NCBI GenBank assembly: GCA_000165345.1
Contig: CM000430.1
Coordinates: 160,001-224,000 of the forward strand
Length of the DNA: 64,000 nt
Reading direction: 5' to 3'
Under the pieces are notes generated by a model. That model saw nothing but the letters and a program-made list of their open reading frames with translations, was not told the DNA's origin and made no database searches. Positions 1 to 64,000 of the stretch are shown piece after piece (position 1 is the first letter of the stretch; each line of letters starts with the position of its first letter). Position numbers and translations under genes: made by a program.

Positions 1-3000
1 TAAATTCTTCTCATTATTATTTCCTCCCTTAATTGTTGTTTTATCAAAAATATTTAATGATATATTATTTTTGTATTGATCTTCAGCTCCTAATCCTTTA
101 GTAAAATTGTTATTTATATTACTATTCCCTATATATTGACTTTCAAAATCTTCATCTTTATTTTCTTTCTTTTTTCCCTCTTCATCATCAATACGATCAT
201 TTGAATTCCCAAACATTTGATAATATCGATAATTATTATTTAAATTATCAAATTGATTCTGTTTTTTCTTATTTTGATTTGATTGAATTGGGTTAATTTC
301 TGATGATAATAATAAGTTGCTTGGACTATTACAGTGGCTCTGTTTGCCAAAACTAAATTCTTTATTTATATTACCACCAGTTTTCATAAAGGTAAAATTG
401 CTCGAACTATTAAAATCACTACAATTATTATTATTCATTGATTTTCGACGATAATTACCACCACTATTTGACCAAATAATGTTATTATTGTGTAAGTTTG
501 ATGGAAATGTATGGATTTCACCATTATTTTGAGAATACATACTTTTTATTGAAGATGATGAAGTTGATAACAATGATTTATTATTATTATTACCATTATG
601 TTGACTAACACTACCACTATAATGAAGTCCAGAATAATCATAGTTTGAATTTATCATATCAAAATTATTAACACTATTAGAATGATCTGTATATAAAGAT
701 GACATATTTTGAATACCATTCATGTAATTATTATTATTATTATTACGACGATTATTCATATTTGAACTCCAAGATGTTTGAAATGGTGAAGTATTATTAT
801 TACCAGTAAAACAACTTTGATTAGAAATTAAACTTTGTTGAGCAAAATGTAAATGTTGATGATGATAATGATGATTATCATTTACATTACGACTAGCATT
901 TTGGCCTTGTCCATATTGGTTATGAGACCATCCATGGTATCCATTATTACCAATACCATTACCAATGCCATTACCAATACCATTGCCATTACCGTTACCA
1001 TTACCATTACCGTTACCATTACCATTACCATTAAAATAACTATTATTATAATTATTATTATTACTAACAAAGCCATTAAAGTGATTGTTATTTTGGTGAG
1101 TTTTTTTTGATGAAGATTGATAATTTTGAAATCTACCAACATCTATCATTCCCATTCCTGATCTTCTTGTTCCATCAAAATTCGAAAAGTTACCTTCTTT
1201 GTTATTATATCCAATTAAGTTTTTTGTATGATTAATATTATTATTACCATTTAATCTACCATTTGAAAAAGCACCTCCTAATCTTCCAGAATAAAATTCA
1301 TTTTCTCTTGTTTGAACATATCCTCCTCCTAAAAGACGATTCTGCATAGAATTGTGTTTACGTTGTTGTGAAGATACATCCATAACACTCTTATCTAAGT
1401 TCTTGAAAGATTTCTGTCCTAAACCTGAAAAAGAAGAAACATCCATACCTGATGAAGAAGATTTCATTACTCTAGTATTCATATTACTAGCTCTGAATTC
1501 TCCTCTTATTCCTCCCATTCTTACTTCTCCTTCTTCTTCCTCTCCTACTCCTACCCCTAATCCTGCTCTTCTCCCTTCCTCCTCCATTGTCCCATTAAAA
1601 CCGGAACCATGACCAGGACCAGGGCCAAGACCAAGACCAATATCAAAACCAAATCCAAGCCGACTAAACTCCGCTTCTTGTCCTTGTAACAAACTATATG
1701 ACATCTTCCGAACTACATTATTGGAATTCAAAGATCTCGAGTAGTTATTATTACAGCTTACTGGAAGTGGAGGCGGACTTGGTATACCACTACTGCCACT
1801 AATGCTATTATTACTACTACTACCAACTCCACCACCAATACCAACGCCACCAACATTAACACCACTACCACCACTACTACCACCACCAACATCACCACCA
1901 CCACTGCTCTCAAAGCCACCCATCTCCACCACCGAGTTGTTTGACGCTGAAAACGATGAAAAAGATGGGTTTGAATTCATATTGGAATTTGATGTTGAAG
2001 CAGACAAATTCCCCCCGGAATTACTTAAACCATCATCTAAACTTTGGTTAGACGAAGTTATAGTGGAAATTGATGAAGAATATGGACGACATGATAGCAT
2101 ACCAAAAATATTATTGTTAATACTTTTGTTATTATTATTATTATTATTATTAATAAATCCCATATTAATATCGGTATCTAAGGTACTGATATTAAAATCA
2201 TATATAGAATCTAAAATGCCATCATTATTATTGCCATTACCATTGTTCACGTTATGTTCGGAAATCGAATTCAAATCAAAATCTTGGATTCCTGATTCTT
2301 CCTCCATATTGAATTCATCCTCGGTTTCATCATCAGAAGAAATAAAACCAACATTACTCACTGATGACTGAATCACAGTATCTATATCTAAAATCCCTGT
2401 TAATGATTTTGTATTTAAATAATGTTGAATACATAATTTAACAAATTTGTTTTCTACTTGAAGAGATTCTGGATTTCTACTCCACTTTGTATGGCAAATT
2501 GGACAATTCTTAAATGGACGATTCTTTATCTTCTTAAAAGAATATGGGGAACAACAATTCACGGAATTTGATACGGTTGTTTGATCTGAAACATTTAATA
2601 ATCCATCTGTTTCATAATCATCATATTGTTTCGAAATTATTGAAGGAGATTGTAATGCATTACTATTACTATTATTATTAGGGTTCAAATTAAAATCGTT
2701 TTTTGATGTATTTGAATCCAAATAAAATATCTCATCCACATTAATAATGCATTTCCAACATAATATATGATTACATATACTTTTAATAGGTTCACTGGTT
2801 TTTTTTTTACATTTCTGACAATAATCAGAAAACATATCTTTTCTAAACACTTTAAGCATTAGATTTCTTAAATTCTTATTCAAGTAATCCAAAGTAATAC
2901 TTTTGTAAAATTCGTGAGAGTTTAACAAAGAATAAGCATCCAATGGATTTTTTATATGTCTGTTGATTGAAACTTTTTTTCTCCTTTTTTTTAGTACTTT

Positions 3001-3597
3001 TATTACGGCAATACTATTCCAAATAATATAAGATCTTAATTTTGCGAGTTTGCCACAACATTCTAATAAGTTGTATAGCCATTCTATGACTCGCTTATCA
3101 TGTACTGATATTTCTATACCAGGATTTACTATATTTGAAAGAGATGAAAAGAACATGAATGATGTATTACCATTACAATTATTATTATTTTTATTGTTAT
3201 TATTATGAATAACATTTCCAATACTCTCACTAAAATGATCTCCATGAAAAACATTCATTTGACCAAAATTTTGATGACAAGATAATAATAGGCTCCAAAT
3301 GTCTCTAGACAAGATGCATAATAAGTCCCTAATATAATTGATATCTCGATTATACATTGCGTCCATTCTGTTCATATCTCGCAGTAGTATATCCTTAAAT
3401 ATTAAATCATATCTTTGAGCTTCAGTCCAATTCTCTTGAGACTCTTGCTCAGAAACCCAACGTATTTTTCGAATTAATAATTTGTAATTTAAATATCTAG
3501 TACCTCTATTATTTCTTGCTTGGACTTGTATTCCTTTAGAGAATTTTACAATCTCCAAGCCAGACTCGGAAATTCTTACGTTTGGTTTATTCGTCAT
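1..3597 (-). CDS. Partial gene, 3' end cut by the window edge. Very large low-complexity protein with an N-terminal globular region, an atypical RING-like Cys/His cluster (CQKC..CNHILCWKC...CPICH), then more than 700 aa of Asn/Gly/Ser-rich sequence including (NG)n and poly-N runs
   Basis: ATG at 3597-3595 on the minus strand. I translated every 60-nt block by hand from 3597 down to about 1560 and found no stop; the frame is still open at position 1 (at least 1199 codons). The track's plus-strand ORFs at 853-2371 are antisense shadows of this low-complexity region. Confidence 0.55.
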   Translation of the reverse strand, partial: MTNKPNVRISESGLEIVKFSKGIQVQARNNRGTRYLNYKLLIRKIRWVSEQESQENWTEAQRYDLIFKDILLRDMNRMDAMYNRDINYIRDLLCILSRDIWSLLLSCHQNFGQMNVFHGDHFSESIGNVIHNNNNKNNNNCNGNTSFMFFSSLSNIVNPGIEISVHDKRVIEWLYNLLECCGKLAKLRSYIIWNSIAVIKVLKKRRKKVSINRHIKNPLDAYSLLNSHEFYKSITLDYLNKNLRNLMLKVFRKDMFSDYCQKCKKKTSEPIKSICNHILCWKCIINVDEIFYLDSNTSKNDFNLNPNNNSNSNALQSPSIISKQYDDYETDGLLNVSDQTTVSNSVNCCSPYSFKKIKNRPFKNCPICHTKWSRNPESLQVENKFVKLCIQHYLNTKSLTGILDIDTVIQSSVSNVGFISSDDETEDEFNMEEESGIQDFDLNSISEHNVNNGNGNNNDGILDSIYDFNISTLDTDINMGFINNNNNNNNKSINNNIFGMLSCRPYSSSISTITSSNQSLDDGLSNSGGNLSASTSNSNMNSNPSFSSFSASNNSVVEMGGFESSGGGDVGGGSSGGSGVNVGGVGIGGGVGSSSNNSISGSSGIPSPPPLPVSCNNNYSRSLNSNNVVRKMSYSLLQGQEAEFSRLGFGFDIGLGLGPGPGHGSGFNGTMEEEGRRAGLGVGVGEEEEGEVRMGGIRGEFRASNMNTRVMKSSSSGMDVSSFSGLGQKSFKNLDKSVMDVSSQQRKHNSMQNRLLGGGYVQTRENEFYSGRLGGAFSNGRLNGNNNINHTKNLIGYNNKEGNFSNFDGTRRSGMGMIDVGRFQNYQSSSKKTHQNNNHFNGFVSNNNNYNNSYFNGNGNGNGNGNGNGNGNGIGNGIGNGIGNNGYHGWSHNQYGQGQNASRNVNDNHHYHHQHLHFAQQSLISNQSCFTGNNNTSPFQTSWSSNMNNRRNNNNNNYMNGIQNMSSLYTDHSNSVNNFDMINSNYDYSGLHYSGSVSQHNGNNNNKSLLSTSSSSIKSMYSQNNGEIHTFPSNLHNNNIIWSNSGGNYRRKSMNNNNCSDFNSSSNFTFMKTGGNINKEFSFGKQSHCNSPSNLLLSSEINPIQSNQNKKKQNQFDNLNNNYRYYQMFGNSNDRIDDEEGKKKENKDEDFESQYIGNSNINNNFTKGLGAEDQYKNNISLNIFDKTTIKGGNNNEKNL
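947..1034. repeat. Imperfect hexanucleotide coding repeat (CCATTA/CCGTTA)n, encoding (NG)n in the minus-strand gene
   Basis: Roughly 14 tandem units, directly visible. Confidence 0.8.
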
Positions 3598-4576
3598 TGC
3601 TCTTTTCCTTAAAAAGAACAAAATTTCTATTAATAATAGTTTCTTTAATTATTTCAAAAAAAAAAAACAATATATTTATATATATACTTTTGATTTATAT
3701 ATTGTTTATTTAGAATGTTAATGCATGCATAAATCTTATATTATTTATACCAAAATTAAACAAGAAGAAATGTTCAATCCAATTATTTTCCTCTTATTAA
3801 TATTATATGTATAAAATATACTTATCGATTTATTTCTTGTCCTTCTAAAACAGTAATCTTTTTGATACTCTTAACTAAGAACACAACTTGAATTATTCAA
3901 TAATCAATGATCTAATGTAAACATGTAACAACACTGATTAGTCTTTTGTATATTATATATTATATTTTGTATTCACACATTAATACATACATTCGAATAA
4001 TACTAATAAATAGTATGTATTTGTGCTAATACTTAACATAAAATATAAATATATATATATAACTAGTCCAATCAGCTGCTGTTATCTCGTACGTATAAAT
4101 GTTAAAGTTATGAAACACTTTAATTCATCTCCTATAAGACAAGACCAACAATTTAATTAAAGGGTTTGAGTTTCAACTTCTTGATAACATAAGAAAAAAA
4201 AAGTTTACTTTCTTTCTCTCCCTCTCCCACTTGTAATTCACTCACTTATTTATCTGCCTAATTTGAATATAATATAATATGAGATATATTTCATTAAATG
4301 CCCTTATATAATGATTATTTCTCCCTTAACCAAAGAAATAAAAAAAAAAGGAGAGGTAATAGAGAATGATAATTATAATAAAGTGAAAATATATAGATGA
4401 ACAGAATAAAATGAGACCCAACTCCCTTCTTTCTCTAATTCACCTTTATAATCACCTTGCTATTATTTATTAACTTTGTATATTCCAAAAGGTATTAATT
4501 TTAATCACTTTCTGTTTGTTAAGTATGTCAATTATTAGATAGGTGTTTCTTAACCTCTAATATTACATACATTAAG

Positions 4577-4660
4577 ATATAAATATATATTGTAAATGTA
4601 AATATAAATATAAATATAAATATATATATATATATATTTATATATTATATTTATATATAT
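4577..4660. repeat. AT-rich microsatellite, (AAATAT)n then (AT)n
   Basis: taaatataaatataaatataaatatatatatatatatat. Confidence 0.8.
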
Positions 4661-5150
4661 GTAATTCCAAGATTACTTTTTTTTTCTTTTATATATTTAT
4701 GTTTTTTTCTCCTTTTTTTTTCCCCTTATTCTTCTTTTTCCGTCCTTGAAATTCAAACAATATTTAATTTACTTATTTTTAATTTTACTATTATTGATTT
4801 CTAATGTTATTGGCCTTTAATTAGTATCAAAATCATTATTATTTTTTTTATTTAATTTATAAATTATTACGCCAAGTCTCATTTAGACAAATTATTTTCT
4901 TGACATTTTATATCTTTTCTAATATTTATTAATTATTAAGAAATAAAACAATAAAATAATAATAATAATAATTCTGCAGGATTTTACCGCCTAACACGTA
5001 ATTTATATAAAAATTAATAATTAAAATAGCCCGGGCAAATTGGGAACAAATAATTTTGCATGGCTAGGGTTAACATGTAGATTATTATTAAATTTTTTTT
5101 TTTTGAATGAGTGGCGATGGTAGTGGGAATGTAAAGAAGAAAAGAAATAC

Positions 5151-5350
5151 GAAGAAGAGAATTTTGAAGGAAATGGGTGTGGAGAAAAGAAGGATGTAGA
5201 TAAGTGTGAGGAGTGGGAGGAGGAATGAGAGAAGTAGGGGTATGGGGAATGGGAGGAATAGGAGTAGGGGTGAGAGGAGGAGGAATGAGGAGTATGAGGA
5301 ATGAGGAGTGAGAGGAGGAATGAGGAGTGAGAGGAGGAATGAGAGGATAT
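5151..5350. repeat. Cytosine-free GA-rich minisatellite with tandem roughly 19-nt units (GAGGAGGAATGAGGAGTGA, 3 near-perfect copies plus degenerate copies)
   Basis: Zero C in 200 nt on the plus strand. Lies 150-350 nt downstream of the corrected PMS stop codon. Confidence 0.8.
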
Positions 5351-5498
5351 CAATATCGTGACAGGTTTTGACAAGACCAATCTTTATCTAAATTTTGTGT
5401 TCTTTTTTTTTTTTTTGAAATATTTATTAGTGAATAACTCACTAGTGAATTAGTTAGTAAATTATATAGTTGGTTAAATTCCTATTATATACTCTGGA

Positions 5499-8400
5499 TT
5501 ATAAAGCTGAGAAATGTCCTAAATGTCTTATAGATGGCCTGCCATGAGGACAGTTCCAAGGCGACTTTAATGTACTCATAGTTTTAACAATACTTTTCAT
5601 CTTTGGAAGATTAAGATCATCTCCAATCATAACAGCACTTCTACAAGCTCTAAAATTAATTATTTAAGTAAAAAAAAAAAGAAGATATACGTATATGAAT
5701 AAACTTACTTGGAAGCAAGTATTGACCAAATCCTTCTTGGTCTTGGAACAATACCTGATGGACACCATAACGTGACATTAGTATTTTCTTGGTCTCCAGT
5801 TGATACTGAAATTGAGTCTTCTTTCTCTTCTTCTTCTTCCTCTTCTTCTACTTCTTCCTCTTCTTCTAATTCTTTGGTTTTCTTCTCCATTAGTTGTTTA
5901 TTTTGTCTACATTCTACACTGATATTAGAGGAAATCTGTCTTGGAAGATCTAAAATTTTTGACTTGGAATCATCAATAATAGATACTCTCACTTTATATT
6001 TATTAATTTGGGAAAGTAAATCCAAGAAATCAATTTGTTTCAATGGAATACCAAGAATTACTGGTAATTGAGTAAGTTGAATTCTAGATCCAATTTCACT
6101 ATTACTATTAAATATAAATCTGAACCCATTTTGCTCAAAGATATCTTTATAACTAATTACTAATTGTTCTTGAGACGGAGTTAAGGATACAGAAAGTGGA
6201 GAAATAAGTTTTTGAGTTTGGATATTACTTAAATCACTATTTAACTTCTCAAATCGAGCCTTTTCATCAGATGCATGTTGATCTATTATAAATATATGTA
6301 ATGATTCCATCATATTTTCCCCATTTTTTTCATTATTCTTATGATTTATGTAATTTTGTTCTTCTTTAATAGAAAGTTTTGTCAAGATAAATCCTTTGTT
6401 AAATTGTCCTATAACTTGTAATTGATTAAAGAGATGCTTCTTAAAGTTAAAACAACGATTACTACTTTGATCATTTTCGGTATCTTTTAACTCAGAAACT
6501 CCACTTTCATTTTTATGAATAATTTTAGTTATATCTTCATTGGGAAGAAACTTCTTTTCATCTCTATTGACTTTTTTTTTATTAAATCTTCCACCAAAAT
6601 GTATACAAACTCCTTTACTATTATTCCATATTCCTTCTTGTTCTGTCTTGTTATACCTCAACTCCATTATTGATTCTACTGGAATACAATTCTTTAGTCG
6701 AATCTTTGTTAAGTTCCTAGGGACTACCTGATTCAAAACAACCTTACCTTTATCCGTGTCCTTTTCCTTGTACTTTTCCTTGTACTTTTCCTTTTCCTCT
6801 TTCTCTTCATTTTCCTTGTTCTTGTCTTTGGTCTTGCTCTTATCCTTGTTTTTGCTCTTATCCTTGTTCTCATCCATATCCACATCCATGCCCTCATCCA
6901 TGTTCTCGTTAAATGAAGGCAAAACAATCTTTCTTATGTTTGAATCCTTTTCTTGATTTGTTAAAAAATCATTTGGATAAAATTCTCTCAAAGATACCTC
7001 ATCTGAACGATGCCTTTTAGTTCCTATAGTCTGATGGGATAATTCTATTGATTCCATTTTTGATTCAGAAAAAGATGTATTGCTAATTTCATCTTTATTC
7101 TCACTCTCATTATTATTTTTCTCATCCTCATTAATTTTCTTTTCTCCAAGTCTTGATGACTCCTCTGAAAAGACCAACTCTGGAGCTTTGCCAGAGTTGG
7201 ATAAATTATCAGTTAAGTGATTATAAGATAAAACAACTTTATCTTTAGGCTTTTGTGAAGAAGAAATCTGAGATTGAGAAATTTCCGTAGTTAAATGATC
7301 TTGAGATGTTGATGGATAATTTAATATACTATTCTGATAACGATTCTCCATAAATTCTTCTCTTTTTATTGGAATATTGTTCTGATAAGAATCTTGAAGA
7401 AATTGTTGTATATTTTCAGCTAATACTGTCTCAACTTTTGCTGGAAGCATAACTATTCTTTTATTTGGAGTAACATTAATATCCAATAAAGATTGGGGAA
7501 GATGAATATTAATCACAAAAGCTGGATAAAGTTTTCTATTATTAAAAGATGATAAAGTTGAATGAATTGAAGAAATTACACGAGAAATTCTTTTTATTGG
7601 ATCAACTGGCCTATTATTAACAGTAAATATTTGGTGATCTGGAGATGGTCTACCTTTATCTAATGATGATATAAAACCAGAAATAATCCATTTTCCACCA
7701 ACCAAAGACTCATCTTGTATTTTTGAATCCATATTTTGTAATTTTGGAACAAAAACTTCTCCCTCCAGTTTAAAGTCTAATGAATTCCCAAGAACAGATT
7801 TACCCCATATATACTGAGCAACTTCTTTTTGACTTGATACTTTTCCTCTTGTCATAATCAACTCTGATTGTATTTGGTTACTTTGATATTTAATTTCACT
7901 TGATTCTCCTATTAACAATCTCTTATGAATCTTCTCTTTCTCAGTATCTGAAAGTGTTCTATTTGAAAGTAAAAATCTGATCATTGGATAACATATAGCA
8001 TATTCTTCTATTAATACTATTAAAGACTTTAGTTGTAATCTTATATTTCTTAAAAATTGTGTTCTTCTTGAAATATATGGAAGAAAAAGACCAATAACTC
8101 TTATTCTTGTTCCTGATTTACTAGAAAAATGATACTTATGAAATTTATCAGAATTCTGATTTTTATTCTCTATTATTAATTCCTCTATCAGACATTTACC
8201 TTTCTCAAAAACAATTTTATTTTCCTTATTGTCATATTTTGTATCAATCTCAACAATCTCTGAACTATTAATTATTGAATTCAAACCTTCTCCTCTAAAT
8301 CCTAAAGTACTTAAATCTTCATGAATGTTATCAAAATTCTCCAATTTGGATGTTACACCTCTCTCACCAATCTTATTCAAGTCTTCTATACCTTTTCCAT

Positions 8401-8572
8401 TATCTAAAACTTCAATTGTTGATGATCCAAAATCTGTTAGAGAAATTAAAATTTCAGTACATCCAGCATCTATTGCATTATCTACTAACTCCTTAATACA
8501 ATCTTGTAATTCTGTTATTACTTGCTGACTACATATTCTATCCTGGTCCTCTTTACTCAATTTCTTTAACAT
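5499..8572 (-). CDS. PMS1: DNA mismatch repair MutL homolog of PMS1/PMS2 type. Two exons (8572..5709 and 5649..5499) with a 59-nt intron at 5650..5708
   Basis: N-terminal GHKL ATPase motifs (ELVDNAIDAG, LDNGKGI, GFRGEGL). C-terminal endonuclease motif IIDQHASDEKARFE. The track ORF ends ...ILASK with its TAA lying inside a GTAAGT donor. After TTTTAG the frame continues ACRSAVMIGDDLNLPKMK...PWNCPHGRPSIRHLGHFSAL*, which aligns residue for residue with the PMS2 C-terminus ([12 protein letters not shown]...HPWNCPHGRPTMRHI). Confidence 0.8.
6758..6905. repeat. In-frame coding minisatellites inside the PMS gene: TTTTCCTTGTAC units encoding (KEKY)n/DKSKNK, and a CATATCCACATCCATGCCCTCATCC unit
   Basis: Direct repeats visible. 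They translate to a charged K/E/D-rich linker between the ATPase and endonuclease domains. Confidence 0.7.
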
Positions 8573-8796
8573 AGTAGAAATATTTGCAACTTTAGTTTGA
8601 ATAATAAAACCTCCATAAATTTAACTATACTATTATAATTAAATAACAATGATTCCAATAATAAATTATTTGAGATCCCCTTGTCCTATTCTCCCTCTTT
8701 TTTTCCTCCTTTATCTCCTATTGTTTATTTTATTCCATCAAATTAATATTTAAAAAAAAAAAATTCCAATAATAATGTATTATTAGGTACGCACAT

Positions 8797-8816
8797 TTTG
8801 GCGCCTAATGTGGGTT
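8797..8816. promoter_or_regulatory. GGCGCC palindrome with adjacent AATGTGGG box (TTTGGCGCCTAATGTGGGTT) in the divergent intergenic region between the PMS and PPPDE genes
   Basis: GC-rich octamer in an otherwise 20% GC spacer. Matches the upstream motif class over-represented in Cryptosporidium intergenic DNA. Confidence 0.5.
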
Positions 8817-9143
8817 TCATGTTTTTTTTTTAATATTTATTAGGAAGCCACAAGAGTGAAAGAGCATTTAAAGAAATTAATTATTTAATTAATTAAAAGA
8901 ATACAAGAAGAAAATAACACATTGAGTATTATTATATTGACAAATAGATCTGTATACAAATAACTAAATATATACATATACAAGCTTAAACAACACTCCA
9001 CACAATAGAAAAACAATAAGAGAAATTATCTCGAATAGAGATTTTTTTTTTTTTTCTCCTTCCCATGGATAAATCAGAAATATTAAATAATATCAGTTTT
9101 AGTAAATTAGGCAATTAATTTCAATAATTATTTGGGTAAAACA

Positions 9144-9953
9144 ATGAATGGAGAATTGAATAAAACCCAATATAATACAAATATAAAAACAACAAATACA
9201 GATTATTTTGACCAAATGGAGAATATTTCAGGATCAAATGTAAGAGGACGCTTGACTTACTCTGATTTACATGTCAAGGATAGCTTCTCGCATGCATATA
9301 GTAATAATAATATTACCAGATGTTCATCAAATTATAGAGAAGAAAACTTTGACAGAGATTCTGGTAGCAACATGGTAATTCTTAATGTATATGATTTAGA
9401 TGCAATTAGTGGAAGTATTAATAGATTTACAAGAGTATTCGAATTGGGAGCTTTTCATGCAGGAATTGAAATTTATGGAGTAGAATACTGTTTTGGATCA
9501 ACTAGTGATGGAAGTAGTGGTATCACAGTAAATCTTCCAAGAAGGCATCCAATACATATCTATAGAGAAAGTGTTAAGATGGGTAGAACTAACTATTCTA
9601 GGGGAGAAATTAAGAGAATTATTAACGAAATGAAGCCTTTATGGCTTGGTTCAGATTATAATATATTCAGGAGAAATTGTTTAACTTTTGCTGACGAACT
9701 TTGTATGGTTCTAAATGTTGGACAAATTCCAAATTATGTCAAACTTCTCCCTGAACTTCTTTGTCAAGCTGGAGATGGACTTGACAAAGTCACCAAACAT
9801 ATTTCAACAATTTTTGACCGTATTGCCTCTAATTGTTCTAATCTTGCAATCGTTGAAAGCGAACAAGAAGAAAAAAATGATCAATCAACGACTAATTCCT
9901 CAGGAATGTCGCCCAAAAAATTTCCTTTTGGAATTAAAAATCCCCTTTTATAA
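9144..9953 (+). CDS. PPPDE/DeSI-type putative peptidase (DUF862, desumoylating isopeptidase family)
   Basis: Motifs VILNVYDL, GAFHAGIEIYGVEYCFG and RRNCLTFADELC match the PPPDE His/Cys dyad architecture. The track start at 9132 is TTG; the first ATG is at 9144. Confidence 0.7.
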   Translation: MNGELNKTQYNTNIKTTNTDYFDQMENISGSNVRGRLTYSDLHVKDSFSHAYSNNNITRCSSNYREENFDRDSGSNMVILNVYDLDAISGSINRFTRVFELGAFHAGIEIYGVEYCFGSTSDGSSGITVNLPRRHPIHIYRESVKMGRTNYSRGEIKRIINEMKPLWLGSDYNIFRRNCLTFADELCMVLNVGQIPNYVKLLPELLCQAGDGLDKVTKHISTIFDRIASNCSNLAIVESEQEEKNDQSTTNSSGMSPKKFPFGIKNPLL

Positions 9954-9987
9954 ATATTCCTTGTTACAAGCGCATTAATTAATGACA

Positions 9988-10004
9988 TTGGCGCCCAATG
10001 TGGT
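9988..10004. promoter_or_regulatory. GGCGCC plus AATGTGG composite (TTGGCGCCCAATGTGGT) upstream of the gene at 10496
   Basis: Near-duplicate of the 8797 element. Confidence 0.45.
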
Positions 10005-10325
10005 AAATAAAGATATGCAATGTTTGCATGTACAATTTTTAATTGAAAAAACGAGAATAAATATAATTTTAAAAGGAGAAAATAAATTAGATAAATTTTA
10101 TAAATTTCAAAAGGTACAAATTCAGGTAATTAAATCATTAGACTAAAGATTCTATTAAATTATGAGCCCTCACTTTTTTTTTCTTTTTTTGAATGAGATA
10201 GTCTGTCATTGAATTCATTTCTCCATTTTTTACGCAAAATCTACTTTTTTTAAAATTTTTAATAAATAATTTATTTTTATATATTTTCTAGAACTATTTG
10301 AGGTAGAAGGGGTACAAAGTTGGAG

Positions 10326-10343
10326 TTCCCGCCAAAAGTTCAG
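10326..10343. promoter_or_regulatory. E2F-like site TTCCCGCCAAAAGTTCAG
   Basis: Matches the E2F consensus TTTSSCGC in inverse orientation. The same 15-mer recurs at 31330. Confidence 0.45.
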
Positions 10344-10495
10344 GCTCTAAAGTTTATTAATAAGAGGAGATAGGCAGAAAAAACGATCAAGCTGAATATA
10401 CGGGCTATTATTATTTTTTTTCCTTGTAAAAATAAAAAACAATAAAATTTTAATAAAATTCTATTTACGACTTGTTGACCATTGTATTAAAAAAG

Positions 10496-11638
10496 ATGAT
10501 GAAATTTCTAAGAAAGGTACGTTAATTAGTAAGTATGAATTGGCCACATTTTACACGTAAATTTGGTCATAGGTATAGAATTAAATTTGAGCAAGTAAAT
10601 AACTCTTTTTTCTTTTAGATTTTTTATGTAAAGAAGATTGCTAATGATCCTTTAGAGTCTTTGACAGGAGAGTTGGATAATGTTTTAAAATTTGCAAAAA
10701 AAATGCAAATAGCTGTAGATAAAAGCATTACAAGTGTTACAAATCTATGTTATTCAAGAGAATTAATTCTAAATGGAATTGGAAATTTGTTTCCTCAAGA
10801 AGCTATAGAATATGGAAGCTTAATGAATTCTATGGAATGTATGGGTGGTTTAACAACAGCTAGAGAACATTTTAATGTTGATTGCGATCAGGTAAAAATC
10901 TTGATCCAGGAAATGGTTTTAAGTGTAAATAGTATCCAAAAGCGTCTAGTAAAGAGAAGAATCGCATACTCTGAGAGAATTCACTATGAAAAGAAATTAA
11001 AGAAGCGACAACAAAGAATGAATTCTGGAAAAAGTATTTCCTTAAACGATAACGTCAAATTGGATAGAACCCAAAGAAAATGCGGAGATGCTTTAGATGA
11101 GTTCACTAGAATTGATGATGATGTACAACAAGAACTCCAACAATTTTTAACAAGAAGCCATGAAATATCACTAAACATTATCTCCAAATATAACTACGCA
11201 GTCGGAAGCTTTTTCTCTTTTGTTTATTCTCATTATGATAATATGGTCAATGGAGAAATTCCAACTAATAATCTAATGATACCTGACCAGCCACAAGTAT
11301 CAATCACCAATTCTAATTCCACGCCAAATGCAGATTTAGTGGTTTCTCCAGGTAAGGTTTCTGGAACAGCCATGAACTCAGCGACATCCGTATCCACTTC
11401 TTCTTCAAACCAAGTACAATCAACGCCAAATCTCCGTCAAACTGGAAATACATCAATGGGTACCATTAACTCTCAAAAAATGGATAGCTCAGAAACATTA
11501 ACTAGACCAGCATCCACATCTACACTTAAAAAATCAGACTCAGGGTGCTTCTCTGGAGTGGAGTTTGCTTCAAGGAGAAATACAAAGAGTATGCATCAAA
11601 ATAGCTCCTCTATGGAAATTAACTTAAATAAAGCCTAA
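10496..11638 (+). CDS. Hypothetical protein, possibly BAR-domain-like, with a basic/Ser-Thr-rich tail. Candidate 21-nt first exon (10496..10516, MMKFLRK), a 102-nt intron (10517..10618, GTACGT...TTTTAG), then exon 2 from 10619. Alternative unspliced start at ATG 10703
   Basis: The track ORF starts at TTG 10661. The frame is open back to the acceptor at 10619 and there is a stop (TAG) inside the acceptor. An upstream ATGATG is followed by a GTACGT donor in the correct phase. Confidence 0.4.
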
Positions 11639-11748
11639 ATGATTTTTTTTAAAAAATTTTTAATTTGCACATGTATATATTTAAAATACTAGTGCTCAAG
11701 AGGTGAGAAAGAACGCGCGGGAAAATTCGGGAGAGGCAGAAAGCGATA

Positions 11749-12972
11749 TTAGCTATTCTCCAATTGTCTCATCTGTTCACATTTAAGTGAAAGTAACTCT
11801 CTAATTTGGTCAATTACCGACTTTTTAAGCCAACCTGATTCCCTTGTACATGATTCCAAAGGAACAGCCTCTTTTAATATTTTTTTAATGTGATTATCTT
11901 CTATGTTGGAAAGCTGATATAGTTGGGACCCCCTTTTTGGAGGTACTTTGAACTGCCAGTCTAAGATGGTTTCTCCCAAATCTTCTTCAACTTTAACATT
12001 GATCCCGATCCTTTTTTCTTTCAGAACTTTTCTAAGATATGGGTCCCTAAAATCCAAAGTTTGGTATATCCTCGACTCTGGATCTTTTCTTGGATCGTAA
12101 CCTAATCTACAAAGACATGCTCTCCATGGCCCGTCACTAATATTATAGCAGACCTGTGTAAACAATAATTTTCTCTTCCAAGTTGAGATTTCTGGAGAGA
12201 TTTTAGATTCTATCACTGGCCTTAGCCACAATGGCTGCTCCTCAAATAATTCTTTTAATGTGCCTAGTGCTTGTTTGTCCAGATTTATACTAGAAGATAT
12301 TTTTAACGGCATGCTTGGAACTATGCTGTCTGAATATTTAAATACTACATTCCAATACTGTTGACCCTCGCTTTTCATTTGTTCTTCCTGTTCTTCTGTT
12401 ATATCCATCATTTCTACTTCGTTTCCTCCAGATTCTACCCGAACATCCAATGCTGAGGGAGTCCCTGCTGTGTCTCCTGCTATACTAGATGCAATATTAT
12501 TGATATTTGTTGATTTATCAAAATTGTCATTAGTACTTATCCACTTGATATTTACAGGATGAGTCACTTTCGAAAATACCGCTGGAGGGATAAATGGTGT
12601 TCCAACAATTTCTTCATTAATCTCCTCGTGAATTGTCTTCTTATCTCTAAATCCTGGTGGAGGAATAAAATAAAAGTCAGCCATTTGGATAAATTGGTGG
12701 ACAAGAGAAACATCACCTATTACTCTCCACTCTATCCTCCCATTTGCATACTTCAACTTTCGTAGAAGGACTCCTGTTCTTTTCATGAAATCTGAGTAAA
12801 TAGGACGGTTATACGGATCTTCTCTACAAAACAATAGTTTCATTGGTGCTTTTGAGTTTATTGATTCCTCAATACCTTCCATACCTCCTAAAGCAAATAT
12901 TGCATTGTCCAAGTTCTCCACTCTACCAGGAATCTCAACACATACTATTGACTTTATTGGTATTTCAATCAT
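11749..12972 (-). CDS. GTF3C5: RNA polymerase III transcription factor TFIIIC subunit 5 (tau95/GTF3C5) homolog
   Basis: VCVEIPGRV...ALGGMEGIE matches the GTF3C5 N-terminus (VCVEYPGVV...LGGEEGV). GPWRACLCRLGYDPRKDPESRIYQTLDFR matches GPWRSLWIRFGYDPRKNPDAKIYQVLDFR. Confidence 0.75.
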   Translation of the reverse strand: MIEIPIKSIVCVEIPGRVENLDNAIFALGGMEGIEESINSKAPMKLLFCREDPYNRPIYSDFMKRTGVLLRKLKYANGRIEWRVIGDVSLVHQFIQMADFYFIPPPGFRDKKTIHEEINEEIVGTPFIPPAVFSKVTHPVNIKWISTNDNFDKSTNINNIASSIAGDTAGTPSALDVRVESGGNEVEMMDITEEQEEQMKSEGQQYWNVVFKYSDSIVPSMPLKISSSINLDKQALGTLKELFEEQPLWLRPVIESKISPEISTWKRKLLFTQVCYNISDGPWRACLCRLGYDPRKDPESRIYQTLDFRDPYLRKVLKEKRIGINVKVEEDLGETILDWQFKVPPKRGSQLYQLSNIEDNHIKKILKEAVPLESCTRESGWLKKSVIDQIRELLSLKCEQMRQLENS

Positions 12973-13021
12973 TTACCTTTCCCTTTTTCATATCATTGTT
13001 TATGCTATATTAGACTCTGAA

Positions 13022-13033
13022 TTGGCGGGAAAC
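13022..13033. promoter_or_regulatory. E2F-like site TTGGCGGGAAAC about 50 bp upstream of the GTF3C5 start
   Basis: Canonical E2F core. Confidence 0.5.
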
Positions 13034-13559
13034 CCAAATTGCCTTTGCTTTATCCCCACATTTCGTGGCAATTAAACGTATTTGTTTTCAAAATGTTGCA
13101 TGCGCATGCAGGAATAGCTTTTGAAATATTAAAGCGTATAGAGTTTACTATAATCTAGAAATATGATCAAATAAGAGATAATCTAGCGGATGATCATGAT
13201 AATTAGAGATAATATAGTAATAGATATACTGTATAAAAAAGGTCTAACACCTGATACAAAATTAAAGTTGGAATTGTTGGAATACACACACACAAACATA
13301 AATATTTTCCTTAGTGATAGTTAGGAGGAATCAAGCTAGGCTATTTGGTTTGATAATGCAAATAAACTTCATCTAACAGAAATGGGAATAGGTGAATATT
13401 CTCATGAATGTAATTACATAAAATTTCACAAATATAGCTTCAGATATTTGATATCACGGGATTTTTTTTCGAAATCTTTGAAGGAATTAAATTAATAGAA
13501 TACACTTAAAATATTTTAATTTAAAATTTATTTAAAAATAAAACAATTTCTTAACAAAA

Positions 13560-13571
13560 TAGGCGCCAAAG
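13560..13571. promoter_or_regulatory. GGCGCC/E2F-like (TAGGCGCCAAAG) about 135 bp upstream of DLC8
   Basis: sequence. Confidence 0.45.
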
Positions 13572-13700
13572 TCCCCACCTTACGTCTGTAATTTAGATCT
13601 GAGTGTATGTAAATATTACGAGGAAAATTTTGTAAAGACTGGAAGGAAAGAAAAAAAAAAAAAAGAAAAACAGGAATATTAATATTAAGAATAAATAAAA

Positions 13701-13970
13701 ATGAGTGAGAAGAAAGCAGTAATAAAAAATGCAGATATGTCCGATGAAATGCAACAAGATGCTATTTCATGTGCAGCTGCAGCTATTGAACGACACAATG
13801 TGGAAAAAGATATAGCAGCATATATAAAGAAGGAGTTTGACAGAAAGTATAATCCAACATGGCACTGCGTTGTTGGTCGTAATTTCGGATCTTATGTGAC
13901 ACACGAAACAAGACATTTTATTTACTTTTATATGGGTCAAATTGCTGTGCTATTATTTAAATCAGGATAA
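13701..13970 (+). CDS. DLC8: Dynein light chain LC8 (DYNLL/DLC8)
   Basis: 89 aa, near-identical to the LC8 family: [17 protein letters not shown]...[47 protein letters not shown]. Confidence 0.95.
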
Positions 13971-14174
13971 GCAATGTCAAGTATATGGAAAAAAAGAGAA
14001 ATAGGGGGGAAATGCTGCTTTTAGCAGAATCTATATTGAAAAAGAGTCTAATGGAAGGATGGTGAGCTTTGAGCAGAGAAACTTATAGAAATAATATTTT
14101 GATCAAAGTTCATGTTACAAATTTTTGTGATTTAGAAAACAGCTTGAAAAACAAGTATGTTTATAATAAAATAG

Positions 14175-15443
14175 CTATTCTAAGGGTTTGACTCCATGAA
14201 CAGAGTGGAATATGATGGAAGACCTCTGAACTGGAATGGAGTTAGACCCATCATTGGCCTGGTCTCTAGTTTCGGAGCTGAGTCTGCAGGACTGGTCGAA
14301 AGTATCACAGCACGAGGAAATTAAATAAGGAAGAGTTGGATGAAATTTCAAGGATGATATACTTTCGTTGCATACTCTGATAAGATTTTTATCAGAGTCA
14401 ACTAACTGGAAGTTTGAGTTCCTCCAAAGTCGTTTCTTTGCACTTGTATCCCAAAGAAAAACACTTGCATCGCTTCCTCCTGTAGCTAAAACATTTGCAA
14501 ATTGAGGATGAAAACACACACTATTGACGGGGTAGATAGTTTCAGTCATCATAGAGTTATCTTTGGTTCTGTGGCACTTAAATGCATAATTATCTTTAGG
14601 ACTTTCTTTACTATTGACCTCTCCTTTTAAAGCCTTTTCTACACTTGTGATTTGCACTCTTCCTTCTATAGAGCTTGTGGCAAACACATCTTTGTGTTTG
14701 TTTGCACAGATATTGCGTAGTTGATATTTCATGAAATTGGGGACAACTTCAGTTGGGGTTGTCGCCTCTATGCCAGATGAGAGTTTTTTCAGATTAATTA
14801 AGTTCATATTTTTTAAAGAATCTCCCACCAAGAGCCATTCTTCATTGTATGAATAATCCATACAAAATACCTTACCAGGAAGGGAGATTTTGGATATTTG
14901 AGAGCCAAAACTGCCTTCATTAACACAGGTTAATAGAACTTCTCCATTCCAATCCCCACTAGCCAGTATTGAACTATTTTCCAATAAAGAAAGACATCTT
15001 ACGGGAGCCAAGTGTCCTACTAACTTTCTCGGACTATAGAGAGAATCTTGCAAATTAATAACATCTACAGCTTCGTTAAACCCTCCAAAAAATATGGTTG
15101 AATCATTCTTAAATTTGCATGCAAGATAAATATACTCGCACTGAAGACTTTGTAAACACTTTCCCGTAGATATATACTTTGTATTTTGTACTGAGGTTGA
15201 AGTATTTTGCAATTCATCAGAGCGTTCTATTGACTCGTTGGAAGGGTTATACTTAAAATTATCATTTAAGCTCGCCCCATAAGGTATCTGAGGGTCGTAA
15301 AATTTCACACTCTTGTTCCAACAAGTCAGTGCCAAAAGGCAACCCTCGTTCTGACCAAGTATTTCTTGCCTATTGTAGCTTTTTATAACATCTATTGAAC
15401 CGATTGGTTCCTCAGGACATTCTGAAAGAAAATAGCTCTGCAT
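14175..15443 (-). CDS. BUB3: WD40 mitotic checkpoint protein BUB3 (BUB3/RAE1 family)
   Basis: YAFKCHR...IYPVNSVCFHP...ATGGSDASVFLWDTSAKKRLW and SSIEGRVQI match the BUB3 C-terminal blades. N-terminal blades are WD-like (LVGHLAPVRCL...ASGDWNGEV). Confidence 0.7.
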   Translation of the reverse strand: MQSYFLSECPEEPIGSIDVIKSYNRQEILGQNEGCLLALTCWNKSVKFYDPQIPYGASLNDNFKYNPSNESIERSDELQNTSTSVQNTKYISTGKCLQSLQCEYIYLACKFKNDSTIFFGGFNEAVDVINLQDSLYSPRKLVGHLAPVRCLSLLENSSILASGDWNGEVLLTCVNEGSFGSQISKISLPGKVFCMDYSYNEEWLLVGDSLKNMNLINLKKLSSGIEATTPTEVVPNFMKYQLRNICANKHKDVFATSSIEGRVQITSVEKALKGEVNSKESPKDNYAFKCHRTKDNSMMTETIYPVNSVCFHPQFANVLATGGSDASVFLWDTSAKKRLWRNSNFQLVDSDKNLIRVCNESISSLKFHPTLPYLISSCCDTFDQSCRLSSETRDQANDGSNSIPVQRSSIIFHSVHGVKPLE

Positions 15444-15528
15444 CGCCAGAGTTTTGTATTGTCTTTACCTTTTGTCCTCTTAATTCCACCTTTTTACTAG
15501 CAATTCTATTGACTAAAGAAAACAAGTG

Positions 15529-15546
15529 TTGGCGCCTTATGGCGGC
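15529..15546. promoter_or_regulatory. GGCGCC plus GGCGGC composite (TTGGCGCCTTATGGCGGC) in the 228-bp bidirectional BUB3/alpha-SNAP promoter
   Basis: Part of a 50-nt GC island (15529-15578) that also carries TGGGTTTGTGGG and a GTGCAC palindrome. Confidence 0.5.
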
Positions 15547-15671
15547 ACACTGGGTTTGTGGGACCCGTGCACTTGTTAGGGTAGTAAGGTAGAGAATAAA
15601 GGAGAAGGTTGAAAAAGAGATAATTGAAGATTTTGTATTGTATTACGAGCTTTAACTGTTGATGATTTGAT

Positions 15672-16682
15672 ATGGAAGAAGCTCAGGAATTATTTAGAAA
15701 GGCGGAGAAGGCAGGGAAAGGCTCCACAGGATTCTTTTCTTCATTATTATCAGGGGGCCCAGACTACGATGAAGCAATACAGTTATATTCTGAAGCAGGA
15801 AATAAGTTCAAGATTTTAAAGGCATGGATGGATGGTTGTGAATGCTTTAGTAGGGCAGCAGAGCTTTCTCTGAAACAGAATGATCTGGTCACTGCTTCTA
15901 ATTATTACACAGAGTGCGGAAATATAATGAAGAGGTCTGATTTGCAAAAGGCTATCCCATACTTTTTGAAAGCAGTAGAACTTTACAACAAGAATGGGAG
16001 GTTTAGCCAGAGTGGAAAGCTCTATAAGAATATCGCAGAGTCGCTTGAAAGTGATTTTCAATATGTAGAGTGTTGTGAATTCTATAAGAAGGCTGCTGAC
16101 ATGTTTGATATGGATGAATACAGCAAGACAGCTTATTCATCTTGCATTCTAAAGTATGCAGATAACTTTTCCCTTTCTATTAATGATGAATATTCTAACC
16201 ATTCGATTTCCAATACTGAGAAAACAGCTCTAGGAAATAACAGCCTTTTAGAGGCTGTTGAGATATATGAGAAAGAGGCAAAAAAAGCTCTAAGTAACTC
16301 CTTGATTAAGTATAATGCAAAGGAGTATTTGTTCAAGGCTTTTTTGATTATTCTTTCTTTGGAAGATAATGTGGACGCTCAAATTAAATGGGAAAAGTAC
16401 TCATCAATCGACCAGAGTTTTTGTACATCTCCTCAAGGAAAGCTTTGTCGCTCTATTCTGGATATAATGGAAAGAAGGCAAAACTCAGTTGGTGAAGAGA
16501 ATGACGATTTAGATAAGAATAGATTTGTTGAGGAGTTTACGAGTCTGATTGAAGAATATAATAACATATATCCAGTAGACGATTGGAAGGTCCATTTCCT
16601 TTCCATTATTAAAAAGAACTTATCAAGAATAGCTATGAATCTCATAGAAAAGGCAGAAAATAATGAATTTGACTTAACTTAG
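15672..16682 (+). CDS. SNAP: Alpha-soluble NSF attachment protein (alpha-SNAP)
   Basis: TPR-like architecture and motifs co-linear with alpha-SNAP: FFSSLLSGG..YDEAIQLYSEAGNKFK, GRFSQSGKLYKNIAE, YSKTAYSSCILKYAD, LIKYNAKEYLFKA. Confidence 0.8.
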   Translation: MEEAQELFRKAEKAGKGSTGFFSSLLSGGPDYDEAIQLYSEAGNKFKILKAWMDGCECFSRAAELSLKQNDLVTASNYYTECGNIMKRSDLQKAIPYFLKAVELYNKNGRFSQSGKLYKNIAESLESDFQYVECCEFYKKAADMFDMDEYSKTAYSSCILKYADNFSLSINDEYSNHSISNTEKTALGNNSLLEAVEIYEKEAKKALSNSLIKYNAKEYLFKAFLIILSLEDNVDAQIKWEKYSSIDQSFCTSPQGKLCRSILDIMERRQNSVGEENDDLDKNRFVEEFTSLIEEYNNIYPVDDWKVHFLSIIKKNLSRIAMNLIEKAENNEFDLT

Positions 16683-16783
16683 CTTAAATTATATTTCCCC
16701 TAAATCTAAATTAAACTTTGATTCTACATTAAGAAAAAGGTATAACTCAGTCTCTAAACTCAGTTTAACGGTACTTTTTGCCA

Positions 16784-18376
16784 CTATAGCGGAGCATAAG
16801 TCATTCTCATACCTAGTTGGAATCCCTCAAGCATATCTGTATTCCGATACTTTATTGGGGCTGAGAACAGTAAACTTAAGTCGGCAGGGCCTAACGGAAC
16901 AGAAAGTCCAATTCCAGTTGTCACCCTAATATTTTGTCTAAATTTTTCCAATACTGATCGCTTTTCCTTATTGTCATTTCTGTCAAGAACTATCGCGCCA
17001 CCTACAAAAGCCTGTACATCCGGCTTTACATCTGTCCCCATTCCACTTAGGTCCAGAGGATGAGAGATCCTCACCTCTGACGCAATAAATGAGTCCCCTC
17101 CCAAGTACACATTTTCTCTATTCTCAACTATTTTGGAATCTTCCTCTTTTCCTTGTGCTCTTGTAATGCGTGTGCATGGTCCGACTGATCTTGGTGCGAA
17201 ACCTGGCAAACAATAGTGAGCCCCACAGTTGCCGCCCAAAAAGAATTTGTCATGCATGGAAGCTTTAAATATAGACTTATTGATGAAATTTGGTAGTAGA
17301 GCGCCAAACCCAAGGCAAAAATCTAGACTTGGATTTTTCAGGAAATTGAAGCCATATCTATTCCTGGAGAACTTGGAGCTCCATGTATAGAAGCCTTGTG
17401 TCTTGATAAAACTTACATCTCCGTTAAATCCTGCGAGCTCAATGCTAAGCTGTTTAATAGTATGGTTGCTATTAATTTTGTAGAAAGCATTAGAACGTTT
17501 CTCAGTTTCAGCTTCAGATGAATCCTCTTCCTTTTCATTATAATGATTGCTTTTAATTTTGTTCCATGAATAACATATACTGTTTTTAAGAGTTTGAATA
17601 CTTTGACCAAAAAATCGATTTGAACTGTCAGTATCGCAATCTTGTAGTCTTTCCCCAATTTGTTCATGCAACAATCTGGGGAATTCTCTGATTCTAGATT
17701 CGACTGTAAGGTTGTGATGATTATTCGGGCCAGAAAACCTAACTAAACCTCCAAAAGAGTTTTCTGTATACGATGAACTTTTATTGTAATCTACTATTGA
17801 CTTTGAAAGATTATATAACATATCAATATTTGTAGAAAATATCTTTGGGGTAAAATGGCTTATACTTAGCTCTCTAGAACTGGTTCCAAAAGTCGCAATA
17901 CTAAATTTGCTCGTACTTAATGTTCCAAATAAGTTTGGGAAAAATGCTGAAGCTTCGAAACCTATTTTTCCTCGTCTGTTAATTGTACTTCCCAATGTGA
18001 ATCTTTTCTTGTTCTCCCTAAGTTTGAATACCACGTCAATATCTAAAGGATTGCCAGTATTTGGAGTCACATTATGTGAAACTGATGAGAAAGCATCTAA
18101 TGAAGAAAGTTCTTCTTGCACATTTTTGGCTTTCATTATAATATTCTCAAAATCACACTCTCCTTGGAATGCATGTTTGTAGCTATTTAGAAGATTGGGG
18201 TCTAATTAAATTCAAAAAAGATGTAAAACACAAAAATTCGAGTTTTAGTTATTATTATAACAAATTCTCACAATTTTTTTAAACTTACTTATACTCCTCA
18301 ATCCCTCAAAAACAACATTAACTCTACGAATTGGCTTCCCATCATTAGAATTAAATTCCATAGAAGCTCCAGGCAT
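16784..18376 (-). CDS. SAM50: Sam50/Omp85-family outer-membrane beta-barrel assembly protein (mitosome/mitochondrial). Two exons (18376..18289 and 18201..16784) with an 87-nt phase-1 intron at 18202..18288
   Basis: C-terminal Bac_surface_Ag features (FFLGGNCG, GDSFIASEVRISHPL, ..AFVGGAIV). Upstream exon MPGASMEFNSNDGKPIRRVNVVFEGLRSI looks like a POTRA start and ends at a GTAAGT donor. An AATTAG acceptor joins in frame to ...NPNLLNSYKHAFQGECDFENIIMKAKNV. An in-frame TGA lies upstream of the exon-1 ATG. Confidence 0.65.
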
Positions 18377-18461
18377 TTGATAAAATACTGTTACCTCTCA
18401 AATTAATTGTTATTGGTGAATTTCTAATTGACAATTCTTATCCCGGCGATGTAATTTAAAG

Positions 18462-18477
18462 TTTGGGCGGGAAAATT
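18462..18477. promoter_or_regulatory. E2F site TTTGGGCGGGAAAATT about 90 bp upstream of Sam50 exon 1
   Basis: Full E2F consensus. Its position relative to the inferred exon-1 ATG supports the spliced model. Confidence 0.55.
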
Positions 18478-19051
18478 GCAGTCAAAAAATACACATGGAA
18501 AAATGGTAATGATAAACTGAGCAAGATATTAAAAAGAGATGGATTTTTTGAGGGAGGTAAGTTAAAGAAAGTAAAATTGATATTTATTGGGCTGGTTAAT
18601 CTGGAATATGATTTAGAAATATTACTCCTCCAGAAAGTTTGAGAACACCACAATACAAACTCATTTAAATGGGTACGTTAAGAATATTACTAGATTTTTT
18701 GACTTAATTTTCAGCTAATATAATAAATATCTAAAAATGGTTAAAGAGTTTCAATAATTTTTTTTTCTTTCCCAAATACTCCTGAAAATAGATCATTTGA
18801 AAGTATTGAATTTACTGAAGAAATATTGGCAAATGTAGATAATATAAATGGGATAATGACAAAGAATATAAAAATATCACCAAATGATCCATTATGCACA
18901 ATAACTTTAAGAAATGGAGTAAAAGAAGTAATAAAAAGCCATATAGGTGGAGAATTGACTGAGATAAATATGAAAATAAAAAATATTAATGGTGAATGTA
19001 AATCTTCTTCTTGGATTGCTATAATAACTAATTCTAAATACTAATAAATGA

Positions 19052-20152
19052 CTATTTCGTAATCTTCATCATATTATTTTGGTATGTAAAGAAGTAATCT
19101 TGATCAGTAGGTCTTGTAGTAGCTTTTTGAAGTTCTCCATAAACGACTTTAGCATCAAATTTGGGATCATTAAGCCTTCCTAACCTGATCATAGCTTCAT
19201 TCTTCTCCTTGAAATCTTTCTTGACAATTGTATTAGGCATATCAAATTCTGTATTCCACATTACTCTACCCTGAAATACTGTGACTCTAAATCCTTCTGA
19301 AACCTTTAATCTTGTTTCATGATCATGACTAAATTCACTAATTACATGCTCCCTAAGGCTTTTAATATCTTTGAATCCGAAAACTCTTGGACCTGTTTCA
19401 TATTTTGAAGATGCATCCAATAATAAATATGTAACATTGGTTTTATCTTCGCTTGCTTGAGAGTAAAATGCAAAGCACCTTCCTCTAGAAATGATTGCAA
19501 GAATGGAATATTTTGGTGAATAATAACTTAGAATTTCATTAAATGCTTCATCAACTGTAACAGAAAGTCCATCCCTATGTAACTTCATGATTTGTAAATC
19601 AGGATTTGACTTATATTCTTTAATTATATCAGAAGTCTCTCTTCTTTCTTTGGCCGCTTCGAATATTTTTTGAATACTTTTTTCTGTAGTAACTAATCCA
19701 TATTCGTTCTTAATACCCCATAATAAGCAGGCAAATTGTCTTTGTGTTTCAGTGATAATTGGTATTCCATATTCATAGGGGACCAAAATATACCACATAA
19801 TGCTTTTACTTTGTTTTGAGAGAGTTTCCACATTTTCCGTTTCGTTTTCATTAATTCCAAATTTATTTGCTATTTCAATACTTGCAATGCTAGTTCTTGT
19901 GGTTGTAGAATATGACGAGATATTGATTTTAATTTTTTTTTCACTTCTAGATCTAGGAGCGCAACATTGCATAAAAGGTCGTAAAAAAAGCTGAATAGGA
20001 GAAAGAGCCTCCTCTTTAACTATTCTTTGTGGTGGCTTTTTGCATCTTGGGTCGTTTACTAATATAAAAGAATCAAATGAAAGTCCTTCAGAAAAAGAAT
20101 ATTCATCTCTAAAAGCGTCATACTGTGGCTTTGATGCTGTTGTAACTGACAT
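19052..20152 (-). CDS. MINDY-family (FAM63/DUF544) deubiquitinase-like protein
   Basis: IMWYILVPYEYGIPIITETQRQFACLLWGIKN resembles the MINDY catalytic-Cys region (VKWIQWKEENTPIITQNENGPCPLLAIMN). No other confident domain. Confidence 0.4.
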   Translation of the reverse strand: MSVTTASKPQYDAFRDEYSFSEGLSFDSFILVNDPRCKKPPQRIVKEEALSPIQLFLRPFMQCCAPRSRSEKKIKINISSYSTTTRTSIASIEIANKFGINENETENVETLSKQSKSIMWYILVPYEYGIPIITETQRQFACLLWGIKNEYGLVTTEKSIQKIFEAAKERRETSDIIKEYKSNPDLQIMKLHRDGLSVTVDEAFNEILSYYSPKYSILAIISRGRCFAFYSQASEDKTNVTYLLLDASSKYETGPRVFGFKDIKSLREHVISEFSHDHETRLKVSEGFRVTVFQGRVMWNTEFDMPNTIVKKDFKEKNEAMIRLGRLNDPKFDAKVVYGELQKATTRPTDQDYFFTYQNNMMKITK

Positions 20153-20355
20153 TTTCAGAATCTTATTCTATCTTTATTTATAGGCTTACAATGATTAGCT
20201 AACTTGTTGCTTTCACACAGAACTTTTTAAAACTTGAGTAGAGTAAACAAACTTCTAAATTTTTGTACATTAACTTTTATTTCTATTTGTTTATTTTCCT
20301 GATACTTATTTTATTAATAAATCAGCATCACAAAACATGTCAAAATGACGTAATA

Positions 20356-20378
20356 GGCGCCGCGAATTACCCGCCACG
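20356..20378. promoter_or_regulatory. GGCGCC followed by a CCCGCC box (GGCGCCGCGAATTACCCGCCACG) in the divergent MINDY-like/LCCL promoter
   Basis: sequence. Confidence 0.45.
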
Positions 20379-20905
20379 GCCTTGTTTTCATGTTGACATT
20401 TTAAAAGAAAATATTTTTCATGGGGGTAATATTTTTGGCAAGTGAAAGGTTTAATAAAATGATATTAAATTTTGTCAATTTACTTAGTATTCTATGCCTC
20501 TATATTTAGTTGTAAATATTCCGGAAAATTATATTAATTATTTTAAATCAGCAAAATTTAATTAAATCTCATTAGGAGTTTTTGTTTAATTTCATGCATT
20601 TTTTTGCATGCATGACTGGTTATTCTTTTTTGAATTAAAATTTAATGTGGACAAATATTTAGTACCGGTGTATTAGTAATGCGCATGCATGTGAAAGAAA
20701 AAATAATTGCAAAATGTTTGTATAGAATGAATTTTATAGAATTGTATAATTTGACCAAAAAAAAATTGCATGTATATTTATTAACTTTTTTTTCTTTAAA
20801 TTAAGAGTTATTAAAGAAAAAGTGGAGTGAACCAGAATTAAAAGAAAAAAGAAGAAATTCACTCTTCATTTACAAGAATTAGAGTTGAGAATAATTGACT
20901 AGAGG

Positions 20906-23900
20906 ATGAGTGCTACTCAGGGAAAAGCAGAATATGGAAAAAAGAGAGTGAGTACTATTATTAAGGCTTTGGCATGGATTGCAATAGTGTGTCTAGTTAA
21001 AAATGCAAGCTCAGAGGGATTATCTGGAGAGAAAAGGCATATTTCTAAGGACTATTGTAGAGCAGTCCCATTAGATGGATTTGCAGATTTTGCTGAATGC
21101 GCACCTCCAAGCAATGAAGCAGAATACACTATTGAAGTGGTCCCAGTGGTCGCATCTGGAATCGATTTAAGAAGTGAGGTAGATATAGTTTTATATGGAG
21201 GTGATGATACACAGACATCCCCAATTCCAATTTCATCGTCAATAACAGGTACTGTTAGATCTTTAAGTACAAAACAATTGGATATTGGAGCTCCACAGCA
21301 AGTCGGAATATTCTTAAAGAGTAATACAAGGTGGAAGTGTTTAAAGATTACTGTTGTTAAAGATTATAGATATTGGGTATTCTCATGTAATGGAGAACTT
21401 ACTCCTCAACACCGTTCATTGACTTATGGAGTTACTGGAAATAAATTATATACTGCAAGCATTATGACAGGAAAGAGTGGTGAAGCAGGAACAAAAGGTG
21501 GAGTAGAAATTAGCATTTCAGGAGAAGCTGGTCAAAGTGATAAGATTTTACTCAAACAAGGATTTTACTCTTCAACTTTGAGGAGGATGCTTTTCAGAGC
21601 TGCAGATGTTGGAAAGATTAAGGAAATTAGTTTAACAAATACAGCTTTAGATGATCCGTGGTACTGTGAGTATGTTAGAATTCAGTCTGAGGATGGTGAA
21701 AGTATCGACTTTACCGTTAGAAGATGGATTGGAAGGCCATTCTCTCAGATGGTAACACTAACAAACAGTATATCTGGGTCAGAAAACTCTCCTGCTCAAG
21801 ATATTGACTGCAATACCAGAGCAATTGATATTGTCCCAAGAGCTCCAGTTACTACAATTACTTTCAAAGTCAAATGCCCAGTAAATTGTGGTTCAGAAAA
21901 GTTTGCAACCATTTATGGTACAGGAATTCATGCAGCTTCATCTTCAATCTGTAAATCTGCGATATTTGACAATATTCTAACTCCTTCAGGAGGAGAGTTA
22001 GTACTAACAATAGTCCCAAGTTTACCAAAATATTTTGGTGGAAAGGGTGCATACTCTATAGAATCTTCAGATTTCTTCCCAAAGCCTGGAAGTGAAATTT
22101 TTAGCTTCTATACATATTTGAGTGACTCTATTGACTTTATACAGTCTGAAGTCAGAGTCGTTGATTCTACAGGTAACTTGGCATCTTCTGGTAGGCTTGA
22201 AGTCAGAAGAAATGGTATTTGGGGAAGCGTTTCATTAAAGGGAGAATCTACTGTAACTAATGAACTTGCTGCTACACTTGCATGCAAACAATTAGGTTAC
22301 TCATTTGGATCCATTCTTCCTTCTTGCACATATGTTAATGGAGGTAACGTTTGTACTCCGAAAGGATACCCAATCTCTGTTGCTGGATTACAATGTAATG
22401 GAAATGAAATCGATATTGCTCAGTGTATGTTCGAGGAACCAAAGACTACTAATAGCATGACAACTGTTGCCATACAGTGCAGTTCAATTGCTCCAAAAGA
22501 TACGATGCATGGAGCTCTCAGAATTGTTGATTCCACCGGTGTACCTTCAAGAACAGGAGCAGGAAGACTACAAGTTTATATGGATGGATGGGGATCAGTA
22601 TGTAGTGATGGTTTTAATAGTGTTTCTGAAAGAGTTGCATGTACACAAATGGGATACTCTGGAGTTAAAAATGGAGGAGCTTCAACTAAAAGTTGTAAAG
22701 ACTTTGGAGGCGAAGATGTATGCGGAAGTGAACAAGAACAAATTCTTATGGTAGATGTTGCATGTAAGGGTGACGAAGAAAAGCTTGTCAACTGTCAGCA
22801 CTACTCATCAAATAATATTTACTGTGTACATGAGGAAGATGTTGTTGTAAGCTGCTCAGGATCAGGTGACCCAACAGGTAATGGTGCCTATTTATCTGAA
22901 AAGTCTCCGTCAATCCTGCCATCTATTCCATACAATAAGTACCAATTCGACTGTAATGACAGTCCTGTAAGTATTAAAGGTGCTGTAGGTACAGGTGCAA
23001 TCATTGCATGTCCATCAAAATGTTCTAAAGCATCTTCTCACATTAAGGGAAGCTATATCTACTCTGACGATACTCCTGTATGTAAGGCTGCCATTCATGC
23101 AGGTATTATCACTGATGAAGTTGGAGGAGAAGTTGTTATTACCTTTGTATCTGGTCAGAAACAGTACTTTGGAAGCTTTAACAATGGAATTCAAAGTAGA
23201 AGTATTGAAACAAGCGCCTCTAAATCAAAGATTAGAGGCTCAGATTTAGCTTCTATAAGATCCTTCACTATTTCAAAGCTTTCAGCAACAATTAACAGAA
23301 GAGAAAATGATTTCAGTCAACAAATTGTTAATGAAGAGCTTCCAGCTATTTCTCCCCCAGTATTATCATGGGTCTGCCCAACAGACTATCCTGGATTCAG
23401 AGGTGGAAAGAATGACTTTATTGATGCCACTAACTTACCAGGAGGTGATAGAATCAGCTCTCTAGATGATTTTACTATCTCTGCTAGAGTTCTCATTACT
23501 GGTGGACAAGGTACCTGGAGAACTATTATGGCACATACTGAATGCTTGGGTATATCATTATACATTGATAGAGACAACACTATTCATTTTGATCAATTAT
23601 GTAATTCTGATACTGTCTCAACTTCATATGCACCAGCTATTAACGAATGGTTATTCTTAACTGTTGCATACAACTTTAATGAAAAGAGAGTTGTAATGTA
23701 TATAAATGGTAACGAAGTTGCTAATAAGGTAACAGGTTTTGTTTTCAATCTCAAGACTAAGCTAATAATTGGAAGAAGTTCAGATTCTGACAGTGAATAC
23801 TTCTTGGGCCAAATTTCTAATGTTAATATATGGGATAAATTCTTCACTCCAAGTGAGGTCAAATCTGCTATGGAGAAATCTTGGCATCAAAAAGGAATAT

Positions 23901-24649
23901 CTGGTGGTGGAGAGCTTAAAGGTAAAAGACATACAATTGATGGAAGACAATGTATCACTTCCTGTCAATCAGAATTCCCTGTTGCCTATAAAATGGGAGG
24001 AATTAACTATGCAACTAATCCATCCATTCAAATCAAATGCGATACTAATTTAGACAATGCAAGATTCTCATCAAAAGCCAATAAATTCAGAGTTGAATGC
24101 CCAGCTGGATGTTCAAAAAGTCGATATCCTGTTAAAGGTCATAAAGTATATTCACCAAAGAGTTCAATCTGTCAAGCCGCTATGCATATGGGCATAATAA
24201 GTGATACAGGTGGTGAATTTGTTGTTGCTCTTTATCCAGGACTTAAGCAATATACTGGGGCTGCTGGAAAAAACAATATTGTTAGTACCGATGAAAATAC
24301 TCCACAAACAAGATCATTTGTTGTTGGAGCTGCTCCAAAACCAAGACAACTTACTTGCTCTGATACTGCAAGCTTTATTTTCCAGTTACCAGTTGGTGAG
24401 AGAGAACTAGTTTCTTGCCCAAGCAACTGTGGATTAGAATCTGATGCTAAAGTCTACGGAATGGATATCTATTCTCCTATAAGTTCTATTTGCAGAGCTG
24501 CAATTCATGCTTCCAAGCTTTCTTCTGGCACTGCTGGTGAAATTCAAATTGAAGTCGGACCTGAGCAATTCCACTTTGAACAATCTAATAGAAATGGTAT
24601 TCAGTCTCAATCTACAGGGTATTATATAAGAAGCTTCAAAATAGTCTAA
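20906..24649 (+). CDS. CCp3: Secreted multidomain LCCL-domain adhesive protein (LAP/CCp family, LAP1/CCp3/PbSR-like). Order: signal peptide, PLAT/LH2, LCCL, two SRCR, LCCL, pentraxin/LamG-like, two LCCL
   Basis: Hydrophobic N-terminal signal (IIKALAWIAIVCLV). PLAT-like block (KCLKITVVKDYRYW...WYCEYVRIQSEDGESIDFTVRRWIG). Repeated LCCL signature C..C...V.G...Y...S.IC.AA.HAG (for example CPSKCSKASSHIKGSYIYSDDTPVCKAAIHAGII). SRCR modules (GRLEVRRNGIWGSV..., LRIVDSTG...GRLQVYMDGWGSVCSDGF). LamG/pentraxin-like segment at residues ~820-940. Confidence 0.8.
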   Translation: MSATQGKAEYGKKRVSTIIKALAWIAIVCLVKNASSEGLSGEKRHISKDYCRAVPLDGFADFAECAPPSNEAEYTIEVVPVVASGIDLRSEVDIVLYGGDDTQTSPIPISSSITGTVRSLSTKQLDIGAPQQVGIFLKSNTRWKCLKITVVKDYRYWVFSCNGELTPQHRSLTYGVTGNKLYTASIMTGKSGEAGTKGGVEISISGEAGQSDKILLKQGFYSSTLRRMLFRAADVGKIKEISLTNTALDDPWYCEYVRIQSEDGESIDFTVRRWIGRPFSQMVTLTNSISGSENSPAQDIDCNTRAIDIVPRAPVTTITFKVKCPVNCGSEKFATIYGTGIHAASSSICKSAIFDNILTPSGGELVLTIVPSLPKYFGGKGAYSIESSDFFPKPGSEIFSFYTYLSDSIDFIQSEVRVVDSTGNLASSGRLEVRRNGIWGSVSLKGESTVTNELAATLACKQLGYSFGSILPSCTYVNGGNVCTPKGYPISVAGLQCNGNEIDIAQCMFEEPKTTNSMTTVAIQCSSIAPKDTMHGALRIVDSTGVPSRTGAGRLQVYMDGWGSVCSDGFNSVSERVACTQMGYSGVKNGGASTKSCKDFGGEDVCGSEQEQILMVDVACKGDEEKLVNCQHYSSNNIYCVHEEDVVVSCSGSGDPTGNGAYLSEKSPSILPSIPYNKYQFDCNDSPVSIKGAVGTGAIIACPSKCSKASSHIKGSYIYSDDTPVCKAAIHAGIITDEVGGEVVITFVSGQKQYFGSFNNGIQSRSIETSASKSKIRGSDLASIRSFTISKLSATINRRENDFSQQIVNEELPAISPPVLSWVCPTDYPGFRGGKNDFIDATNLPGGDRISSLDDFTISARVLITGGQGTWRTIMAHTECLGISLYIDRDNTIHFDQLCNSDTVSTSYAPAINEWLFLTVAYNFNEKRVVMYINGNEVANKVTGFVFNLKTKLIIGRSSDSDSEYFLGQISNVNIWDKFFTPSEVKSAMEKSWHQKGISGGGELKGKRHTIDGRQCITSCQSEFPVAYKMGGINYATNPSIQIKCDTNLDNARFSSKANKFRVECPAGCSKSRYPVKGHKVYSPKSSICQAAMHMGIISDTGGEFVVALYPGLKQYTGAAGKNNIVSTDENTPQTRSFVVGAAPKPRQLTCSDTASFIFQLPVGERELVSCPSNCGLESDAKVYGMDIYSPISSICRAAIHASKLSSGTAGEIQIEVGPEQFHFEQSNRNGIQSQSTGYYIRSFKIV

Positions 24650-25454
24650 GCAACTTAATTATATAGCAACCATAATATTAAAAAAGTCAATTATTGTTAA
24701 ATAGTTTACTAATTTATTTAATAATGAATTTAATGACTTGATAATATTAAGAGAACAAAAAACATATAGAAAGAAACAAGTAAGAAAACTAAATACGCTT
24801 TTTGTCCCTAAAATTAATTATATTTTCTATTTCCATTTCTTCTTTAATTTAGTAACATTGAAATTTAATTCATAATAAGAATTTCAAAAGAAAACTAATG
24901 AATAGAAACGAGATATGTGAAGTTATGGAAACTCAATTCCTAACTAATATACTTTCCTGAGCTCCTTAATTCATTCGTAATTGTCAAATAATGGCTCCGA
25001 AAACTAGAAAGTTGCTATTCCATAATAACTTATTTAACAAATAATTAATAGTTTTTATATATAAAAATAAATTACGTGTGAAAATGAATTCATGTGGCGG
25101 TATATAATTAGATTATAAATTTTTATGTAATTGCTAATTTAGGAAAAACCAAAGCAGAAATAATTTTTTTTAGAAAAGAAAAGAGGAAAAAACAGATTCT
25201 AATACGAGGCTTATTCCAGATAACCAAATTCTATGAAAGAAGATCCAAGCAGATTTTCAAGCTAGAAATTCGAAATTACAAATAATTAATTAACAAAGTT
25301 TTGGCTATATTAAAAAAAAAGCCGAGTAGATTTTGGCAACACACACACAAATTAATTTAGTCCAAAGACCAATAAGCTCATTTTTGTATTCATGTATGCA
25401 TGCAAAATAGCGAAAACCACTTAATACACAAAAAAAAACAATATATAGTTAGGA

Positions 25455-27269
25455 ATGAGTGTTGGAACAGTTTCAACAGCATCAACCCCATCAAAATCCC
25501 ATAGATCTAGGTCTGAATCTTATCAAAAGTTAAAAGAAGAAAAAGATTTTGCAACAACATCTTTTGAAAGCGATACAGATGATGGTTTGTATAGAAAATT
25601 GATACCAAGTCTTTATGCTTACTCCTCTCTACATGGATGTATTGACCAGCTAATCCCTACAAACTACAAATTCTTAGAAAGTTCGATAGGGCTCTCACCA
25701 AAATCTTTGGGAATGCTAACTTTTGCTCAGAAATTCACACAAGGACTATTCACAATTATTAGTGGGATAATATGTGACCGACAAATAAGTGCTACTAATA
25801 AACAACTTGAGAATAACCACAAGAATTTAATTTCCCTAGAGGAAGGTGATAGAGACTCAGAATTTACTCAAGTCAGTTATAGAAATGTAGAGGATGGAAA
25901 TCAAAGTGGAAACAGGATAGAAAGGGGGAGTGAATATGGAGAGGAGGAATACGAGGCTAGAAGCCTTTCCTCCAGGTCAGAGGCTTCTGAAGAAAGCCAA
26001 CTTCTACAGTACTCGGAAGATATTAATTTCTTAAGAATTTGGCCTGCCTATTTTATGATGGTAACCACAATTGGATGGGGAATGGTAATGATTTCAATGA
26101 TATTTGCCTCAAATTTTCTCCAAATGCTTATCTTACTTTGCTTCATGGGAGCTTTTTTGTCACTCATGGGGCCGCTCACACAATCAGTCATTGGAACTTT
26201 CAACAATATTGGTAGAAGTGAGCATTTTGGAAATCTCTTTCTCTCACAAAATATTGGAAGACTATTCTGTATCTCTGCTACTGCCAATATTATGGGGCAT
26301 TACTTTGACTTCACATGGGCCCTACTTACATTTTCTTTCCTCTCCTTCTTGTTTTCTATTTTCCTATACAAGTCATGCATTGAACATGCACTCCAACAAA
26401 AAGGCGGCAAAACCCTCCATAGGAAAATTTTGTCATATACCGGCGAACATGCATATATTATCCACATAAGTATGCAAATAAGAGGAATTTTTAGTAAGTT
26501 ATCATATGGAAAGTTGAAGGAATTTGTAAATGATTATTCATATGTGATATCAAATAAAAGTGCCTGGTTGATGTTGGTGATGGGTATTGTTAATGGAATC
26601 CCAAGACACTCTTTAAATTTTACAATGATGTGGTTACAATATTGTGGGTTAAGCCCTTTATTGGCAACTACAGTATATTCCTCCAGTTGGATCTCTGCAA
26701 TTTTGATCTCTCCATTTGTAGGGAAGGCTTCTGATTATATTGAGTCCATTTATCCTTGGATTGGAAGACAAGCATTGGCTCAAACTGCTATATTATTAAG
26801 AATTATATTTATGATCATCCTATTGAGATATATTCCTTGGGGAAGTCATTATTTCTTCTACTACTTAGTGGTCAGTATTTTAATTGGTTTTATGGCAGGA
26901 TGGCCAGGAGTTGGAGCGAGCAGACCTATTCTTTGCCAAATTGTTTTGCCTCACCATAGAGCAACATTGTTTGCAATGTTTTCATTATTTGAGACCATCG
27001 GATCTGCAATCTTTGGAGCTCCTATTGTTGGTCTTTTAGCTCAAAATTATTTTGGTTATGATTCATCCCTAAAGAAGGAAATTGGAGAAATTATATCATC
27101 CAACAATCTACATGCTTTACAAACTCTTCAACTTAATGCAAATGCTCTCGCTAATTCCATGCTTATTATGACTGTTATTCCCTGGATCCTAACTATTGCT
27201 TTATTTGGGCTTTTGAGATTAACCTATAAGCAAGATCAAAATGGTAATAACCAGGCAATTCTTAGCTAA
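25455..27269 (+). CDS. Polytopic membrane transporter, MFS-like, about 12 predicted TM segments with a large hydrophilic loop
   Basis: Alternating hydrophobic helices (LFTIISGIICD, MVTTIGWGMVMISMIF, ILLCFMGAFLSLMGPL, WLMLVMGIVNGIP, ILLRIIFMIILL, VVSILIGFMAGWPGVG, LFAMFSLFETIGSAIFGAPIVGLLA, SMLIMTVIPWILTIALFGLL). No specific family signature. Confidence 0.45.
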   Translation: MSVGTVSTASTPSKSHRSRSESYQKLKEEKDFATTSFESDTDDGLYRKLIPSLYAYSSLHGCIDQLIPTNYKFLESSIGLSPKSLGMLTFAQKFTQGLFTIISGIICDRQISATNKQLENNHKNLISLEEGDRDSEFTQVSYRNVEDGNQSGNRIERGSEYGEEEYEARSLSSRSEASEESQLLQYSEDINFLRIWPAYFMMVTTIGWGMVMISMIFASNFLQMLILLCFMGAFLSLMGPLTQSVIGTFNNIGRSEHFGNLFLSQNIGRLFCISATANIMGHYFDFTWALLTFSFLSFLFSIFLYKSCIEHALQQKGGKTLHRKILSYTGEHAYIIHISMQIRGIFSKLSYGKLKEFVNDYSYVISNKSAWLMLVMGIVNGIPRHSLNFTMMWLQYCGLSPLLATTVYSSSWISAILISPFVGKASDYIESIYPWIGRQALAQTAILLRIIFMIILLRYIPWGSHYFFYYLVVSILIGFMAGWPGVGASRPILCQIVLPHHRATLFAMFSLFETIGSAIFGAPIVGLLAQNYFGYDSSLKKEIGEIISSNNLHALQTLQLNANALANSMLIMTVIPWILTIALFGLLRLTYKQDQNGNNQAILS

Positions 27270-28139
27270 ACTTTGCAATATAAGATTAAGAAAGTCCATT
27301 AGACGTTAGAATTTTAATTCGGCCTACCTTATTTTGAAGAAAGTTGTAGATAATACTTTCTCTCTAATACACTTAATAGATATTTGTAATACAAACACAA
27401 TATCTAAGCTAAATATTTACAAATGCATAAAGAAGTCTAGTTATACTAATCAACTTTTCCCTAACTTTAAATCTACTCAAAAACTCTCTACTAAATACAA
27501 TTCAATCATACAAAAAAAAACACACACAATACCTCATTCATTTTAAAAATGACTTAGTGTTATTCTGATTGTGATATTTTCATTTGTAACTAACGATTAA
27601 TATGATAATCATATACTCCATTTTATTGAATTCGATTTCTATTATAGTTTAGCGCTTTTCAACATTCAAAAGAACTTGTCAATCATTTTGAACTAATAGA
27701 AGGAATAACCACAAGCCTTAGAAATTACAGAAAGCATTGGAATAAGCTGACTCGATACCTGTAACCTTTATTGTTACATTGGATGAGTTAAAACAAGACA
27801 CATCCGATATTTACTGAGGTCATATCCTCAATGCTATAAACTCATTCCTGTACTTATTTGGACTGTTTGGTTCTTCCTCATTCTACTAATACTCTTTAGA
27901 ATGAATAAGATGATAAATATAGCAATTCTTAGCAGTAATTTGGAAGAGTAAGGAAGAAGAGGAGGAGCAATTAGATATAATATTACAAGGCATTCCAACC
28001 AATTTCTTGGCAGTTCGCTATACCTTGTTGCAATCAGCTCAGCTTTGAATAACAAAAGGTAAAATTGAGCCAAACATTTTCTTCATCTACAAATTATTGC
28101 TTTAAGATCGATGAAACATTAGAGCAACAAAAAATCCAA

Positions 28140-28589
28140 TTACTTGGAAAGCATCATCTTAGTGAACTCCTCGTACATAATCTGACCGTCACCATCAACG
28201 TCAGCTTCTCTAATCATTTCATCGACTTCTTCGTCAGATAACTTCTCACCCAAATTTGTCATTACGTGTCTCAATTCAGCTGCAGAAATAAAGCCATTGC
28301 CATCTCTATCAAATACCTTGAATGCTTCAATAAGTTCATCTTCAGTATCAGTATCCTTCATTTTTCTAGCCATAAGACTTAAAAATTCTGGGAAATCGAT
28401 TGTACCATTACCATCAGCATCAACTTCATTAATCATATCAAGCAACTCAGCTTCAGTCGGATTCTGTCCAAGAGATCTCATTACAGTTCCCAACTCCTTT
28501 GTAGTAATGCTACCATCACCATCCTTATCAAAGAGTGAGAAAGCTTCCTTGAATTCTGCAATCTGTTCTTCAGTTAATTGTTCTGCCAT
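28140..28589 (-). CDS. CAM: Calmodulin
   Basis: 149 aa with four EF-hands ([48 protein letters not shown]), about 90% identical to apicomplexan and animal calmodulin. Confidence 0.97.
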
Positions 28590-28931
28590 TTTCTAGATTC
28601 TCTTAGATTACAGTAAAATAATAGGAATATAAATATAACAAAAAGATTTCAATACCAAATAGTACCTATTTATTTGCAGAAATATAACTCTTGGCTTTCA
28701 AAAAAAAGATTAAAGAGTTTATTACTTCAAATATTAAATTATCTATGTATATGAAATTGGAGTATTATATATTTCCAAAAAAAATAATAATAAATTTTAG
28801 GGAAAAATTTATTATTTACATATATATTATTTTCTTGGATTTTATTAATTTATTAATTCTTTAATTGGGTTCTTATATACATGAATTAGTAATTATGGAT
28901 AGGTGTGTGAATCACGTCTTGTCCCCGCAAA

Positions 28932-28945
28932 TTTTAGGCGGGGGG
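28932..28945. promoter_or_regulatory. E2F-like TTTTAGGCGGGGGG upstream of calmodulin
   Basis: sequence. Confidence 0.4.
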
Positions 28946-29464
28946 TCGTGCAGGTTGAGAAATCTATACCTTGGAAAAATTAAATATATAAAAAATATGC
29001 TTGAACAATAATGCTTGATGAAGATTCAATTACATCTCCCAACTTGGAATATTTAGCAAAAAACAAAAAAGGAACATTTAGTCGAATCAGCCTCTCAAGT
29101 ATCTCAGAACTACGGTAAAGAACAAGAAATGCGAGAAAATACGTTAAAAATACTTAAATATTCGTTATCTCTAATGGTAGCCATTAATAGAAATTTAAAT
29201 GTCAAAATAGCACTTTTTTTGAACTAGGAATACGCTAGCTACTATTTAAACTAGTTAGATTAAAATTATTCCCGGTAGAGGTGAGTTTGAACGTGTTATA
29301 AAAGAATAATGATAGGGTGGTGATCGTCGTATTAATCTATGAAGTTTTGAAATAGCTTCATGAACGAAGTATTGCACATAGGAGCTTCTCCTAATGTATC
29401 CCCAAGAAAAAAAAAAGTTAATATGACTCAGACCTTGTGAAAATTGAGTGGTTCCTGAAAAGTC

Positions 29465-29803
29465 TCAAGCTCCGTGTATCTTTATTTCGTCAGAATTAAC
29501 AATATTCTCTCCAACTAGGAACCTAGCTACGTTGTGTCGATGATCTCCCTGAATTTGAAGAATTGGTCCATGCTCTGGGTCATCAATTATTGTTCCATTA
29601 CAGCTGAAGTTTTTCTTGAAAGCTTTTAATAACCTTTTTAAGTCAAACTCAGCGCTGAGTCCCTGTACAGTTGTTAAACTCTTCTTGCCATTACGTTGTT
29701 GGTTTCTTATGTGAACGTAGCCAGAGGAGCTCTTTCCAACTTCTGATAGTGCGTCTACGACAAACGGTGTGGGAATTCCAACCGTATCTGAAGATGAGGC
29801 CAT
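29465..29803 (-). CDS. SUI1: Translation initiation factor eIF1 (SUI1)
   Basis: 112 aa. YVHIRNQQRNGKKSLTTVQGL...FSCNGTIIDDPEHGPILQIQGDHR is the SUI1 family core. Confidence 0.93.
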   Translation of the reverse strand: MASSSDTVGIPTPFVVDALSEVGKSSSGYVHIRNQQRNGKKSLTTVQGLSAEFDLKRLLKAFKKNFSCNGTIIDDPEHGPILQIQGDHRHNVARFLVGENIVNSDEIKIHGA

Positions 29804-29913
29804 ACAATTAAACTTGAACTTTTAAGCAAAAATTGCCTTGCAATAATTATTTATCCATTTAAAAGGATAAAAAAAGGAGACGCGGCCATTTATACCGCCA
29901 AGTAATATTTTGA

Positions 29914-29927
29914 GGGCTGGCGCCCGC
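29914..29927. promoter_or_regulatory. GGCGCC-containing GC box (GGGCTGGCGCCCGC) about 115 bp upstream of eIF1
   Basis: sequence. Confidence 0.45.
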
Positions 29928-30561
29928 AATATAAACTTTCCAAGTAATGTCTACTATAATAATATCCTTTAAGATAAGTTTTGGGTGGGGTGTGTCGAGG
30001 GGGGAAGATATGTGCGTAAAAAAGTAAGAAACAGTACAAAATTTAAATATAATAATATTGGTATTAATCATTTTATTTTCGTAACTACTCTGAGCAAATA
30101 ATTGCCACTGTCAAATTTTTGTATAAATATCAATTTACTGCCTCCCAACTTTTTTCTTTTATTTCTGATAGTTGGCGCTGCCGACGTTTTAACTTAATAG
30201 CTAGGCATTAAATTAAATTAAATTTTGAAATATATTCAAGGAATGTTTGAAAGAATTCCCTTTCATTGTGTTTAACATAATTTTTTTATTGCTACAATCG
30301 TGTGGCTTGTATTTGAGCACCCCAAAATCTTACCTATTCAAGGGATTCCCTGTCATTTTAAGAACACTGGCCTCTGCAGTTTTTTTTAGCAGATTCATGA
30401 TTGTATATAAAGATAGTAATAGGTAAGAGTAGATATATCGTTACTATTATAAAGTTTGCTCGACTGTTTAACTTTGATTTGTACTACTCTTTGTCCGGTT
30501 AGAAATCTTTTTTCCTAAATACGATAATTTATTGGTTTTGCATCGAAAATTATAGTAAGGA

Positions 30562-31242
30562 CTAAACCATATTTTGAGCATTACTCATAATTGTCTTAAC
30601 TGCAATATTAGTAATCCAATCCTTTTGAATATTTCTGGACGAACGAATACACTTTGTATATCCAATTAAGTTTGAGAATGAAAGTGTAATAGCTATTACT
30701 GAAAGTGAAATCCACTGAAATTTCAGTGAAAGAAATTGAAATACTATAATAACAACCCAAAGTAAAGCCCATCCATATGTTGTAACCCAAAAGACTGATT
30801 TGTCAGTGCTTGATGAAACATTGGTATTTGTATTTTTAGATTCATTACAATTTTCAAACATCCAAACGGTCTCCCCGTCCTTAGTAATCTCATACCACCA
30901 TCTCATTCCAACCAAAATTCTTCCTGTCACATTCTTTACAGTCCAGAAATCCAAAGAAAGTAATATAGATGTAAGGAAAAATGTCAAAATAAAGCTATTA
31001 TTAGAAAAAAATCTGAAAAAAAATGGTCCAAAAATAAAAGATAAAAATGCTAGAACCTTAAATAGAACTTGGAAAAGACAAATCGTAGGATGAGTTGCGG
31101 AATTTAGTATGCTTGCCATAATTGGTGCTCCTGCTACATCTTCATTCATCATTGCATTCTTATGATTAACGTTATTTAGCTGATTCATGCCAGCTGGATT
31201 AGACAGGCTACTTTGCCCCACAAACTCCAACTCCATATTCAT
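30562..31242 (-). CDS. TVP23: Golgi apparatus membrane protein TVP23 (FAM18/DUF846)
   Basis: Four TM helices plus the diagnostic LDFWTVKNVTGRILVGMRWW motif. Confidence 0.75.
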   Translation of the reverse strand: MNMELEFVGQSSLSNPAGMNQLNNVNHKNAMMNEDVAGAPIMASILNSATHPTICLFQVLFKVLAFLSFIFGPFFFRFFSNNSFILTFFLTSILLSLDFWTVKNVTGRILVGMRWWYEITKDGETVWMFENCNESKNTNTNVSSSTDKSVFWVTTYGWALLWVVIIVFQFLSLKFQWISLSVIAITLSFSNLIGYTKCIRSSRNIQKDWITNIAVKTIMSNAQNMV

Positions 31243-31329
31243 ATGCCAGTCCTGTTATAAACATATATTTACTTTGCTTCCTTAATTATCACTTTTTATT
31301 CTTTCAGCTTTAAGTAATATGGACAGCCA

Positions 31330-31347
31330 TTCCCCGCCAAAAGTTCA
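31330..31347. promoter_or_regulatory. E2F-like TTCCCCGCCAAAAGTTCA in the divergent TVP23/PIG-P promoter
   Basis: Shares the 15-mer CCCGCCAAAAGTTCA with the site at 10326. Confidence 0.5.
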
Positions 31348-31496
31348 TGTATTATTTTCAAGCCAAATTTTCTTATAAACCTAAATCAAAAAAACTAAAA
31401 TAAGAGAATGTAATAGCATTTAATTTGATTGATTTCATATTAATTCCAAAAGGGGTATAATCAACTCATTTAAATTATAAGATCAGCTTTGAAAGT

Positions 31497-32338
31497 ATGA
31501 GTATAACAGTGCCTGCTGCCGATGTATCGAGTTTTGTAAGCTGGATATTAAGTTGGATTTCTATAGGTAAGTTCAATTTGTCTTGGTATTTAGTGGTTTT
31601 GGGCTAAAATCCAAATTATTGAGCTTTTCCTTACTTTTTAACTGCAATTTGTTGTCAAAGCTATTGAAATAAGTTTTCATGAGTAATTCAAGGGAAAAGC
31701 AAATTTAATAATAATGGATGTGAGATTCAGAAACGCTAACTCAAAAAACTAAATATTTCAATTCTATTAACTGCTGTTTTAATTTAGTTGTATATTTATG
31801 TTGGATGTTTATACCTGATGAGTACTTAAATCAAATCAATATAACATATTACCCAGATAGGATGTGGGGAATTACTGTTCCAATATATATGTTATTTTTG
31901 CCCTTCATGACAATAATAACATATAATTGTATATCAATTCTTAATGTCAGGCCAACCAATTCATTTGACCTGATTATAGATGAATCAACAAGATACATTG
32001 ATCTATCGTTTCTTTATAAATTCGAGGATTTAGAACAAATTAAGTCAATTTGCAAATCAACCTTGAAAATTTATACAATGGTAAATAAAAATCCTGGTGA
32101 AAAAATTACTGAAGGAGGTAGAAGTGACCACGAGAAAAAGTATGAACTCTATGACGATCCAAAAAGTGCTGTAATTAGACAAGCTTTTAAAAGTGAAGAT
32201 GTGACTTTAGATCTAGTCCATTTAAATAACGAAATAGATTCGATACATAACAATAAAAACATTATTCCAGTGGCAGACTTGCCACTTCCTTTAGTTTGTG
32301 AAATGATATACTCGGATAAGTTTGCAGGGAAACAGTAA
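31497..32338 (+). CDS. PIGP: GPI-GlcNAc transferase subunit PIG-P. Two exons (31497..31566 and 31788..32338) with a 221-nt phase-1 intron at 31567..31787
   Basis: Exon 2 (YLNQINITYYPDRMWGITVPIYMLF...PTNSFDLIID...IIPVADLPLPLVCEMIY) is co-linear with human PIG-P ([24 protein letters not shown]...PLDSIHTITD). The track ORF starts mid-TM1. Upstream exon MSITVPAADVSSFVSWILSWISI ends at a GTAAGT donor. The TTTAG acceptor restores ...IVVYLCWMFIPDEYL, matching PIG-P [14 protein letters not shown]. Confidence 0.7.
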
Positions 32339-32428
32339 TTAAGAGAATATACTAGATGTATTTCGAGGTTATTAATATTGTTTCTATCATTACTAATGCT
32401 TATTTTCTTTTTTTTTTTTTTAACTACC

Positions 32429-33367
32429 TTAAGCAGTAACGAAAGTTAGTATGTTTCTGAATGAAACAGATACTGTATCAAACATTTTTGACATTCTGTA
32501 TGGACATGCATTTTCGTGGCATGGCTGAACATAATCGTTATTGACAAATCTTCGACTTACGAACCCGTTAGAATATCCCTTACCCCAAACAGGTGAGTTT
32601 AAGTTAAATGATAAAGGTGTAAATTCTTTTAGAATATTCTGTGGTCCACTACTTTCATAATGAATGACTCCCCATTCTCCTTTATTATAAATGTCCCTAA
32701 TTGTATACCAGCCATATAACAATCGATCTCCTTTAATACAGGATCCTTGGAACTTGGAGCAGGGTAGATAACCATCTTCTAAAACATTTAATAAAAATGC
32801 TGTATCAAAAAGTGGGAGAGGACTTTCTGTTGCCTCATGTTGAGGTATTAATGATTGAACTAACTTATAACCAATAATATCCATATTTCTTACGTGGTAA
32901 ATGGATGCAACTCTTAACTGGGTTCCTTGATCATATATATATGCAACACCATCCATTGACCTCAATAAGCATAGACCTGACAATTGTGGTCTCTCTGGTG
33001 TCTCGACTACCTTAAATTGAGATTTGAATGCTGGAATGATTGATAATATTCCTCCCCCAAAACCATTAAATGTATTACCAATTGAACATGCTGGAAGTCC
33101 TGCAATATCAACATCAGTCATTTCCTTGAAGAAATCTAACGATTTTCTTTCTAAATCTTCAATTTCACTCTGAGAAGCTCTCCAAATACGCCTATATACG
33201 TCGTAGTTGTTATCTGGAGGGAGATCGCCTCCTGTTGCCAATGGTACAATAATATCCGCCTGGAAATTTAATACATTCGTTATTTCACCTATTACGTGTT
33301 TAAATTTTATTAATACGTGTAAAATTAAAAAAAGTATTATACCTTCCCATCTATTAGTTTTTCTCAT
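32429..33367 (-). CDS. Hypothetical secreted protein with N-terminal signal peptide and no recognisable family
   Basis: ATG at 33367 followed by a hydrophobic h-region (WEGIILFLILHVLIKF). 312 aa ORF with several Cys; no conserved catalytic signature recognised. Confidence 0.4.
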   Translation of the reverse strand: MRKTNRWEGIILFLILHVLIKFKHVIGEITNVLNFQADIIVPLATGGDLPPDNNYDVYRRIWRASQSEIEDLERKSLDFFKEMTDVDIAGLPACSIGNTFNGFGGGILSIIPAFKSQFKVVETPERPQLSGLCLLRSMDGVAYIYDQGTQLRVASIYHVRNMDIIGYKLVQSLIPQHEATESPLPLFDTAFLLNVLEDGYLPCSKFQGSCIKGDRLLYGWYTIRDIYNKGEWGVIHYESSGPQNILKEFTPLSFNLNSPVWGKGYSNGFVSRRFVNNDYVQPCHENACPYRMSKMFDTVSVSFRNILTFVTA

Positions 33368-33964
33368 TTTTTTTCTTTTAAAAGATACTTCCTGGTTCTA
33401 AAAAACTAATTAGACTAGCGAATTTTTTTTTTTTTAGTATTGACTTTCCTTATAGATATTCAATAAAAAATCAAACTTTTGTATTTCTTTTCTTTTTGCC
33501 CTTTTATTGCTGAAATGTAGTCGGCAGAAGAAAAAAAAATAATAAATAATTTACCTTTTATATTTGACACGTTTCTTAATCAGAAACTTAAATATTAAAT
33601 GCTGTTGTCATTTATTCTTTAATTGTTGTCCTAGAGTATATTTTTTTCAGAGTTATCACTTTTTCAACAGCTCAATACACAATTTCACTAGAATACGAGT
33701 TACATGCATTTTTTGTGTTGTCCACATAAAATACTATAATATTAATGTGAATTTACATGCATGCAATTAATAAGAAGCAACAAATAGGAGAGGAAGAAAA
33801 ATATGACGGAATAATATCAATAATTAATAGGTAATTAAAGCTACTCTAATGTATTCGTGTCTTTTTTAAATTATTAAAATGTTTTCTTAATACTACCTAT
33901 CCTAAATTCAAATGAGATAGAATACTCTCTTAACTAAATAAAGGTAATTATTAATAGAAGAGTT

Positions 33965-34597
33965 TTATAGGTTAGGAACGTCTTCTCCAGGAACTACAAA
34001 TTCCTCCACTCCACTCTTGTTAATGACTATAATTCTGATAATGCCACCAGAAGAAGAGTCTCTGAACATAGCGTGGGAAACTAAATCCCTAGCAAAAGAT
34101 TTACATTCATCAAGGTCCATTTCTGAATGGTACTTAGAGTCTAACATAGAGTAAATATAGCCTGATCCTGATCCTGATATTGCATATGAACCTTCAATCA
34201 AAGTTCCCCCCAATGGGATCCTGAAAACTTTAAATTCACCATTTGGATCCATTCCTGCAATGATCATATCTGCTAATAAGTGTTCTTTATTCTGATATGA
34301 TATCAATCTAGCAACAGAAGCGACAGACTTCACTTTTGTATCTTCGCCAGTCTCAAGCTCGTGATCCTGAACAATTCGGCGTACATATCTAGAAATAATT
34401 TGGGTGTCTGCTGCAGATCCAGAACGGCACATAAATACTTTATCAGTAATTTGAGTTATCTTCCTTGCTGCTCTAAAAGCAATAATTGGTCCAGTGGAGG
34501 TTCTTCCATCTGCTGCTAGAACCAACCCATCCTTGTATTTCAATGCCACAATTGTGGTTCCTGTCTCAATTTCTCCATTCAAAAAATCCAGTTCCAT
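33965..34597 (-). CDS. PSMB6: Proteasome subunit beta type-6 (beta1, catalytic Thr)
   Basis: Propeptide ...EIETG then TTIVA. Motifs CRSGSAADTQ, MIIAGMDP, SGSGSGYIYS, RDSSSGGIIRI and KSGVEE align with PSMB6. The track start at 34657 is GTG; the first ATG is at 34597. Confidence 0.85.
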   Translation of the reverse strand: MELDFLNGEIETGTTIVALKYKDGLVLAADGRTSTGPIIAFRAARKITQITDKVFMCRSGSAADTQIISRYVRRIVQDHELETGEDTKVKSVASVARLISYQNKEHLLADMIIAGMDPNGEFKVFRIPLGGTLIEGSYAISGSGSGYIYSMLDSKYHSEMDLDECKSFARDLVSHAMFRDSSSGGIIRIIVINKSGVEEFVVPGEDVPNL

Positions 34598-34667
34598 GAT
34601 TTTCTGATCCTTTGTTCTAGCTTTCTTACTTATTTTAAATTCGTTTATTAAGCACACTAATTCAAAA

Positions 34668-34678
34668 TTGCGCCAAAG
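34668..34678. promoter_or_regulatory. E2F half-site TTGCGCCAAAG about 70 bp upstream of proteasome beta1
   Basis: sequence. Confidence 0.35.
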
Positions 34679-35072
34679 AGGTTCACAGAATAAATTATGG
34701 GAAAATATATTTCAAACATTACGCGCAAATTAAAACAATAAAGATTTATTTGTTAGTTAATGAAATGGGAGTAATGGGGGTTTCTTTAAACTTTATATAC
34801 ATCCAATCAATCTAAGGATACCCTCCCCCCAAATATTTCTAGTACTTTCTGTCTGTTTCCCCTTATTTATGTGTATACAAGTAGTAACTAAAGTAGAATA
34901 GAAATAACAGTGAAAGATCTCCATATCTGCTCGGTAAAAATGAGGAAACATCTAATTTTTTTTCTCCACAGCAGTCATAAAGTGCAATATTTGATATAGA
35001 ATTAGACTTTACTAATGCTATTCAAATCAACTAAATAATGTGATAAAAAAAAGAATATCTGTCCTTTTTTTT

Positions 35073-35756
35073 TCAAGTAAGTTTAGGATTTTCGTTCATA
35101 GGATTCTCAGGAGACTTCTTCCAATTCTTTTGTAACATCTGAAGAAGTTGAGACCTTTTTAATGTGGGATTCTCATTCTTTAGAATTGGAAGGTTGTTAT
35201 CTACGTAAGCTAGCCATGCAGCTTTTTGTCTCTTCTCTGGATGCATATCTGCACTCTGCTTATCATCAACTCCAAGAGCCAAAAGAGCTTCATCAAGTGT
35301 TGATGCAGAAATATATTCAATATTCTTAGACTCAGTTTCAATCCTAAGTTCTTTCTCAATCCTATTGGGATTCTCCACAAGTAAATCGTCGTATCCTGAC
35401 TCTTCACTTTTGTTGCGAGAAATACCTGAAGAAGACTGCATTGCAAACATCAAAGTTCTTTTCGCTATCTCAGCCTTTGTAAGCTTGTTTCCTGTTGCTG
35501 TCTTGGCTTTGTTTGAAATTATCTTAGAATCTTCTTCCTCATATAACTTCTTTAACTCCTGTTTCTTTTGTTGTTTCTCTTCTTGCTTATTTAATGCCTC
35601 CTTTCTTCTTTCAATCTTCCTATTAGCATGTTTGTCATCATCTCTCCACTTTTCGTTCTCTGCACGTTCCTCCTCTTTTCTCTTCTTTTCTAAAGCTGCT
35701 GCCTGTTTTCTTTCTCGGGCTTCAAGAGCCTTCTGATTCATACCACCATATCCCAT
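35073..35756 (-). CDS. CCDC124: Coiled-coil domain-containing protein 124 homolog (CCDC124/Lso2 family ribosome-associated factor)
   Basis: WRDDDKHANRKIERRKE, LYEEEDSKI and HPEKRQKAAWLAYVDNNLPILKNENPTLKRSQLLQMLQKNWKKSPENPMN are co-linear with human CCDC124. Confidence 0.75.
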   Translation of the reverse strand: MGYGGMNQKALEARERKQAAALEKKRKEEERAENEKWRDDDKHANRKIERRKEALNKQEEKQQKKQELKKLYEEEDSKIISNKAKTATGNKLTKAEIAKRTLMFAMQSSSGISRNKSEESGYDDLLVENPNRIEKELRIETESKNIEYISASTLDEALLALGVDDKQSADMHPEKRQKAAWLAYVDNNLPILKNENPTLKRSQLLQMLQKNWKKSPENPMNENPKLT

Positions 35757-35884
35757 CTATTCTCTCATCTAACTAAAGCTTTTTATTCGGTAATTATTAC
35801 TTATTAGATAAATAATAACTCTTATTTCTAATCTTGGGTTAATTCCTTTACATTTATTTCTTAATTATTTTACTCATATAAGAT

Positions 35885-35896
35885 TGAGCGCCAAAA
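35885..35896. promoter_or_regulatory. E2F half-site TGAGCGCCAAAA upstream of CCDC124
   Basis: sequence. Confidence 0.35.
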
Positions 35897-36301
35897 TGAC
35901 AAACCTAATTTAAATAGCATGCAAAAGGAATATTAACAAGATTAACACAGATATTACAAACTAGATAAAAAATAGCAATAAAATTACGGTAAAACTATGA
36001 AATCTCTAAATTCATAAATAGCAATATTATAAACAACATCTATTACACCTCTAGTTTTATCCCTGCTAGTTTTCTTTTGAAGTTACTAGCATTTATATGC
36101 TTTTAAGATGCAATTATTAGTACTATAAATATACAACGCGTTTCCCCCACGTAATTTTATTCTTCCTTTATGTGTATAAATACCTTAAATTTCAGTGAAT
36201 GAGTATTTAGTAAGCTGGAAAAAAAAAACTAAATAGCTCATTTTTTTCTTCTTTTTATTTCATTGTATATTTAAAAGTTTTGAGAATCTTTAGTATTTTT
36301 A

Positions 36302-38197
36302 CTAGTAAAGGAATATCCTTCCAGTATCATTCTTATCAAAATTTATGTGACACAAAGGACACTTCCTATTTCTTGATGATAAATTTCTATCAATACAGTC
36401 TCTGCAAAATAGATGTCCGCACCTATTAATTACAGTATCTTTAACTTTATCACAGCATACTGAACATTTCATTAAAGTTAAAAGTTCTTGATTCTCTGAT
36501 TTGAGTGAATTAATTTCTTTATCATAATCATCAATCTGTAGATTTATATTTTCTTCAGTATCATCAAAATTAATCTCCAAGTTGGTGAGCTTATGTACCC
36601 TATTTAGAATATATTGTACTCTGTTCTTAAGGATTGAAATTGTTGTATTATAATTTAATTCTTTATTTTCAATAGATTTCAATTTTTCCTTAAGCTTGCA
36701 ATACTCAGATTTGTAAAATTCAAGATCTAGTTTGTGTTTCTCAGTTATTGTCTTTTGCTCGATTAAAGACTTGTATACATCATTAAAATCATTTCCATGT
36801 TGTGTTTGGTAGTTACTCACTTGTTTATCTTCGCTGAGTTTGTTAATAAAGGATAAATGCTTATTTAAGAATTCAGATATCCTTGTCTCTTGGTTTTGTT
36901 GTATTCTATCAGAGTTAAGTACTTCTCTTGGTGATTCATTTTTGTTGGTTCTTCGAACCAAAGATAACTTCTCCTCATATAAAATCTTAATAGTTTCCAT
37001 TTCTTTGAGAGTTTGCTTAATGTCATCAATCCCTATTTTGAAATCATCATACTCCTTCTCCTTTTCTTTAAGTTTCTGCCGTAAATCGTCACATTCCAAA
37101 CTCTTTTCTTCAAAAGCATTACTTAATTCCTCGTATTCATTCATTAAATTTTCGATTACTTCTTCTTTTTCTCCTTTTTCCAGCTTTAAGTTGACGGTCT
37201 TAATGAACTCTGTTATTCTCATCTTCTCTGATTCAATTTTGCTATTTGCAAGCTCAAGTTCTCTGATTTTCTTTTTTTGCTCTTTATCTCTAGTATCCAA
37301 AGTCCTCTTAGAACTCTCTAAAGAAAATAGATCTTGTTTTAAAGAATTATACCTGTATTTAATATCCTCTAATTCTTGTATTATTACCTTGTTATGTTCC
37401 TCACAACTTTTTTGGTTTGCTAGAAAGTCCTTTATATCTTTAAGCAACTTGCTTTCAATCAAAGTAACGAATTTGAGCTTTTCAGAATTAAGTTGAGTTC
37501 TTAATTCAAAAATTTCTCCTATAATGCTTTGCACACAAATACAAAATTTGTCATCATCATCTTCCTTTTTACTGCTAATTTTCCCTTCAAAACTCTCATA
37601 TGGAGCGCACTTATTCACATTTTTTCTTAACTCGAAATTCTCCTGAGAGATCGCTTCGTACTTATTGGTCAATTCAGAAATTTGTTTTTCTTTTTCAATC
37701 AATTTCGACTTAATATCGCTTGAAATGATGTCAATTCTATCAACCTCAGATGAACAATCGTTTATTGGCTCGCTTAAAGTGGCTCCTTGTCTATTTGATT
37801 GATCAGTTTTACCAGACATACCAATTGAGTTCGTATTGGAGTTTGGATTTCCGGGTGAATAGAATCTTTTGAAGACATTCTGCATACTCAAACGTTGATT
37901 TTCGTTCCTTAAAGACAATATTTCATCATCTTTTTGTTGTATTATATGTTCAAACTTTTTTGATAGATTTTCTTCCTCAGATTTTCCTTCATCTTGAATT
38001 TTGTCAAAGATTGGAACCATTTCAGATATCTTAGCCTCCAGCTCATTAATTCTACGCCTGTACTGTTTACTAGATTCTTGCAGCTGAACTACATGGTAAT
38101 TAGTCAATTCCTGTGATTCTAATGGCAAATTTTCAGCCTTTGAAGAAATAGAGGGTCTTTTTGATTCATTTTCCTCTCTCTTCCTTTTACTAATCAT
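36302..38197 (-). CDS. BRE1: BRE1-type E3 ubiquitin ligase (RNF20/40 family; histone H2B monoubiquitination), a long coiled coil with a C-terminal C3HC4 RING
   Basis: C-terminal CSVCCDKVKDTVINRCGHLFCRDCIDRNLSSRNRKCPLCHINFDKNDTGRIFLY matches the BRE1 RING (CPCCN..KDAVLTKCFHVFCFECV...[22 protein letters not shown]). The rest is heptad-rich. The track start at 38203 is TTG; the ATG is at 38197. Confidence 0.7.
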   Translation of the reverse strand: MISKRKREENESKRPSISSKAENLPLESQELTNYHVVQLQESSKQYRRRINELEAKISEMVPIFDKIQDEGKSEEENLSKKFEHIIQQKDDEILSLRNENQRLSMQNVFKRFYSPGNPNSNTNSIGMSGKTDQSNRQGATLSEPINDCSSEVDRIDIISSDIKSKLIEKEKQISELTNKYEAISQENFELRKNVNKCAPYESFEGKISSKKEDDDDKFCICVQSIIGEIFELRTQLNSEKLKFVTLIESKLLKDIKDFLANQKSCEEHNKVIIQELEDIKYRYNSLKQDLFSLESSKRTLDTRDKEQKKKIRELELANSKIESEKMRITEFIKTVNLKLEKGEKEEVIENLMNEYEELSNAFEEKSLECDDLRQKLKEKEKEYDDFKIGIDDIKQTLKEMETIKILYEEKLSLVRRTNKNESPREVLNSDRIQQNQETRISEFLNKHLSFINKLSEDKQVSNYQTQHGNDFNDVYKSLIEQKTITEKHKLDLEFYKSEYCKLKEKLKSIENKELNYNTTISILKNRVQYILNRVHKLTNLEINFDDTEENINLQIDDYDKEINSLKSENQELLTLMKCSVCCDKVKDTVINRCGHLFCRDCIDRNLSSRNRKCPLCHINFDKNDTGRIFLY

Positions 38198-38275
38198 CTC
38201 CAAAGTGAAATTTCTTATACAAGTTATTCAGACTTTGAACCACCGAAAAAGTTGTGTTTCCGTTCGCTTTACTAC

Positions 38276-38298
38276 CTCTCTCTTTCTCTCTCTCTCAC
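38276..38298. repeat. (TC)n dinucleotide tract immediately upstream of the BRE1 start
   Basis: ctctctttctctctctctc. Confidence 0.7.
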
Positions 38299-39065
38299 TA
38301 CCTACTTTTTTTCTTACTTTATTCACTAAGCCAAGCAATAATTACTTGAGCAGTTTTCATGTATGACTAATTGGCAATTAAGCGCCAAGCAACTTTTTCG
38401 TCTCTAAATTAATATTAGTGAGGGGGAAGCCAATATAATATTAAAGAAAAAATAATCAAAATGTAAATAGATATATATATGAATGACTTGTTTTTGATAT
38501 ATTTTGGGTGAGTATTTAGCTCTGAGCATCAGTGTCCAAATAACTGTTTCCCAATGATACTTTGGGGTCGTTGTTCTTATATAAAATTAAGATTATATCA
38601 TTTGACTCAACGGTAATTATTTTTCTAAAAATAAGTTAGGAAATGAGAATTTAAGTTAAACTTGTGCGTGTGTTCAGTGAATAAACTTACTTTTTTGTTG
38701 TTTCTATAGTTATTGAAATATTCTCACTCAAAATTGAGCTTGATAAAGAACTTCTAATTTGTGTGATAGTAGAACAAAACTCTGAGACTTCATGTTTAAT
38801 ATGTTTAGATCCATATTCTGATTAATATTTAGAGATTATTTACTAGAACAGCAATAAGATTAATATAATTTACCTTGAATTGGTAGGCCTGTTTTTGTAA
38901 AAGATGCCATTCCTATGAATCCTGGTGAATTCTTTAATATCTCATAAGTAGAACTCATTTTATTAAGACTAAAAATATAAATATGCACTAAATTTGAATC
39001 TTAGAAATTTAATTATTTAATTTTTATTACTTTATTCTTGTTTCAATTCAGTCAATTAAATTCGT

Positions 39066-39089
39066 GTGGCGCCGAACACGTATTGTGGG
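39066..39089. promoter_or_regulatory. GGCGCC plus ATTGTGGG composite (GTGGCGCCGAACACGTATTGTGGG)
   Basis: Lies in the 1.1-kb spacer upstream of BRE1. Could also serve the candidate small gene at 38958. Confidence 0.4.
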
Positions 39090-39288
39090 AATCTACTGTG
39101 CAAATTCAACAATGTTAAAAAATTAGGATAAAAAAACAGAAAAAAAATAGTATTAGCAACTATTAAGACTATAAATATATATATATATAGCAATGTAGAT
39201 AATATAAAAAGATTTTTCTAGTATTTGTTAGCATTAGCTATGCCTTCGGTATATATGAAGTCCAAATATTTGTAAATAACAAATCACA

Positions 39289-40515
39289 TCAACACCCATT
39301 ATATACATCCGAACGAGTAAATTTGGGTCGGTTGTTCTGGTTTGATACTTGTAACTTACTATATTGAGGAGGTGTACCAGAATTTCCATTTGAGCAATTT
39401 GCATTTGGAGATGTTGCAATATTCCTATTTACAGATATGGTAGGTTTGGACCAATTAAGGAAAATCTTTGCTTCATTTCGAAGTTTATATGAAACATCAG
39501 AGGAAATTAAAGGTTGGGTAAAGCTGTTCTTGTTTGAAGATTGTTGTGAAGAGTCTAATGAGTCCAATGTTTGAATATTCAATACTTGGCCTGTTGGCTT
39601 TTCAGTACAAGTACCTGAACTATCATTTTCATCAGAAAATTTTACTGCAATATGCGATAATTTTTCAATATTATCTTCAGAATTGTTTTTATGAATAATT
39701 TCGCCGCTATTTTTAGTACTTTGTTTTTTTAGCATTGTTATACGATTTTGCTCCTTCTTCTGAAAGATTTGACTATTAATTTGTATAGAAGTAGTCATGC
39801 CTGGTCCATTAGAAATGCTTGAACAACCATTTTCGACTAAAGATTCTGACTCCTCTAGATTGGACCTTCTTTCATTTTTTTGTTCAACCTTTGAAAGAAC
39901 GTCATTCAATAATCCATAATGCTTATGAGCATTTGGAGGAATACCATTAATCTTAATGTGCACATATAATGACCAGGAAGGGTAAAGAAAGAAACAAATC
40001 GATATAATACATAGTAAATAAGCACAAGAGTATGTAATATATCCACGGATAACGGAAGCAATTAGAGCGTAAACATTGGCTATTAGTTGAAAGTTCAATT
40101 GTATAAAAAAGAAATATACGCATCGAGAATTTGAAATTGTGCATCCAATATAACCAAGCACACCACAAAATATACCAAAAGATATCAATAATAGACCTAA
40201 TACCATTATAATGGCGACAAAGAGAACAGTTTGAGTTCCAATTACTTCAGTAAATAAGTAAGATCCCTCGAATACCAGCAAACTTAACCAAATACATATC
40301 GACATTATAGAGATAAGCCTTACAAATGTGTCAAGTTCACAGCCTAGTATATTTGAGGCAGGCTTGATAGGAATACAAAATAGGAATTCTGGATAACTCT
40401 CGCACTTCTTACCATGTGTTGTTCTAGTCGCTTTTCCAGGGTAAGGAAGTAAATGGTGTTTAAACTGTTCCCTTTCACCCTTCTTAGAGTAAGATAAACG
40501 ACGCTGATGTCGCAT
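39289..40515 (-). CDS. Hypothetical multipass membrane protein (4-5 TM helices) with a Ser/Asn-rich C-terminal tail
   Basis: ATG at 40515. Hydrophobic helices (LISIMSICIWLSLLVF, VLFVAIIMVLGLLLISFGIFCGVLGYIGC, IANVYALIASVI, SCAYLLCIISICFFLY). No family signature. Confidence 0.4.
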   Translation of the reverse strand: MRHQRRLSYSKKGEREQFKHHLLPYPGKATRTTHGKKCESYPEFLFCIPIKPASNILGCELDTFVRLISIMSICIWLSLLVFEGSYLFTEVIGTQTVLFVAIIMVLGLLLISFGIFCGVLGYIGCTISNSRCVYFFFIQLNFQLIANVYALIASVIRGYITYSCAYLLCIISICFFLYPSWSLYVHIKINGIPPNAHKHYGLLNDVLSKVEQKNERRSNLEESESLVENGCSSISNGPGMTTSIQINSQIFQKKEQNRITMLKKQSTKNSGEIIHKNNSEDNIEKLSHIAVKFSDENDSSGTCTEKPTGQVLNIQTLDSLDSSQQSSNKNSFTQPLISSDVSYKLRNEAKIFLNWSKPTISVNRNIATSPNANCSNGNSGTPPQYSKLQVSNQNNRPKFTRSDVYNGC

Positions 40516-40608
40516 ATTATGGATTCTGTTCTTGCATGCTCTATAAGCTTTTTCCAGGCGATATTTCCTAATCAGTTGATTAATTCTTTTTTAATTCACT
40601 CCCACCAT

Positions 40609-40620
40609 CCCCCCCCCCCC
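40609..40620. repeat. C12 homopolymer about 95 bp upstream of the membrane-protein gene start
   Basis: Twelve consecutive C in an about 25% GC region. Confidence 0.8.
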
Positions 40621-41209
40621 AAATATTCACTTGCCCGCTCAAACTATCGTAGTACCGGCATTGTCATTTTATATTTGCATTTATGCAAATTTTCATTAAA
40701 AATTATTGCATGTGGACAAAATTAATTACGTGGAATAACGAAAGAAGCATTTAACAGCACACAAATTATTTAATAATTTAACTTTTCAGGAAAAAAATTA
40801 AAATTCATAGGACTTTGGATTGGATGAAATGTGTATATTTATCAAACAGAAAAATTCATAGACAAATTAAAAAGAAGAAAAAAGGTTGGCAATAAACAAT
40901 ATGAAGTTTAACAATATTAATGAATGCCTGAAGATCAAATACCTTTAAATAAAAAAAACACAAGTAAAAAAAATTAATAAATAATATATTATGAATTAAT
41001 AAGTGGAAATAATCTAATTGTGAAGTTAATGTTATCTTTATTCAAAGAACTTAGATGTAATAGGAAGTCAATAGCAAGAGGATATGAGCCAAAGCAGTAT
41101 AAGCAATAGCAAGAAATTTTCTATTTTAAGTTATTTTTTGCTTCCTCTCAATTATTCCCTATAAAATAATTGCTCCTTTTTACGTAAATCTAATCTTTCC
41201 ATCAACTTT

Positions 41210-43054
41210 TTAGTCCATGTCATCGTTTTGAGAACGGGGCTTTGGACCTCCTGCAGGCTTTGCCATAATGATTTCATCTATTTTAAGAATAGTAACAGCT
41301 GAGTCTGTTGCTAATTTTAAAGCAGAACAAAGAGTGCCCAAATGATCGACAATCAATCCTACTCCCTGCTCATTATTTGAGATACAGTCAATAATTGGAG
41401 AAGTTCCAGAACCACAGAAAACATTTATTCCTTTATGTGGTTGAGAACCTTGTTGATGTATTGCATGTAGTGATGCCAGAAGATCGGTGGAGTTTAGTCC
41501 AGAATTCTCAGCCAATAGTCTTGGGAAAACGTCTAAAGCTTCAGCAAACATATTTACTGCGTACTCCTCCATTCCAGGAACAGGTACATCTACAGAATTT
41601 TGTTGGTATTTGTTTTCAGACTTATCATATGCTCTCAAGCATTTAGAAAGCTCAACAAATGTAGCCCCAGCGCCAGCAACAAATCGATTATCTTTTGTAG
41701 ATGATTTAACAACAGAGACAGAATTCGCAATAGCCCTTTCCATTTCATCCAAAATTCCCTGAGTAGCACCTCTAAGAATAACTGAGCTTACTTTGGTATT
41801 AAGAGCATTAATCACAGTGACCTTCTTCGATCCAATTTCCTCAACCCTGATAGAACTAGCCTTTCCTATTTCTTCTGGAAGAGGAACTCCCAATCTAACC
41901 ATTGCAACAGCTCCAATACTTCGGCAAATGCGCCTCAGTTCCCATTTAGATGTAATTCTTAGAGTTAATATATCGTACTTGTTGCAAAAGTGTTGTGCAA
42001 TATCAGAAATTGGACCGCCTGCGATAATAGCATCGATCTTACCGGTTTGTTTAATATCTTTAATCAAGTTTTCAACCAGAGATTCCTCACCTCTAGTAAA
42101 ATCCAAAAGCTCTTGAGCATTATTTAAAACAACTGTACCTTTCGCCTCTGTTCCAGTCATCTCTAGTCCACATCCTAAAACCATAACATTTGAGACCTTT
42201 TCCAATTTTCTTATTGTACCTCCAGGCTCTCTATTAACCATCATACCATTTATTGTAAATGATTGCATTGGGGATCCTCCCAAAAGCTTAACAATTCTTA
42301 CATTGTCTATATTGAATTCTTTTAATTTATCTTCATCTGGCATTATGCTTGTAATGGCTTCACATGTCAATCTCGTAATTAAATCAGAATATCCTATATT
42401 CTTTGTTGAAACCAAAGGCCTTACAATTCCAGATAAGTCACTAACATTCTTAAAATTAGCAACTCTATGTGCTACCATTCCATTTAGTAAAGATAATGAT
42501 CTTTCTAAGGCTATTTCATATCCTGCTACAATATCTGAAGGATGTAAACCATTATCATTAAGTAGCTTTGCAGCATTTCTTAATAATTCTCCTGCAAATA
42601 TCAAAACTGTATTGCTCGCATCACCGTACTCTTCAGCCTGCCTCTTACATGCCATTACTACCATATTTGCTGCTGGATGCTGGATATCAAGTTCTTCTAT
42701 AATTGTTGACAAGTCACTAGTGATGAACTGTTTTCCAAGATGATTCACAATTAACTTATTCATGCTATTTGGACCATATGATGTTTGAGTCATCTCACTT
42801 AAATTTACGCAAGCCTCAATATTCCTCAATACGGCCTCATCCAGGCCGGAAAATGCCCTGCTTCCATCTTTTAATAAATTTGTAATTCCTGGTCTTAATT
42901 GGAACTAAAAACAATCAGAGGAAATTAATTAATGAAAATAATAATTAAAAAAATTGACCAATAAGTAGCTCAAGCTAAAAAGAATGAAGGCAAATGGGCC
43001 ATATCGCCATGTTCACCTTATTATTGACCAATTTTTATACTCTAAACTTACCAT
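41210..43054 (-). CDS. CCT8: T-complex protein 1 subunit theta (CCT8). The first exon holds only the ATG (43054..43052); a 147-nt intron (42905..43051) precedes exon 2 (42904..41210)
   Basis: Protein co-linear with human CCT8 throughout (NIEACVNLSEMTQTSYGPNSMNKLIVNH..., GGPKP C-tail). The track start at 42829 is TTG and the frame is open upstream to a TTTTAG acceptor (FQLRPGITNLLKDGSRAFSGLDEAVLRNIEAC, matching VPKAPGFAQMLKEGAKHFSGLEEAVYRNIQAC). The in-frame TAG is the acceptor AG. The upstream sequence AAGCAATGGTAAGTTTAG places an ATG directly on a GTAAGT donor. Confidence 0.7.
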
Positions 43055-43250
43055 TGCTTCCTATTCTTTTTTTCTTGGCCAAACAATTTTAAATTAATTG
43101 GTATAATTGACCACACAATACACCCTCTTTCTAAAAAAAAAACAAGAAAAAATGTATTTCCACTTCGCAAACTTCTTCCGGTTCCCCCCTATTTGGCTCA
43201 TTTTCAAGTATGAGACATGATGTCTTTAATGATTATTTGAAGGGCTCTAT

Positions 43251-43259
43251 GTTTCCCGC
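43251..43259. promoter_or_regulatory. E2F core TTTCCCGCC in the divergent CCT8/kinase promoter
   Basis: sequence. Confidence 0.4.
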
Positions 43260-43507
43260 CTATTCTTAAAAAATTATATTAAAAATATACTATGGGGAAA
43301 AAGTTAAGTATTGTGTGGAAAATATGTTTTCTGAGTAAAAATTTGTTGAAATAAAAAAGTGCAATATTTTGACCAAACATTGAAGTTTTGTGATAGTTAT
43401 TGAATAGCTTGGTTGAACACACAATATCGGGCATTTTTGAAGTTCTAATGGTTGATTTTGAAGTAAAATGCTAAATATATTGAAAATATAGGAAAATAAA
43501 TAAGAAA

Positions 43508-44638
43508 ATGAAATTCCCAAATACATTAGAAATTAAGGAAAAGATTTCAAAAAGAGTATTTAATGCAAAATACAAAAGCCAGGACGTTGTGCTTAAATTA
43601 TTTACACCTGACGATTTGGATGGCTGTGCCGCCCAAATAAAACATGTTTTCGATGAGTATGAAGGCACAGATTGTGATTACTTGGAAACATCATTGGATG
43701 ACAGAGTTTTATATTGTATAAATATACATTATTTAATCCAAAGAAAGCTAGGGATATCCATGACATCAGAATATTACCGCAAAGATATGCAGGAATGGGT
43801 TTTTGAAACGATTGTAGATGGTCAAAGAGATTATTTAGAATCATCTCTGTCCGAAGAAAACAGATCTAGAACTAGCAAAGATATGAAAAATTCTTTCATA
43901 CAGCTGATTCATGTTTTTGGTGTGAGATTTGATCAGAAATCTCAAGTTTTTACTTCCCAGGATCAATTTATTGGCCTCATTTTTCCTAAGTTGGGGCAGC
44001 CATTGATGAATTTTGCACAAAACCAAAGATGGGTTCCAAATCCCATTTATCTATCTTCCGTCTTTAGTGATGAATTGTCTATTGCTCATATCTTCAAGGA
44101 TGTTGTAAAATCTGCTTTATTTCTTTTAAGAGAGTTGAATATTGTCCATAAAGATATTAAGATCGAAAATATATGCACTGTATTAGACAACCCAGAATCA
44201 AATAAAATACATCCTATAATAATTGATTTTGGTGAATCTCAGATTCTAAGTAATAATGGAATGCTCAGAGACGCATATGGGACTCATACAATGCTACCTC
44301 CAGAAGCATTTACATATTCATTTTGTTCTCACAATGATGAAAATTATATGGGTTATTCTGCTGAAAAAAGAGAAGTTTGGACTCTCGGCTGTTTATTGCA
44401 TACTCTAGTTTTTGGTTATCCCCCTTATTTTGATATATTCTCAAAAAAATCTCCCATAGAATTTCAGTTGAAACTGTGTGATGAAAGCATTACTATTGAT
44501 ATTCCTACCTACTCAAGTGTGCTAAATGCAGATATCTCACACAATTTGAGAAACCTCCTTAGTAGTATACTAGTCAAAGCCCCTAATAATAGACTTTGTC
44601 TTGAAAATATTTTATTACATCCATGGCTCCAACCCTAG
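43508..44638 (+). CDS. Atypical Ser/Thr protein kinase with a degenerate glycine-rich loop
   Basis: Catalytic loop HKDIKIEN, DFGES, GTHTMLPPE (APE-like) and EVWTLGCLLHTLVFGYPPY (subdomain IX) are present. The N-terminal lobe lacks the GxGxxG loop. Confidence 0.6.
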   Translation: MKFPNTLEIKEKISKRVFNAKYKSQDVVLKLFTPDDLDGCAAQIKHVFDEYEGTDCDYLETSLDDRVLYCINIHYLIQRKLGISMTSEYYRKDMQEWVFETIVDGQRDYLESSLSEENRSRTSKDMKNSFIQLIHVFGVRFDQKSQVFTSQDQFIGLIFPKLGQPLMNFAQNQRWVPNPIYLSSVFSDELSIAHIFKDVVKSALFLLRELNIVHKDIKIENICTVLDNPESNKIHPIIIDFGESQILSNNGMLRDAYGTHTMLPPEAFTYSFCSHNDENYMGYSAEKREVWTLGCLLHTLVFGYPPYFDIFSKKSPIEFQLKLCDESITIDIPTYSSVLNADISHNLRNLLSSILVKAPNNRLCLENILLHPWLQP

Positions 44639-44814
44639 AATATATAGATTAGAGGTTGAACCATCTCCAATATCCCACAAATATTAACTAGCAATTCGCT
44701 GTTCATAATGTTTATTTTTATTCATATATAAATATCCCCCCTTTCGTATTTTCAATTTTGCATGTATTCTCGCATTTTATTTGCATGTGAATATATTTTA
44801 ATAAATAAAGATCG

Positions 44815-44829
44815 TTGGCGCCATACGTG
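44815..44829. promoter_or_regulatory. GGCGCC box (TTGGCGCCATACGTG) about 150 bp upstream of INS paralog 1
   Basis: sequence. Confidence 0.45.
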
Positions 44830-44971
44830 TCTTATAAATTAATAGGTCAAATTATTAGCAAAATGCCATTCGATAATAAAAATAGATTGGTCTATTGATA
44901 AGTACTCACAGCTGTTAATAACTACCTAAATAAATATATTTGAAGAATTAAAATTATCCCTATAAGAGAAA

Positions 44972-47900
44972 ATGATTAATAATTCACAGGAACTGGTTCA
45001 AAAAGTGGATGACATTGTACTTCCAGAATGTGAAGATAGAAAGTACAGAGCTTTAGAGCTTAAGAACGGTCTAACAGCCTTTTTAGTATCAGATAAGGAA
45101 ACTAAAACAAGTGGATGCTGCCTTACAGTCTACATTGGAGCTATGTACTCTCCTAAAAATTTAAATGGATTGGCACACTTTTTAGAGCATATGTTATTCT
45201 GTGGAACAAAAAAATATCCGAACGTGGATGAATATCAAAAATTTATTGCAAGCCATGGAGGAAAGAGGCATGGATCTACTACAAGATCAACTACAACATA
45301 TTACTTTGAAATAAAAAATAATGCTTTTAATGAAGCATTGGATAGATTTTCTTCATTCTTTACAGAACCATTGTTTTGCAAGGATATGACAGAAAAAGAG
45401 GTTTCTGCCATTGAAAATGAGTTCCATCTTAAATATCACAGTGATGAAAGAGTTAGATTCCATTTACTTGGTCAATTGTCAAACAAATCACATCCTTTGA
45501 ATTGTTTTACTACCGGGAATAAAGAAACTTTGGAATTCAAACCCAAAAAATTGGGAATCAATCTCCATTCTGAACTTTTAAAGTTCTACTCTTCCTATTA
45601 CAGCAGTAATATTATGTCAATTATTCTTTATGGAAAAGAAGATCTAGACACATTGGAAAAGTATACTATTGAATATTTTTCAAAAATTCCAAATCACCAA
45701 GTTAATTGTTTTGATTATACAAAGATTTTCATGGAAATTCCTCCTTATACAAGAGAAACTTCAATTGGAAAAATTATTAAGTTAATACCTTATGAAACTG
45801 ACAAAAGATTAAAAATCTACTTCCCACTTCCTCCTTTAGACAAATATAACGATAGTTGTGCTCCTGCTTATATTGCAAACATTATTGGACATAAAGGTGA
45901 AGGAGGAATATCATCAATATTAAGAGCTAAAAAACTTGCTACTGGTGCTTCTTTTGCTATTACTAATGAAGATCCATGTGCACTAGCTCAGTTTGGGGTT
46001 GTTCTAACTGATGAGGGGTATAATAATATTGGACAAGTATTGGAAATCATTTTCAACTTTTTAGTATTATTTAAGGCAACACCTGTTATTCCAGAACTAG
46101 TTGATGAGTTTATTGGGATTACTAGAGCAGGTTTTACTTATCAACCCAAATTCTCAATTCGTGACTTATTCTCATTACCAGCAAAGTATCTCAAATACAA
46201 ATGTAAATTTGAAGAAATCCTCTCTTCCGGTTTTGTTGTGAAAAAATTTTCACAAGATGATGTATTCTCTATTTTGGAATACTTAAGTAATGACAATTTT
46301 TTTATCTTACTATCTTCGCAAGCAATTGAGGAGGAGTATAAGAAAAATCAAGAAAACTTTATTGTTGAACATTATTATGGAACAAAATATAGTATTTCAG
46401 AACTAGATGAAGATTTGCTTTCAATAATTAATTCCTCCTCACCAGAAAAGGCTTTAAAACTTGGGTTAATTTTGCCAAAGCCGAATCAATTTGTATCAAC
46501 AGATTTCTCAATATTAAACCCACAAAAGGTTTGTGTTAATGATTACTTGAGAATTCCTGAGCTTCTAAATTTTGATGAATTGAAAGCTCAAGGTAATACC
46601 GATTCTTACAATATTCATTCACATCCTTTAAATATTTGGTTTAAACCAGATTCAACCTTTAATTCTCCTCATTCATTAATCAATATGAGATTAGTTGCTG
46701 AGAGAATTCTAGAATTTAAAGAAAACTCATCTTTTGAGAAATTGTCAAATTTTTCAAATGAATTAGTTTTCCAAGTATTTGGTGAAATCTTAAATGAAGT
46801 TATGTATAGAAGTATGCATGAGCTTTCTTCAGATATATTAGCAGCAAGTTTATCTTATACAATTAATTTCAATTCTAGAACAAATGTATTTGTTTTACAA
46901 GGATTTGGACTTTCTCACAAATTAAATTATTTGATTTCAATAATGTTCGAGAAATTATATCATGGAACAGAGGTTAGAAAATATTATGATGAAGCCATAT
47001 TAATTATAAGCAAAGATTGGAAGAATAAGATAATAAAACCAAATTTGACTTCACTTTCACTAGAATGTATCTCAGAATCTTTGTCACCTTTTTTCTTCAA
47101 TCGTCAAGAAAAATTAAATGTTTTGGAATCATTTACTTTTGAATTGTTTTGTTCTATAAGACAACACTTTTTATCAAACTGTAGACTTGAAGGGTTAATT
47201 ATGGGTAATTTTTCAGAACCAAATGCAAAGTGTATTTCAATACAACATTGGAAAAATTTGATAAATTTCCAGAATTCTGTTAAAAATGAAGTAAAATCTT
47301 GTGGAATAAAAGTAGAACAATTTTCAATTGTTAATTTAAAAAAGGATATTTATACTTTAAATTATATTCCAAATAGTTCGGACAAAAATGGATGTTGGAT
47401 GTTGAGTTTCTTCCTTGGAGAGTATAATTTGAGGAAACAAGTCCTATGTGATTTGATTTTACCGTTTGTCTCAAGTGAAGCTTTTGCTGATCTCAGAACT
47501 AATCAACAACTAGCTTATGTTGTTAGAGCTACACAGATATTTTCTTCTCCTGCAATTATTATTGGATACTATTTACAATCATCTGAGTATACTAATGCTC
47601 TAACTCTTGAGAGGCTTTTAGAGTTTCATATAAACAAAACAAAAGTGGAACTAAAAAGTAAATTGAATAAGGAAATGTTTATAAAATTGAAGGATTCCAC
47701 AATTCAAACCCTTTCATCAAATCCAAAAAGTATCTTTGATGAGTATAAGACTTATCTTCATGAGATTAATGAAAGATCATATTTATTTGATATAAGACAA
47801 AGGAAAATAGATATATTAAATAATGTACAATACAATGAATTTATTGAATTTTATGATAGTATATGGACTTCAAACTCCGTATTAACAGAAATAAGATCTC

Positions 47901-48052
47901 AAATAGATGATACTAAGAATTCTGGTGTGGGTTCTGAATATAAAGATCCATCTATTCCAGAAGGATATTTAAAATTGGAGTCAATTACTCAGATTTCAAG
48001 GAACAAAAATACACCCATGATTTCGCTGGAAGATAAACTAAAGAATTTGTAA
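44972..48052 (+). CDS. INS: Insulinase-like M16A metallopeptidase (INS family), paralog 1
   Basis: Inverted zinc-binding motif HFLEHMLFCGTKKYP and downstream ENEFH glutamate. The four-domain, about 1000 aa architecture is typical of insulysin. No signal peptide. Confidence 0.85.
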   Translation: MINNSQELVQKVDDIVLPECEDRKYRALELKNGLTAFLVSDKETKTSGCCLTVYIGAMYSPKNLNGLAHFLEHMLFCGTKKYPNVDEYQKFIASHGGKRHGSTTRSTTTYYFEIKNNAFNEALDRFSSFFTEPLFCKDMTEKEVSAIENEFHLKYHSDERVRFHLLGQLSNKSHPLNCFTTGNKETLEFKPKKLGINLHSELLKFYSSYYSSNIMSIILYGKEDLDTLEKYTIEYFSKIPNHQVNCFDYTKIFMEIPPYTRETSIGKIIKLIPYETDKRLKIYFPLPPLDKYNDSCAPAYIANIIGHKGEGGISSILRAKKLATGASFAITNEDPCALAQFGVVLTDEGYNNIGQVLEIIFNFLVLFKATPVIPELVDEFIGITRAGFTYQPKFSIRDLFSLPAKYLKYKCKFEEILSSGFVVKKFSQDDVFSILEYLSNDNFFILLSSQAIEEEYKKNQENFIVEHYYGTKYSISELDEDLLSIINSSSPEKALKLGLILPKPNQFVSTDFSILNPQKVCVNDYLRIPELLNFDELKAQGNTDSYNIHSHPLNIWFKPDSTFNSPHSLINMRLVAERILEFKENSSFEKLSNFSNELVFQVFGEILNEVMYRSMHELSSDILAASLSYTINFNSRTNVFVLQGFGLSHKLNYLISIMFEKLYHGTEVRKYYDEAILIISKDWKNKIIKPNLTSLSLECISESLSPFFFNRQEKLNVLESFTFELFCSIRQHFLSNCRLEGLIMGNFSEPNAKCISIQHWKNLINFQNSVKNEVKSCGIKVEQFSIVNLKKDIYTLNYIPNSSDKNGCWMLSFFLGEYNLRKQVLCDLILPFVSSEAFADLRTNQQLAYVVRATQIFSSPAIIIGYYLQSSEYTNALTLERLLEFHINKTKVELKSKLNKEMFIKLKDSTIQTLSSNPKSIFDEYKTYLHEINERSYLFDIRQRKIDILNNVQYNEFIEFYDSIWTSNSVLTEIRSQIDDTKNSGVGSEYKDPSIPEGYLKLESITQISRNKNTPMISLEDKLKNL

Positions 48053-48293
48053 TACATACTTTATTTGCAGGTTATAATACTGTATAATTTCTTAAAATTA
48101 ACACACTCAATAATGAGATTGCAAAAAATTAGTTCAAGACTAAGTAATTTAATTACATTATTTTAAAAAAAAGTCACATAAAAAACACAAAATAGTCAGT
48201 TTCGATTCAAAATTTGTAAATTATTTTTTTTATTTTATTTTTGTATCTGAATATTTGTTATTTCATCCGATAAAGGAAATTATTGCAATTTTG

Positions 48294-48308
48294 AAATGGC
48301 GGGAACAT
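48294..48308. promoter_or_regulatory. E2F-like AAATGGCGGGAACAT about 175 bp upstream of INS paralog 2
   Basis: sequence. Confidence 0.45.
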
Positions 48309-48477
48309 TCAAAATGTTATGTGGGTTAATAGCACAAATATCTGGGAAAAATGTCAAAAGGGGGGGTAATTTTTGTATAGAAATTAGGCATAAAGATAAA
48401 AATAAAATAATCTGAAAACCAAGAAAAGAAAAAAGAGACACGAGGAAATTATTTTTTCAGAGATTTAAATAGAATAG

Positions 48478-51400
48478 ATGACAGAAATAAAGACGAATTT
48501 AAAAGAAATTCAGAATGAAATAACGAAGCCAATTTATGATGACAACAAATATAGAGCTCTGGTATTGAAAAATAATTTGAGGGTATTATTGGTTCAGGAT
48601 GAGAATACGGATATTTCAGGAGCAAGTATGTCAGTATTTGTTGGTTGTCAGCAAGATCCTGAAGAACTGAATGGCCTTGCCCATTTTTTGGAGCATATGT
48701 TATTTTTAGGCTCAGCCAGACATCCAAACCCTAGTGATTTTGATGACTATATGAAATTGAATGGAGGGAGTTCAAATGCATTCACAGATAATTTGTCAAC
48801 ATCTTACTTTTTCGAAATAAAAAATGAGTCATTTGAGCATGCATTAGACTTATTTTCTGCTTTTTTTATATGTCCTTTATTTGATACAAAGTATGTAGAT
48901 AGGGAAGTTAATGCAGTAAACAGTGAGCATAACAAAAATTTGTTATCAGATTTATGGATAAGATATCATGTAATTTCTTCAATAGCTAGGAATGGGCATC
49001 CATTGAGAAAGTTTGGTACTGGAAGTATAGAAACATTAAAATATGAGCCAGAAAAGAAAGGAATTGATTTGATTGCAGAACTGAAGAATTTTCATAATAA
49101 ATATTATAGTTCAAATAATATGTTTCTTACTTTGGTTTCAAATTGTGATCTTGATGAGCTTGAGAGTTATGCAATAAAGTATTTTTCAGAAATAGTTGAT
49201 AAGAATATTGCTCGTGTTGATTATTTTGGTGAATTCCAAAAAGAAAGACCATATTTAAGTATTATGGAATCTCCAGAAGATGGTGCTCTTGAGTCAATGG
49301 TATATGTAATACCTAATAAAGATGAAAAAAAAGTATCTTTTAATTTTCAGATTCCTGATTTACGTAAATTTAGAAAAGGACTTCCTGAAATGTATTTTAC
49401 AAATATTTTAGGACATGAAGGGCCAGGAAGTTTGACTTCAGCTTTGAGAAGAAATGGTTGGTGTCTTGCTCTAAGCAGCGGATTAAATGAAATGTATTCC
49501 GCTAATTTGTTTGAAATAATAATAACTTTAACAGAGAAAGGTGCAAGAGAAGTTTTGAGTGTTATTGAATACACATTAAATTTTGTGAATTTGGTTATAA
49601 AGAATGAAATAGATATGGAAGTAGTTTCAGATCTTGAAAAACTTTCTCAGCTTGTCTTTGATTATAGAAATAGACCAAGTCTAGATGAAACTATAAGTAA
49701 TAATGTATTTGCTCTTGCAAATTTACCTCCTCTAAAGGAACTTCTTACTTTTGGGAATAGAGTTGAAAAAATGGATGTAGATGCAGTAAAATATCTTAAA
49801 CAATATTTTGATCCCAAGAATATGTTTATTTTACTTTCAATTCCGGAAAATAAAGCTCTTATTGAAGATGAAAGACTTAAAGATAAATTAATTTATGACA
49901 GACATTATAATATAAACTATTTGAAGTTAGAGTTTGGACCAGAAATTAAGGAAATTATCTCTAATATAAGTCTTTCTAATGCTAGCAGATTTGGACTCAA
50001 AATGCCAACAAAAAATAATTATATTCCAGAGAATTTTGACTTAATGAACACGTATGGCGGCAACATGCAGGCATTCCCCACAATTTTGGAGATTCCTGGA
50101 AATTCATTTAGTGACAGAGTGGTTGCATATTATAAGCCTGATACAAATTTTCAAACTCCACACGGTTTTTCTCAATTCTTTTTCTTCTCATCAAGTAAGG
50201 TTACATGTGAATTACTTGTTCTTGATACTTTGACATCTTTAACATTAAGTAAATTTGTTGCAGAAGAGGCTTATAATGCAACCATTGCCAATTTAGACTA
50301 TAAGATTTCGGGTGGGTACAATTTAAGAAATTCAATGAATTGTTTATCTATCACAATTTCTGGTTTTAATGATAAAATGCACACATTATTAAAGTTTTTG
50401 ATCAAATCTCTAGTTGAACTCAAAAATGATGGTAAAAAGCAACTATATAAATCATTCTTTGAAGATGCTCTGGAGGAAAGTAGACTATCAGTCAGAAACT
50501 CACTTTTTAATCCAGATATACTTGCCCATTTGACTTCGTATAATTTCAGGGAGTTTTATTCTGTTTATACTCCTTCAAAAGAGGAGATTTTATCTATATT
50601 AAGTACAACTACATACGAAAGGTTGTGTGATCATATATCAACATTTTTCTCACAGTGTTTGATAAAATCGATCACAGTTGGTAACTTAAATAAGGAACAA
50701 GCACGAGAACTTGTTGAAACTGTGACTATCAAGGAATTGTTATCGTCTGAACAACTAAATTCTAAAATGGAAAAGACTATCATTAGAAACTGCATAGATT
50801 TGGAAAAAGCAATAGAATCAGATCCTGAAATAAAATCCAATAGGATCATTCTATCTAAGTCTGTGATAAACCCAATGGATAAGAATGGTTCAGTTATATA
50901 TTCAATTGATATGGGAGAGTACAATTTAAGAAACTACGTTCTTTTGGAGCTGTTGTCAAAATATTTGGATTCAAATTGCTACTTAGAACTTCGTACAAAT
51001 CAACAATTAGGGTATATTGTGCATGCATGTAGCTATAATTTAAAGCCAGCTATTGGTATTTATGTTTGTGTTCAGTCTTCAGACTTCAGTAATTCTCATG
51101 TTATAAACCGCATTCATAATTTACTTGATGATCTTTTGGTCGTAAAATTATCGGAAAAGCTTGATGAGGATCAGTTTAACATTTTAGTGGATTCTGAAAT
51201 TAAGATTTATTCAAACAAACCAAAAAATATTAAAGAGGAAGTTGCTCAATACTTGACAGCAATCACTAATGGAGAGAGCAATTTTGATTGGAAAGACAAG
51301 TCCATTAAAATTCTTGAAAATTTAACTTATCAAGAATTCTGCTCTTTTGTTACAGATCTAATCAGTAGGCCAAGGACTATTGTACAATCTGTATCAGCCT

Positions 51401-51519
51401 TGGACGCCAGCAAAAAATGTGAAGATGTGGCTAATGATTTTGTTCCAAATGGATTTATAGTTATCAAAGATTTCAAACATTTTAGAAATACTGACGCACT
51501 ACTTAACATAACTATATAA
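48478..51519 (+). CDS. INS: Insulinase-like M16A metallopeptidase (INS family), paralog 2; a diverged tandem duplicate of the upstream gene
   Basis: HFLEHMLFLGSARHP, NSEH..N. It is co-linear with paralog 1 (YRALVLKNNLRVLLVQD vs YRALELKNGLTAFLVSD; C-terminal LRTNQQLGYIV vs LRTNQQLAYVV). Confidence 0.85.
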   Translation: MTEIKTNLKEIQNEITKPIYDDNKYRALVLKNNLRVLLVQDENTDISGASMSVFVGCQQDPEELNGLAHFLEHMLFLGSARHPNPSDFDDYMKLNGGSSNAFTDNLSTSYFFEIKNESFEHALDLFSAFFICPLFDTKYVDREVNAVNSEHNKNLLSDLWIRYHVISSIARNGHPLRKFGTGSIETLKYEPEKKGIDLIAELKNFHNKYYSSNNMFLTLVSNCDLDELESYAIKYFSEIVDKNIARVDYFGEFQKERPYLSIMESPEDGALESMVYVIPNKDEKKVSFNFQIPDLRKFRKGLPEMYFTNILGHEGPGSLTSALRRNGWCLALSSGLNEMYSANLFEIIITLTEKGAREVLSVIEYTLNFVNLVIKNEIDMEVVSDLEKLSQLVFDYRNRPSLDETISNNVFALANLPPLKELLTFGNRVEKMDVDAVKYLKQYFDPKNMFILLSIPENKALIEDERLKDKLIYDRHYNINYLKLEFGPEIKEIISNISLSNASRFGLKMPTKNNYIPENFDLMNTYGGNMQAFPTILEIPGNSFSDRVVAYYKPDTNFQTPHGFSQFFFFSSSKVTCELLVLDTLTSLTLSKFVAEEAYNATIANLDYKISGGYNLRNSMNCLSITISGFNDKMHTLLKFLIKSLVELKNDGKKQLYKSFFEDALEESRLSVRNSLFNPDILAHLTSYNFREFYSVYTPSKEEILSILSTTTYERLCDHISTFFSQCLIKSITVGNLNKEQARELVETVTIKELLSSEQLNSKMEKTIIRNCIDLEKAIESDPEIKSNRIILSKSVINPMDKNGSVIYSIDMGEYNLRNYVLLELLSKYLDSNCYLELRTNQQLGYIVHACSYNLKPAIGIYVCVQSSDFSNSHVINRIHNLLDDLLVVKLSEKLDEDQFNILVDSEIKIYSNKPKNIKEEVAQYLTAITNGESNFDWKDKSIKILENLTYQEFCSFVTDLISRPRTIVQSVSALDASKKCEDVANDFVPNGFIVIKDFKHFRNTDALLNITI

Positions 51520-51887
51520 ATAGAACATCTTTTTTTCTCGCTCTTCCTTTTTAGCTGGACAAAATTACTTATAAATCACCATGCAGACTTAAACAGACAA
51601 GTTAAATCAACATTAGAACAAAATACTGGCACTTATGAGATTTACATCATACGTATCTATTTCAGACTAATTTAAATTCAAATATCTGTATATTCACAAG
51701 TTAAGAAATTTATTTGACAAGGACTACTTATTAAGAAAAAGATAACTAGTTTAGAATCATTAGAAATGTAGATCAACAATTATATTATCTCATTGGAGAA
51801 AACAATTTTTTAAAAATTTCTTCATTTTTTTATGAATTTACTATCATTTTGACAATTTTAATTAGAATTTTTAAAGGATATTTGCAA

Positions 51888-51902
51888 TTTAGGCGGGAAG
51901 TG
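51888..51902. promoter_or_regulatory. E2F-like TTTAGGCGGGAAGTG about 165 bp upstream of the mucin-like gene
   Basis: sequence. Confidence 0.45.
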
Positions 51903-52060
51903 AAAAAACGACATAAATACTTACTATAGAGGAAACAATAATGGAGGAATAATATTAAGATAAAATAGCAAAAGTAAATCTTTTAAGTATATAATAGGTT
52001 AAAAGTAATTTTAAATACTAATTATTTGGAACATTTTGATGGGATTATCTAAGGATTACA

Positions 52061-55000
52061 ATGAATAAGTATCTACTTATTTACCATTTTTTCCTACAGG
52101 TGGTAATTCTATTATCAATTAATGGAATTTCATTAGGAAAAGAATCTGATTTGGTAGATAACGAGGAATGTGAAAATCCGGAGTATTTGTTTCCCTGGGG
52201 GAACGATTATCTTAATTCATGTTTGAGTTTTCAATGCCATAGGGTCCGAGAACATAAAAGTTGGTATCGCTTTTGGGAAAAAAAACCAAAATATGTTCAT
52301 AAAAATATTAATGGAAGTGAACGGGTGATACAATGTTCAGACTGTGAAGGTTTTTTAAAGAAAGGAGCTCTATTTGGTGGAATGTCAATTTGTACTCCAA
52401 TTGAGTTTGGTGGTAGTTTTGATATACCAAAAGGTTGGGTATCTATAGCTACTGCAAGCTTGCAATTAAATAAGGAAATTAAGAATAAAAGCTCAATTAA
52501 GTTAATTCCAGATAACTGGAGAATTGATGGACAGACTAAAAAGACAACCTTGGACTTGTCCGCTTGTTCCACTTCTGATGATTCTGAAGTAGCTTTATCT
52601 ATATTAGTAACTTTATCAAATATAGCCGAACCTTCCAGAAAGTCCTCAAAATATAGACGTATTTTGGGTCTTCATGATGATTCAATTAATGTGAGGATTA
52701 AAACTCTTGGAGTTGATATGGGAGACTCAGCGGATGGTTTTGACGATGATGATTTGGATGATGACTTTGATGACGAATTTGATAGTGAAGATGTTCAACA
52801 AAGCATGCAACCTGATAATGGGTATAATGAGTACTTTTTGTATGATATGAATAAATTAGCTTCAACACAGCATAGGGTACCTAGAGACAACCCATCCAAG
52901 GGCAAAAAAAATAAGCGAAAAGTAAGAAAGCAAAAACCATTTACTGGTGCAGAAAAACTCCCAAGAAAATGGAAACTTAGCAAAGGCCATGCTTCGATAT
53001 ATTCATCGTCCGATGTTGTGAGGCTTGATCTTGCTTCAGATATTCACCCCAATGAACTTGTCCAAGTTATTCTTACATGTAATAACAAATATATGAATTG
53101 CAATATCCAAGACTTTGTTTCGTGCTTCAATATTCTCTGTAGATCTGTAACCAAGGAAGAGCTTATTCGTAGAGCAGCTTTAATGAAAGCTAAACGGTTC
53201 ATTTCAAATTCTATTATTTCAGGTCAAGTAGTGCCTAAAATGGCTTATAACGGCATGCCATTTCAACCCGGTTTCCCGCCTGCTATTCCAGGGCCTTTCA
53301 ATGGTCAATTCCAGTATCCACATGCAAATAATATAGTAAATGGGAATTTCATACAAAGAAATTCAACTTTGCCTATTCAAGGAGTTTCGAGTGTAGGAGC
53401 AAATTATATTCAAAATAGGGGAAAAAATGGGATTGTTATGGTTAACAATGGAGTAGGAAAGCCTGCTGAAGTAAGTAACCAAGCTAACGTTTTTGTTGGA
53501 AATAATGATGGCGTACAAAATGTAAATATAAATACCAATACTAAGACTGCTGGAATTTCTAATATTTCCCTTCAGCAACCTCCTGCAAATGTTAAAACTT
53601 CTCAGAGTACCGCAGCATCAAAGGGTATTCAAATAATTTTTGTACCAGCACAGAGTCAAACGAATGCCCACTGCCAAAGCCAAACTAACATGGTTAATGT
53701 AAATAAAGCTGTGACTAAATCATCGTTAAAACAGAAAAAGCAAAAAACCTTCATAAGTCAAAACATCATTCCAAAGGAAAACACTAATATTCCAAATCAA
53801 ATTAATAATCCTCAAATACCTACACCAAAACAATCTAAGTCTCAAATAAACCAGATCGGAGTTTATGGCCCTGCTAATCACACCGTTGTTACCTCGTATA
53901 ACTCAAATGTATTAAACACTGATATTTATCAAACTTCCTCTGAGAAAAACTTGGAGAGTCAACCAACAACAGTTTGTATACTAGCTATGGAACCTAAAAG
54001 TGAATCTAAAGTAAATGTTGCGAGTTCAAACACAATTCAGCCCGTAGAACAAACTCAATTCAGCAATGTAAAACAAGATGTTACAGTAGTTTTTAATCCT
54101 ATAAATACAGTTACAAAAACCTCAAAAACTAGCAAACGCAATACTGTGAAACAAACAACAACTAAAACTCAAGCACCAACTTTAAATATTTTATTAGTTC
54201 CTAGTAAGACTGTTAAAAGAAAGAATAATTTCAAGAAAGTTTCTAAAGTCTCTAAAAACGAGGTTAAACATGCAAATAAAACAGTAGACATTATTTTGTT
54301 AAATAGTAATTTAAATCATAAACCTAAAAAGGCTGTTGATAAAAGTAATTCAGATTATATGGCTTTGAATACAAATAATGTCCTAAAACCTCCAAAAATA
54401 ATAACAGGCAAGATAACCTACAAATTGCCTAAAAAAATCAAGAAAAGTAGCAAATCAACAAAGCCAGAGTTTAATATTATAGATACCATAGTTTTAGAAA
54501 AGGTTGATAATAAGGAACCCAGAAACAAAATTGAAAAGTTAGTCCCTGTGGATAGCTCTTCTTTAAGTGATGAGAATATTTTATTATCAGATTCTGAAAT
54601 TAGTAGCCAATACATTTCTAGTAGCCAGAAGAAACATTCTAGACAGTCGCATAGCTCCCGTTCGAAGAATAAAGCTCATAGAAAGAAGTCCATAAAAGTT
54701 ATATCTCGAGAAGACGGAGCAACTGAAAACGTTCTGCTAGATTCCAACAAACATATTTCTAATTCCGATAATAAGGCTTCTTCGGTCAAAGTAGAAAAAT
54801 ATATTCTACATCCAGTTGGCACTTCAGAAAGTTCTGAGGACTCTGAAAGTTTTAGCGAATATGAATTTGGCTCGGAAGAAATTGGATATCTGAGTGATGA
54901 AGATTTCAGTGCCCTAATTCTGAAAAAAGTTAAAGATGATTCTGCAAAGTCAGATAAATCAGTGAAAACGGAGTCCAATTCTAAAGTCTCTATTCAGTCA

Positions 55001-55252
55001 CAGAAAACAAAAAACGAAGATGATGATCAAGTTAATGAGGAGATAAAGATCAAAAATATAGAAAAGAGTGAATCTAAAGTTGAAATAGAAAATAGCCCTT
55101 TAAGTGATTCTTCTGATTATGAAATTTTTACCAAACAAAAACATTATAATTACGAAACAAGAAGCACAATGAAGTCTATCTTGGGATATTCAATATTGAT
55201 CAGTGTTTTTCTGTTCATAGTGTTCATTATTATGAAACTACTCCTGCTTTAA
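52061..55252 (+). CDS. Secreted, membrane- or GPI-anchored mucin-like low-complexity glycoprotein, lineage-specific. Parts are a signal peptide, a Cys-containing N-domain, an acidic D-rich stretch, a Ser/Thr/Lys/Asn-rich body, and a C-terminal hydrophobic anchor
   Basis: N-terminal signal (LLIYHFFLQVVILLSINGISLG). C-terminal ILGYSILISVFLFIVFIIMKLLLL directly before the stop. Long T/S/K/N/Q/P-rich repeats (TVTKTSKTSKRNTVKQTTTKTQAPT). DDDDLDDDFDDEFDSED acidic block. Confidence 0.55.
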   Translation: MNKYLLIYHFFLQVVILLSINGISLGKESDLVDNEECENPEYLFPWGNDYLNSCLSFQCHRVREHKSWYRFWEKKPKYVHKNINGSERVIQCSDCEGFLKKGALFGGMSICTPIEFGGSFDIPKGWVSIATASLQLNKEIKNKSSIKLIPDNWRIDGQTKKTTLDLSACSTSDDSEVALSILVTLSNIAEPSRKSSKYRRILGLHDDSINVRIKTLGVDMGDSADGFDDDDLDDDFDDEFDSEDVQQSMQPDNGYNEYFLYDMNKLASTQHRVPRDNPSKGKKNKRKVRKQKPFTGAEKLPRKWKLSKGHASIYSSSDVVRLDLASDIHPNELVQVILTCNNKYMNCNIQDFVSCFNILCRSVTKEELIRRAALMKAKRFISNSIISGQVVPKMAYNGMPFQPGFPPAIPGPFNGQFQYPHANNIVNGNFIQRNSTLPIQGVSSVGANYIQNRGKNGIVMVNNGVGKPAEVSNQANVFVGNNDGVQNVNINTNTKTAGISNISLQQPPANVKTSQSTAASKGIQIIFVPAQSQTNAHCQSQTNMVNVNKAVTKSSLKQKKQKTFISQNIIPKENTNIPNQINNPQIPTPKQSKSQINQIGVYGPANHTVVTSYNSNVLNTDIYQTSSEKNLESQPTTVCILAMEPKSESKVNVASSNTIQPVEQTQFSNVKQDVTVVFNPINTVTKTSKTSKRNTVKQTTTKTQAPTLNILLVPSKTVKRKNNFKKVSKVSKNEVKHANKTVDIILLNSNLNHKPKKAVDKSNSDYMALNTNNVLKPPKIITGKITYKLPKKIKKSSKSTKPEFNIIDTIVLEKVDNKEPRNKIEKLVPVDSSSLSDENILLSDSEISSQYISSSQKKHSRQSHSSRSKNKAHRKKSIKVISREDGATENVLLDSNKHISNSDNKASSVKVEKYILHPVGTSESSEDSESFSEYEFGSEEIGYLSDEDFSALILKKVKDDSAKSDKSVKTESNSKVSIQSQKTKNEDDDQVNEEIKIKNIEKSESKVEIENSPLSDSSDYEIFTKQKHYNYETRSTMKSILGYSILISVFLFIVFIIMKLLLL

Positions 55253-55276
55253 TTACTCAGAGAATTTAATTTTTAG

Positions 55277-55290
55277 TTCTGGCGGGAAAC
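55277..55290. promoter_or_regulatory. E2F-like TTCTGGCGGGAAAC
   Basis: sequence. Confidence 0.4.
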
Positions 55291-55663
55291 GAGTGTAATT
55301 TAATCAAATGTTTATTGATACTTCACGGACGTTAAGTTTTTTTTTAATTTATCCATCATTAACACATTTTAACTAGTAAGTCTAAGAATGAAGAGTCAGA
55401 AATTATGCTTTAGTTTTTTAGATTTATTTTAATTCAATTATTATTTCATTAGAGTAGGTATTTAGGTATTTTTAAGGATTTTTTCATGATTTCCGTTTTC
55501 CGGATATATGCCATATTCTCAGTAAATAATAACTTAAACCTAGTAGGGATAAATTAGTAACTTGGATTTATTATAGAAAACGAAACATGGCAAAACTTAT
55601 TTGTTTTATAACTATTGCAATAATATTGAGATTTTTCTTCCAAACAAATGAATTTTCTGTCAA

Positions 55664-55680
55664 ATTGTGGTTGGCGCCAA
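55664..55680. promoter_or_regulatory. ATTGTGG plus GGCGCC composite (ATTGTGGTTGGCGCCAA) about 120 bp upstream of the PPTA-repeat gene
   Basis: sequence. Confidence 0.45.
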
Positions 55681-55795
55681 GTTGTCTTTTGAGATAAATA
55701 ACAGAAATTATTCAAGGAATTCAAAAGTATTGTAAACCAGACAGATGATGAATACATTATGATAGTAAAGAAGGCACACATTGTTTTAGTTTAAA

Positions 55796-57109
55796 ATGAT
55801 AGTAGATTTAGAATTATATCCTAAACAGTCACTCAGATTATTATTGTTTATTAATGAGCAAGAAAAACAAAGTAAGAAAAGTACAAAATTTCTGGAATAC
55901 TGTAATGAAGAGGAAGTAAAAGAATTCCAATATTTGGATGAAGAAGATAGAATAATTATATCTGAGAGCTTCAGGGAAGTGGTGAGAGCTGAAATTAGAG
56001 AGTATATTGATTTATACATGGAGCAGTACCAAGAACCATTAAATGATAAAGAAGCTTTGGATATTAATGAAAAGCAATATACAGTTTACGGGAATTTTCA
56101 ACTCTTCAATGAACAAAAAGACACTATTTTATGGGACCTACTAACATTATTGATATACCTAGATAGCATGAATCCACAAATATGGGATAGAAGGGCAGTA
56201 TTAATAGGAGAATTATTACAAAGAATAGGATTGGAATCTGAATATATGAGATTCTTAAGCAGTGAGTTAAATCTTACAAAGCTCGCACTATGTCATACCT
56301 TTAAGTATGGGGAAATCTGGAGTTATTTGGAGTACATATTAACTGAATACTATGAAAGAATTAAAGGAAACGAGTTTAAAAGTTTGAATAATGATGAAAT
56401 TATCAATTATGTTTTAAAAGATAATTTTGAGTTTATTTGTCTACAGATAGACTCCTATGAACACAACTACCATGCTTGGAGTTTAGTTAATTGGTTAATT
56501 TATGAATTAATCCCTACAATAATTTCATCAGATGATTCAAATAAGCCTTATAAATACAATGAAATCAGGATGATCGAAAGTTGGGTAATCAAATTATTAC
56601 AAAGACATCCATCTCATTATGGAGGTTACCATGCGCTTGTGAATCTGAATGAAAGCAAAATTAATTCACAAAGTAAATCAAATAAGCTCGAAGTATGCAC
56701 AGTAATAGGGTTAGTGTACCCAGAAGAAATTATTAATATGCTTAGAGTTATTATTGAGTGTTTTGATCATCATCTTATTAACTGTTTCTCAGTAATTCTA
56801 GGCTTCAGATATGCTAATTTCATGCTTTTGATTGATTCAGTAGATGAAAGATCTCATCTTGAAATTTTTGAAAACGAAATAATGTGGTTTCAAAAACAAG
56901 ATTTGGTTGAAAAAATGTCCAAGAGTCCGAAACATCTTGAAGAATTGAGAGAACACTTTTACTCCATTTTATCAGAGATATCAAGCTATAATTATAATAA
57001 AAGCATTATACAAAAATTCTACGACCTATTAGATTCAGAAATACAAATAATAAGGCAAGAATCAACGCTGTTTTACAATAGTGATTGTTCCTATAAAGGA
57101 CTGGTTTGA
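55796..57109 (+). CDS. Protein prenyltransferase alpha-subunit repeat (PPTA) protein, PTAR1-like or prenyltransferase alpha-like
   Basis: PPTA-like repeats: PQIWDRRAVLIGELL, EHNYHAWSLVNWLIYEL and HPSHYGGYHALVNL resemble the FNTA and RabGGTA repeats (NYQVWHHRRVLVEWL, NYHAWQHRQWVI). Confidence 0.45.
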   Translation: MIVDLELYPKQSLRLLLFINEQEKQSKKSTKFLEYCNEEEVKEFQYLDEEDRIIISESFREVVRAEIREYIDLYMEQYQEPLNDKEALDINEKQYTVYGNFQLFNEQKDTILWDLLTLLIYLDSMNPQIWDRRAVLIGELLQRIGLESEYMRFLSSELNLTKLALCHTFKYGEIWSYLEYILTEYYERIKGNEFKSLNNDEIINYVLKDNFEFICLQIDSYEHNYHAWSLVNWLIYELIPTIISSDDSNKPYKYNEIRMIESWVIKLLQRHPSHYGGYHALVNLNESKINSQSKSNKLEVCTVIGLVYPEEIINMLRVIIECFDHHLINCFSVILGFRYANFMLLIDSVDERSHLEIFENEIMWFQKQDLVEKMSKSPKHLEELREHFYSILSEISSYNYNKSIIQKFYDLLDSEIQIIRQESTLFYNSDCSYKGLV

Positions 57110-57180
57110 GCTATTCACACTAAATTTTTCCCACAACTAATCAATTGATTGCTAATTTAACAAGGTTATAATTTATACTA

Positions 57181-57204
57181 TTTGGCGCCATTTGCCCACA
57201 ATAT
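57181..57204. promoter_or_regulatory. GGCGCC plus CCCACAAT composite (TTTGGCGCCATTTGCCCACAATAT; the reverse complement reads ATTGTGGGCAAATGGCGCC) about 130 bp upstream of the SAS-4-like gene
   Basis: sequence. Confidence 0.45.
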
Positions 57205-57322
57205 TAAATACCACATGTAATATAAATTAATCTTGAAGTTAAAGGAAAAATTAGAAAGCAGATGTTCTAGAATACTGAAGTAGTACTCAAGGGTGTAATT
57301 TGTAGGTAATTTATTCACTAAA

Positions 57323-59155
57323 ATGGCAGATACTCACTATCCAAATGGAAGCTTTGAAGAATATGAAGAAGAGAGCGTATATGAAATGGATAGATTAAAT
57401 ATTAATGATGAGTATATTGATGAACAAGGCGCAGAACATAATACTTCTGCATGCGCTACTAATTTGGGACTGTATAACTTTGACAGCGAGGATGATGAGA
57501 TATCAAGAGAAATTTATAAAGGATATGGAATAAAAAATGAGACAGATGGCTCAGTTACTGAAACTGAAAGAACAATCCATGAAAATGAAAATGAGAAAGA
57601 AAGTCAATTGAAAACACCACCAAAAAGACCATTTTTAAGGAAGGGAGAAGGTAAGTCCTTGGTAATAAGTAACTCAAGAAAAGCAAATGGAGAATCTATT
57701 TCTAGAAGAAGTTCCCAAATTAGGTCGAACGCAGCAGCCAAGATTGTTCCGAGCTCAGCTCCTTCCAGAAGGTTTATACGTTCAAACAAGTCAGTTGTGC
57801 CAGAAGCAGGTAGAAACAGCAAACTAGACTCGTTATTATTGGGAATTGAAAGCTCAAATTTGACCACCGAGAGTGGGGTGGAAGGATTTGAAATCTTCGA
57901 TGCTGAAGAAGAGTTTCTAGGGATTGACTGGGGCAAAGAACAGAATATTGTCAATGCAAAAAGTAATAGGGATGAGAAAATTAAGGGAAATATTACAGAA
58001 AAGGACCAAGAAAAAGACTATGACAAATTGATTCAACAAAAGTTGGATTTACTTGATGAGAAGATGGAATATATACATGAGACACACGAGGAAATGCTTA
58101 AGAAAAAGACTTTGTTGGCCAGAGAAAGAAAACTTCTTGAAAGCCAAAAAGTGACTTTTGAAAAAGAGTTGAGGGCTAAGTTTGAAAAGAGTAAGCAAGA
58201 AATAGAATCAGAAAAACGACGTTTGGAAAGAGAAAATAACAAGCTAACCAAGGATAAGATTGCCTTGAGCGATCAGGTAACTCGTTTAAAGATGACAATC
58301 AAGGCAAAAGACGCTGAGATCAATCGACTCACTAAAGAAATTACAATGATGGAGAAGAAAGAAAAAGAGAGAGAAAGTATGCAAAATAGAATCCCTATAG
58401 GAAAGAAAGAAAGCTCATCTGAAAGTGTGGAAAAGAAACGAGCTGTTAATCTGAGAGCTAATAATCAGAAAAATGGAGAATTTGAAAGAGCCAGACTTGC
58501 AGGAAACACCGGTATTACTACATTGACTACCAATTTGCAGACGACTACATCAATTTCTTCCAACTCTTCAGGTTCATTTATAGATCGGGATTTAGTTATT
58601 GAAGAACAATTGGCAGCCTTTGACTTTGAAAAGGAATTGGATTTACTATATGGAATCTTAAGTACTTGCTTTGAGTTTGTAAGTGAAGGGGAAGACTTCA
58701 CAACTTTACCAGGTATTCCTGAAGACGTAGGGAGACCATGGTGTGATATTGAAAAGCCGTATAAAGTTCAGAAAGACGACGATTTGAGAACTATTACCTA
58801 TAAGTTCCCTAGTGGACTTGTTGAAATTGTATTTTATGATGAGCAAGAGGATTCTGTTTGTCCAAAAAACACAAGAAAGTTACTTTGGACTCATCTTGGT
58901 TGGTGTATTCTAGTTTATCCAAATGGAGATATTAAAGCAATCAAACCTGACAAAAATATTACTTACCATTATGTTGAAAAAGATATTGTAAAATGCGTAG
59001 TAAGTACTATGGATCTATTGAACTATGATGGAGAAACAACTAAGCTACATTTTAGCAAGTTTTTCTCTCTTGGGCAGTTGCAATGTGTCGATCCTGAGAC
59101 TAGAAAAACATACATAATTCATTCCGATATGTCTAAGCAAATCCTTAATGGTTGA
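57323..59155 (+). CDS. Centriolar SAS-4/CPAP (CENPJ)-like protein, a coiled coil plus a C-terminal TCP10_C G-box domain
   Basis: Central heptad-rich coiled coil (about residues 230-340). The C-terminus has G-box-like repeats (ITYKFPSGLVEIVFYDEQEDSV.., ILVYPNGDIKAIKPDKNITYHYVEKD, LNYDGETTKLHFSKF). Confidence 0.5.
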   Translation: MADTHYPNGSFEEYEEESVYEMDRLNINDEYIDEQGAEHNTSACATNLGLYNFDSEDDEISREIYKGYGIKNETDGSVTETERTIHENENEKESQLKTPPKRPFLRKGEGKSLVISNSRKANGESISRRSSQIRSNAAAKIVPSSAPSRRFIRSNKSVVPEAGRNSKLDSLLLGIESSNLTTESGVEGFEIFDAEEEFLGIDWGKEQNIVNAKSNRDEKIKGNITEKDQEKDYDKLIQQKLDLLDEKMEYIHETHEEMLKKKTLLARERKLLESQKVTFEKELRAKFEKSKQEIESEKRRLERENNKLTKDKIALSDQVTRLKMTIKAKDAEINRLTKEITMMEKKEKERESMQNRIPIGKKESSSESVEKKRAVNLRANNQKNGEFERARLAGNTGITTLTTNLQTTTSISSNSSGSFIDRDLVIEEQLAAFDFEKELDLLYGILSTCFEFVSEGEDFTTLPGIPEDVGRPWCDIEKPYKVQKDDDLRTITYKFPSGLVEIVFYDEQEDSVCPKNTRKLLWTHLGWCILVYPNGDIKAIKPDKNITYHYVEKDIVKCVVSTMDLLNYDGETTKLHFSKFFSLGQLQCVDPETRKTYIIHSDMSKQILNG

Positions 59156-59256
59156 TTGGGATCTGGAAATTACCATGAAACAATTTAGTCATTAGTTATT
59201 AATTAGAATTTTCTTATTTTGTAAATATTAATATAGTTTTCAAGATATAACTAGAA

Positions 59257-61566
59257 CTAAACTAAGCTTTTCTCTAATTGAATTGTATAATGGTTTTGTA
59301 GGTGACTGGATTCCTCAAAGTCTGATATAGTTCTCCAAATACAAATTGGAAGCCTGTTAAATTTGATAATAGATTCACTGAGCTCACTATTAAGTTTAGG
59401 TAATTCAATGGAATTTACTCTATTAAGACTGAGAATCGCCCTTTCACACCCTCCTTTTGTCCCATGAGACGAAATCTCTATTTGATTTGGTTGATTTGAT
59501 GAGACAATTTGAGTAATCATTGTCTTATTGAAAATGGGTGTCAAAAAGATGGTAGGTTGAGCTTCTTGGATGTTCTGGTCTGAATAGTATTTGATTGTAG
59601 ATCTAATTAACTTCTTTGAAATGTCCCAGGAACAATTATAAGTTTTAAGTATATTCGATATATAACATACAGGAATAAGTTTCTTTAGTCTTCCAAGTAG
59701 CTCCTTATTATTTTGATGTAATTCTATCAAATTAAACTCTTCCAAAAACTTCTTAGATTTTGAATACAAGCCGTTCAAGTGCCAGTCAAAACTAGTATCA
59801 TCAATTAAGGGTTCACTTTTTCTAACATGCATTTTCATATCTGCTATTATACTTTCAAAGCCTATTTCCATTAGTATAAACTTTAAAGCTTTGATTTCTC
59901 CAAAATATTTCTTCTTTATTGATTCCCATTGAGAATATTTTTCTTTTAAATCAGAATCTTCATTTTCTGGAGAGTTTTCGTATCTCCGTCCTAAGTGTTG
60001 AGTTTCTTTGTAAATTTCGATTGCAATCCTTATAAGTTGAGAAAAAATTGTTGTATTGTCATTTCTTACTTGAGGGATAAATCTATTCTCGTAAAGTTGT
60101 TGAGTGGAAGATTTCTCCAGTTCATCAAGCAAAAGCAAAACTATTTTGAAGATGAGATTTTCGTCTCTAATACTCACAAGAAAGCTCCAAAGTAAATCCG
60201 TATAATCAGCATCAATCCTTGAACTGGAAGAGCCTTTCAACTCAAATTTATCATTTTCCACGTATGTATTAGCTTCATTATCTTGTTGTTTTGAATCAAA
60301 ATGTTCCATTATGGAGTACCCCCACATTTTGGAAAGACTTCTAATAAATTTGAAAGAGATAATTTGCAACTCTTTCTTTTCAAATTCGGTACTTGGGTTA
60401 GATGAACAATGATTTTGTAGAGTGGTATCTTTGAAATCGGAGCTGGAGTTAATTAACAGTTCCAAAAAGTTAATTCCTTCAATAATTGATACAAGAGACG
60501 GATCTTTGATTTGGTTGATGTCAATTTTCAGAAAAATTAATCCTTCATCTATACTTGAAGGATTGAGCTTTGGTATATTTGGGTATAAGACATCGTCGAT
60601 TCCCAAATTCCATCTTACAAAGAGTGAAAAACAGGTTCCAGAGAATGTATTAATACATTTTAGCCTATTAAGTTTGTTGTATAGAATGGTTTCATCATTA
60701 AGAAGAGGGTAGTTTTCCTTATTACTATTCTCATAGTAGTCACTATTATTAATTTCTGAATAAATGTCAAATCTGGAGACTGCAGAATAAGCACTTTGAT
60801 CTGAAGGTTGCGAAGAAGAGTCAGTAACTTTGCTTGGAATGATCTCATTGATTACAATTTTGTCACAAGAAGATTCCCGGTTTTCAAGTTTTGTTAATAA
60901 TCCAGTTGGATTACAAACCATATACACATTAAACTCGCAAGTTCCATCTTCTTCATTTGGATCCAATATTATATATGACACCAAACCTCTCTGTGTGGGT
61001 CCTATTTCTACTCCTAGTTGTTCTTGTTCAACATAAAATACCATTCTAGAATTCAGTTTTACTTGTTTAATAACCATAATATATAAAAGATCCCTAACAG
61101 CCTTAAAACTTAGAGGAATAAGGTTCGATTCCAGAACGATGTACTTATACTTAATATTAAAAATGATAACCTCTTTTGATATATCCTCACATTGTTCTAC
61201 GTTAGAATTGATGCCAAGAAATTGACTATAATGCTTTAATAGTCCAAGGAGGCAGTTTCTATTCATAGGAGAATTAATATCTTGACAAATACAAAGTTTT
61301 ATAGAATCAAAATCTGGATGGTCAAAAATTCTGGTTCGGAGAGATCTCACAACAGTTTGTTGCAGTTCTGGGTTCATATCTTCTTCTTGTTGAATATCTT
61401 TAAACTGTGAAATTAAAAGGAAACCCCCAGGAAACCTATTATTCAAAGAATGAAAGTTCTCATCTCTCGTGTCCAATATTAACAAATTTCCCAGTATTCC
61501 CGTCAAGTTTCCCGTATTTTCTGAAGCAAGTTCATTTAACTTGAGTAACTCGTCATAGAAGTCCAT
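59257..61566 (-). CDS. Conserved hypothetical protein, 769 aa, no recognised domain
   Basis: Long ORF from ATG at 61566 with non-repetitive composition. The GGTTCGATTCC string inside it is coincidental. Confidence 0.5.
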   Translation of the reverse strand: MDFYDELLKLNELASENTGNLTGILGNLLILDTRDENFHSLNNRFPGGFLLISQFKDIQQEEDMNPELQQTVVRSLRTRIFDHPDFDSIKLCICQDINSPMNRNCLLGLLKHYSQFLGINSNVEQCEDISKEVIIFNIKYKYIVLESNLIPLSFKAVRDLLYIMVIKQVKLNSRMVFYVEQEQLGVEIGPTQRGLVSYIILDPNEEDGTCEFNVYMVCNPTGLLTKLENRESSCDKIVINEIIPSKVTDSSSQPSDQSAYSAVSRFDIYSEINNSDYYENSNKENYPLLNDETILYNKLNRLKCINTFSGTCFSLFVRWNLGIDDVLYPNIPKLNPSSIDEGLIFLKIDINQIKDPSLVSIIEGINFLELLINSSSDFKDTTLQNHCSSNPSTEFEKKELQIISFKFIRSLSKMWGYSIMEHFDSKQQDNEANTYVENDKFELKGSSSSRIDADYTDLLWSFLVSIRDENLIFKIVLLLLDELEKSSTQQLYENRFIPQVRNDNTTIFSQLIRIAIEIYKETQHLGRRYENSPENEDSDLKEKYSQWESIKKKYFGEIKALKFILMEIGFESIIADMKMHVRKSEPLIDDTSFDWHLNGLYSKSKKFLEEFNLIELHQNNKELLGRLKKLIPVCYISNILKTYNCSWDISKKLIRSTIKYYSDQNIQEAQPTIFLTPIFNKTMITQIVSSNQPNQIEISSHGTKGGCERAILSLNRVNSIELPKLNSELSESIIKFNRLPICIWRTISDFEESSHLQNHYTIQLEKSLV

Positions 61567-62079
61567 TTTAATCTAAGGCTCCCTTTTATAAATTCTTGAA
61601 TGTCACTGATTACACTATTTCTTTTGAATCTAATTACAATCTAGATAATCTCATTTTATCAAAATTTATCCCCTTTTGTTACTTCCAGTAATTATCCCTT
61701 TCACACAAATTTTTTTTGATTATTTTCTGGTTATTTAAACATATATTAATTTATTAGCGCATTATTATACAAATATTGGCGCTAAAAAAAGTACCGTATT
61801 ATTTTGACCAGGAAAAAAGCAAGGACAAAAAGAATAGGGAATAGGAATACTTGATTCAAAAAAAGTTTAAAGTTTTCTTGGACTAGAGCTTCGAAATTCG
61901 GATTTAGGACTGAATGTCTCTTAGGAGTTTGACTGCTCTTTAGTCTAGAGGGATCCAGAGGAAAACACAAAAGGTAGTCGTTTTTAGAGCTGAATAGTTT
62001 ACCAACGGAAAGGTAGCAAACAACCATCTATCTGGATTCTTAATACTTATAAGACAGAGTTAGGTGTATTTTAATAATC

Positions 62080-62697
62080 ATGGACAGTAGTGATAACCGA
62101 TTTTTTCGAGCAAGGAGGACGCTTTGTGAGATGCTAGAGGATAGGGGGTACATTGTTTCAAGCCAAGATAAAGAGGAAGACTTTTCAACCTTTAAGGAAA
62201 GGTTCGAGTCTCATCAACGCTTGAGGTCGAGGATGCTGATGGTTGCTTCCCATAGACAGGACCAAACTAAGCGAATTATTTGTTATTTTGCAGATGAATC
62301 AAAGAAAACCGGAGTCAAGCCAATTAGAGATATTGTAGAAAAGATGGATGAGCATGCGATACAACGAGCAATACTTATTTCTCAAAATGTATTGACAGCT
62401 CATGCTAAAGTGGCCATACTAGATGCTGCTCCGAAACATTATATTGAGAGCTTTTTGGAAAACGAGCTTTTGGTTAATATTACTAAGCATGAGTTAGTTC
62501 CTAAGCATATTTTATTATCAGACGACGAAAAGCTTCAACTTTTGGATAGATATAAAATCAAAGAAACTCAACTACCAAGGATCCAATATGCTGATCCAGT
62601 TGCTCGCTATTTTGGTTTGGCTAAAGGCCAAGTCGTCAAAATCATTCGTCCTTCAGAAACTGCTGGTAGATATGTCACTTATAGGTTGGTAGTATAG
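62080..62697 (+). CDS. RPB5: DNA-directed RNA polymerases I, II and III subunit RPABC1 (RPB5)
   Basis: [20 protein letters not shown] and the C-terminus [73 protein letters not shown] are near-identical to the RPB5 family. Confidence 0.93.
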
Positions 62698-63216
62698 AGG
62701 TGGGTTCTATTTACAAGCAGCTCCAGTTTCTATTAATTAGTACTATACAACAATAGCTAGTAGAAATGATGGATAGACTAGTAGCTACGCTAGAGAACTA
62801 ACATCTATTTGTCACTAACAATCCTGAAAACAAACATTCTCTTCACTCTATTCTCTCCCACACCTAACCTAACAAAGAAAAACAAAGGGATCAAGTTATG
62901 CATCCATTATCTTAAATCCTATGTTAATTATCTAAGTAATACAAAATCTTTTGGGCTAAAGATCCCCAAATACTAACGCCAAGTGTTAACAAAAATGGTA
63001 TTCAAAGTAAAATACCCATAAGTAAACTTGCATTGTTATTAAAACTTCGAGTTCGCTTTATTCAAGAGAAATGTAATTCTTTTTGAAATCCAAACAATAG
63101 TTGAGTTTCAATTAAAAATATAGCAAGAGTAAATTCAAGTCATATTTTTAAAAGTACTTGAGCTTGCATAACAGCATAAAATACCGTCTATCGTCATCTA
63201 TTTTTACTTTTCACGA

Positions 63217-64000
63217 TCAATCTTTCTGTAATCTTCCCTTCATTCCATCAAATGTGTAAGTTTCCAATGCTGGTTCTGGTAACTTAATTGGATGAATTTG
63301 AAGATCAGTTTGCGTATACATAAACCAAGCCACAAAATCTTCGAGTATTCCATCAATGATAGACCTCCTTATCGACAATAATAAACCTTGATATTGCCAA
63401 TAGTTGTGCATGAATAACAATGAAAACCCTAAAATCTCACCGGAGTTGATTAAGTGGTGGATATATGCTCTCGAATGAGAGACTGGACTATTCTTTGTTA
63501 GTTTATCCGAGTCACAAGAATGTCTTCTATCATTCAGATTTAAATATTTGGCGCCACCGAAAAAACATACTCCTGCATCTACTTGCGCTCCCCCATTTTT
63601 CTCCAAAACTATTCCGCACTCATTACTTGAAAAATCAAACTCTAACAAAAATCTTTCAACATTCTTCTTCTCTTCGTCACTATAATTGATGATCTCTCTT
63701 TGCTTCAAAAACTCGTCAAGTTCAAATGATAGTGCGACTCCGCTTAGACTACATCTGTAAACATAAGGGCACTCAATAATGTCCATCCCAAGGTACACCG
63801 CTTGCAATATCTCTATAGGGCTACCCGTACTAAGTGAAATTAGCCTTAATTTATCATCAGGAACGTGATCCACAACAGCTTTAATGCACTCAGCCCTTAC
63901 TGACGACTTCTCTGAGTACCCCAGACCTCCTATGGCCACACCCAAAATCACTTCATCCAGTTCGCTGATCGCTTCGGGTCCACTTGAGCTATCAACCCTA
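63217..64000 (-). CDS. QTRT2: Queuine tRNA-ribosyltransferase family protein, probably the accessory subunit QTRT2/QTRTD1. Partial: the N-terminus lies beyond the window
   Basis: ILGVAIGGLGYSE, STGSPIEILQAVYLGMDIIECPYVYR (Glu in place of the catalytic Asp of QTRT1, as in QTRT2 DLFES) and LLFMHNYWQYQGLLLSIRRSIIDG. The track M at 63951 is GTG and the frame stays open to 64000. Confidence 0.6.
   Translation of the reverse strand, partial: RVDSSSGPEAISELDEVILGVAIGGLGYSEKSSVRAECIKAVVDHVPDDKLRLISLSTGSPIEILQAVYLGMDIIECPYVYRCSLSGVALSFELDEFLKQREIINYSDEEKKNVERFLLEFDFSSNECGIVLEKNGGAQVDAGVCFFGGAKYLNLNDRRHSCDSDKLTKNSPVSHSRAYIHHLINSGEILGFSLLFMHNYWQYQGLLLSIRRSIIDGILEDFVAWFMYTQTDLQIHPIKLPEPALETYTFDGMKGRLQKD

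Follow-up and report, generated by a model that had tools for sequence, protein, structure and literature searches.

INS3, INS4 and cgd2_940 on chromosome 2 of Cryptosporidium parvum: probably a cytosolic insulysin-type pair beside an unrelated anchored zoite protein

On chromosome 2 of Cryptosporidium parvum, two genes for insulinase-like (M16) peptidases stand head-to-tail directly upstream of a gene for an anchored protein. An earlier note on this DNA took the arrangement for a secretory or virulence-type neighbourhood, which raises the question whether the three genes belong together in function or are merely adjacent. The locus was analysed within a window of 64,000 nucleotides (assembly GCA_000165345.1, contig CM000430.1, positions 160,001 to 224,000, forward strand), to which all coordinates refer. 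The three same-strand ORFs, with the INS pair followed by the anchored-protein gene, lie exactly where the earlier note had placed them:

44972-48052, + strand: cgd2_920 = INS3, ORF of 1026 aa, four-domain M16A insulysin-type peptidase
48478-51519, + strand: cgd2_930 = INS4, ORF of 1013 aa, four-domain M16A insulysin-type peptidase
52061-55252, + strand: cgd2_940, ORF of 1063 aa

The predicted proteins are exact matches to C. parvum QOY43141/EAK88923 (INS3), EAK88861 (INS4) and EAK88860 (cgd2_940). Published qPCR primers for cgd2_930 (PMC8074150) match the INS4 ORF at 49272-49291 and 49407-49426, and cgd2_920 carries the name INS3 in PMC8092296 and in Table S2 of PMC5146892. All three are already catalogued chromosome 2 genes, and the locus is an ordinary, known one. 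The account favoured here, at a probability of about 0.7, is that of an old IDE-type INS3/INS4 pair, most likely cytosolic, next to an unrelated anchored zoite protein, cgd2_940; the three would be independent genes, each transcribed separately.

Domains, location and history of the INS pair

INS3 and INS4 each contain Peptidase_M16, M16_C, M16_M and PqqF-like_C_4 domains (PF00675, PF05193, PF16187 and PF22456, in this order; Pfam, E 1e-31 to 1e-7), all above the Pfam gathering cut-offs. The two proteins are collinear over their full length (29 % identity, E 6e-126) and align end-to-end with the human IDE structure (INS3, E 3e-83; INS4, E 2e-109). The residues expected to bind zinc are located as follows:

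45176-45190, + strand: INS3 HFLEH, inverted zinc-binding motif (aa 69-73), from the sequence
45398-45424, + strand: INS3 segment EVSAIENEF, distal zinc-ligand Glu at aa 150, from alignment
48682-48696, + strand: INS4 HFLEH (aa 69-73), from the sequence; PMC8074150 gives these residues too
48904-48930, + strand: INS4 segment EVNAVNSEH, distal zinc-ligand Glu at aa 150, from alignment

In both proteins the distal Glu follows the first His by 81 residues, the spacing of H108 and E189 in human IDE, whose REVNAVDSEH lines up with the distal-Glu segments; HFLEH is kept in all 22 INS3/INS4 orthologues compared. By motif, third zinc ligand and four-domain single chain, INS3 and INS4 fit MEROPS M16A as judged from their sequences, and domains, alignment and motif spacing bear out the earlier description of two diverged, collinear M16 paralogues of about 1000 aa that retain HFLEH and the catalytic Glu. 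Both are predicted to be clamshell zinc peptidases, in which HFLEH and the distal Glu would sit in the N-terminal domain, with the C-terminal half shutting a chamber that admits only short peptides; their predicted role is the breakdown of short peptides in the parasite cytosol.

Hydropathy profiles reveal no hydrophobic N-terminal segment in INS3 or INS4. In-frame stop codons stand two codons (INS3) and zero codons (INS4) upstream of the ATG and leave no room for a missed signal peptide. Across the 22 orthologues, neither a signal peptide nor an N-terminal extension was found, and the N-termini are acidic in all of them. Lack of a signal peptide in both proteins is likewise stated in PMC8092296 and PMC8074150. 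The remark in the earlier note that neither INS has an obvious signal peptide thus holds, and because both lack one, the two proteins are most likely cytosolic and, we infer, engaged in peptide clearance. Human IDE is partly secreted by an unconventional route, and a missing signal peptide is therefore no proof of a cytosolic role.

Outside Cryptosporidium, both proteins come closest to canonical insulysins (IDE, Ste23), from ciliates, oomycetes, plants, animals and yeast. Within the genus, every intestinal species sampled has one syntenic counterpart each of INS3 and INS4 (1:1 orthologues). In a neighbour-joining (NJ) tree, the INS3 clade, the INS4 clade and INS3+INS4 together each received 200/200 bootstrap support, in a sampling that covers two of the 22 INS paralogues of C. 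parvum, INS3 and INS4, and in which long branches can inflate the support for INS3+INS4 monophyly. The dN/dS values of 0.10-0.13 (INS3) and 0.09-0.12 (INS4) compare with 0.08-0.21 in most comparisons for the flanking genes (TCP-1, kinase, cgd2_950), and dN/dS disclosed no fast-evolving region within either protein. These data indicate old tandem duplicates under strong purifying selection, like the neighbouring housekeeping genes; the pair probably arose by an ancient tandem duplication of the eukaryotic insulysin (IDE/Ste23) gene. The INS part of the earlier reading, which had linked the pair to the INS expansion of Cryptosporidium host-interaction loci, gives way here to kinship with cytosolic-type IDE, 1:1 synteny and purifying selection, a result of the kind that the note itself had named as counting against its view. 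INS3 and INS4 do not belong to the secreted, subtelomeric INS expansion. The sole variation seen in INS3/INS4 presence is the loss of INS4 in gastric species, which retain INS3 only; C. serpentis has a decayed INS4 relic adjoining an intact cgd2_940. With INS3 enriched in macrogamonts and INS4 expressed earlier (PMC8092296), the copies may be split by life-cycle stage, INS3 serving female gamonts and INS4 zoites and asexual stages.

Anatomy, evolution and expression of cgd2_940

The third protein can be divided into the following parts:

52061-52138, + strand: predicted signal peptide, aa 1-26 (MNKYLLIYHFFLQVVILLSINGISLG), from hydropathy, an AF2 helix at aa 3-24 and PMC6532270
52169-53230, + strand: Cys-containing, beta-rich head, aa 37-390, from orthologue alignments
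52706-52945, + strand: acidic low-complexity insert in the head, aa 216-295, from alignment and composition
52745-52783, + strand: short GATGATGAATTT repeat in the acidic insert, the only tandem repeat in the protein
53231-55150, + strand: stalk, aa 391-1030, predicted disordered and poorly conserved, from composition and dN/dS
55151-55249, + strand: C-terminal hydrophobic anchor, aa 1031-1063, a TM helix or GPI signal, from hydropathy and alignment

Kyte-Doolittle hydropathy reaches 2.3 at aa 6-20, and Table S3 of PMC6532270 lists the signal peptide as "Yes". At the other end, hydropathy exceeds 1.9 from aa 1036 to the terminus, leaving no cytoplasmic tail. Orthologues across the genus keep the anchor, with E1032, K1038, G1042 and Y1043 invariant, and an orthologue model renders it as a helix (pLDDT ~80); the stalk has a pLDDT of ~27 in the orthologue model, and both structure models (AF2 and orthologue) are of low confidence. 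G1042-Y1043-S1044 at the start of the anchor, invariant or nearly so, would suit an omega site and equally a helix-packing motif. Hydropathy at both ends thus agrees with the signal peptide and the anchored C-terminus proposed in the earlier note, and with these two segments cgd2_940 has the predicted layout of a GPI-anchored or type I membrane protein. The head contains ten invariant Cys (54, 59, 92, 95, 111, 169, 340, 347, 355 and 360) and has no match in Pfam or PDB; in gastric species its acidic insert is far shorter.

Homologues of cgd2_940 were found in Cryptosporidium only, apart from one archigregarine match. Its whole-gene dN/dS is 0.35-0.38, with 0.07-0.16 in the head and 0.50-0.60 in the stalk. 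The mRNA level (log2CPM) is 13.8 in sporozoites versus 8.4 at 24 h and 8.6 at 48 h, a roughly 40-fold excess over the culture time points; asexual stages have 9.3 and females 8.1 (PMC6877471 supplements). This stockpiling of mRNA in sporozoites indicates that the protein most likely acts in the extracellular or invasion phase. It would enter the secretory pathway via its signal peptide, be fixed in a membrane at its C-terminus through a TM helix or a GPI anchor, and show a disulfide-stabilised, beta-rich head on a disordered stalk of ~640 residues that is free to vary; the zoite surface or the membrane of a secretory organelle would be its most likely site of action. What remains of the earlier interpretation is that cgd2_940 evolves fast, is expressed and is an anchored protein of the secretory pathway, for which a role at the host interface is plausible; its surface exposure and function are inferred. 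A bolder and rather unlikely proposal would make the head an undescribed extracellular domain family of Cryptosporidium and gregarines, possibly a jelly-roll lectin-like beta-sandwich, and the protein a sporozoite-surface adhesin for host glycans or a receptor, raised on a variable stalk. If this were true, cgd2_940 would be an unstudied, abundant antigen of the invasion stage.

Rival readings of the locus

The earlier note had described the third protein as Ser/Thr-rich and mucin-like, and a true mucin-type O-glycoprotein, its stalk densely O-GalNAc-modified despite modest Ser/Thr, would share the layout of membrane mucins (head, long disordered stalk, anchor). It would also belong where such glycosylation occurs, as a sporozoite-expressed secretory-pathway protein (O-GalNAc glycoproteins are known there; PMC5549699). 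However, while Ser+Thr make up 19.5 % of the stalk, Lys+Asn+Gln dominate it (29 %; Pro, 5.3 %). Over the entire protein, Ser+Thr (17.2 %) stay within the background of the other 21 window ORFs of at least 250 aa (10.5-20.9 %), the richest 50-aa stretch has 34 % Ser/Thr versus 46 % in two other, ordinary window ORFs, no Ser/Thr run exceeds three residues, and Pro is low (4.4 %). In PMC6532270, cgd2_940 appears only in Table S3 (highly divergent genes), as single-copy and not subtelomeric, and is missing from Table S2 (invasion-associated genes including mucin-type glycoproteins); a weaker point is that its gene ID was not found in the supplements of a C. parvum O-GalNAc glycopeptide study, where identifiers may differ. 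The mucin-like description was accordingly dropped, and dense O-glycosylation of the stalk is considered quite improbable.

A different objection to the favoured account concerns INS4, possibly also INS3, as a secreted invasion-related protease. It would be kept in dense granules or rhoptries, leave them by an unconventional route or one that depends on a prodomain, and cleave proteins of the parasite or the host during entry. The study in which CpINS-4 was characterised (PMC8074150) puts forward this reading, with a dense-granule location and a part in invasion; if the location is correct, INS4 must get outside without a signal peptide. The same study reports a cgd2_930 transcript peak by qPCR at 2 hpi, antibody staining of the mid-region of sporozoites and merozoites, a 36 % lower parasite load at 24 h with anti-INS4 serum, several fragments of native and recombinant INS4, and an earlier proteomics paper's suggestion of rhoptry homology (PMC8074150). 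Yet mid-region staining by a polyclonal serum suits the cytosol equally, a 36 % reduction with whole antiserum is a weak effect, and fragmentation occurred in E. coli too. Together with the 0 of 22 orthologues bearing a signal peptide or N-terminal extension, the missing upstream coding room, the cytosolic-type insulysins as closest non-Cryptosporidium relatives and a dN/dS of ~0.1 with no fast-changing region, this renders secretion of INS4 unlikely.

The earlier note had also pointed to an E2F-like promoter before each INS gene; both boxes are present, and a third precedes cgd2_940:

44815-44823, no strand assigned: E2F-like box TTGGCGCCA, palindromic core GGCGCC, 155 bp 5' of the INS3 ATG
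48297-48305, + strand: E2F-like box TGGCGGGAA, 180 bp 5' of the INS4 ATG
51891-51899, + strand: E2F-like box AGGCGGGAA, 169 bp 5' of the cgd2_940 ATG

Such boxes at all three genes could suggest shared control, and with the adjacency on one strand, the fast evolution of cgd2_940 and a gene order (kinase-INS3-INS4-940-950) kept in the loci of intestinal species (C. hominis-like, C. meleagridis, C. ubiquitum), they might speak for a functional secretory or virulence neighbourhood in which INS proteases lie beside a mucin-like substrate or partner. The boxes are real but represent a generic promoter motif, the commonest in C. parvum and over-represented upstream of 2,379 genes (PMC3734150); in the window, 31 of 39 GGCGSS sites are intergenic. 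Synteny spans the entire region, so the order of these three genes is nothing special. The flanking genes are of housekeeping type (TCP-1, kinase, prenyltransferase-alpha-like protein) and the published stages differ (INS3, macrogamonts; INS4, early/asexual; cgd2_940, sporozoites), so nothing points to a neighbourhood under common regulation. The loss of INS4 beside an intact cgd2_940 in C. serpentis argues against an obligate partnership of the two, and an INS pair devoid of signal peptides would not meet a protein of the secretory pathway. With a cytosolic-type pair and a non-mucin third protein, the neighbourhood proposal is already largely refuted and has only a very slim chance of being correct.

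Likeness to known systems

Under the favoured account of a most likely cytosolic pair, human IDE and yeast Ste23 are the closest models for INS3 and INS4. They share the four-domain order (in the crystallised IDE chain, residues ~20-944 can be aligned with both), HxxEH with the distal Glu 81 residues on, a length of ~1000 aa and the lack of a signal peptide, and the N-termini of INS3 and INS4 begin where the cytosolic IDE core begins. In contrast to these models, there are two stage-partitioned copies rather than one, identity to non-Cryptosporidium IDEs is only 26-28 % (versus ~39 % among those IDEs), and the C-termini (KLKNL, LNITI) lack a peroxisomal tripeptide. INS1, INS6, INS15/16 and INS19/20, counted together with INS3 and INS4 in the C. 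parvum set of 22 INS genes (PMC8092296, PMC12688253), and the Toxoplasma toxolysins TLN1 and TLN4 likewise belong to the M16 family. Unlike INS3 and INS4, the secreted INS proteins and TLN1/TLN4 possess signal peptides and locate to secretory organelles, often have a subtelomeric position and a varying copy number, and frequently miss domains or HxxEH; CpINS-4 and CpINS-6 share just 15 % identity (PMC8074150).

cgd2_940 resembles gp900, gp40/15 (GP60) and the CpMuc/MVP cluster (cgd2_390-450) in its signal peptide, sporozoite expression and fast interspecies divergence, and gp15 in its C-terminal anchor. It differs from Cryptosporidium mucin-type glycoproteins, among which it is uncatalogued, by its lack of Ser/Thr-rich tracts, its conserved Cys-rich globular head, its single copy and its position away from subtelomeres. 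The archigregarine match, Selenidium pygospionis EP00923_P050550 (P0277), is a 369-aa, possibly incomplete, transcript model with 24 % identity that lacks the acidic insert, the stalk and the anchor. It carries a signal peptide of its own, is collinear with both halves of the head and shares nine of its Cys (CLxxxCHxV, CxxCxG, CxP, TCxxxxCNxxxxSCFxxxC), which by alignment marks it as a remote homologue of the cgd2_940 head. This homologue and the gastric loss of INS4 with its relic in C. serpentis are the minor new points of the comparison.

Genes and promoters of the INS3-INS4 region

The window has a G+C content of ~30 % and is densely packed with intron-less ORFs. Three of these had been proposed in the earlier note, and their coordinates proved exact, all on the + strand:

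44972-48052, +, INS3 (cgd2_920), insulysin-type (M16A) peptidase, 1026 aa
48478-51519, +, INS4 (cgd2_930), insulysin-type (M16A) peptidase, 1013 aa
52061-55252, +, cgd2_940, predicted anchored protein, 1063 aa

All three proteins are residue-for-residue identical to C. parvum proteins encoded on a ~990-kb contig. The names INS3 for cgd2_920 and INS4 for cgd2_930 follow published tables (PMC8092296, PMC5146892, PMC6532270), and the published qPCR primers for cgd2_930 each match once within the second ORF (49272-49291 and 49407-49426). The locus is already named and annotated, with all three genes catalogued and one experimentally characterized, and is an ordinary one, though correctly read. No literature was found under the alternative identifiers Chro.20103-5, CMU_009440, cand_007880 and CPATCC_000852, and scans of the region for Rfam families, tRNAs and tandem repeats yielded nothing relevant. 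A minus-strand ORF of 100 aa (54676-54978) inside cgd2_940 was judged spurious, because it starts with TTG and runs antisense within a conserved coding sequence.

Directly upstream of INS3, cgd2_910 (43508-44638, +) is a divergent protein-kinase-like gene whose Pfam kinase match is confined to the C-terminal half of the domain (profile positions 96-263). In published data, it is strongly female-enriched (log2 CPM 4.5 in asexual stages, 8.8 in females; logFC +4.3; PMC6877471 supplement 4) and adjoins the macrogamont-enriched INS3. On the other side, cgd2_950 (55796-57109, +; 437 aa) may encode a divergent prenyltransferase alpha subunit, as suggested by a sub-threshold match to PF01239, the protein prenyltransferase alpha-subunit repeat (25.6 bits; cut-off 29.5). 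Further away, a stretch of ~3 kb (27300-30500) is devoid of long ORFs in a crude map of ATG-initiated reading frames of 150 aa or longer; it contains the G/C-rich boxes TTAGGCGGGGGG and GCTGGCGCCCGC (28937/29919) and could hold an intron-containing or an RNA gene.

An E2F-like box is located 155-180 bp upstream of the ATG in each of the three genes, so that each INS paralog does have its own, as the earlier note had it, but the motif is generic and tells nothing particular about this locus. The window contains 11 copies of GGCGCC (0.6 expected), and 31 of the 39 GGCGSS sites fall in the ~30 % non-coding share, ahead of most genes. E2F-like motifs are over-represented in clusters that together span 2,379 genes and do not follow any one expression pattern (Oberstaller et al., PMC3734150). 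The GGCGCC copies (e.g., at 8800, 9990, 13562, 15531, 20356, 39068, 55673 and 57184) are almost always intergenic, often between divergently oriented genes, a placement compatible with E2F-like boxes in bidirectional promoters.

Relationships and probable location of INS3 and INS4

Peptidase_M16, M16_C, M16_M and PqqF-like_C_4 domains were detected in this order in both INS3 and INS4, all above the Pfam cut-offs. The two proteins are collinear with each other (29 % identity, E 6e-126), and human insulin-degrading enzyme (IDE) aligns end to end with INS3 (E 3e-83) and INS4 (E 2e-109). The HFLEH motif occupies aa 69-73 in both proteins and is retained in all 22 orthologues retrieved. The distal zinc-ligand Glu, within EVSAIENEF (INS3) and EVNAVNSEH (INS4), aligns to REVNAVDSEH of IDE and follows the first His by 81 residues, a spacing equal to that of the H108-E189 pair of human IDE. 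With these domains, the IDE alignment and the spacing of HFLEH and distal Glu, both putative peptidases show all M16A-defining features that can be read from sequence, and their description as tandem co-linear paralogs retaining HFLEH and the catalytic Glu holds.

When 5.8 billion proteins were searched, the Cryptosporidium orthologues were followed by canonical insulysins of ciliates, oomycetes, plants, animals and yeast (Ste23), which in the INS3 search were also preceded by the INS4 clade. Secreted C. parvum INS paralogues were not among the best 120 matches of the INS3 and INS4 searches. In a neighbour-joining tree that comprised INS3 and INS4 as its only C. parvum INS members, their orthologues and 16 sampled eukaryotic IDEs, the INS3 clade, the INS4 clade and the union of both versus the 16 IDEs were each recovered in 200 of 200 bootstrap replicates. 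The gene order kinase-INS3-INS4-cgd2_940-cgd2_950 is kept in a C. hominis-like contig, C. meleagridis and C. ubiquitum. Against these three species, respectively, dN/dS (Nei-Gojobori) amounted to 0.13, 0.10 and 0.10 for INS3 and to 0.10, 0.12 and 0.09 for INS4, with every quarter of both genes at or below 0.15; the flanking genes gave 0.08 (TCP-1), 0.14-0.21 (kinase) and 0.12-0.17 (cgd2_950). Within C. parvum, the two proteins differ at 0-4 residues.

The suspicion that neither INS paralog carries a signal peptide is borne out by several lines of evidence. The highest 15-residue hydrophobicity in the first 75 aa is 0.99 for INS3 and 0.81 for INS4 (2.26 for cgd2_940), and no 19-residue hydropathy window above 1.8 exists anywhere in INS3 or INS4. 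A hidden N-terminal extension is impossible, because in-frame stops lie directly upstream of the ATG, at a distance of 2 codons (INS3) and 0 codons (INS4). The N-termini of the 22 orthologues are short and acidic, with HFLEH ~63-75 residues in, the sole exception being one metagenome gene call whose extra N-terminal residues are evidently an artefact. SignalP likewise predicted no signal peptide in two published studies (PMC8092296, PMC8074150). The acidic N-termini and the lack of a presequence also spoke against a mitosomal role of INS3 or INS4, which was rejected.

For INS4, a dense-granule location and a role in invasion are preferred by the authors of PMC8074150, and the published data compatible with this include a transcript peak at 2 hpi, labelling of the middle of sporozoites and merozoites by an anti-INS4 polyclonal antibody, and a 36 % reduction of parasite load by anti-INS4 antiserum. 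Expression of INS3 is reported to be higher in macrogamonts and that of INS4 to be earlier (PMC8092296). We consider a secreted invasion protease unlikely, because mid-zoite staining fits the cytosol equally well, the inhibition is modest and INS4 lacks a targeting signal. Such a protease is still conceivable, since human IDE shows that M16A enzymes can exit cells by an unconventional route.

Taken together, the evidence points to INS3 and INS4 as IDE-type proteins under purifying selection, presumably cytosolic. Descent from a cytosolic IDE, with no selection other than purifying, had been named beforehand as an outcome that would refute the virulence-neighbourhood reading; the IDE relationship and the low dN/dS were both found, and the cytosolic location is the probable one. 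The pair constitutes the conserved, housekeeping-type IDE core of the Cryptosporidium M16 family, outside its host-interaction expansion. Membership in "INS" does not imply secretion, and the family name alone is no ground for treating INS3 or INS4 as virulence candidates.

The INS3-INS4 pair in gastric species

The C. serpentis locus (JBHPOL010000044.1) comprises orthologues of INS3 and cgd2_940, with INS4 missing. Its slot (13052-19296) is 6.2 kb long, has 23.7 % G+C and contains no long ORFs. An INS4 profile yielded two weak, same-strand, collinear matches in this gap, at ~14045-14220 and ~14732-14870 (profile positions 702-760 and 925-971). Since none of 100 block shuffles scored as high as either match, the gap likely represents a decayed INS4 pseudogene. 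The other ~4 kb of the gap have 21 % G+C.

The remaining INS3-like protein of C. serpentis (KAL7067188) shares a cluster (identity of 90 % or higher) with C. muris EEA06453 and C. andersoni OII76043 and falls in the INS3 clade (200/200 bootstrap replicates); the single gastric gene (KAL7067188 / CMU_009450 / cand_007890) is accordingly an INS3 orthologue. Published tables likewise list only one gene of the pair for C. muris and C. andersoni, and are inconsistent in its placement, giving cand007890 as orthologue of INS4 and CMU_009450 as that of INS3 (PMC5146892, PMC6532270). The INS3 assignment and the INS4 decay in C. serpentis tidy these tables and are modestly new.

The anchored sporozoite protein cgd2_940

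The third protein had been regarded as Ser/Thr-rich and mucin-like, which its composition (11.9 % Ser, 5.4 % Thr, 4.4 % Pro) contradicts. Ser+Thr contents range from 10.5 to 20.9 % over the 22 window ORFs of at least 250 aa, the richest 50-aa window reaches 34 % in cgd2_940 and 46 % in two other ORFs, and the longest Ser/Thr run is 3. An alignment of 12 orthologues revealed four parts:

N-terminus, signal peptide
aa ~37-390, conserved head, split by an acidic insert and carrying 10 invariant Cys
~640 aa, stalk with hardly any conserved columns
C-terminus, conserved hydrophobic segment

Lys, Asn and Gln together make up 29 % of the stalk, Ser and Thr 19.5 %, and Pro 5.3 %. The stalk dN/dS of 0.50-0.60 compares with 0.07-0.16 for the head and 0.35-0.38 for the whole gene, the product of which shares 51 % identity with that of C. 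ubiquitum. Previously, cgd2_940 was listed among 49 "highly divergent" genes, with 56 % identity to chipmunk genotype I, a signal peptide, no paralogue and a non-subtelomeric position; it appears only in Table S3 and is absent from S2, which covers invasion-associated genes including mucin-type glycoproteins (PMC6532270). The concern that the ORF might be non-expressed does not apply, since its log2 CPM is 13.8 in sporozoites; values of 8.4 and 8.6 were reported at 24 h and 48 h, and of 9.3 and 8.1 in sorted asexual stages and females (PMC6877471 supplements). Neither the supplements of the O-GalNAc glycoproteome nor those of the sporozoite-vesicle proteome contain the gene IDs, an absence that carries no information, as both may use other identifiers.

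The gene yields an abundant sporozoite transcript, and in its predicted anchored product an old, constrained head is joined to a stalk that changes rapidly. As a fast-evolving anchored sporozoite protein, it stands apart from the INS pair and is not a mucin; a role at the surface or host interface is reasonable for it, though unproven. The observations of the earlier note are accurate except for "Ser/Thr-rich", and its reading of the locus as a secretory or virulence neighbourhood with a mucin is not supported, the region holding a conserved IDE-type pair and this separate protein.

For the head, no Pfam match and no sequence relative in the PDB were found. Two AlphaFold2 models were of low confidence, with a mean pLDDT of 40 for the N-terminal part of the C. 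parvum protein (12 sequences) and of 37 for the full-length C. muris protein (14 sequences). In both, the head is beta-rich, with pLDDT reaching 60-75 in places; in the C. muris model, the stalk is also disordered and the C-terminus forms a confidently predicted helix. A Foldseek search of the PDB with the C. muris model returned weak jelly-roll matches only (capsid proteins, legume lectins; E ~1e-3, TM 0.3-0.5, RMSD 7-10 Å), which hint at a modelled resemblance short of a fold assignment.

When 1.84 billion representative proteins were searched exhaustively with a profile, only the Cryptosporidium orthologues and one other protein (E 1.2e-5) were retrieved, the latter encoded by transcripts of the archigregarine Selenidium pygospionis. 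Given this remote homologue, the head domain is older than the genus and not restricted to Cryptosporidium. The gregarine homologue is a modestly new finding: like cgd2_940, it has a signal peptide of its own, it is collinear with both halves of the head (BLASTP 5e-10 and 9e-9), and it keeps nine of the ten head Cys.
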